Assembly (NCBI RefSeq): GCF_002113885.1
Contig: NW_018408465.1
Span: 3,371,898-3,435,897 of the forward strand
Source of the DNA: Mizuhopecten yessoensis
Lineage: Eukaryota
Direction: 5' to 3'
Length of the DNA stretch: 64,000 nucleotides
Within the stretch, counting starts at the first letter, position 1. Each line of letters begins with the position of its first letter. Shown in pieces: positions 1 to 64,000 of the stretch. A model generated the notes under the pieces. That model was not told where the DNA came from, did not search any database, and was given only the letters and a program-made list of their open reading frames with translations. The translations under genes were made by a program, and so were the position numbers.

Positions 1-542
1 AAACTGATTTTCACCATCTGACCTCCAAAGTTGGTTTAGGTCACTCATTCAAATCCCACACTTTGTACCAAATCATAACATGAAGCTACTGGTCAAACAT
101 CATGACCTCTTGGTGATTCTGAAGAAGTCATTTAAAGTAGAAAGTTGTCACCGGACGGACACTGCACCATGGCATAAGCTCACTTGGCCTTTCAGGTTAA
201 CAATATAAATCATCTCTATGAAAGGGAGACAATCTCAGAACATGGGCAATATTACATGTCCAAAACTCACTATCATATAACACACTTGTTTTGGACAATC
301 ATCCCAAATGTTGACATTTCTTTCTCTTCATTAAATCAGAATTGTGTGACGACTTTCTCTGACTTTCCCTCAGATTTGGATGTGGATAAACAAAATTTCA
401 GTAAGAAAAAGCACAATTTATCTTTTATCATAATTTTTATATAGTTATTTTGTCCAACCATGGATCATGTGAAAGAAAAAATGTCATTGTAAAACTGATA
501 AAATCGTTGTATAAACTCAAACGACATCATAGTCAACACTAC

Positions 543-685
543 CTGATGCTGAGGAGACGGAATCTGTCTTGGAGGTCATGTTGGCAGTTCTCTGTAGTTC
601 CTTGGATGTCCCACCGTAGGTAGCAGACTGCTGTCGGAGCTGTTGAACCAGTTTGAGTGATAGTGACCGACCAGTTCCCTCATAT
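543..685 (-). CDS. NAT10: NAT10 coding exon 12
   Basis: YEGTGRSLSLKLVQQLRQQSATYGGTSKELQRTANMTSKTDSVSSAS. Confidence 0.93.
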
Positions 686-3600
686 CTATGGCAACAAAAC
701 TGATTCAGTACATTTCCGCGACAACAAAATTGTGAATATTAACATATCCATGACAACAAACTCTTAATGACATTTGCATGACAACAAAACTTCAATCAAT
801 GAGGAGTACAAATGATGTTGTATACTTTTTACCACAGAGAACAATGCTTTATTAAGGTAGACATATAAACAGCTTACCCATTGACTGTAGACGACATGAA
901 AACCAAGTAGGGTCCTAGGAGATTTTTTACTAACGGCAGAGGGATGGCTGCAGCTTCATCAATACACACCAGCTCTGCCTGTCCCAACTTATGGGAATCT
1001 CCTGGGTGTATATACTGTAAAATAGAATCATACATCGTGTAGATAGACCAACCTCACTTACTAGATTAATATTATATCCAGTCAGTATAACCACAGGGAC
1101 ATTTTTTATTTTTTCATTCTGGGTCATAGGAACGTGTCAAGTCCCTGTGAGTATAACTCTCCATAAACAAATAACTAGCGACCATGTACTGTACTTCAGT
1201 ACACATATATTGACATCGTTCTCCTATGAAGGTTTGAGAAGATGGGGTACTAATCTTACATGGATCTTTATTAAGAAGTCACAGTAAAACGATGTGTTTG
1301 GTAATGGTGATGTCACAATCGATGCTGAGCTAATATCTGGTCAGCACTACTGACAGAATTTAGACTTTATTATGTCGTGTGATCTATGTGGACCAATATA
1401 GCGTAACAGGATTCTAGACAGATAAGTTAAAAAGATGTTAAATGTTCTTTTTCCACGAACAGTAGAACATGTATTGACACTTTGTTTCTGTATTGACTTG
1501 ATACATCTGTCTAGCTAAAGGTATTAGTGACCTAATGAATACGCTGCATGAGGATAGATCACAAAAGAATAAGACTGTCAGCAGTGGAACAATTTGATGT
1601 TCACTCATCCGCCAGTTACAAGTGGCTCGACAGTAACAGAATTACCAAGTACTTGCTTTTGGTGCGGAAGTCAACTTGTTATCAGAGGCCGAAACTATCG
1701 CTCCATAGTTGGGTCAATATTGGATTGTAAAGATCATTCTGTTGTTTAAACCCCCCTCCCCTATCACTTCTGTTAATGCTGTTTTTTTAGTTTGTTATTC
1801 AGTTGTACTGTTGTCGGTTATATGTATTTATATATCTAGTTTTAGCATGGTCTTACTAGTGATGATTGTACTTACTGAGGACGGGTGGACTTCCCCACGT
1901 TTACGTCTGGTATCTTACCTGAACTGTTTGCCTATGTTCCCTGAAGATGTTCACTCGTACAATAGCTTTGTTGAACTCAGGATTTGTAGACTGGATTATC
2001 TCATAATCTAAGTGCTCCTGTAAATTTGGAAAACAAAAAAATCATGACAAGTAACATGCAGCATTTAATACATGTTAAGTCATAACTGGTCGTGTCTGTA
2101 ATTACACTCTATCTTGTTCTTATCAAATGCCTGTTGATTTGTAAAATACTAGCTTTCTATATATGGGTAACTCACCTGGTACTCTAGAGCATCAAATCCC
2201 TTGAAAATAAATTCAAATACGGTCTTCAGATTTTCTGGACTTGGAGCGGTGACAAATATATTTGAATACCTACAAAATGAATAACAATATTAATTAACAA
2301 ATTAAAAACACAAATAAATAAATAAAAGTATTAATTAGTGAATAAAAAATAAAACAGTTTCATTAATAATATTTTCTATGCCTTTTTTATACAGAGCTAT
2401 GTTTTGATATTCGATTCAAACATACCTGCACCCACTTATAACTTGAGTGAGGTCAGAAAAAATTTAAAGGTATTTTTGCATTCAACTTTAATGAATTTGA
2501 ATAAGTTTGAACTAGATTACCAGGTATATTGAGATAGTTAATTCTGATAAGTCAATTCAAGCAAAGTTTATATGAAGTCAGTACATGGTTAAAACAAGCT
2601 TTTACTTCAGGGTGGTCAGGTGGCATAGTGGATAACATACTTGTCTGTCACCAAGACAGCCAGGGTTTTATTCCTGGATCGGATTGAAAATTGTACGGGT
2701 CTCCTACCCTACCAATTAGCAAGGAATGTATCTAGCCAACCAATTGCTTGCTGACACTAGTAAAGGTTATTCTAGAGAGAGAAATTAGAGCCGTATCAAG
2801 TCGAAGATAAAACCTTTACCCGAATCCTACAGCAGTGGCTATAGCTAGTCCCAGGGCTGCTGACTTTCCCCGTCCTCTTGCTGCAGTCATTACAACTGTG
2901 CTCCGCAACGTCTTTTCAGAAATGGCTTCAACAAACGTCAATAAAGCCTTTCCCTGTGAAACAAAGTCATTTAACAACATTGATGCTTTCATGATTCTTT
3001 TTTTATAAACATCTTTGTAATTAATCACACTCAACAATCAGTAAAAGAATAAACAAACCTGTTTAATTAAATGTGACAAAAATATCTTGAGTTATGAATG
3101 TTTAATACACTTATAAAGAGAAATCCATTTTCAATACAGTCATAATATATATTTTGGAAAATCAGTTGTTAAATCTTCTAGAGTGTCTGAATTTATCATC
3201 ATCCATACTTAGTCAAAGCCATAACACATATACTGTTGAGTTTGTGATATGTCTGATTGACAGGTTAACTTGACTGGTTAATCTTTTGGCATCGAGGGGA
3301 TATTGAGGATGTAATGAGGGTGCCTCACCTGGTCAAGTGTTTTACATGTGTTGATGAGTGCTCCCACAGGCTGTGTGTCCTGTAGCGACTCCTTAAGGGT
3401 CCGTAACTCCTGCAGTTCTGGGGACAACTCATCCTCCTGTATAAGAAACAAGGTCACAGGCATCAAGATCCCCCACCGAGGGAGTTTTAAAAAAGATTTA
3501 GCAAAATTGAGGGCTGGTGTTAAAGTGAGTTTGTATTTCAGTTTTACTGCAATTCATTTTAATCTAAATTGCCGACCTCCAACTTTGTCTCTGACTTGTG

Positions 3601-6600
3601 TGTTATGGAATTAAACTTTGGACAAAGAATTTCAATATAATTCTGCAGTGAAAATATCCTACAAACTTTAAACACTATTAACAAAAACAAGAATTCTACA
3701 GGAGTGAATGTGTTGACTGCTCAGCGCTTTTAGCGTTAACAAGCAAAAATTAACTGCTAAAACGATGAACAGCGTTGCTATGTCAAGTGTGATATGCCAA
3801 AACGCGGAAAGTTGAAACTCAACAGAAAAACACGTAATATATGTTGAACATTAGTACTTCAAGCATTATCGTAAAATAATTGATCAAAAAAATAAAAAAA
3901 GTTCTTGCATTTACTACACAATGCCCTAATTTGGCAATAAAAGGGGCATAACTCCACTAAAAATGCATGTAAACTTCCGAAATGCATGCAAACTCGTCCG
4001 AGCTATATTGGTATGAAATATGAGTACCATGTTTGAATTCAATCAACCAAAGGGAATTAAAGTTATCACACGGAAACCTTGTTTCGGACGAAGTAACTGA
4101 CGACGACGACAAAGTAATTCCTATATGTCGCTGAAGCGACACAAAAAGTATTATTCTGAGAATGTTACTTGATTCTTAACCTAATTTTGCTTTTGATTAC
4201 AAGTAAGTGTTTTGATTGACTTTTGTTTGTTTGACCACTTCGCACTGAAGTAGTATATGCACGTGTGCCTAGCTAGTCTTCATTTGATGTCACTGACAAT
4301 ATGTACAGTTTTGTAATAGTATCCTGTCTGGTTGTGATGCTGTAGTGCTGAAATAAAATTGTTGACATGCAAACTTGTCAGAGGTAACATGGAATTGAAT
4401 GAAAACTTCCAATCGGAGGCGAGTTTTTGATTACGCCAACATGGACCCTATGTTGTCTGCGAGACGATATTTCTTTAGACTTAGATGGTACGGGCTGTGT
4501 CTGTGATAGGACAGTTATTTAGACTTACCAGTGAATTAGATGGTACGAGCTGTATGTTGTCTGTGAGACGACAGTTATTTAGACTCACCAGTGACTTAGA
4601 TGGTACGGGCTGTGTCTGTGAGAGGACAGTTATTTAGACTTACCAGTGAATTAGATGGTACAGGCTGTGTCTGTGAGAGGACAGTTATTTAGACTCACCA
4701 GTGACTTAGATGGTACAGACGGTGTCTGTGAGAGGACAGTTATTTAGACTTACTAGTGACTTAGATGGTGCAGGCTGTGTCTGTGAGAGGACAGTTATTT
4801 AGACTTACCAGTGACTTAGATAGTACGGGCTGTGTCTGTGAGAGGACAGTTATTTAGACTCACCAGTGACTTAGATGGTACGGGCTGTATGTTGACTATG
4901 TGAGACGAGAGTGGGAGAAGATTAAACTGGTCGTCTATCACCATACAGTTCTTACAGGACATCATCGACAGTAGAAACCTGACAAATTAAAACAGTGAAC
5001 AATAGATAAAGTCCAACTCTACATAATTTCTGCAGCATTTATATAATTATCTTCATATTTTCAAATTTCAACTGTTTATTAGAATGTTAGTTTATATGAG
5101 ATGAAGATTTCCTGGATGATTTTTAATTTAGAAATTAAGAAGTGTACTGGATAAATTTGGTAATAATTTATTTCACTCCCATTCCAAGGACTGAACCCCT
5201 TGCTCTTCAAATTATCGATGGTGAAGAATATATTAATAATGAACTCAAATCTAATGTACAAACCATTATTCATCACCATTTTCTCTGTAGACTATGCCTG
5301 TGAGATTTATTATGTTAATCCAACATATTTAGTTATTATCTAATTATACAAGGGACATTAGATGTATTCATTTTCCAGTGAAAAAAACAGTAGAAATAAA
5401 CTTGAAATCAGGAGGATTGATGGAGCAAGCTTTCTTTCCTTTATAAAAAAGAAAAAGAAGGTTTTCAAAATTAACAGGAAAGCAACTTTTTCCCAACTTA
5501 ACAGATTTGGATTACAAAAATGCCATTTTTATGATCATGATATATTTGATAAGCATCTGTAGACAGCAAACCTTTCATTGAATCTGCCAACAACATCCTG
5601 GTGCGACTCAGTTCTGTATCTTGCGTGGACATCCTGAAATATTTAACAATACATATAAAAACTTCAAAATCTTGAAAAAAAATCCTGCAAGCTATTATTC
5701 TTGGTTCTGATTTCAAACAATTAGGACAAAAAAATACTTTCAATGCTGTACTACAATGATGGAATAAATAGTAAATACAGATTTGGCTTCCAGGTAGAGT
5801 AATACTTCGACACTAGAAACTTTAACCCTTTCAACACTGTAGACCATAATGGACTCATCCATATCAATGCATGGTAGAGTCTACTAAAGTTACATAGTGG
5901 TGAAAGGGTTAAGGGGACATTCATGTATAATTCTGTATCATAAACGTATCTGTTGTGCCATTATTAAAACATTGACTAGAAATACATTTAACAAAATACA
6001 GTTACTTCATCCCTTTTCATGAAACAGTCAAAATGATATCCTCAAACCCAGGGAACTATTTCTTGTGGCAAAATACAGAGGAAAACAGCTCTCTTGGTTG
6101 ACCAAAACATTACTTGGGGATATGATTCCAATTGCCTTGACATGAAAAGGACTGAAATAACTTAATTCCTGGACTCATGTTTTCCCCTCCGAGACTAATC
6201 AACATTTCAAATTTATGTTAAAGACTTGCCCAAAATATTTATACAAAAACAGTGATTTTTCAAAAATCAAAATTTGGTTATCTGCAAGTTTCGAGTCACA
6301 GAAGTATGTTATGTACAAAGTTGCTATCATGAAGATGCTTGGAGTAAATTTGCTTCTAGGGTAATGGTGAATTCTCTTATCCTTAGTTGTCGTGCTTTAC
6401 TTCCTGGAGTTTACATATGAATAATTTCATAGGGGGTATACAAGCAGAGATTACTGTACCATTGTCATTGTGTAGAGCTTCTTGAGAGATTTCATGGTCC
6501 GTAGAAGGATGACAATAGCCCCTCCCCCTTCCACCGTCTCCACAGTCCTGGCCAGCAGGTTGGGAGTGAGAGCTTCAAAGTCCTGCAAAGTAACAATTTC

Positions 6601-9390
6601 TATCAGTTCAACAGGTAATACTAGGGTCTGTACTAGGAACATGACCAGGGCTGTGTACTAAACCACCAAGGAGGAATCACAATATTGTCAAACATTGGTT
6701 CTTATTGTTGGGACAAAAAACTTCTTAATAAACATGGTACATTTATGATTGATGTTTGTGATTTGTCATCGCCTGGATAACCAAACTACTCTGTAGTGAA
6801 GCGGCGTAATACCACTCAAACAAACAAACGTGAGTTAAAGTGCATATAAATTTGTAGATATAGAGGATCTCAAAACTAGTTCCCAATATAATGAACTTTA
6901 AGTGAGTTTCCTAGACAGATGGAATGGAATTAAGTTTGAGATTTGGTTATCATATTCTGAACCAAAGCATATATATTTGTGCCAATTTGAACACATTTTA
7001 ACTTGAAAAGTTAAAGGGAAAATAGTCAAACACCACCATTTCTGTTTGTGTGCCATGATTTTGTCATGTTATTGTATTGTTCCTTGTGACATAATACAAA
7101 CTGTTAGTGTAGCAGCCCGAGATTGTAATGGTGTTATTACACTATACAGCACCAGGGTTTATAATAAAACTGCTAAGACAACTCTAACAGTAACAGATTA
7201 TTTGTGATATCAGACAATATGATAATGAGGTTGGATTCTATTTGAATTAGTATCATGTTCAATTCTGTTTATCAAGAATTTCAAATTTCAATTTTTTTTT
7301 ACTAAATTGTTTAAAACACAACCCAAAGAAGTAAAATTAAGAAAGAAAATGGCATGGGGTCCTGAGAGCAGACTAGTGACAAACTCCAACACAAACACCT
7401 GAAGAAGTCTTCCTGTGAATTACCTGTAATATACACATCCCGTACGTGCTACCCAGTATCTTGTGTGTCTCATTGTAGTAACAGTAGCGGATGTTTGTCG
7501 AGGATACAAACAGCTCAAACGGATCGTCCTCCTTCACATCTAGTTTACCGCTCCGGATCTTCCTCTGTATCTGTTTCATTCTCTTTTTTCTGTGACTAAA
7601 ACAAATACATGATACTGCTAACTTCACATCTTGAATACAATGTATATTGAATACAAAGAATTTTAGAAAACACAACTCGTACACATTTTACACCTTTGTG
7701 TGCATACGCTTCACTGGCCATTTGTCTGATGAAGCTATATCGTACTAGTCATTGGAAAGTCACATAAAAAATGTTATTAGTTGTGTAAAAAGAACTTCGT
7801 TGTTAACCAGTCCTCAGTAGGAGGATCAATCCCTTAATTTGACAGAACTTAACAAAACTCCTCCAAAATACTTGGTCATACACCTTTGTGTGCATACGCT
7901 TCACTGGTCATTTGTCTGATGAAGGTGACAGTGTACATACTGTACTAGTCATCAAATCACATAGAACATTTTATTAGTTGTGTAAAAAGAACTTTTCATA
8001 ATCCATACTTACCAACCTGAAGAAAATGTTTAGAGACAAAGAAAACATATGATAAGGCTATACCCAAGATTAACTCATCCCTACATGTATCCCTTAAAAA
8101 CAAGTACTGGTAGTTAAAATCATAGATCTGAATCATATCCATCATCTAGAACGCAAGTCCAGGACTCAAAATGGTTCACGACTGTTTTGAATACTTTGTT
8201 TAAGATGAAATTTGACAAAAGAAAATTATTTACAAAATCATGTTTATATTTTATTGGTGATTAAGCAAATATCTAAAATTAAGCTCACCCAGGGCTTGTC
8301 AATAAGTGTAGGTCGATAGTCTGACACAAGTGAAATTGGGTTAGCGGAATTTGCACAAGGCTAGTGAAATTGGAAACTACTAGCCTAACTGATTAGTGGT
8401 TTTAAAATTTAATATAATAAAATCATTTCTAGCCCTGTCACACCTTTGTTCACATGGTTTTACAGATCTGTAGACATATTTGAAAATAACAATTCATGTG
8501 TATAAATTGATTTAAATTTGGGGGAAAAGTTCTGTAATCATTCTACCTCTATCCCCCCACTCCCTACCAGACTCATCTTGGGCAAATAGGGCAAGTATTA
8601 CTAGGTAGTTGCCCTATACCAACCTGCTAAATCCTAGTTCTTTCTTGTAGCACCATAGAACAGTTGGTCGGGTCTTAACTACTGCCTTGGACAGCATGTG
8701 GTGAAGGATAACAATCTAGGATAGATTAAAACAACAGTGATGTGTAACATTATCAACAGTCTAAAATAAACAACACATATCAAATGTAATGGGATCTTAT
8801 TAATGGACCAAGATAAAGAAATACATGAAGACAGTCAGATGTAACTTTTGTATACGATTGAAGAATATATCAACAAAATCCATCATCAGTGATGTTTGTT
8901 TTGATTTTTTTTTTTACAAGACAAGACAAAACATATATGACATTGTTCATAAGTATACATCATCGGTGATTTGATCTTATGTATAGTCTGAGATAAATAA
9001 AGAAATACATTAGTGATGTGATTTAAAATTACAGTAACAGTACTAACTGTTTGATACAAAAAAGGCTTCATTTTACAATGAAAAAAGTCTCTTGAATGAA
9101 ACTGTGTTACAGTGTGTACCAAATAACTATTTTTGAACTATGAAAAATATATCTATCAACATTGTCCAAGCTCATTATAACAAACATTTTTGAGTCAGAA
9201 TCAATTTCAAGACATTTATATCTTCAACATATTTTTCAAAACTTGGTGTTTTCTGTGACAAGAACTGTAGCTACATCAGTACCTGGTCTCGGCCATGATC
9301 ACCGACAACCACAAACATGGAGCGATGCTTCTCCGCCACTCCATTTTCTATTAGGATCCTTAAGCGATTGTCAATCTTTTTTCTCACCAT
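543..9390 (-). CDS. NAT10: RNA cytidine acetyltransferase NAT10 (Kre33), 5' part; 12 coding exons, continues beyond the left edge
   Basis: Exons 9283-9390, 8624-8715, 7424-7595, 6460-6582, 5572-5633, 4864-4978, 3329-3436, 2820-2953, 2176-2269, 1919-2017, 878-1014 and 543-685 all have GT-AG boundaries and splice in frame (~462 codons). Translation includes MVRKKIDNRLRILIENG, QDFEALTPNLLARTVETVEGGG, Walker A TAARGRGKSAALG, IDEAAAIPLP and STVNGYEGTGRSLSLKL. Confidence 0.97.
878..1014 (-). CDS. NAT10: NAT10 coding exon 11
   Basis: YIHPGDSHKLGQAELVCIDEAAAIPLPLVKNLLGPYLVFMSSTVNG. Confidence 0.95.
1919..2017 (-). CDS. NAT10: NAT10 coding exon 10
   Basis: EHLDYEIIQSTNPEFNKAIVRVNIFREHRQTVQ. Confidence 0.95.
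2176..2269 (-). CDS. NAT10: NAT10 coding exon 9
   Basis: YSNIFVTAPSPENLKTVFEFIFKGFDALEYQ. Confidence 0.95.
2612..2725 (+). mobile_element. tRNA-derived SINE head (truncated)
   Basis: A-box TGGCATAGTGG and B-box-like GGTTTTATTCC; resembles the head of the minus-strand copy at 60681-60859. Confidence 0.6.
2820..2953 (-). CDS. NAT10: NAT10 coding exon 8 (helicase Walker A)
   Basis: GKALLTFVEAISEKTLRSTVVMTAARGRGKSAALGLAIATAVGFG. Confidence 0.96.
3329..3436 (-). CDS. NAT10: NAT10 coding exon 7
   Basis: EDELSPELQELRTLKESLQDTQPVGALINTCKTLDQ. Confidence 0.95.
3686..4148 (+). mobile_element. Non-autonomous Helitron/Helentron-type (HINE-like) interspersed repeat
   Basis: AACAAG start, AAAGGGGCATAACTC core, (GAC)n microsatellite, 3' stem-loop TGTCGCTGAAGCGACA plus A-run; ~3770-3960 recurs as reverse complement at ~31340-31530. 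Similar remnants at 1-196, 19575-19815, 36255-36790 and 52620-53065. Confidence 0.6.
4450..4900. repeat. 55-bp tandem repeat derived from the NAT10 exon 6/intron junction (~8 units)
   Basis: Unit GTGACTTAGATGGTACGGGCTGTGTCTGTGAGAGGACAGTTATTTAGACT(C/T)ACCA, continuous with the exon end. Confidence 0.93.
4864..4978 (-). CDS. NAT10: NAT10 coding exon 6
   Basis: FLLSMMSCKNCMVIDDQFNLLPLSSHIVNIQPVPSKSL; donor GTGAGT. Confidence 0.92.
5572..5633 (-). CDS. NAT10: NAT10 coding exon 5
   Basis: DVHARYRTESHQDVVGRFNER; not in the ORF track. Confidence 0.93.
5822..5912 (+). mobile_element. piggyBac-like MITE family A (83 bp plus TTAA TSD), copy 1 of 7
   Basis: TTAA-CCCTTTCA...TGAAAGGG-TTAA; other copies at 34343-34433(-), 40537-40627(-), 41527-41617(-), 44034-44124(+), 51095-51185(+), 51788-51878(+). 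Confidence 0.88.
6460..6582 (-). CDS. NAT10: NAT10 coding exon 4
   Basis: DFEALTPNLLARTVETVEGGGAIVILLRTMKSLKKLYTMTM. Confidence 0.95.
7424..7595 (-). CDS. NAT10: NAT10 coding exon 3
   Basis: HRKKRMKQIQRKIRSGKLDVKEDDPFELFVSSTNIRYCYYNETHKILGSTYGMCILQ. Confidence 0.95.
8624..8715 (-). CDS. NAT10: NAT10 coding exon 2
   Basis: IVILHHMLSKAVVKTRPTVLWCYKKELGFSS; AG/GT flanks. Confidence 0.95.
9283..9390 (-). CDS. NAT10: NAT10 first coding exon
   Basis: MVRKKIDNRLRILIENGVAEKHRSMFVVVGDHGRDQ; ATG at 9390, GT donor. Confidence 0.95.
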
Positions 9391-10542
9391 TCTGTTGATT
9401 CAACTACAAGATAAAAGTGTGAATAATGAACACAAACAAAATGTGCATGTGTATACATGAAGATGTTTTATAAGAAGAAAACAATTTCAGACCTCTTTAC
9501 CATTGCTTCTGCCCTGTCAACATGAGACACCCATCAAATAGTACATCACATTTTTACGCATGTGATGGTCAAACTGAAAGGTATTATCTATATATGGCAA
9601 GTGTTAGTACATGTATCAACTTATAAGGCGTTACCTACATGTCTGATGCCCTTATATACAAACCAGGTACTCACCACCATCTTCTTGGGTAGAGACTGGG
9701 TGGCCTGGATAGGAAGTAATGGTGGAGCAGATGCCTCGACCATGAATTCTCGATTCAGAATTTTAAATTGACATCACAAAATAAAAATATTTAAAACAAA
9801 ACTGTAAATAAACTTTATTATCATTCTGCAAGTATCAAAAGATTTGAAGTATTTTAGAAATGTCTTATCGCAAAATATCTCATCTATAGACAGTAAAAAC
9901 ACCTGTCACCATGCAATACTGTTGGTATTGGCGACAGCTGTTTAAAACTCTAGGGACCCATGATTTAATCGCTTTAAACTTGTACATGAGAGTTTTAGTA
10001 TCATAAATACTGAACAAATTGTGAGGAATTTCTTAACTTGAACAGGATTTCAATTGTATGATAGCTCGGCTCTTTTGTGGGATATCTGTCAGACAGAAAT
10101 TAAGACATAACGGCAAGATGTCCTGCTGAGCAAGAGTTCAATGACATCATTGGTCATCTTCGGTATCTCCCTACCAAACTTGGAGATTTGTTTTAGAAGG
10201 AGGACCCAAACGGTTGATCTCCTAATGGCTGATCACTGGATAATATGCAGGTCCCTTGTGAATTTGTCATGAGATCATCAGGGTTTTGTAAATATATTTT
10301 TACCCCTGACTTTAGTCAATAGAAGATGCGTTTTGCCACATGTGCAGAACATCATCTCCTCTAAAAATCTGCAAGTGTGCTCCAACCACGGTGTCAAGAT
10401 CTAATCATTTCAAAAAGAAATAAAAACGAGATAATTTCACAGCTACTGTTATTATACAAATTTGAGAACTCAATGACATATTACAGAACATGTTGTATGC
10501 TTGACCACCATATCTGTTTGGTTCTAACTGAAGATGAAACAT

Positions 10543-10650
10543 CGACTTACCAGCAAAACTGTAAACACAACACTTCATACACGTGCTTCCGGTTTTAGGA
10601 GGAAATATAATAAACAAAACAATCAATAATTAAAATTCCGGAAACGCATA
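10543..10650 (-). promoter_or_regulatory. Probable NAT10 promoter and non-coding first exon
   Basis: Minus-strand donor GTAAGT at 10543-10548; E-box CACGTG (10580-10585) abutting ETS core CTTCCGG (10586-10592); second TTCCGGAA at ~10636. Confidence 0.55.
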
Positions 10651-11507
10651 TATATTTATCATACAATTGAATACATTTAAAGCGTTCATGCATAAGGTGT
10701 TTTAAAATAGTGTTTACTTCAAAACGGCACTTCTTACATGAAACACACAAAACTGCATATATAATATATTATATAAATTAATTTTTCTATTCATGTATTT
10801 CTCTTGCAATAATAATTGCTGCGAAGTTATTTCTTGAACAATTTTGACGCTGTTTTCGGTATAAATCAAAGAACTAAATGTAGTTTCTCCTGACAATTTA
10901 ATTATCAAATGTGGATCACAGAAGTTTATAATGGTGTTCAATTCACTGCGATTTGCAAATGGGGCGGTGTAAATTAGGTTTTTTTTTTTTATATTTTTGC
11001 GAATCTAATTTAAAACCTCGTTATGATGTCTCCATTAAAATAAATTTTGTTTCTCAAAATTTGGCACAATATAGAGCTAGATGGGTTGTTACGAAGGTCA
11101 GTTATAAAGAAAGAAAACGGTGATGAACAAGGGGACCAAACTGAGCGGAATGAGAACATTACATCGAAGTGATATTGTCTACTATTTCAGTAACAAACAA
11201 ACAGAAGAGAAAGATCGAATATATTTTATTGTTCACAACAGATAAACATGTATAGCAATTGAATATAAACCTGAAATCCGGAACAGACACAAAATGACAT
11301 TTTAATGGAAAACTGCTATGAAGAAAGATAAACACTATACGTACGGTTGTGAGAAACGAGCGCAATATATAATCATCCTCAGCGTTAAACCGCTGGGACT
11401 TTTGTGACTCGGGAGTATTTCGAATGATGAGGACAGTTAACGAACTTCCGTTAGAAATCGGTATATTCAATACATTGTCAAAAAATGTGAACTTAAGTTA
11501 TTTTACT

Positions 11508-11794
11508 TGTCATCCTAGTAGAATACTAGCCACTTCCTACCGACTCAACTAGGAAGAATTTCTCTCTAGCTCATTCGATAGAGTGTAAGACCAGTAAGCC
11601 ACAGGTTCCGGGTTCGACTCCTAGCGGAGACATTGTAAACAATAATAACCTCTGTTACATTGGTGCCCACGTAGGGACCCGGGAGATACGACAGAAATAC
11701 TCGGCGATGCTTGCAAAGGAATTGCTATGACCCCTGGAAAACTCGGGGCGAGTTCTTTTCTGGAGGGGAGTGTGTCACCCTGGTTAAATACTAG
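11508..11794 (+). mobile_element. Miniature LTR retroelement (TRIM) with tRNA-like sequence inside the LTR; second LTR truncated
   Basis: LTR1 TGTCA...TTACA (11508-11659) with A-box TAGCTCATTCGATAGAG and B-box GGTTCGACTCC; PBS TGGTGCCCACGTAGGGAC at 11661; PPT GGAGGGGAG at 11762-11770; LTR2 start TGTCACCCTGGTTAAATACTAG resembles LTR1 start TGTCATCCTAGTAGAATACTAG. Confidence 0.75.
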
Positions 11795-12214
11795 TAAGAT
11801 AATTTCGCTAAAAATTGATAACAAATTACATAGCGAAATACAACATTTCGTATTACCAGTAAACTATCACTTGATACACTATAAGGAAAAAAATTCTTTA
11901 AACACTATCAACTAAGATATTATTTGACAAATTTTCATTATAAAGACTACTTGACATATTATTAATAAAAAATCATTACTATATTCACCATCAATAAAGA
12001 TATTACTTTATACACTACCCGTAAAGATACTTGATACACTTTCAACAAAGACGTGCTTTTTCACTTAAGCTCAAGTTCATTTAAATTTAAAAATGTAAGC
12101 TATATACCCCAATAGCTGTGCATATTGCAATATGACGGTAAACCAATAAACAACTGCATCACACGCTAAGCGGTTATTACAATATATTTTTCTATTCCAA
12201 CTCATTCTGAAAAC

Positions 12215-12941
12215 CGCTCTAGATACTACAGGCGTTATGCTCAGTCATACTCTCTGCACCCCTGTAATATGTCATAGCAAAATCGAGGGTTTGGTGTGCG
12301 CCGCCTTGTGGATGAGAAGAGAAGACTAGTTTAATTAATCCTTGAATGTTTACCAAAAGAATTTCGCGGGCGCGAAGCGGTAAAATTCATTGACTTTAAA
12401 GTCCGGTGTCATTCCTCTGTAATCTTAAGAAGACAGGTATATCAGCCTAGCGATTGGTCACTTTTTTTCTATTCGAGACCAATGAAATAGCTAGCCGTGC
12501 CCCTGACATATTCAAGGGGTGCAGAGCAGGGACGTAACCAGGACTATGAGTATGTGGAAGCNGGGGGGGGGGGGTACCCCCCGAGATTTTTTCGGAATCT
12601 GGAACCCATTCTGGTGCAGTTTGAGAATAAAATACTTATCATTTTCATATTTGGCTTGTAGTATTTTTTTTCAAAGGCGTAATAATTAGTTCCATATGAA
12701 CAAGGAACATTTTCTTTAAATAGTCAATAAAAGAAACAATATCAATGAGATAATGAATTCACTGAGGGCCCAGGATTATATGAGTTGTTAAAATTTATCA
12801 CATAAAGTTTATACAATGTGATCCTTGTTAAAAGTATACTTAAAAAAATTACGTGGAAGCCCGTGCGTCCGTGCGTACGCCTGGTTACGTCCCTGCAGAG
12901 AGCGGTTACAAGTGAGCGTAACCCCTTGAGGATCGAGGATG
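12215..12941. mobile_element. Mutator-like non-autonomous DNA transposon with a nested insertion
   Basis: 9-bp TSD TCTGAAAAC (12206-12214 and 12942-12950); homologous to 44783-45276. Confidence 0.8.
12527..12895. mobile_element. Nested TIR element (hAT-like CAGGG termini)
   Basis: TIR CAGGGACGTAACCAGG / CCTGGTTACGTCCCTG; 5-bp TSD CAGAG. Confidence 0.85.
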
Positions 12942-13602
12942 TCTGAAAACATTATATGAGGCGTGTGTGAGAAAGCTCTCTTGGGTGCATTAAAGTCGAC
13001 AATGGAACACGGATCTATACAAATGAAATGATGCTGTGGCTATGATTGTTGGACAAGTTATGGCAGTTTTACTTAAAGATTTCATCTTTTACTAGGAGGA
13101 TTGTGGGATGGACGTCATTTTCCTGTACAGATTTGATGACAAACATCCTGACGGCAGTACGTGGTTAACCAAGCTCTTTCTGGTTTGATTTCAGTCTGTC
13201 TCTATTTTTGTTTTGGTGTCTTTTCAGCCCCTGATATTTTATTTTTTCTGTTTCGATTTCCGCATCGATTATTGTACTGATACTGGGGTGGAAAAGGAAT
13301 TACATGTAAACAACATTCATGCTGATATAACCGCAACTTGGTTACACGACTATCACATTTCTAATGGATATTACAACCCTAGGCTTCATGCATCTGTATT
13401 GTCAGTGCAAATCATGGAACAGCCAAATGTCACCTGAACGGTTGCTTTCTATGATGATTTCACGTTGTGCGGGGAGGTGTAGGCGGAACTTCAATACGAC
13501 ACCGATTCCATTCCGTTTGATAATACTAAGTATACATTGAAAATGGGACTGATGTAAAGTTCATGATAACTATAGAAACACTGGGTGTAAATTGAAGACA
13601 TT

Positions 13603-13955
13603 TTATTTGTTTGTTGTTGCCCTTGGTGACGAGAGGTTGCGTTTTATGGTCTTCAGCATACGGAAGAGATTTGGACTGTCTATGACCAACAGACCCACCG
13701 CCAAAGTTACGAGGATAGTTCCCGCCAAGTACCCAACCACCGTGGCGGAGGTTCGGTTGTCGGGGGCAGATACAAGTGTCCGCACGTACTTGGCTGTGCC
13801 TTCCCGCTTTACCAGTAGTTTCTGCCTCAGCTCCGCCACCAGACTCTCCAGCTCCTCCTGGCTGTAGTTGGTCGTTACTAAGGAGCACGCGCGACACCTG
13901 CACGTCCGGTTCAGGACGTCGGGAGTCGTGGTTCCTCCAAGCCACTGGGTTGTGT
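13603..13955 (-). CDS. Terminal exon: CRCRAC, amphipathic helix, SAPDNRTSA motif, TM helix, basic cytoplasmic tail
   Basis: Acceptor tctttag; DTTQWLGG...CRCRACS...ELESLVAELRQKLLVKREGTAKYVRTLVSAPDNRTSATVVGYLAGTILVTLAVGLLVIDSP...NK*. Confidence 0.82.
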
Positions 13956-16900
13956 CTAAAGATAACAAAGCAAACATTTGAAGTAAGGGGATGTCTTGAC
14001 ACATTACACAATACATTTATTGTGAGACATTTACAGAACTTAACCTGCGTACAAGGGGACGACTCGACACCGTATAGAAAGATGAAATTTAGACACACGC
14101 ATGTGATGGCCTCTATTTAATTGGTAATTGATGCAATATGCCAAAAATTCGTCCTAGGTTTCATCAGTGATGCTAGGGGGGCAAAAAGCTGGAAATCCAA
14201 ATTGGCCTCCTAAGCTAGTTGAAGCAGAACGGAAGATGCATGTGCATAAAATGCCTAAATTATATGAATTTAAAAAAAAGAAGATGATTGCTGGTTAATT
14301 TCTAACCAATAAGAAAAGTGTATAAGCTACAGTAAACCTCGGGGACCAAGCAATCCACCAACGGGGTCTATATAACACCTTGTATATTGAAAGACGAATG
14401 TAAGACACACACACATGTGATAGTGTCTATAAAATCTGGTAATTGATACAGTAATAGTATGTCATAAATTAATAAATTACACTGCGCCTTACAGCTGTTC
14501 CGTCCTTCTAGGACTCATCGCTATGGTAACGGCCAAATAGGTGGAAATCCAAATAAGTCTAAACTAATGTGAAGCAGAAGGGAAGGTGCAAAAAAACCCC
14601 GAATATCGTGGATGCGAAATACCATACTGAAAGTACCCGGCACAACATTCCACCGGTCACATTATACTGTAAACCGGTAAACTAGTTATTACGAGGGTCA
14701 TTCAATAAATTCTCTCACAACACAGCTCCCGTGCGAACGGACAATAAAATCGTTTAGCGCCTTTGCAAAATGCAAAAGCATTTAAAGAACAGTGCGCGTG
14801 CAGGCAGTACACATCACATTCTGACCAAGGGCTTTAAATTAAAGAAGCTTTGTGTCAGATGGACTCCCTTTGCTGACATCTTATCAAAAGCTCAAACGTT
14901 TGAAACGTGTTAAAATATCATAAAATGTACCGTCATCATGACTAAGGAAAGCTTTCCGAGTTACTTACAGGGAATAAAACCTGGTTATATTACTTTGAAC
15001 CCCAGATGTGCATTAATAACAAGCAATTGTTGTCGAGAAATCAAGAAATGTCAGTGATTGCAAGACGAATGAAAATCTCAGAAGAGTTTTGTATGCCATT
15101 TTCCCCAATTCCAATAGGCCTGTGGTTCAGATACCGTTCAAGACAATGAAAAATATCACTGCCTAGTTTTACAGAGACAAATATTATACATAAAAAACGT
15201 TAAATGGTTGAATGACATCCAGTTAATTCAGGACAATGCTTTAACCAACAAAAGCAATAGTGTACAGGCGCTTTTTGAAGCAAGAGAAGGTATTACAGAT
15301 TGACCACCCATCCTATTCACCATAGCTAAGTCCCTGTGACGTCTACCTGTTTTATTTTACTAAGGCAAATGCTCTCTTAGAAACGGTATGCATTTAGCAA
15401 TGCCCTGGGTAGTGCAATCTTCCAGTGCCCCGCTAGTATACCAAGGGGAGACTACCGCGCAGCGTTTAAGTTATGTTTGCTAAGGAGGAAGATCAAACTG
15501 TATACACCATACCATACTGATACTAATGACATAATTTATTGAATTGTCTCCGTAAATTCTTAACGTTTATCAGTGAATAACAGCTATCATTTTGAGAACT
15601 TTTGTATGTACCGGCCTGGGGACAGACCACCTTGCGTTCTCCACTTTTGGCGAATGATAAACACGAAGGCCAAAAGTGAGGCATGGCCAAGCAAGACGCC
15701 TACGACCAGACTTGTTGTAAGTAAGAAGAGAGAAAATATAAAAATCGAAATGTTGAAATGTGTACAGCAGACTTATTTTGGTAGCTTTGTTTATGTTCCT
15801 AAGTAAATCCCCCCCCGGAGAATTCCCACATTAGTTGCCTCTTACGACATACAGTAGGTATACCAGCAGGTACCTTCTTTTCTAAACCCCTGATCTGTAT
15901 GGGTACATACCTGTTCAAGGTGTTGTCTTCACACATTATAGAATATGTATATTTTAAGAAACTGTTTCGAAGTTTACCTGACTTCTCGGTACGTTAAAAC
16001 GTAGGTGGGTCGTGAGTACTATTTTTGGTACTTTACCTATGTACAAGGGGAAATCTCGAAACGTTACTAAAGGCTTCAGCTGTGTTAAAATACAAACCCG
16101 TCTGAGTTGAAACGTCGATGCTTCCAGTATTGGTTGCGGGGTCGATTGCTGTGGATGCAATTGGCACCGATTGCGTTGACGCTGCGGTCGCTACCGTTCC
16201 TTTAGGTGTCAGATCGCAATCCGGCTGTCACACAACATCACCAAGGTTTATATAACGTGTACATAACATATATTCTCCAATCTTATTATCAGGAGTATAT
16301 TAAACTATTACTTAAGTACATTGTTGCCAAACATATTTAAGATTTTATGACAAAAATAAAGATATTTTCGACTCTGCTTGTCCAGGGAACAACATTTGTT
16401 TTCTCCAACGTGAATTGCTGAGCAAGGGTACAAAAGATTATGTCACACTCTAATAGTAAGAGGTTGTCATATGGCCATTTCCGTATCACATACCAGCCCG
16501 AGACAACCATATCAGCTCGAGGGGCCGAGGCCCAAGGGCTGATATAGCTCGAGGGTTGATACCTGCCTATATGGGGACGTCTAAAAATCATTTCAGATTA
16601 TACTTAAGCTGAATACAGGTGAACGTCTCGACACGTTACGCAATATATTTATTTTAACTAACTGTATGGTACTTTGCCATAGGGCTTCGTTGTACAATAA
16701 AGTATAGTTCTTCGATTATTTACTGAGATAATGCTAGGTACTCCAAATGTACACGAGGGGACGTCTCGACATGAAACTGCGTCTACTTCAGTCGAACATG
16801 TGGGACATTTCGGCACATTACATAACGTTCCCATCATGCCAGGTGTAATGCGGTGGTACTGACGTCTGTTGTATGACATTTGTGTAAGTCTACCTGTATA

Positions 16901-17894
16901 TAAGGGAAAGTCTCAGAATATTACCTTTGTATAAGGGGAATGTCTCGACACATTACCTGTGTATAAGGGGGATGTCTCGACTCATTACCTGTGTATAAGG
17001 GGAATGTCTCGACACATTACCTGTGTATAAGGTGAATGTCTCGACACATTACCTGTGTATAAGGGGAATGTCTCGACACATTACCAGTATATAAGGAGAA
17101 TGTCTCAACACATTACCTGTATATAAGGGGAATGTCTCGACACATTACCTGTGTAAAACGGGATATCTCGATATGTTTTCCGTTTGTAAGAGGATGTATC
17201 GACACATTTTACCTGTTTGTAAGGGATGTCTCGACACATTACCCATTTTTTTGTGCATTACCTGTGTATAAGGGGAAAGTCTCAATATATTACCTTTGTA
17301 TAAAGGGAATGTCTCGGCACATTACCTCCGTATAAAGGGAAAGTCACGACACATTACCTGTGTATAAAAGAATGGCTCGACACATTACCTGTGTATAAAG
17401 GGAATGGCTCGACACATTACCTGTGTATAACGGGAATGTCTCGACACACTACCTGTGTATAAGGGGAATGTCTCGACACATTACCTGCATATAAGGGGAA
17501 TGTCTCGATACATTACCTGTGTATAAAGGGAAATATCTTGACACGTTACCTGTGTATAAGGGGAGTGTCTCCACACGTTTCCTGTTTGTAAAAGGATGTA
17601 TCGACAATTTCCCTTGTATAAGGGATGTCTCGACGCATGACCTGTGTATAACGGGATATCTCGACATGTTTCCCGTTTGTAATAGGATGTATCGATACAT
17701 ATTGGATGTCTCGACACAATACCCATTCTTTGTGCATAAGGGGATGTCTCGACATATTTCACATTTGTATAAGGCGTTATCTCGAAGCATAACATGTATG
17801 CAAGGGGAATGTCTGTACATATTACGTGGACGTGAAAGTAGTGCCGTTTGTGTCGGACAAAATCACTACCACGATCTCGCTTAAAATATCTCCA

Positions 17895-17937
<43 letters not shown>

Positions 17938-18030
17938 NNNNNNNNNNNNNNNNNNNNNNNNNNNNNNNNNNNNNNNNNNNNNNNNNNNNNNNNNNNNNNN
18001 NNNNNNNNNNNNNNNNNNNNNNNNNNNNNN

Positions 18031-18084
<54 letters not shown>

Positions 18085-21000
18085 TAATGTAATACTAAAT
18101 TTTATTGAAAATATTAATTAAACTTAAATTTGCCATCTTTTATATATCTATATTATAATATGTTATTTGAAAAAGGCTTTATATAAGTTGGACAACTGGT
18201 GCCCAATCCCAATTGTATAACAGAAGCAAATAAAAATATGTTAAAATCAAATATACTACTAGTGTTGAAGGGGATGTCTCGAAACATTAGGGGATTGTTT
18301 CGACACATAAGCCATAACCTTTGTATACGGGATGTCTCGACAAATAAGTTATGTATACGGGGCTGTCTCGACACTTTACATGTTTTTAAGGGGACGTCTC
18401 AACACATTACCTGTATATAAGGGGAATGTCTCGACACATTACCCTTGTATTAAGGGGATGTCTCGATACATTAACAATCACTGTGTATAAAAGATGTCTC
18501 GATACATTACCTGTTTATAGGGGAGTGTCTCGACACTTCACCTATTTCTACAGAGATGTCTCGACACTTTACATGTTTGTAAGGGGATCGACTTATATGG
18601 GGGAATGTCTCGACACATTAGCCGTATATATGGGGGGATGTCTCGATACATTAGCCTTACAGGATGTCTCGATACATTACCTATGTAAAAGTTGAACGTT
18701 TGAAAAGGGATGTCTCGACACATTACCTGTAAGGAAGGGGAATGTATCGACACATAACCTATGTATACGGGGATGTCTCGATATATGACCTGTTTATAAG
18801 GGGGTTGTCTCGAGATCTTACCTGTACGCATTCACTTAACCTGTGTATAAGGGGATGTTTTTGTACATCAACAATATTGTGCATTGTGTAGCAATGAAAA
18901 TAACACATTATCTTTCAACATGTGGTCACGTAGTATAGTATACAGTTAAAGTATGGGGTTGAGGGATATATCAAGTTTCTGGTGTCCCGAGACCAGGTCT
19001 ATTTCCCGAGGTGAAGCCGAGGGAAATAGGCATGGTCAAGGGACACCAGAAACTTGCTATATGCCTCAACCCAATATTTTAACCGTTTCATTATACCATA
19101 CACACTGGAGAGATAGTTTTAACTAGAAAATATTTGTAAACCATAAGCTGCCCTTTTGATGGCAATGGAGCCAAATGCTTCCGAGTTCGGTAGCAAGCTC
19201 CGCCCACCTCGCGCGTCACTGCCGAGCTCGGTAACAAGCTCCGCCCACCTCTCGCCTGATTGGCTCGGCGGAAACACCCGAGTGTAGGTGTGTTTTAGTT
19301 CCCAGACTAAAACACAGGACTAAAACACACTCAGGCAAAAATTCGGATATATTCGATTTAACCAATAACTTGTATATAGAGTAAATAAAGTAGAGGTGTA
19401 ATACAAATACTTTAACTTGTTAGAGTCTGCTGAGGTACTTGATCGGTACAGCGCCGCAAAAAAAGTAGAATTATTCTTTGGTTAAAAAACAATAAAATGG
19501 TCTGCTAGTAGTGAAATATATCACCTTATATGAAATAAATTGAGCGGATAATTTTTCAATCTTTCCTCAATCTTTAGTAACCTTGACATTTAGTCTAAAA
19601 AAACACAGGTGTTTACTTCTTACCAAGAACTATATCCCCGCGATTCAATTTGGATGAGGTTAGAAAGAATAGATACGGAACAGAACTTGACTAAGTTTGG
19701 TGAAGATAATGAGTACTAGCAAAGTAACATAGCAGAAACAAAATTGTTAATGGACAGACAGACGGACAAGATGAGGCCATCAGCACCCATTTTTGTAGCC
19801 CAAAACTGTAAAAAGTTTCAAATATCCCGACCTCCCTACCGGAGTGGTCTCCCATCTTCACACCTCTTTTTGGAGTCTAAAGGCAGCTGGAGTGAGGAGG
19901 CAAGGGGATTACCATACATAGTTGGGGAATCATGTTAACTTTAATATATAACGTTCATTGTGTACTTACGACTTGATTGGGAATAATTGGGTACCCGAGA
20001 GCTTCTGCGCCTTGGCTGCCGTGGATGTAAGCCGACACTGAACATCCGGAACCACAGCTGATGACGTGGCGACCTGGTTCCACGAGTGATTGCGAGTGGT
20101 AGAACGCCACACCCTGACCAGGCAAAAAGGCCGTAACTACTGGGGTGTTATCCAAGGAGATGTGTGTAACATCGCATACCAGTATCAGATATGCAAATTG
20201 TGTGGTGTTTGTTACAAAAAACACCAACCGTTGCACTCGTTGCAGTGGCTGTATTCTGATCATGGTAGGGTCAATATTACCGGCGTCAAATCTGATAATC
20301 ATTGTCACCGAGACAGGGTTGTTTGACCTAAACAGACAGTGTTCGTTTCCCATGTCTTTCGATGAGGATGGATTAGTGCTAGTTAACTCAAAACAGGGGC
20401 CACACGAAGAGGTCACGTGAGTGTCATCGGTACCTGTTACAAAAATAGCTTCGTATTCTGCGCCGCGAGGCGGCACTATGGCATGGGTGCATCCCCAAAG
20501 GTGTTCCGGGGCCACATGTTGTACCAGATGGTTCCTTTCCCCTCCGACGTCAGTATATCTGTTACCACTGTACACACTCACAACCTTATCCGATCTTATG
20601 TGAGATCCGGTCAAGTCGTTTGACATAGTTTGTAGTTGTAGGGTTTCGAAAGCATTGATGGTTTCTGTTAATGAATATTGAGTTACATGGCCATACTTGA
20701 ATGATTTTGGGCTGATAATGTTGACAGTGGTGAGATCATATACTCCAACGATCAAGATCTCTGCCTTTCCGCTTTTAGTAACGGGATAGTAAGAAAATCC
20801 AAGCGACGCTACCGGAATACCCAGAAATCCGTCCATGTAAGACGACCCACTGGTTACGCGATTGATCCCCACAATATATATTTCCTGGTCAGACTCGATA
20901 GATATACCCTGCACGCTCTTCCCTGTTCCTTCGACCTCGTATTCCACTGGAATCGCTATCGAAACAGAATCCATTGGTCCTACCAAATATTTTGAGTCGA

Positions 21001-22795
21001 GTATTGGATTGTTTGAGGAGCCGACAGACTTGACCATGATGGAAGCAGCAATCGGAAAACTCTGATTCGTGCGACCGATGTAAATGGTTAACGCCTTTGT
21101 ATCATATTTGTTCTGCATAAAACCCACCATGAAGCTGTTACCATGACAAACTGAAACGATGATAAAAGTCGTTATCAGGTGACTACACTAACCATTAATG
21201 TTTTACCCTACAAATACTGTTATACAGTGATACAAGTCAACAAAAGGTAGCAACTCTATCCATTAATGTTATACCCTACAGATACTGTTATGCAGTGATA
21301 CAAGTCAACAAAAATTAGCAACACTATTAATTAATGTTATACCCTACAGATACTGTTATACAGTGATACAAGTCAAGATAAGGTAGCTACACAATCCATT
21401 AATGTTATAGCCTACAGATACTGTTATACAGTGATACAAGTCGAGATAAGATAGCTACACTATCCATTAATGTTATACCCTACAGATAATGTACGGTGAT
21501 ACAAGTCAAGATCATGTAGCTACACAATCCATTAATGTTATATACAAGTCACGATCAGGTAGCATCTACACAATCAATTAATGTTATACCCTACAGATAC
21601 TGTTATACGGTGATACAAGTCACGATCAGGTAGCTACACTATCCATTAATATTATACCCTACAGATACTGTTATACAGTGATACAAGTCACGATCAGGTA
21701 GCTGCACTATCCATTAATGTTATACCCTACATATACTGTTAAACAGTGATAAATTCAAGATCAGGTAGCAACACTATCCATTAATGTTATACCCTACAGA
21801 TACTGTTATACAGTGATACAAGTCACGATCAGGTAGCTACACTATCAATTAATGTTATATACAAGTCACGACCAGGTAGCTACACTATCCAATAATGTTA
21901 TACCCTACATATACTGTTATACAGTGATTCAAGTCACGATCAGGTAGCTTCACTATCAATTAATGTTATATACAAGTCACGACCATGTAGCTATACTATC
22001 CATTAATGGTATACCCTATATATACTATGTAGTGTTGTACAGTGATACAAGTCAAGTACTATATTCTAGGCCTACAGATGCTGTTATACGGTGACAGTGT
22101 ATTACAGTATAGGTATCGGCCAGACGCTACGTTACTACAAGTACTTATTCCGTCTTTGCGTATTGCAGAGTTATCTTCTCTTGTGAGCAGGTATTGATTG
22201 TTACGTCATTGGTTTGTGTGAGAAAATTACGTCGTTTTCTCAAAAATTGTTGACGTTATTCTCACAAACCAATGACGTAACAGTCCATACCTGCTCACAA
22301 GAGAAGATAACTCTGCAATACGCAAAGACGGAATAGGTCCGATGATAATGCCAATACGGGAAGGTATCGGTCCCACAGTATTGTCAGTTCTGTGTGGTAA
22401 AAACAGATGTCAAGTCGGTTTTACTCACGAGACACTACAGATAAAACCATTCCAATAGTGTTTATAATACATGAACCGTATTGGGTCTATGGTATAACAC
22501 TTCATATATAGGTTTTTATCCAAAAATAGTTCCATTAAGTGAACTTCATATGACGTTAGTTGTTCTAAAAACGTGAATCGTGCAACTGATTTCTTAAAAG
22601 GGGAGAATTAACAAAAAGTTGTTGAACATTTAAACTCCAAAAAGAGAAAAAGCAAGAAAAAGTCGTCAACAGAAATTGAATCAGATATGTTAATTAAAAA
22701 AATAAAATAAAAAAATACAGCGCTCAGTACTTACCCTCAAATAGGAAGAGAAGCAGTATACGAGACACAAACAGAAACCTTCCGAGGGAATCCAT
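13603..22795 (-). CDS. Type-I membrane protein with IgGFc-binding-protein N-terminal domain, S/T stalk and CxCxxC-helix-TM tail (~577 aa)
   Basis: Exons 22735-22795 (signal peptide), 19970-21150 (IgGFc_binding-like), 19840-19876 (tentative), 16098-16199 (S/T stalk) and 13603-13955 (TM, stop); phases 1/0/1/1 are compatible. Confidence 0.8.
14065..14600 (-). ncRNA. Degenerate tandem (~310-350 bp) retrozyme-like dimer with type-I hammerhead remnants
   Basis: Minus strand 14520-14488: C-GATGA GTCC tagaa GGAC GGAA CAGCTG TA. Minus strand 14166-14147: CTGATGA aacctaggac GAA. Flanking blocks of the two units are homologous. Confidence 0.6.
14690..15352 (+). pseudogene. Mariner transposon remnant (transposase pseudogene)
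   Basis: TACGAGGGT terminus; degenerate motifs LTGNKTWLYYFEP (cf. TGDETW), QDNA and HPSYSP*LSPCDVYLF (cf. YSPDLAPCD). Confidence 0.85.
16098..16199 (-). CDS. Ser/Thr/Ala-rich stalk exon of the IgGFc-domain gene
   Basis: (G)TVATAASTQSVPIASTAIDPATNTGSIDVSTQT; symmetric phase 1-1. Confidence 0.7.
16890..18865. repeat. 32-bp minisatellite interrupted by (CT)n/(CA)n and a 93-N assembly gap (17938-18030)
   Basis: Unit GTATAAGGGGAATGTCTCGACACATTACCTGT. Confidence 0.95.
18941..19086. mobile_element. Long hairpin of a non-autonomous DNA element
   Basis: ~65-bp imperfect inverted arms around CCCGAGGTGAAGCCGAGGG; similar hairpins at ~16455-16590 and ~59135-59250. Confidence 0.6.
19970..21150 (-). CDS. 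IgGFc-binding protein N-terminal domain exon
   Basis: 1181-nt open exon with family-typical motifs FMVGFMQN, DGFLGIPVASLGFSYY, DLTGSHIRSDKVVSVYSGN, HLVQHVAPEHLWG, DPTMIRIQP, AYIHG...GYP; acceptor tttcag, donor GTAAGT. Confidence 0.9.
21170..22060. repeat. 68-bp intronic tandem repeat
   Basis: Unit CACTATCCATTAATGTTATACCCTACAGATACTGTTATACAGTGATACAAGTCACGATCAGGTAGCTA with internal deletion variants. Confidence 0.92.
22146..22335. mobile_element. 190-bp palindromic MITE (TA-flanked); second copy 25804-25993
   Basis: TATTCCGTCTTTGCGTATTGCAGAGTTATC...GATAACTCTGCAATACGCAAAGACGGAATA near-perfect inverted arms. Confidence 0.9.
22735..22795 (-). CDS. Signal-peptide first exon of the IgGFc-domain gene (proximal copy)
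   Basis: MDSLGRFLFVSRILLLFLFE+G|gtaagt; phase 1 joins VCHG-NSF of the large exon; TTTAAAA and TCAGT Inr-like motifs upstream. Confidence 0.75.
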
Positions 22796-23269
22796 GATAG
22801 TTGCTTGACTGATTTAAACGTCCCAGGGGTGACGTCTTTTTAAAGCGGGAACTACAACCACACGAGTAACCAAGCATGTGACATGTAACGTACACGTTTA
22901 CCTTGTAGTCTCGTCTTGCACGTCAATTGCTCATTACAATACAATATTAATAAGAATGACATTCAGGTGGAGAGAATCAGTGCTATAATGAGATAGCAGA
23001 ATATGTAATGAGCGTGTGACTTGTATCATCCAGCTCGTCCTGATCCACACAACGTCATACAACGGGTCAGCCTATTGCTGAGACTGATTGGCGCATCGTC
23101 ACCTATCAAACAAGTGCACCCTACAGCTAGTCCAGTACTTTATTAGACATCTTATATACCATTTAAAATTATTTTTTTTAGTTTTATTAAATTCTGGATC
23201 GACAATGCTCCTTGAACAAAAGTTAAGTTGGCTTGTCACAGTCTTGTATCAGGTAACTACACTATCAAT

Positions 23270-36875: not shown

Positions 36876-37067
36876 GGCGTCACCAGATAGTGGGGTTTTA
36901 TTGGCCGACTAGTTTCGACTCTTAAAGTGAGTTTTTATCAGGTCCTGGCGTCACCAGTTAGTGGGGTTTTATTGGCTGACTAGTTTCGACTCTTAAAGTG
37001 AGTTTTTATCAGGTCCTGGCGTCACCAGTTAGTGGGGTTTTATTGACCGACTAGTTTCGACTCTTAA
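36876..37067 (-). ncRNA. 2.7 x 71-bp tandem array of degenerate Penelope-type minimal hammerhead ribozymes
   Basis: Minus strand: GGAC CTGATAA aa ACTC actttaa GAGT C GAAA CTAG TC GGCC. Confidence 0.65.
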
Positions 37068-37204
37068 CCCATCTAAACAACCACAAGATGTTGGCTTTAC
37101 ATTTTTTTTGTTAATCTTTGATATTATTATAAGATGCATCTCTATCATACATGTGGCTGTCAACTGTTAAAGGAAAACAAACAGAACTAATGAGTTTCAG
37201 TATC

Positions 37205-37210
37205 TTTATT
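37205..37210 (-). terminator. Candidate NCKAP1 polyadenylation signal AATAAA
   Basis: TTTATT on the + strand; downstream on the minus strand is U/GU-rich; implies a ~3-kb 3' UTR. Confidence 0.4.
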
Positions 37211-39739
37211 ACATATATACACAATGTGTACACAAACGTCAATAGCATATATTGTTATTTGGTATAAAAACATGCATGCTTTAATTAAAAAGGTATATAT
37301 GCTTATTTCAAAAATCCTTCTGTACAATATCTAAAATGTAAATTAATGATCTAGAACTTTACATGAGTGATGACAAGATGGAGGAGTAAGACAAGTACCT
37401 ATTTGTGTTGTAAAGCTTTGATTATGACTGAAATACCTTTGGTTCGTTAGTCACAACAGGTGATATCCACACCTCAATAAATCCTATTAATGCAGATTTA
37501 CTTGACAGATTAAAACCCTTAAAGAATTGGTATTAAAAGACCAGGTCAATTAAAGTATTGATTTTTTAGCATTAAATGTATTTTCAATATATATTTTGTA
37601 CCTGGAAATGTTAGCCACATGTTTTTTCCCCATTTTCTACCTTTATATTGAGGGTGAATTTATCAAGACAGTCAACTTTAGTAGACATTATACATATATT
37701 TACTGTAAGGCAAAAATAAGCCTGGATGAAAATATCTTACTATTGAAGAGGAACATTGCCCTGTATTCCAGAAGCTTCAATGTCCCCTGTGTCTGTCTAC
37801 GTCTTTGTACACCAACACAATGATGCTAGAACTTTGTTCTGTGTAGACATTTGGCTACAACCTTACACTAGTATAATTTATTTGTTAGATCACATGGATT
37901 ATCAATGATAGCAATCACATATGAATGAGATTCAAATTTATGTACTCTAGTAGTACACCATCATCATTTGAATCTGCATTAACAGGTTTTTTTTGTAAAA
38001 AACATTTTTCAGTGAACCCTGTAACAGAATGTTTTCAACATCATGAACATTCCTATATTTCAGATCAATATACCAAATCTTCTTAACATTACAAAGCACT
38101 TTTACAATTCTACAAGAATTTCACAATCAATCAATATTTTGGCTTTATGATGATAAGCAGGTATAATTCTGCATTGTGTGTAAATCTAATTAAATATACA
38201 TTTTGTATGTACAGTTATATATATGTATATCTCCATTTTTTTATTCGAGATTCTTATTGCATGCTCCCCTATAATTTTTTTTAGAGTGATAATTGTAACA
38301 AAGTTTGTATAATTTTCTATGTTTTATCCACATTATATGACTTTTTTTATTGGCTTACATACTAGACTAACATGTCTATTTCTGTTACATCGAGAGGTTT
38401 TAACATGCTGTTACACAAAGTAAAATTAACCAGATTTTGTAAACAATCACACATACGGAAACCTTTCTCTCCATTACTTATATCAATTTGGTCAAAAATG
38501 TAGATGCATTCAAATTTCAAAATACAAAGTAAGCTAGCTATATTTGCACAATATTTTTTTTGCATATAACATTGACGAAATTACAAAAAGTAACATTTTG
38601 TCTTTCATACTACTTGACAAATGTCATATCTTGGCCTGGCAGGCATACCTTTTAAACCACTGCATCACACACATGTTAAAGGGAGACAACCCAATATGAG
38701 TATCTCTTATTTGTCTCTAGAGGGAAGATAGTTTGAGATACAGGTTATTTGTTTGTAAGGGGAAGCAGCCCTATACATGTACAGATGACGACTCGCTTTC
38801 ATTGTTACTTGTCTGTTAAGGGGAGGTAATCCCCTATTAGTTGTCTGTAAAAGGGAGACAATCCCAAATATAACACTAGTTAAGAAATATTTGGAGAAGG
38901 GCATTTACAATGATAATGAAGGATCAGTAAACCAGTTACTAGTTGTGAAGGAGTAGAGGCATCCCATTAACATTATCCTGTATCTCTTATATACTTTAAT
39001 ATAGAGTACATTTTATGAAACACACATTATGCAGTTTCTTATGGTAAGCTTTGGAGTATTGTATATGTCTAGATGACTAATAATTAGTTATTTCAACCAT
39101 GTTTTATCTAATTACAAAGTTGATACTCCTGCCTATATATAGACTACTGCTATTCACGTACACATGTCACACCACTGTGAGTTCCTTATATGTCTGGATT
39201 AACATCAGTAGTTTCCCAAATAATGTACCAAATATATTAAGGTATTGTATGTATTCTGTATTATATCATTATAACTTGTGAATATAAGCCTCCTGGTCAG
39301 AATATTTTTGGGAAAAGCTGTTTTAATTGTTTACTGGTCTAGACTTTGTATCTAACATCAACTCAAGTTGTTATATCACCACTACGTCCTGTGAAATGCT
39401 TAGTTCACTAAAAATGTGTTCCAATTTGGAGCGAACTAAAAATGTGTTCCAATTCGGAGCGAACTAAAAATGTGTTCCAATTCGGATTCTTCTATTTTTG
39501 ACATAAATTACCTAAAATGGTCCAGCCACTTCTTAACAGGAGTCTGTGGTGAAAAATACTTCAAAGAAGATATGATATATAATTTTAGGCCTGGAAAAGC
39601 AACGTTTACTCCCACAGGAGAAGACTGTTAGGTCCCAGCCCCATTACCTAACAATTTTGTTGTAACCAAACAAATGCCACCAATCACTTGTTAAATGTTC
39701 TCAATCTCGTGTTGTGTGGCCAACAGCATCCTACGCATA

Positions 39740-40195
39740 ACTGTAGGGGAACTGCTACACCAGGTCCCACAGTGTTGTACACACAATGGCAGGAATATTT
39801 CTATGACACAACTACAATCTAAAGACTCGAACACACTGTGGTAGGGAAGCTGATAACACCTAAGTTCCTGAGCCTTGAAAAAACATAATGGTAGTGATGC
39901 TGCTATAGTTATAGGTCTCACAGTCTTTTCCACACAATGGTAGGGAAACTGCTATACACTCATTGAGGAACTTTTATCCAAGTCCCAAAGTCCGAACATT
40001 GGTAGGGAAGCTGCTATAATCTGTTTAGCTAGGTTCCACAGCTTTATCCATACAATGGTAGGGAAGCTGCTATATCATTGTTTAGCTAGGTTCCACAGCT
40101 TTATTCATACAATGGTAGGGAAGCTGCTATACTATTGTTTAGCTAGGTTCCACAGCTTTATCCATACAATGGTAGGGAAGCTGCTATACACTGTA
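39740..40195. repeat. 57-bp tandem repeat at the start of the NCKAP1 3' UTR
   Basis: CAATGGTAGGGAAGCTGCTA recurs at 40053, 40110 and 40167, degenerating leftwards. Confidence 0.85.
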
Positions 40196-40225
40196 GTTGG
40201 TATGACTTAGTAACTGTTGTTCTGT

Positions 40226-40339
40226 TTAAGTCTCATGAGCAGAAGCCTTGTACGTAGAGTGGTAGGCATTCCTCAGCAAGGCATAGGGGAAGCATGACTC
40301 TAGTAAGTCCATAGTCAGGTAGGGGGACTCCTGTACGAT
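40226..40339 (-). CDS. NCKAP1: NCKAP1 last coding exon
   Basis: [37 protein letters not shown]. Confidence 0.95.
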
Positions 40340-43300
40340 CTGAAACAGTAACAACACATCAACCATTACTTTAGTGGTGAGCTTCACACAATGTATTATG
40401 GTGAAAAGTACACATGAAATTGGTTTTAATGTAACTTCAAATCTCAAGTTTTACGAGGACAACACATTCTCTATAATCTGAATTAATCTAACCCTTTCAT
40501 TTTCTAAGCAACAGTAATATTTTAGTGATATAGATGTTAACCCTTTCACCCCTATGTAACTTTAGTAGACTCTACCATGCATTGATATGGATGAGTCCAT
40601 TATGGTTTACAGTGGTGAAAGGGTTAAGGCATATGGCAATATGTACTAATGGACAGACTATTCAGGTCAAACATTAAAAGTATTGGTCATTACGATATAC
40701 CCATGTATACTACAATAGCATACCTCGTCCAGCAGCAGGTAGACAGACTCTCTGTTACGAATCATCTCCTTCTCGCTCTCCTGTCCAAGTCTGAGCAAAC
40801 TGGAGGATGCAAGCTGTGGATATAGAAATTATAATGTAAACCACATTGAAACTGAACAAGTGTGGATCTGCTAATATGTAGGAACTATTAAGATATCACT
40901 GAGCAATACTACGCAGGTAGTCTCTCGACTAGTTGATTTAACCTGAAGAAGTACAGATTTTGGGGTTAGGACACACTTAGATATAAACAGAGACAATTTT
41001 TTGACCTACCCCAGTAATATCTCGACTAAATGATTTAACCTGAAGAAGTACAGGTTTTGGAGTTAGGACACACTTAGATGTGAACAGAGACATTTTTTTT
41101 TTTTACCTGAAAAGCAATTCTAAGCATAAAAGCCTTTTATGAAGTTTGATATTGAGAACTGCAGTAGACTTACAGCTAAGAACTCCTGGAGGCGGTCGGC
41201 CACATCCCCCGGTCCATGGATAGAGAAGAGAGCCCCAGCCAGCTGGTTGATGGTTTTGGCGAGACAGTGGGTATTGTTCACATGTCCTGTTTCACAGTAA
41301 GACACAAAGATAAAGCCTACTTTGTTACATTACTCAACATATTTCTCTTTTGACACATTTTTTTTAAGTAGTCCAATTTCATAAATCAATAATGATTAGA
41401 ATTTATTCAATATCATAATGAATAGCTCAACTTTTTAAAAATATTGAAATAGCTTTATCTTACATCCCATGCAAGGGATCGTGCTCTAGGAGTACTTTCA
41501 GTAGACTATATAGGGAGAAGTGTACATTAACCATTTCACCCCTATGTAACTTTAGTAGACTCTACCGTGCATTGATCTGGATGAGTCCATTATGGTCTAC
41601 AGTGGTGAAAGGGTTAACTATCACATGACTTACCTTCCAAGGAGGCCTTGAACACGGACGTTTCCAGGCGGGCCAGCTTGGGGATGGACACAGCGATGAA
41701 GACCATCAATAAACACACAACCTCATACTCACTCTCCTTGTGTTCTACAGAATACAGTACAGTCACATGTTAGTAGTAATACACACAATTCTATTATCTC
41801 TTTCCTTTAATTCTACAAAACATCCTTTCAACATCTCAATAGTTTTAAAAACAGAAAACAAACATAGCATATCTCATTATTGGTCATACCTCAATTATAA
41901 TTCTATATTTGTCAACATTTTTTTTTGAGACTGGCACCAGATATAAATAGCCTTGAGTTTATTCCATTGGAAGTTGCTTTTATTTTTTGAGATAGTGTAC
42001 AATCCCTACAACTTTTTAGAAATCCTACCAGATTATAATATGCTTTGTCAATCTCCCCACAAAAACTATCATCTAAAAAAAGTAGAACAAAAAAATGCCT
42101 GAAAGTTTTTAGAAGTCAACATCTAATGAACTTATTTCAATAGTTACTTTATTCAAATTTCACTTTATCAATTCTTCGTTTTTTTAGAAATAAACATTTA
42201 ACTGTCATATACTCAGAGCTGCTTTAATAATTGAAAAAGGAGTTTAATGAGGTGGCATAAAAGTGGCATAATAGTGTATCAGGCCGTCATCATTCAACAT
42301 TCATCATACAATACACATTATATACATATTTCATACAGTAACAGTAAATATATCAACACTACATACTAAATATGTCAACGATACATACTAAACTAGATGT
42401 AGCACTGAGCAAATTCAATAAAACACTGCTATATGTTTCTCTATTGAATTTAAAGGAAAATACAAAAACTTTCTTCAGCATTCATTGGTGAGAAGGCACA
42501 TGTCCAAACAATGTAGTTGAAAAGATACAGAAATGAGACAGAATATTCCTTTTCCTGTTGAGTTAAGTGGATGTACCAGTAATTTAGGTTAATTATAGTT
42601 CATGCTTTTGTTTTTATATCTGTGACTGTCAGTATAATTACAGTGAAATAAGTAATCCTGTCTTAGGCTATATTATACCAGACTGTAATTACAATGTAAT
42701 AGGAGTTCATGCCTTAATGTCTGACTGTATGATTACATTGTAATAGTTCATGTCTTTATGTCTGACTATATGATTACATAATGTAATATTTCATGTCTTT
42801 ATGTCTGATTGTATGATTACATTGTAATAGTTCATGTCTTCATGTCTGACTGTATGATTACATTGTAATAATTCATGTCTTTATGTCTGACTGTATGATT
42901 ACATTGTAATAGTTCATGTCTTTTTGTCTAACTGTATGATTACATTGTAATAGTTCATGTCTTTATGTCTGACTGTATGATTACATAATGTAATATTTCA
43001 TGTCTTTATGTCTGATTGTATGATTACATTGTAATAGTTCATGTCTTTATGTCTGACTGTATGATTACATTGTAATAGGAGTTCATGTATTCATGTCTGA
43101 CTGTATGATTACATTGTAATAGGAGTTCATGTCTTCATGTCTGATTGTATGATTACATTGTAATAGTTCATGTCTTCATGTCTGACTGTATGATTACATT
43201 GTAATAGGAGTTCATGTCTTTATGTCTGACTGTATGATTACATTGTAATAGTTCATCATGTCTTTGACGTTTTATATCTGACAGTATACTTACAGTGAAA

Positions 43301-46300
43301 TTAGTGTTCATGTCTCTCACTATTTTTAAACTAGACTGTAATTATATTTACAGTACAACAGGGGTTCATGCCTTCATATCTGACTGTATGATTATATTGT
43401 CACAGGAGTTCATGCCTTGTTGTCTACAGTAGCAGTACAAACATGCTGCTCATGAGGTATTTCATACACTGCATGCCTGACTGAGCTGTGTGTATGATTG
43501 CTAAATCTGACTAGTCTGGGATGTACCGAGGGGTTTACCTTCAGAGATGTCGTCTGTCGAGTCCGACAAATTGAGTTGCCCTATCAGAAAAATCACACAC
43601 TTTACATGTACATGTTTAACTATAAATGATGAAAGTTTAGCTCAGTGTTTTTATATAGCCAGACTACTCTGGGTTATAAGAATGTGACCCAGTTTTATCA
43701 AATATATATGACATACAGATCAAACATTCCTATGATCATGTTCATTGATGAAATAAAATGGTGAATTAACTTCACTCCTTGATATAGGACGGACTAATTC
43801 ATGTAAAGATGATTGCCCTTTCATTCTTCCTCCATTAGTGTATGACGATGGACAATCACCATCCAACCTATGTTTATAGAGTTAAATAGTTACCACTCTT
43901 CATCTGTCGGAGGGCATTGATGAGGGTGGGATCCACGTTACAGGGTAGACCCCCAGCAGAGGCCATCTCGTTAACCACCTGTAATAACACACACAGTACA
44001 GATGAACTTCGTGCATAATTTCATATCCTGTCATAAACCCTTTCACCACTGTACACCATAATGGACTCATCCAGATCAATGTATGGTAGAGTCTACTTAA
44101 GTTACCTAGGGGTGAAAGGGTTAATGAAGAATGTTTAAACTAAGCAAAATGTTATACCAGTCATCAAAAAATTGGACACGAGGTTCAGCAGTTGTTTTTC
44201 TATGGTGAGTTTAATATTATTGTCAATAGTTTCTCCTAAATACAGTATAATGGGAAATTTTCGCCCAGTCAAACTTTTGCCCTACGTAGGTAAAATCTAT
44301 TTTTCATCTAAATTACGTTTGCCGTTTACATTTTATAACTACGTTTTCATGTTGTCTACTAACGTTTGCTGTATCAATAAATTCACCCGCAATGCAGAGG
44401 GCAATAAAGGTGAAAGTTTGTCTGTGGTGAAAGTTTCCCGGTATACAGTAACACTGTGAATTCTGTCTTAAAACAAAGAGATTGTATACTAAATATAAAC
44501 AAATTAAAAATATTGTCGCAAACATAAATTAACCAATTTCAGTTCTTATTTAAACCTTCCAATAATTAGTACTCCCGACACGCAGACGCTTACTGTCACC
44601 AACAACAGAAGGGGCAGCAAGCAACTACGGGCTGATACATACAAAAACTCAACTATATATACAGTAAAACCCAATCCTCAAACTCCAATACCCCTCATTT
44701 GTCGAACAGTTTGTTTGGTCCCGACCGAGTTTGATCAAATGTATTTGGGTTTGTATTGCAGAACATTCTACATAGACAACTGCGTCCTCGATATCCAGGG
44801 GTCACGCCCACTTTCACTCTCTACACCCCTGGAATATGTCATAGCAAAATCGAAGGCTCAATGTGCAGCACCTTGTGGATGAGACGAGAAGACGAGTTTG
44901 GTCCTTTGATGTACATCAAACGAATCTCGCGGTCACATAGTAATGCTCACTTTCACTCTCTACACCCCTGGAATATGTCATAGCAAAATCGAAGGCTCAA
45001 TGTGCAGCACCTTGTGGATGAGATGAGAAGACTATAGTTTGGTCCTTTGATGTACATCAAACGAATCTCGGGGTCACCTAACAGTAAAAAATGACAGGCT
45101 TTGAAGTGGGGCCTCGCTCCTTTGGAATCTTCAAAGGACAAGTACCAGCCTAGTGATTAGTCATTTTTTTTTACCTGACACCAATCAAATAGCTAGCCAT
45201 GTGCCTTCATTTTTGCTATGACATATTCCAATGTTTAGAGAGCGAAAGTGAGCGTAACCCCTGGATATCGAGGATGAGACAACTGATTTCAAAGACAAAT
45301 TTTCTTAAATTAGATTAAATTATCAGAAGCATAGTTTAAGCAGAATAATAGTTTTGCTGCTGTGTGAGAGATATCAGGCAGAGTAGATCTTCTGGTAAAC
45401 ACTGGTACAGTATACAGAAATTACACGCATGTTACAATCACATCTTGACACAGAATTTATAAAATTGGATTTATTTTTCAAGAAAATGTAACAAGCATAT
45501 GTGCAGCAGAAGGCAATATCAGCACTTCATTGGTTGTCTGAGGAAATCGAAAAAAAACCTCTACTCATACCAATTAACTACACTATATTTCAAAGAGATC
45601 TAAAAAGGTTATTGGAGGAAATACAATCATCTTGAAAAGAGTTTGAGTGAGAAGGAATAATTGCAAATTAGTGGGAGTAACAAAAAGGTTTGAGAAAATC
45701 ATTTTAGAACATACATAAATGAAAAATCTACACACATACTAACAACCCTGCATGCTTTGATCGAAATATATTTCAAGTAAAACAATAGATTATTAAACAA
45801 CATGCGTATTATTAAGTAGGTCTAAGATCTAATACATAATTAAATGTCTATTACGTTAATTCTAACAGATGTGACAGATATTAACGTCCAGTAGTTGTGA
45901 ACAACATCAACGAGTTGAGTTATACATGTAGCATGGTTCTGCTGCCTTTCTAGTAGCTCCTGTAGCACTTAATATTTGAGTTTTTACTTTGTAATTCAGA
46001 ACACAGCACATGTGAGACAAAAACACAAAACTGTTGAATGATTTTTACTGTTTTCTTCATTTTGTCAACAATCACGGTCGTACAAAGTTTGTTAATTAAG
46101 AGGTCTTACAGGATCTTATCAAGAGATATTATTCATATAGGGATTGAACGGCGTTTTTAAAAATGCTGTTCAACCCATATATTTACATTTTTATTAATGA
46201 ACAATTGTTTAATTTAATTTATTTATTCTTAAATAGTTCCTTTATTTATTGTGTTTTGTACATGCATCGTCCTTTAAACGACATTTGCAGAACAGCCCTA

Positions 46301-49300
46301 TTTATATAAAATTGGCGCCAATATGTAACCGTTGTCATTTGAGCGTTTGACGCAGGGGCATTCTCCATGTTAGCCGAAGCAAAGCAACAAGACTCTTATT
46401 GAACAAAGTTAATCTATGACGTCATAAGTAAACCACGTGTTACGTAACGAGAGTTTTTGCTTTCATACTCAAATGAAATGCATTTCTGCTGGTAATGTTC
46501 ATAAAATGGGTTGCAGCGCAAATGTAAACATAGAAAAGTCATAAAAGCTTTTATCAATGATAAATTTCTCTTCTGTACTACACCCTGGTTCTTATTCTCT
46601 CAAATATTCTTTTGTATACTCTGCATGGTCACAGACGTAATAACAGGTTTTCCTCATGCACAGAGATCAAGTAATTATCCAAGCAAGAAAAAATGTTTAA
46701 TGCTCACAATGTTATACAGTTTTACCCTTATTTCGTATTATCATAGCTGGTAGCTGTATTTGCTGCCCCTAACTACATATAACAAGTATTTGATAGAAGA
46801 ATTCAGAGCCAGCTGTCAAAATGCTCAATAAAGCAGCAAAAAAAATGTTGCTGAAACAGATGATAGGGAGGGCAGCAGCTATAAAAGGTCCGATGATCAA
46901 TGGCTGTAAAAACTGAAGAGCTCTAGGAAGGCAGATAACTCAGTCACTAACAACATTTAGGCAACAGTATTCACACAACATGACCTCACTTCCTGGTATC
47001 CCCACCTCCCACAGGCAATTGCTGGTTTACACACAGTGGGAAAAGAGCTCATCTTATGTAACACAGAACCTTTTTGGTCAACTTTAAAAAAAATATCTTT
47101 CTTTTTTTACCTTGCAAATAATTTTAACATTATTGTTTTTAGTTTAGAAATTGAATTTTCAAATACTTTTTTGACAGAAATAGTTTTTATTTCATCAGTA
47201 AGGAAGAAAAGATGTGACCAAGTGGAAGTGTGGGAAGTGTGACACAAGAAAATGGCGACAATACGGAGGACAAACCTGCTGTTTCATTGAAGAATACTGT
47301 CACATGGAGGAAAAACAGATATAAACATGACTGTGTTGTAGAAACTGTAGACATATATGAACATATGCTAGTGTCTCGTAACTACCAGATATAACGCTTC
47401 TTACGATAGCGTAACACTTCTTACAATAGCGTAACACTTCTTATGATAGCGTAACACTTCTTACGATAGCGTAACACTTCTTACAACAGAATAGTACACT
47501 TATCTAACACTTCTAATGATAGCGTAACTCTTCTTAAGACTGAATAGTACACTTATCTAACACTTCTTACGACAGAATAGTACACTTATCTAACACTTCT
47601 AATGATAGCGTAACACTTCTTAAGATAGAATAGTACACTTATCTAACTCTTCTAATGATAGCGTAACACTTCTTAAGATAGAATAGTACACTTATCTAAC
47701 TCTTCTAATGATAGCGTAACACTTCTTACAATAGCGTAACACTTCTTATGATAGCGTAACCCTTCTTACGATAGCGTAACACTTCTTACAACAGAATAGT
47801 ACACTTATCTAACAATTCTGATGATAGCGTAACACTTCTTACAACAGAATAGTACACTTATCCAACACTTCTAATGATAGCGTAACACTTCTTAAGACAG
47901 AATAGTACACTTATCTAACACTTCTAATGATAGCGTAACACTTCTTACAACAGAATAGTACACTTATCTAACACTTCTAATGATAGCGTAACACTTCTTA
48001 AGACAGAATAGTACACTTATCTAACACTTCTAATGATAGCGTAACACTTCTTAAGACAGAATAGTACACTTATCTAACACTTCTAATGATAGCGTAACAC
48101 TTCTTAAGACAGAATAGTACACTTATCTAACACTTCTAATGATAGCGTAACACTTCTTAAGACAGAATAGTACACTTATCTAACACTTCTAATGATAGCG
48201 TAACACTTCTTAAGACAGAATAGTACACTTATCTAACACTTCTAATGATAGCGTAACACTTCTTAAGACAGAATAGTACACTTATCTAACACTTCTAATG
48301 ATAGCGTAACACTTCTTAAGACAGAATAGTACACTTATCTAACACTTCTAATGATAGCGTAACACTTCTTAAGACAGAATAGTACACTTATCTAACACTT
48401 CTAATGATAGCGTAACACTTCTTAAGACAGAATAGTACACTTATCTAACACTTCTAATGATAGCGTAACACTTCTTAAGACAGAATAGTACACTTATCTA
48501 ACACTTCTAATGATAGCGTAACACTTCTTAAGACAGAATAGTACACTTATCTAACACTTCTAATGATAGCGTAACACTTCTTAAGACAGAATAGTACACT
48601 TATCTAACACTTCTAATGATAGCGTAACACTTCTTAAGACAGAATAGTACACTTATCTAACACTTCTAATGATAGCGTAACACTTCTTAAGACAGAATAG
48701 TACACTTATCTAACACTTCTAATGATAGCGTAACACTTCTTAAGACAGAATAGTACACTTATCTAACACTTCTAATGATAGCGTAACACTTCTTAAGACA
48801 GAATAGTACACTTATCTAACACTTCTAATGATAGCGTAACACTTCTTACGACAGAATAGTACACTTATCTAACACTTCTAATGATAGCGTAACACTTCTT
48901 AAGACAGAATAGTACACTTATCTAACACTTCTAATGATAGCGTAACACTTCTTAAGACAGAATAGTACACTTATCTAACACTTCTAATGATAGCGTAACA
49001 CTTCTTACGACAGAATAGTACACTTATCTAACACTTCTAATGATAGCGTAACACTTCTTAAGACAGAATAGTACACTTATCTAACACTTCTAATGATAGC
49101 GTAACACTTCTTACGACAGAATAGTACACTTATCTAACACTTCTAATGATAGCGTAACACTTCTTAAGACAGAATAGTACACTTATCTAACACTTCTAAT
49201 GATAGCGTAACACTTCTTAAGACAGAATAGTACACTTATCTAACACTTCTAATGATAGCGTAACACTTCTTAAGACAGAATAGTACACTTATCTAACACT

Positions 49301-52300
49301 TCTAATGATAGCGTAACACTTCTTAAGACAGAATAGTACACTTATCTAACACTTCTAATGATAGCGTAACACTTCTTAAGACAGAATAGTACACTTATCT
49401 AACACTTCTAATGATAGCGTAACACTTCTTAAGACAGAATAGTACACTTATCTAACACTTCTAATGATAGCGTAACACTTCTTAAGACAGAATAGTACAC
49501 TTATCTAACACTTCTAATGATAGCGTAACACTTCTTAAGACAGAATAGTACACTTATCTAACACTTCTAATGATAGCGTAACACTTCTTAAGACAGAATA
49601 GTACACTTATCTAACACTTCTAATGATAGCGTAACACTTCTTAAGACAGAATAGTACACTTATCTAACACTTCTAATGATAGCGTAACACTTCTTAAGAC
49701 AGAATAGTACACTTATCTAACACTTCTAATGATAGCGTAACACTTCTTAAGACAGAATAGTACACTTATCTAACACTTCTAATGATAGCGTAACACTTCT
49801 TAAGACAGAATAGTACACTTATCTAACACTTCTAATGATAGCGTAACACTTCTTAAGACAGAATAGTACACTTATCTAACACTTCTAATGATAGCGTAAC
49901 ACTTCTTAAGACAGAATAGTACACTTATCTAACACTTCTAATGATAGCGTAACACTTCTTAAGACAGAATAGTACACTTATCTAACACTTCTAATGATAG
50001 CGTAACACTTCTTAAGACAGAATAGTACACTTATCTAACACTTCTAATGATAGCGTAACACTTCTTAAGACAGAATAGTACACTTATCTAACACTTCTAA
50101 TGATAGCGTAACACTTCTTAAGACAGAATAGTACACTTATCTAACACTTCTAATGATAGCGTAACACTTCTTAAGACAGAATAGTACACTTATCTAACAC
50201 TTCTAATGATAGCGTAACACTTCTTAAGACAGAATAGTACACTTACCTAACACTTCTAATGATAGCGTAACACTTCTTAAGACAGAATAGTACACTTACC
50301 TAACACTTCTAATGATAGCATAACGCTTCTTACAACAGAATAGTACACTTACCTAACACTTCTAATGATAGCGTAACACTTCTTACAACAGAATAGTACA
50401 CTTATCTAACACTTCTAATGATAGCATAACACTTCTTACAACAGAATAGTACACTTATCTAACACTTCTAATGATAGCATTGTAAACTGATCTATCACTG
50501 ATTATCAATTACATTTCAAGATTTCTTGCCGCTGATCTTGTCATCATATCCTGTCAACCCTTCCCCTTACCTATCAATGACCTTGACCATTACAAAATTG
50601 ACCTCACCTTGTCACCTTTCAGTTGCAATCTGTGATATTTCATTATGCCAGGTGGCATTTGAGAATTGTAAGAGTCTTATCTGTAGCGTTATTATGCATT
50701 TAAGCTTATATATGAAATCTAGTCATGACTTAAAGTTGAGATTTTCGATTTGTTTCCAATAAATAAATCAGAGTAAAAGTGAACCTTTTACATAGTATTA
50801 ATCTTTAAGAAAAATTAAGATGATGAAATATAATGTAAAAAAGCTATCAGTAAAATAGCTGACATATTGTTTATTAACTCATTCACCCCTGAAATTTTGC
50901 AATGCACTGTTCCAATCTTTGAATTGGAAGAGTTCAAATGTGTGTTCAGGGGTGAATGAGTATTGCTGGTACCAAAGTGAACAGGAATCAAAAGGTTATC
51001 CTGTTACAGGTTTCCTGTAATAGTTTATATCTCAAACTTAACTGTGACATATAATCTTATTGTAAGCCAACAGAAACTGTGATGTGTTTTTTTATTAACC
51101 CTTTCACCACTGTAGACCATAATGGACTCGTCCAGATCAATGTATGGTAGAGTCTACTAAAGTTACCTAGGGGTGAACGGGTTAAAGATGCTTGATTATA
51201 AGTGGCAACTGGAGATCAATTTTGCTGTAGCAGCCATAACATACATGTTTGTTTACATGTCCGTGTCCGGACAGTACCGTCATGACCAGTAATGTGTAAG
51301 GCTAGCACTTCATCAACATATTGCACCATTCGTTAACATTTGATCTTGTTTACCTTGTCTAATACGATTTAAGACACACAAAAAGATATTGATTGGTGAA
51401 ACCTATGTGCTGACAATGCAAAACTTCAAACAAAACTACAGATATCTAAATAAATGTTTAAAACATTGTAACTTACTGAAATGAAAACAATTAACAGTTG
51501 AGAAATGACATTCTAAATTTCTCAAAACTCATGTAATTAACATCTTGGTGAACATAAAACAAGCTGTGTTAAAGTAGTGAAGTTTTATACAGTACATTAT
51601 TAAACTCATTAAGTTTTACACCTTTCTTTATAGTCTACAAACATCATTTGGTAAAGAAAGTGTGTTTCAACACTGTACAATTCTTTCTTAATAATGAATA
51701 CTAGCAATTCACATCCAGGCCACTGAAGCAACATGCTTGGGCATTCAGTCCAATAACATTGTATGTCTGTCTACACCATTAGGCTCCTTAACCCTGTCAT
51801 CACTGTAGACCATAATGGACTCATCCAGATCAAAGCAAGGTAGAGTCTACTAAAGTTGCATAGGGGTGTAAGGGTTAAGAATGTCCCTTATCGTTTCATA
51901 TTCTGGTCATCAATGGCTACTGACCAGTCTTGCTGTCAGGTGTCAAGTCAATCCACTATCATCATGACCTGGAAGCATTACTCTATACATGTGTGTGCTA
52001 ATTAACATAGTCACAAAATAACACACAGATGGTTTAATTTGTGTGGTCTAGATAGGATTTTACATACAAGCTAACTAAACAGGTAAAAAAACGTTTACCA
52101 AAAATTTCAAAATTTCAAATTATTTGTAAAAGTACACATACTTAGTTATGACACTAATTATTTTTTCTGTATATGTTTATCAACCAAAATCCATGACATG
52201 CTACCTTATCTTAGATATTATATCAGATTCAAACTTTAACATATTGGTAATTATGCTAAATGAAGGTGAAATAATACTTCATATGATGGTATATAATGTA

Positions 52301-54107
52301 GATACAATGTATATGATATACTGTAGCCACTTACATAGGAATGTAATGCACTAATCTGTGAGGACAACAATATTAAGAACTTAAACATTATCATCACTTC
52401 CTTTCTCTTCAATACTTATAATAGACATGTTAAAATATCATTACTTTTGCAACCTTTAGGAATGTCTTAAACAAAAAGGTACCTTGATTTGCCCAATTTT
52501 GAAATTTTAATCTTTGCAAATTCATCAACCTCAGATCAACTATTAACAATAAATCCTTTCATACAAATATATACCTGTCTATGATATCTAACATATACAT
52601 CTATGTCTAAATACAATTCTAACAAGAGGTATAATGAGCCTGTAGGTTTGTTGATTTCGCATGAAATATGGAATACTGTCACTTCTTGGTCGGAAGAATA
52701 ATTTTAAGGTTAAATGTCTGGAACTACCTATGTTAACCTTTGAGCCGTATGTGACGGTCTACATCCCAACAGGCACATACTCACTTACAAAATCTGACAT
52801 ATACCCTGTTCTATGTCTATGAAAGTGAATAAAGGGCCACAACTCTGTATATAATGGGGCAGGAAACAGGATTTCAATATGCAACACTCCATTGTCCAAG
52901 GAGGTACTTACATAAGATATTAGGTAATTGCAGGTGCCAGAAAGAGATATATGTCCTGCACAAAGTGACACAGACAGACTGACGGAAGGACAAACGGAAG
53001 AATGAATGGATTGCAGACCTGTAGACCAGTCTGGTAGTAACAGTGGGGAACAAATAACCATTTTTTAGAGGTGATTCATGTTTCTCCTGCCTAACACAGT
53101 CAAGTGTGTGCCCAAGCTGTCTACTCTACTGCCAGTCTAACAAGCACATGTAACATGCCCGGTTCTCTCGAAGTTCACATCCTCCACACAAAATAAAATT
53201 ACTTCATACATATTCTCACACCCTTCTGCCATCCTGTGTTTCATACGTATTATTCTCAAAACCAATTTGTGTTATATTTCAATTCAACCTCATGAAGACG
53301 GTATGATTTAAATGAGCTGAAATTCTCTAAATATAAGATCCATACACTATAGTTCATTGTTGTTAGCTATTAACATGTAACCATGGTAACGAGTAGCACT
53401 GAACTTACCTTCGAGTCTTTGGTGTTGGGGACAAAATGTTGAAGGTCCTTGACGGATGCCATTAGAAATGGAATGCGATCCTCTAACACCTGCATATGTA
53501 TAAAGAGAACCCTATTCAAACGAAACACTCAAGGCATCATTTTAAACCAAATGGTGCATGAATTTGAATCATTCTGCTAGACAGAATACCATATTCTGAC
53601 CAAACATTGCCAAATCATTTCATCAGGAATAAATAGATTTTTGGATGACAGAAATTTAAAAATTTACACCAGAGAACAACTTACCAAAGATTTGTGTTCA
53701 GACCTAATATTTAAAATTGAAGGTAGTCAATGTGTGGGTACGCTTACATTTATGATGACCAATGTCCGTTACATCCTAGGTCATGACATTTGACTCGTTT
53801 ACTTTCAGTAAATGTATTTAAAGTTGAAAGTACACATGTATGACCTATTTAACAGTACACAAAATTTGATTGGTCCATCCCGTAGGTTCATACATAAGTT
53901 TGTTTTCTCTTAAGTTCAAAGGTCATCCTTTTAATCTGTTGCATGAAAACATCTGTACAGACTCAAAACCTAAGGTCAACCAGTTTGAACTGTGACCCCT
54001 TAAACCATGCGACCTTATACATACAGCAAGTAGGGCTTCTTGGGCGAGGGAGCGGAAAGACAGCAGTACACCTATCATAGTCATCCGCATCAGTACACTG
54101 TCAGCAT
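40226..54107 (-). CDS. NCKAP1: Nck-associated protein 1 (Nap1/Hem/Kette; WAVE regulatory complex), 3' part; continues beyond the right edge
   Basis: Exons 54025-54107, 53409-53489, 43894-43978, 41634-41744, 41174-41286, 40724-40813 and 40226-40339 splice in frame: [118 protein letters not shown]. Confidence 0.96.
40724..40813 (-). CDS. NCKAP1: NCKAP1 exon
   Basis: [30 protein letters not shown]. Confidence 0.95.
41174..41286 (-). CDS. NCKAP1: NCKAP1 exon
   Basis: [38 protein letters not shown]. Confidence 0.95.
41634..41744 (-). CDS. NCKAP1: NCKAP1 exon
   Basis: [37 protein letters not shown]. Confidence 0.95.
42700..43410. repeat. 41/44-bp intronic tandem repeat
   Basis: Unit TCATGTCTTTATGTCTGACTGTATGATTACATTGTAATAG(GAG)T. 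Confidence 0.92.
43539..43580 (-). CDS. NCKAP1: Candidate NCKAP1 42-nt cassette exon
   Basis: tttttctgatag|GG CAA CTC AAT TTG TCG GAC TCG ACA GAC GAC ATC TCT GAA G|gtaaac; phase 1-1 matches the intron. Confidence 0.6.
43894..43978 (-). CDS. NCKAP1: NCKAP1 exon
   Basis: [28 protein letters not shown]. Confidence 0.95.
44241..44450. mobile_element. TA-flanked MITE (Tc1/mariner-like)
   Basis: TACAGTATAATGGGAAATTTTCGCC...GGTGAAAGTTTCCCGGTATACAGTA imperfect TIRs. Confidence 0.6.
44783..45276. mobile_element. Mutator-like non-autonomous element with long TIRs and an internal ~140-bp tandem duplication
   Basis: CGTCCTCGATATCCAGGGGTCACG / CGTAACCCCTGGATATCGAGGATG; 9-bp TSD AGACAACTG (44774-44782 and 45277-45285). 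Confidence 0.88.
47276..47296 (-). CDS. NCKAP1: Candidate NCKAP1 21-nt microexon (YSSMKQQ)
   Basis: ctgtttttcctccatgtgacag|TAT TCT TCA ATG AAA CAG CAG|gtttgt; phase 0-0 matches the intron. Confidence 0.45.
47390..50480. repeat. 53-bp highly homogeneous intronic satellite (~3.1 kb) built on a 20-bp subrepeat
   Basis: Unit GATAGCGTAACACTTCTTAAGACAGAATAGTACACTTATCTAACACTTCTAAT; pure 20-mer run GATAGCGTAACACTTCTTAC at the left end. Confidence 0.97.
50874..50964. mobile_element. piggyBac-like MITE family B (TTAA; TIR CTCATTCACCCCT); also 59937-60023 and 62854-62944
   Basis: TTAA-CTCATTCACCCCT...AGGGGTGAATG(A/G)G-(TTAA). Confidence 0.8.
53409..53489 (-). CDS. NCKAP1: NCKAP1 exon
   Basis: [27 protein letters not shown]. 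Confidence 0.93.
54025..54107 (-). CDS. NCKAP1: NCKAP1 exon
   Basis: [27 protein letters not shown]. Confidence 0.95.
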
Positions 54108-56709
54108 CTGTAACAAGGGCACATAACTCTAGTATACAAGAATAGTAATACAGGTTATTAAAGAAACTGAATAACACAACAAAATTTACAGAGATGAGTG
54201 ATGACACAATAAAATTTACAGAGATGAGTGATGACACAATAAGTTTTTTAATGTTATTCAAAAGGAAATCAACTTAAAGGAGGTATTTATTTTTCTTAGT
54301 TTACATTAAAAATTAATTGTCCTGAGCTTTAACTTTGGTTTGTAATAAAACATTCCAACAGGATTTTAATGCTAAAAACTTTGTTCAATCAAATCGTTCA
54401 ATTTAAAAACAAAATAAATCTGCTTTCTTGCCATCAGAACATGTTGAATGTCACATGTATAAAGGTGAAGTTGTCGATATCAGTAGTTTGGAAAATATCT
54501 CCAATGTATCATCTGATGCTTTTAATAGGTTGATAAAAGGGTATTACATCTGTGTAGAGATCATCTAGTGTTTGGGCATTCTCATAAATATTTTACACAT
54601 GCTTCATTTTCTTGGGGAAAACTTTTTGTATACATGCCACACAAAATAATTAAATATATAGTTGATGGATCACAGCATGCTGGGTTTGGAAGCTTCAACT
54701 AAAAGGTTTTCTTTCTTTTCAGAGAAAAACAATTGACCATAGAAGACAGTTGTACCTAGCGAATACAGTATACAGATATTAACGGTAAAACCATATTGTG
54801 AATGATAAATTCTGGAAAAAACTTCTATAATAAAGATTGATTTTCAAGTGTCTATTCGTTAAAATTGTTACTTCAAGCTAAAGTAACTTTAATATATTAA
54901 AGAAATATTGCTAAAATGAAAATACGTTCATATTTTCAATAGTCTATGAAGTTTTTAGAGTGTTGTGGTTGTCTGGTCACCGGCTACAGACAGGGGTAAA
55001 ACAGGAAGTGACATCACAAGGCATGCACGAGGAAACAGACACCAGTCAGATCAAGTCTACTACCTTAATGACACACCAATTTGTCAAATCTAAAACAAGC
55101 AACTTGTTCTTTTTTAAATGATTATGAAAATTTCACAGAATCAATGTTTTGTCTTTATGTGTCATTAAGTAATTCAATGGTGCAGGAAAGTAGACCCCAC
55201 AATGTTTTTCAAGAATATCTATATTTGAATGTCAGAATTGGAATATCAATATTTGGGATGAAGTGAGACAGTTATTAGTCTCTGTATCAGCCACAACTGA
55301 ATAAACCATACGACTATGAAATCAAATGATACATTACTTATATATCAACAAGGATGTGATTACTTGTTAGATTAGAGTCAACATAGCATTTAAGGAGTTG
55401 ATTGACAAGTCTTTTTCAAGCAAATCAAGCGCCATAACTCTTTTAATATCGATAACAAAAATATATGATCAGTCAATTAGGTCACACATGCAATTGCTCT
55501 TGTGACAGATGTATGCAAATATCTATTAAAATCATTGCATAACTGGAAAACCAGTGCAAACAAAATTCTTTCTACAGACAGACAGATGTCCTACGATTTT
55601 CACACTGAAACTAAAATCTGATGTAAAAACAAACGAAGAATTGCTTGGAACAGCCAATTAATCGAGGGCATATTAGTAAAGAATCTAGGAATTATATAGC
55701 GTGAGGTCTGCTTTTGAAGTCACTGTATCTTAATAATGAAATTGCAGATATAATGCTCCTGTGTAAACATATTTTGATCCATGATTCTAATGACTACAGT
55801 TTATTACATTTTTGCCAGAGAAATATTGGATTCTATCATCTTGATAAAACTGATATTTTTCACACTGTGACTAATATCAAAAGTATCACTTTTTGGTATT
55901 GACCAATCATAACAGTATCTTCTATTCGCTGCATTCAAAGGCAACTATTTTTTGTTCAGATTCAAATAAAGCGACACTAGAATAAGTGGTTGCTATGGTA
56001 AATGTGTGGTACACACACTTAAGTATTTACATAAATATACAATTAATAACATTTATATAAGCGATCAATTCAAAGAAAATAGCAGAAAAAGTCGAAATTG
56101 CACTGAGTTATCCCATTCAAAATGGTGCACAGCCTTGTTGTCAAGCGTGACGTTATTAGAATATGCTGCGCACTCGTGAAAAATATCAAAATATTAGCCA
56201 CACTCGTGAAATATATTTGTTATTACAGAAGGCACTGTTAAATATCTTATCCTCTAATCCTTTTTGTCTAGCCCTTCCCTCCAACATTTCACTGGTTGCT
56301 ATTTTGACTTTATTGTACTTTAAAAGGTACAAAACAGAGTTAATGCAGCACTAATCAGAAATCACACACCAGTCCCTTACCATCATCTTACCATCATCGA
56401 ATCAAAACAGTGAAAACTTAGTACATGTACATGTATTTTCTCACCAACAAGACTACACGCAGGTACAGATTTGCTTTTAGTTTTTCCTCCATGAAATAGC
56501 GTACAAAGACTGTCCACTTATGATGGAGCCACTCCTGACCAAGTGGTCAATTCAATGTGACACATCACTTAGTTGTCATAGCCTGGTCAATGTAGTATGA
56601 TAGCCCACACTGTCACATTATTCAGACAACTGGCTAAGCACAGGTGCCAAGAGACAAAATGTCAAAATACAATGTAGGACAGAATTCTTGAGAGGTGCAA
56701 GACAGATAA

Positions 56710-58535
56710 ATAACCAGCTATAGTACCATATGTATGTCATAATTAAGTCAGTTTCCATAGTAACTAGCTATTGTACGATGTGTAAGAGGCTAAATGTATA
56801 TCATAATTAAGTCAGTTTCCATGGTAACCAGCTATAGTACCATGTGTAAGTGGCTATATGTATATCATAATTAAGTAAGTGTCCATGGTAACCAGCTATA
56901 TAGTACGGTTTGTAAGTTGCTATATGTATATCATAATTAAGTAAGTTTCCATGGTAACCAGCTATATAGTACGGTTTGTAAGTTGCTATATGTATATCAT
57001 AATTAAGTAAGTTTCCATGGTAACCAGCTATAGTACCGTTTGTAAGTGGCTATGTGTATGTCATAATAAAGTCAGTTTCCATAGTAACTAGCTATTTTAC
57101 GATGTGTAAGAGGCTAAATGTATATCATAATAAAGAGTTTCCATAGTAACCAGCTATTGTACCATATGTAAGTGGTTATATGTATATCATAATAAAGTCA
57201 GTTTCCATAGTAACCAGCTATTGTACCGTGTGTAAGTGGCTATATGCACAGTAAATATTCAGTTTCTGAGGTAACTAGCTACAGTACCGTGCATAAGAGG
57301 AATATGTACAATATACAGTCAGTTTCCATAGTAACCAGCTATAGTACCATGCATAAGAGGATTATGTACAGTATATAGTCAGTTTCCATAGTAACCAGCT
57401 ATAGTACCATGCATAAGAGAATTATGTACAGTATATAGTCAGTTTCCATAGTAACCAGCTATTGTACCATATGTAAGTGGTTATATGTATATCATAATAA
57501 AGTCAGTTTCCATAATAACCAGCTATAGTACCATACGTAAAAGGATATATGTACAGTATATAGTCAGTTTCCAAGGTTAACAAGATAAGTACTAACATGT
57601 ATAAGAATTATGCTAATATGTATTATATATAAAGTCTGTTTCCATAGTAACCAGCTTTGATTTCAGGTGTAAGAGACTATGTGTATATCATTTATTCAGT
57701 TTCCAAGGTAGCAAGCTATAGAACTACCATTTGTACTATATAGTCTGTTTCCATAGTAACCGTATGCAGTATCAGGTGTAAAAAGCTGTATGTATAACGT
57801 ATCCAGTCAGTTCCACACTTCCATATTTGGTAACTGAGTGATCACGTGATTTGACACAGTCTTGTAAGTGGTCAGTGCACTGCCAAGTCTTTGAAGTGAG
57901 TGGACGTTAGTTGGAGTATATACCACGTGTAAGAAGCTATATACATATACATAACATATAAAGTCAGTTTCGAAGGTAACCAGTTATGATATGAGGTGAA
58001 GGAAGCTATATGTATTACATAAAGTTGTAGTAGTAACCAGTTGTGGTATTAGGTGTAACAGGTACATGTGTAGTACCAGGTGTAACAGGTATATGTTTAT
58101 CATTTTAAGTCAGTTTCCATGGTTACCAGTTACATGTGTAGTATCAGGTGTAACAGTTATATGTATATCACTTCAAGTCAGTTTCCATGGTTACTAGTTA
58201 CATGTGTAGTATCCGGTGTAGCAGTTATACGTATATCATTTTAAGTCAGTTTCCATGGTTACCAGTTACATGTGTAGTATCAGGTGTAGCAGTTATATGT
58301 ATATCATTATAAGTCAGTTTCCATGGTTACCAGTTACATGTGTAGTACCAGGTGTAAGCAGTTATATGACCGCCAAAGACAGTTTTCCTGACCACTAGCT
58401 CTAGTACCAGGTGCAAAAAGCTTTACATATATCATACAGTCAGCTTCCATGGCCCCAGATAAAGTTCCAGATATGGGAAGCAATATAGATATATCATTCA
58501 ATGTCAGTTTCCATGGCAACCATATATAATACCAG
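56710..58535. repeat. ~62-66-bp diverged satellite with GTTTCCAT(A/G)GTAAC in most units
   Basis: Recurrent AAGTCAGTTTCCATAGTAACCAGCTATAGTACC. Confidence 0.9.
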
Positions 58536-58637
58536 GTTTATACAACATTCAACCAACAACAGGATCTACATCACTAGGGTGGCATATCTGTGACAAGCAT
58601 TCCAAAGATGCAGATTTGTTCATGTTCACAAACTTAC

Positions 58638-58658
58638 CTGTAGCAGTTTGTTTTGAAT
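58638..58658 (-). CDS. NCKAP1: Candidate NCKAP1 21-nt microexon (xSKQTAT)
   Basis: tttcttttag|AT TCA AAA CAA ACT GCT ACA G|gtaagt; phase 1-1 matches the intron. Confidence 0.55.
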
Positions 58659-60680
58659 CTAAAAGAAATTGGTACCATACATGAACAATCACAGTTTGTT
58701 GAATGACTTTTCATTGACTTACAGTGATAATTGTACCGATTCAAGCAAGAATGATTATATAAGTGTCTAATGTTTAAATGATGATATTGACAGGTAGGTT
58801 ACATTGGCTAAATATGTATAAATTTACTATACATCTCACTATGCACATCTTCTATCTATAACTCATGTTTGTACCAAACAAATGTTACTTCCTGTACAGA
58901 TTTATATGACACAGATATTGATGTAATAAATACACAATACAATGTACTGTGGTAAAGAGTAACTGATTCAAACAACAGGCATACACATTATATAATTAAA
59001 TATCTTATAAATAAACGTATCAAGGACAGAATACCAGCTATAATCCACTTCTAACATGTACTATTATGATGGCGAGCTACGTTCATATAAATGTAATACA
59101 TGTACTATGTGAGACTTAAAGAATCTGTCATATACAATGGAGGTGGATAGATAATTCCTCCCAAGGGGATCATTAATTGGAGTAAAACCTGAGGCTCTGT
59201 GTATGACCCACGAGGGAGGAATTATCTTTCCTACAACTATTACAAATGAAAGGGTATTTTTTTCTCTCATATCCTCTATCAAAATCAAAATATTGAACCT
59301 TCTCAACATTCACTCGTCGTTGTAGTTTTCAAAAAAACATCTTTGTGATTTTTCATGGAAAAATAATGAATTCTATAAATCCATAAACTGCACTATTACC
59401 CTCCCAGAAAAACTGTTTCCCTGAGAATTCAGATTAACTAGCTATTCACCTTGGTGCTTTTCATACAGCTATTTGTGTAGTTAGTTTGGGCATGTTTGAA
59501 CATCATAAGTATTTTCATTTAATTTACATAAAGACAAATAAACATCTTGATAAAAAAAACATTTTTTTCGAGCAATTATATGTTTTTTATAAAATATTTC
59601 TTCAATACAGCTCAATCCCCATCATGCAATCAATTCCCTTATGTAAATGGATTAAGAAACAACGGCTATCCGCAGTTACTCCCCTTTGTTGTTGTATTGA
59701 ACCTTGTGATCATTTCATCACTAGTGAATATATAGGTATCTTACATGGCAAGGTTTACCTTACAGGATATGAGAGAAAAACACCTGTCTAAACCGAATAC
59801 CTTGGGCTGAATCTGTCTATAAGATCAGTTCTGTTCTCACAGGCTATACAGATAACCTCACTACATTACCGTCAGCATTCCTTTGAGATTTCAGTGTTAT
59901 CAATAGGTTTGGCAAGGAAGACTTTTAAGGAATGTTTTAACTCATTCACCCCTGAAATTTCATAATGAACTATTCTAACCTTTGAATTGGATGAGTTCAA
60001 ATGTGTCTTTAGGGGTGAATGTCACATTTAAAAGAAAAGGGGACCATGAAACAAGTAGTGACGGTTGAAACAAAAGACAATATAGTGAGGTTTTATTGTA
60101 TATATAAAATTTCCTCAATGGAGGTCTGTTGTACATAAGTTTCCAGATACCCCTGGTTCGGTTTAGACAGGAAATATCATATATCATTAACTTTCATTAT
60201 TTATAAAAACATTTTGCTCAAAATAATTCAAAAATGTAAAACAGGGCTGCAAAATAAAACTCAAAAATGCCAATGAAGAAAGTTCAGTTTCTTTGACAGA
60301 ACAAGACAACTTAATAACACCATCCCAGCATTCCATTTCTGAAAATTGTCATTATAAATTAACTGATTAAGTATTGTTACTTGTCAAGAAATGAGAGAAA
60401 GTCCACCTACGGCCTCGTCCAGTGTAGGCAAATATCATGCACCAAGCATTCCAAAACAGGTAAAAATGGCTGATACATGTTACTCTTATACCCTATACTC
60501 TGGATAAAATATTGAAACAGAATCCTCTCATCTATTTTTTGAGTAAGTTTTAACAAGTAAAGATTTTTCTAATATGAATCCTTGAGACAAACTTTTAAGT
60601 ATTCAAGAAATTTATCAAAATATAACCTTTATATACAACAATTATGAAATAATTTATTTCAACTTATATTAATCATTCTT

Positions 60681-60859
60681 GTTAGCCCGAATGTTAGCGC
60701 GTGGGAGATCTTAGTGTGGGAGGAAACTGGAGTACCTGTAGAAAACCCATGTGGTCAGGCAGGTGACCTCAGACCTTTTCACTTCTGACCGGAGAATCAA
60801 AACCCCAACCGCCGTGGTGAAATGAAAGTTCGCTATCCACTGCGTCACCCAACCACCCG
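60681..60859 (-). mobile_element. tRNA-derived SINE with V-domain-like core
   Basis: Minus strand: tRNA-like head, then GGGTTTTCTACAGGTACTCCAGTTTCCTCCCACA. Confidence 0.75.
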
Positions 60860-61599
60860 ATTATTACAACATCATTATTGTCAGTTATCTGCCATGAGAG
60901 AAAGTTTAGTTTTGAAGAAGACTATAAATATCCGGAAAATGGTTTACTTTGTGTCTTTGTACTTTTCAAATACTCTTCCACATTTTTTTTAAAGTGACTA
61001 CAGATGTCATTTTAAGGAAATTGAGAATTTAGAAGTTGAAAATGTGGAAGATTCCAAGCTGATAGAAAACAGATGATGTCTTGATTCCTGAACAAGCAAA
61101 TCATCTGGTTAACTATGGAGATAATTACAGAATTAAATACCATGCAAATAAAAAAGGAAAAAAATTACAGACTTAAAAGTAAGAACTCAAGTTCCATCCT
61201 AACAGGAATCAAGGACACAGAGAACAAAGTTTGTTGTGGTTCATCAAAGTATATTTTGACCGCAGTTTCTTATATTTTCATTCACGAAACCTTCAACGGA
61301 ACATTTGACGTGACAAAGCAATAATTTCCCCCGGAATTCATTCACTTATTAACTTGTTTCGCATGATTTTTTGGAATAAATGTTTATAAATTCCTGTTGT
61401 AAACCTTGATTCCTGTTTCCTTGTAAAATAATTTCAAGCATTGCAATATTGACATAAAACATTCTTCGTGAACCTCTAGTTGTCATGGTAACAACAACCA
61501 AGCAATGTATTTGATGCAAAAGAAAACGAATGGAAACATTCCGATGAAAACCCAAATCTCTAGGTAGTATGCTGATTACTGATCAACTGAAAAGCTTAC

Positions 61600-61617
61600 T
61601 TGCAGCTGTCTTGGGTT
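61600..61617 (-). CDS. NCKAP1: Candidate NCKAP1 18-nt microexon (xPKTAA)
   Basis: ttttattccactcacttag|AA CCC AAG ACA GCT GCA A|gtaagc; phase 1-1. Confidence 0.45.
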
Positions 61618-63439
61618 CTAAGTGAGTGGAATAAAACTAATGTTAGTATTCAGTGTCACCATCCACAGCTGTAAAACAAACTAGAATCTACAACGGTAAT
61701 CTAATGTCATTCAAATTTTAATGTCTGAAAAATAAGCTTGAATTGACTACTCTTAAGCTGATCACTCAAAAATAAAAATCGTGAAGGGAAGCTACATACC
61801 ATACCAAAAATGTTTATTTACACATTACCAGCAATATCACGAACCATTATGGAAACTGTTTGTATTTCTTGTGAATCTCCGACAATTCAGGTGCTATTTT
61901 TATTGTCAACACTAACATTATCTTTCCTTTGTCATCTCAAGGTGTAAAGTTAAGTATAAGGTAAAGAGTACCATCAAGTCAGAATATTTCATTATCATTT
62001 ACACATCTATATATATATTCTAGATATAAATCTCGTCTTGTGATGCCTTTTACCGATTTTCAAATTTGAATATTTAAAAACTAACATAAAAAGCAAGAGA
62101 TAAATTGCAGGACTGAAATTTAAGACACATCCGCTGCAATTTGCAACTCCTACATTTCATCAATATTGCTATCAAGGAATTGTCAATGCATAGAATCAAA
62201 ATGAAAGATGAATACCTTGCCAAAGGAAGTAAATCGTAAGTTTTATCTTCTATCTATAAGGGAGAATACTCAAAGTAGAAAAAGAACAAAATGAATGGGG
62301 TTTTTTTGGCAATCGAAACAGGTGCATTGGTACCCTTTACCGTAAATAAAAGCTGCATGGGACGGATGGAAACGATGATGTGACGAGGGTCTGCCCCCAA
62401 GCTGTACACCAAACATCAATGTACCCTGACTTATCAAACTTACGATAGATCTTTGTCATTAGCTTTTTATTGAGCCACAGCCCTGGTCTAAACGGGTCCC
62501 TCTTTGGATTATTTGGTTTTGCTAAACCAATGAAATTCTTGGAAATATTACCTTTTATAACCTTTTATACAGTCTACATTATATACAAATTTTCATTTCA
62601 AAACTAATGGCAGACATCTGCATGGTGACATACGTATATACAGTTTCTACAAACATGGAACCATCAATAACAGTTTTTAAAATTTGATAAAATAGATATT
62701 TAATCAAACATTTAGAGTGTAAGAATATAAGAATATCATTTGAATATTTAAGATACAAATACAATGGTTTTAACAAATACAGTGAAATGTTGTTAATTTG
62801 AATATGTACATTTATTACCTATCTTTGGATGGTAACACAACATACATCTGTTTTTAACTCATTCACCCCTACATTTTTAAAGTGGACTTGCCCAGTCTTT
62901 CATTTGGTAAGGTTCAAGTGTGACTTTAGGGGTGAATGGGTTAATGAAACACGAAAACTGTTGTAACTTCGGGGTTCCAATAAACTGGTTTAAAATAACA
63001 TTAATATAAGTTTACCTCAAAAATGTCATTTTCATATAAAACATCAAATATTACCTGCAACGTTTCGGTAAAATTTATTTGAACTGACAACATTTCAGTG
63101 CACATACAATGATACACGACTTCTTATTACAAAGACAAACATGAACAACAACCTTTCATAAATAAAGTGTCACTATTATACAACATCCATTCAACATTCC
63201 AGATAAATAATCGTATCTGACAAAAACATAAAAATATATTCAAATTTGTAGCCGGATTCTAATGTCAGTATCAATGCTACTTTCCTAAATGAATACAGGC
63301 AGCTGGAGAGTGGATGATACGAGATCTTAGAAACAATCCCTGATTCAAAAGTGATCATAGCAGATAATAGTGAGAAAAGAGAGATTCCGATACAGTAAGT
63401 GTAGACTGAAATAGTCTAAGTAGAAGATGTTTGTCGTTG

Positions 63440-64000
63440 CTACGGAGTAACCTATGACATGTGATAGAATGTGATTGGGAGATGAAGCTTTTCATCTGTA
63501 CTCAGAAACCTGTGACATACTACACAATATGTGTGGGGTGTGACAGAGTGTGATTTGGGGATGATTTGTATCATCTGTATTCAGAAACCTGTGACATACT
63601 ACACAATAACTGAGGGGTGTGAAAGAGTGTGATTTGGGGATGATGTGTATCATCTGTACTGAGAAACCTGTGACATACCACACAATATGTGTGGGGTGAG
63701 ATAGAGTGTGATTGGGAGCCGATGTGTATCATCTGTATTCAGATACCTGTGACATACTACACATTATGTGTGGGATGTGAGAGGGGGATAATGTTCATCA
63801 TCTAGGCCCAGAAACCTGTGACATACTCCACAATAAGTGTGGGGTGTGTTAGAGTGTGATTGGGAGATGATGTGTATCATCTGTATTCAGAACCCTGTGA
63901 CATACTACACAATATGTGCGGGGTGTGATAGAGTGAGATTGGGAGACGATGTGTTTCATCTGTACTCAGAAACCTGTGACATACTACACAATATGTGTTG
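63440..64000. repeat. 79-bp tandem repeat running off the window end
   Basis: TCATCTGTA(C/T)TCAGAAACCTGTGACATACTACACAATATGTG period 79 (63492, 63571...). Confidence 0.92.

Follow-up and report, generated by a model that had tools for sequence, protein, structure and literature searches.

The NCKAP1/Hem (Nap1) gene of the scallop Mizuhopecten yessoensis contains four short segments (c1 to c4) which are very likely true alternatively spliced exons: they possess splice sites, they preserve the reading frame, and forms with and without each of them occur in transcripts or gene models. A preliminary description of this DNA had presented them as real frame-preserving alternative exons, and this is supported by RefSeq isoforms, by RNA junctions of c3 and c4 and by conservation. 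Judging from the sequences compared, the exon types represented by c1 and c3 are old, since length, phase and intron position recur across protostome phyla.

The gene and its large introns

The window, i.e. the whole stretch of 64,000 nucleotides that was analysed, carries the 3' third of the gene on its minus strand. Twenty exon-wise matches to Pfam PF09735 (Nckap1), above the curated cut-off and on one strand of contig C5138, covered profile positions 1-1118, and the translations of the window exons matched the human NCKAP1 chain 3P8C_B. The M. yessoensis RefSeq isoforms X3 (XP_021368134.1), X5 (XP_021368136.1) and X7 (XP_021368138.1), which were the ones compared and belong to a 15-member protein cluster, contain among them the peptides of the window exons A, B and C as well as those of c2, c3 and c4, letter for letter. 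RefSeq (Gnomon) isoforms are computed models, and rare exon combinations may be listed among them. Exons were searched singly, and full-length comparisons were made with database proteins, which were retrieved through word searches starting from a Trichinella model and then from Mytilus X3. A search of representative proteins with one exon of 41 amino acids yielded mostly fragments and no full-length mollusc protein; P0001 was its one useful match.

Four constitutive exons on the minus strand frame the alternative ones. Exon A (54025..54107; 27 residues), which by match corresponds to human NCKAP1 residues 898-927, is the downstream partner of c1 and c2, and exon B (53409..53489; 27 residues) is the upstream partner of c5 (see below) and c3. 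Exon C (43894..43978; 28 residues plus G) is located 3' of c3 and 5' of c4, and exon D (41634..41744; 37 residues plus G) is the downstream partner of c4. The exon upstream of c1 ends at the window-equivalent position 64995, beyond the window edge. Mapping of these flanking exons reproduced the intron phases originally assigned to the four segments (1, 1, 0 and 1). Their proposed location in the largest introns was likewise borne out: the hosts measure 10.9 kb (9.9 kb of it in the window), 9.43 kb and 2.15 kb, in contrast to 0.34-0.54 kb for the neighbouring introns. An Rfam scan of positions 40000-64000 gave no match. Runs of N occur at 12562 and 17938-18030, away from the alternative exons of NCKAP1.

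The alternative exons and their splice sites

The minus strand carries all four segments, each flanked by AG and GT, and their positions and lengths agree with those first given. The 18-nt exon c1 (61600..61617, phase 1; acceptor ..cacttag, donor gtaagc) codes for K-PKTAA by using the upstream base, and its own final base opens the next codon. The 21-nt exon c2 (58638..58658, phase 1; ..cttttag and gtaagt) provides N-SKQTAT, and its inclusion changes the junction codon from N to D. The third exon, c3 (47276..47296, 21 nt, phase 0; ..gtgacag and gtttgt), encodes YSSMKQQ; its donor GTTTGT is weak. An acidic, Ser/Thr-rich peptide of 14 residues is encoded by the 42-nt exon c4 (43539..43580, phase 1; ..ctgatag and gtaaac). 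In addition, a candidate second 21-nt phase-0 microexon, c5 (52335..52355, minus strand; cctcacag and gtaagt), with the peptide ISALHSY, was detected in the intron between exons B and C. Splice sites are canonical and the frame is preserved in the phase of the host intron, and the junction codons (N, K, N and D) agree with the annotated isoforms. With 18 nt (c1) and 21 nt each (c2, c3 and c5), these exons are within the length limit of microexons (≤27 nt); c4 exceeds it and is therefore a short cassette exon.

The three introns were also scanned for the bare pattern AG-N(9-60, multiple of 3)-GT, stop-free in the phase of the host intron. This pattern occurred 245 + 420 + 77 = 742 times, and a crude filter for a pyrimidine tract and a good donor retained, out of c1 to c4, c1 alone. 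Since the bare motif is thus no more than expected by chance, the case for real exons depends on RNA, annotation and conservation.

Evidence from RNA and annotated isoforms

RNA runs were taken as assembled contigs (Logan) without tissue labels and thus report the presence of junctions and not inclusion levels. The splice joints showed CT..AC ends, which is the minus-strand view of GT..AG. Both forms of c4 were detected: inclusion joints (41744->43539 and 43578(+T)->43893) were present in contigs of the runs X14 (RNA) and X1, and the skipping joint (41744->43894) in contigs of all four runs. Two internal variants of c4, at 43579 and 43552, are synonymous. The exon is carried by all three M. 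yessoensis isoforms compared (X3, X5 and X7) and is included or skipped among the isoforms of Pecten and Argopecten. The junction of c3 to exon C (joint 43976(+2)->47274) occurred in a 2448-nt spliced contig of run X24; skipping of c3 is known from isoform X7 only, as X3 and X5 carry this exon and X7 does not.

For c1 and c2, both forms are known from annotated isoforms. M. yessoensis X3 carries c2, X5 and X7 do not, and the basis for this exon is the RefSeq model together with conservation. Among X3, X5 and X7, c1 was not present; it is an annotated exon in the Pecten maximus isoforms X1/X5/X8/X10/X17 and the Argopecten irradians isoforms X2/X4/X8/X10. Argopecten was also the sole scallop with an exon similar to c5 among the isoforms compared: its annotated exon MSGLEFC takes the place of YSSMKQQ in isoforms X2 and X8. 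Exon c3 probably alternates with c5 (52355-52335).

The term undescribed in the initial characterization is not supported, as c2, c3 and c4 are already contained in the RefSeq isoforms of M. yessoensis and c1 in those of two other scallops. A literature search revealed no paper that treats microexons in the C-terminal part of NCKAP1/Hem, and none on microexons of molluscs.

Conservation in scallops and other bivalves

Alignment of the orthologous introns in related molluscs had been suggested as a check, and in comparison to P. maximus the exons c1 to c3 proved to be conserved. While just about 8-11% of the host introns can be aligned between the two species, c1, c2 and c3 are each located in an island of strong intron conservation between the two scallop genera. 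The DNA of c1 is identical at 18 of 18 positions (flanks about 93% identical), that of c2 at 21 of 21 (flanks conserved) and that of c3 at 20 of 21, the single change being synonymous. Exon c5 is also part of a conserved island common with P. maximus, where the peptide is ISALHYC; three of its five differences are synonymous.

Mytilus edulis possesses a c1 homologue of 18 nt in phase 1 (L013:47548-47565). In Mytilus, an exon HSSMKQQ has the same GTTTGT donor as the scallop c3, an exon MKTVVNK has the same relative position as c5, and NTKNTSS is found at the c2 site, which in gastropods is occupied by SHKNAPS or PYKNAPC. Among the sequences compared, c2 was found in molluscs only. In the assembly GCA_029721355.1 (L009), a c3 orthologue FSTMKQQ with AG/GT flanks is located at L009:7758-7778; 3.1 kb of the c1/c2 intron contained no c1- or c2-like exon, and L009 no c5-like exon. 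Cassettes at the c4 site occur in oysters and, as a 102-nt version, in GCA_029721355.1; the acidic c4 cassette was found in scallops, oysters and one further bivalve only, among the sequences compared.

Homologous exons in other phyla

An 18-nt exon of the c1 type was present in mussels, oysters, spiders, ticks and horseshoe crabs. The corresponding peptides in annotated isoforms are RPKQSA in Mytilus, RP[IV]KQ.G in oysters and RPKMAQ or RPRMAQ in Tachypleus, Argiope and Dermacentor. The homologue of the spider Argiope (L011:48592-48609; 18 nt, phase 1, AG/GTAAG flanks) shares 12 of its 18 bases with c1. The YSSMKQQ type occurred in gastropods, a brachiopod, a nemertean, a centipede and a crab. 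At this site, gastropods, Lingula, Tubulanus, Strigamia and Eriocheir have seven extra residues, which follow the pattern x-x-S-[LIM]-[KR]-x-[QK] in gastropods, Lingula and Tubulanus and are more divergent in Strigamia (LEHIRQQ) and Eriocheir (IENIKLQ). No c3-like exon was detected in the 0.5 kb intron between exons B and C of Argiope, and no c1-like exon in the site-1 intron (560 nt) of Ptychodera, in which exons B and C are fused.

Position in the protein structure

Human NCKAP1, as present in solved structures, does not contain any of the four inserts, which agrees with the preliminary description. For residues 790-1168 of P. maximus X1, an AlphaFold2 model with a mean pLDDT of 80 superposed on the Nap1 chains 7USE_B, 3P8C_B and 7USC_B of WRC (WAVE regulatory complex) structures with TM scores of 0.79-0.81. 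Mapping of the insertion sites onto the complex had been proposed. In the model, every insert is predicted in a loop or where a loop meets a helix, within the C-terminal domain of Nap1. Exons c1 (+6 residues) and c2 (+7 residues) extend one inter-helix loop at about human residues 898/899, modelled as the coil 121-133 between two helices. The seven residues of c3 are inserted where the next-but-one helix begins (near human residue 957; N-terminal end of the modelled helix 187-203). The 14 residues of c4 are placed in an acidic, disordered loop close to human residues 986-995 (coil 226-235 of the model, pLDDT <50). A limited search of WRC structure papers yielded no site for a ligand in these loops of Nap1.

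Alternative explanations and possible function

Splice-like motifs that happen to be in frame could in principle occur by chance in such long introns, and the 742 segments of the same pattern in the three introns would fit pseudo-exons of this kind. This explanation is of negligible probability, however, as the exact peptides are present in the RefSeq isoforms of M. yessoensis, c3 and c4 junctions occur in RNA contigs, c1 and c2 show no base change in Pecten, and homologous exons exist in other phyla. For c2 to c4 it is ruled out by the RefSeq isoforms of the species itself and by the RNA junctions of c3 and c4. Hardly more credible is a pair of duplicated exons c1 and c2 that exclude each other, an explanation raised by the preliminary description; in favour of it are the resemblance of their peptides (K-T-A-A and K-Q-T-A-T), their common phase 1 and their location in one intron. 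Mutual exclusion is contradicted by isoforms that include both: KPKTAA-NSKQTAT-D occurs in P. maximus X1/X5/X8/X10/X17 and Argopecten X2/X4/X8/X10. Furthermore, c2 occurs without c1 in isoforms X3/X4, and chelicerates have the c1 type without the c2 type. Both are rather independent cassettes which can be used together.

More weight has to be given to the objection that the exons are real, but that their variable use is unregulated combinatorial splicing without a tissue programme or separate function, the isoform numbers (at least 20 annotated in Pecten and at least 42 in Crassostrea gigas) arising from enumeration in the annotation pipeline. Both forms of c4, with and without the exon, occurred together in the same runs, c4 evolves fast, an upstream UGC motif is missing, and no paper on regulation was found. 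Nevertheless, we consider this explanation unlikely. Between scallop genera, base-level conservation extends over exons c1 to c3 and about 100 nt of adjoining intron; the c1 and c3 types persist across phyla, and scallop and mussel have the weak GTTTGT donor of c3 in common. Conservation of exon and flanks, long persistence and a conserved weak donor are the usual marks of regulated exons.

It is conceivable, though we regard it as slightly less than an even chance, that the c1 and c3 types represent an ancient pair of alternative microexons in C-terminal loops. Such a pair would have arisen before molluscs and arthropods diverged and would have persisted for over half a billion years. The hemichordate and human genes examined would either have lost it or never have acquired it, and it is missing from the insect isoforms compared; bivalves would have added c2, c5 and the acidic c4 at the same sites. 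If this is true, it suggests that a regulated switch acts on the WAVE regulatory complex and has so far escaped study. Conserved flanks, together with the weak c3 donor, would allow trans-acting factors to set the inclusion in each cell type. The Lys/Ser/Thr-rich inserts of c1 to c3 and the acidic Ser/Thr cluster of c4 would be expected to retune an exposed surface of the complex, by partner contact or phosphorylation, with the fold remaining unchanged.

Branched actin assembly is driven by the WAVE complex, of which NCKAP1 is an essential subunit, and human NCKAP1 is an autism gene. The C-terminal domain of protostome NCKAP1 bears a set of conserved alternative exons, the insertion points of which are now mapped on solved human structures. 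According to the model, they would provide defined natural variants of a WAVE complex surface, for which the limited search of WRC papers yielded no ligand site. The value for genome annotation is smaller because most of the exons are already contained in RefSeq models.

Comparison with known microexons and isoforms

A UGC motif near the 3' splice site is typical of SRRM/eMIC-dependent microexons. No TGC was found within 45 nt upstream of any of the exons c1 to c5, nor was the UGC motif present in the 25 nt upstream of c1 to c3 in Mytilus; only c1 of the spider Argiope has an upstream UGC, at -13. The neural microexon programme of SRRM3/4 (eMIC) is known from vertebrates and Drosophila (PMC8797185), and NCKAP1/Hem is not named in the main text of that study. 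The scallop microexons resemble those of the programme in length (≤27 nt), in frame preservation, in strong conservation together with their flanks and in their location in a cytoskeletal regulator, but differ from them by the missing upstream UGC motif.

The same exons are contained in the RefSeq isoforms of M. yessoensis, P. maximus (XP_033752887.1 and others) and Argopecten irradians. These models of a 'membrane-associated protein Hem-like', however, carry no description, tissue data or cross-phylum comparison.

Within the same gene family, exon 2 of human NCKAP1 is an 18-bp neuronal microexon with lower inclusion in autism cortex (PMC10842930). It shares size class, frame preservation and alternative inclusion with the scallop microexons. 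The human exon is, however, located near the N-terminus, whereas the scallop exons extend the C-terminal domain, in which the human protein lacks any insert.

Gene context and host introns

On the minus strand of the contig, PF09735 (Pfam Nckap1) was matched by one exon after another, with the last matches at window positions 41748-40247; the window therefore covers the 3' part of NCKAP1/Hem (Nap1). Four constitutive exons were mapped from sequence, all on the minus strand: A (54107-54025), B (53489-53409), C (43978-43894) and D (41744-41634). The 3' end of the minus-strand exon preceding A (..KKLN + A, followed by gtgagt) is located just beyond the window, at the equivalent of position 64995. 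The four alternative exons reside in the introns before A (site 1, 10.9 kb, phase 1), between B and C (site 2, 9.43 kb, phase 0) and between C and D (site 3, 2.15 kb, phase 1). Exon mapping also confirmed the small size of the adjacent introns (0.34-0.54 kb).

A large share of the length of the big introns is accounted for by minisatellite arrays: 47392-50499 (53-nt unit x55, 2.9 kb, just upstream of c3), 42681-43256 (41-nt unit x13), 56728-57761 (64-nt unit x16), 58059-58368 (68-nt unit x4.5) and 63460-63998 (79-nt unit x7). Since the introns of Pecten maximus carry other arrays, those of the window are lineage-specific.

Evidence for exon status

At site 1, c1 (61600-61617, minus strand, 18 nt, KPKTAA) and c2 (58638-58658, minus strand, 21 nt, SKQTAT) share one intron; c3 (47276-47296, minus strand, 21 nt, YSSMKQQ) lies at site 2 and the 42-nt cassette c4 (43539-43580, minus strand) at site 3. 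A sequence check showed that all four have the AG and GT flanks, the lengths and the absence of stops reported in the preliminary description. A scan of the same three introns for AG..GT segments of 9-60 nt, in frame and without stops, gave 742, and the splice-like motif is therefore uninformative by itself, so that exon status has to be judged from other evidence.

Such evidence was obtained from RNA. Window positions 41500-47400 were compared to contigs assembled from four runs of this organism; these contigs, in which introns appear as CT..AC in plus-strand view, give no levels, strand or tissue. The joint 41744>43894, which connects exon D to exon C and skips c4, was detected in 4/4 runs. 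The c4-inclusion joints 41744>43539 and 43578(+T)>43893 occurred in run X14 (a declared RNA library) and run X1, the odd offset of the latter joint being due to a synonymous C>T variant at 43579. In run X24, a spliced contig of 2448 nt, also skipping c4, connects exon C to c3 (joint 43976(+2)>47274). Hence RNA includes both c3 and c4, and the occurrence of both c4 forms shows that this exon is a true alternative within individual samples. This test covers c3 and c4 only; the partner exons of c1 and c2 are separated by >6 kb, and exons of 18-21 nt offer too little sequence for anchoring.

In all four runs, summed contig depth was very high (up to about 2x10^5) at 41527-41617, 44061-44257 and 44652-45439, with many loose contig ends at 41617 and 45276. 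These stretches are high-copy repeats within the introns, probably transposon fragments, and one of them is located directly 3' of the exon D donor.

Annotated isoforms were a further source of evidence. Word searches yielded full-length NCKAP1/Hem sequences from numerous molluscs, several of which have many isoforms in RefSeq; the scallop protein cluster comprises isoforms from Mizuhopecten yessoensis, P. maximus and Argopecten irradians. The exon A, B and C peptides of the window are identical in M. yessoensis isoforms X3, X5 and X7. Isoform X3 contains c2 (NSKQTATD), c3 (YSSMKQQ) and the 14 residues of c4, while X5 is devoid of c2, and X7 of c2 and c3; c1 is absent from these three isoforms. 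KPKTAA is found in Pecten X1, X5, X8, X10 and X17 and in Argopecten X2, X4, X8 and X10, in every case followed by c2. Inclusion of c4 varies among the isoforms of both Pecten and Argopecten.

Conservation of the microexons

The P. maximus locus aligns with the window only in islands, which make up about 8-11% of these introns, and c1, c2 and c3 each lie inside such an island. Between the two scallops, c1 (18/18) and c2 (21/21) are identical and c3 (20/21) shows a single, synonymous difference; the splice sites are identical, and the flanks of about 100 nt are 85-95% identical. Divergence is greater for c4 and its flanks.

Sequences found at site 1 are RPKQSA (18 nt) and NTKNTSS (21 nt) in Mytilus, RP[IV]KQ.G and N[TA]KNQ[VM]S in oysters, and SHKNAPS/PYKNAPC in gastropods, with a further upstream piece in Patella and Babylonia. 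RPKMAQ/RPRMAQ is shared by Tachypleus, Argiope and Dermacentor, all chelicerates; in the genome of Argiope, this c1-type sequence forms a separate 18-nt, phase 1 exon with AG/GTAAG flanks at the same intron position, sharing 12/18 bases with c1. No c1-like exon was found in the 560-nt site 1 intron of the hemichordate Ptychodera, in which exons B and C are fused.

At site 2, a seven-residue insert (x-x-S-[LIM]-[KR]-x-[QK]) is present in mussels, oysters, unionids, heterodonts, gastropods, the brachiopod Lingula and the nemertean Tubulanus, and more divergent ones occur in the centipede Strigamia (LEHIRQQ) and the crab Eriocheir (IENIKLQ). The bivalve locus of GCA_029721355.1 encodes FSTMKQQ with AG/GT in the intron orthologous to that of c3, and HSSMKQQ of Mytilus has the same weak donor (GTTTGT) as scallop c3. 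Among the proteins and loci compared, site 3 cassettes were restricted to scallops, oysters and GCA_029721355.1; in a gene model of the latter (P0001), retrieved by a protein-representative search with one window exon as query, 34 additional residues lie precisely between exons C and D.

The statement of the preliminary description that vertebrate NCKAP1 lacks the inserts holds for the human protein of the solved structures, which contains none of them.

Site 1 of Mytilus edulis offers additional 21-nt choices (L013:50281-50322 and 53164-53184 of its locus). GKWPYCT extends c2 through an alternative downstream donor, and EFSSLVQ is a separate exon; no counterparts of either were found in the scallop window.

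A fifth candidate exon and other intronic elements

The scan and the Pecten alignment revealed a candidate microexon, c5 (52355-52335, minus strand, 21 nt, phase 0, cctcacag/gtaagt flanks, ISALHSY). Its Pecten version reads ISALHYC, with mostly synonymous changes. It resembles MSGLEFC, which takes the place of YSSMKQQ in Argopecten X2 and X8, and a Mytilus exon (MKTVVNK) has the same relative position. Judged from sequence, c5 probably alternates with c3.

About 0.8 kb upstream of c1, a single-copy island (62399-62538), 86% identical to P. maximus, contains an exon-like segment (62444-62521, minus strand; ttag, 78 nt, gtaagt) without a stop in phase 1, which encodes TKPNNPKRDPFRPGLWLNKKLMTKIY; its 3' half is fully conserved in protein between both scallops. 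The peptide was found in 0/342 proteins compared and in none of the mussel, spider and hemichordate loci. The segment may represent a cassette missing from the annotation or an element that controls splicing. A second single-copy island (46810-47015, minus strand, 206 nt, 84% identity with P. maximus) lies 260-490 nt downstream of c3; it had no match in Rfam and may be a splicing regulatory element.

In P. maximus, the true exon D is immediately preceded by 54 tandem copies of a 47-nt unit (L010:69623-72072 of its locus), each unit being a copy of the exon D 5' end (EHKESEYE..). Pecten isoform X17 (1020 aa, ending ..EYETFCLFII) appears to terminate inside one copy. No such array occurs at the corresponding place in the M. 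yessoensis window.

Position of the inserts and possible regulation

Residues 790-1168 of P. maximus X1, modelled with AlphaFold2 (mean pLDDT 80, pTM 0.83), superposed on the Nap1 chains of WAVE complex structures with a TM of about 0.80. The c1 and c2 residues (model residues 121-133) are entirely coil, flanked by helices 109-120 and 134-166; c3 (189-195) lies at the N-terminal end of helix 187-203, where confidence is low, and c4 (224-237) spans coil 226-235, with pLDDT <50 at 226-232. According to a HMMER alignment, the human equivalents of the sites are near residues 898/899, 957 and 986-995. The proposal of surface loops is supported insofar as c1-c4 map to loops or loop-helix junctions of the model; in the assembled complex they may be exposed.

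Canonical cassette splicing preserves the reading frame and extends three loops or loop-helix junctions. The conserved flanks and the weak donor of c3 suggest that inclusion may be set by splicing factors according to cell type. A link to the SRRM/eMIC neural programme was not borne out by upstream UGC, the single feature examined, which is absent within 45 nt upstream of every exon c1-c5. Lys, Ser and Thr would be contributed by c1-c3, and an acidic Ser/Thr cluster with CK2-like sites by c4; either kind of insert could alter partner contact or phosphorylation of the WAVE complex.

Relation to known microexons

The preliminary description proposed an undescribed tissue-specific programme. Most of the exons are already contained in RefSeq models; in the literature, no paper on C-terminal NCKAP1/Hem microexons was found. 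Conserved alternative microexons in cytoskeletal regulators are a well-known kind of feature. The known microexon of human NCKAP1 is exon 2, at the opposite end of the protein from the scallop exons. New are the cross-phylum age of two exon types and the placement of the inserts on the structure.
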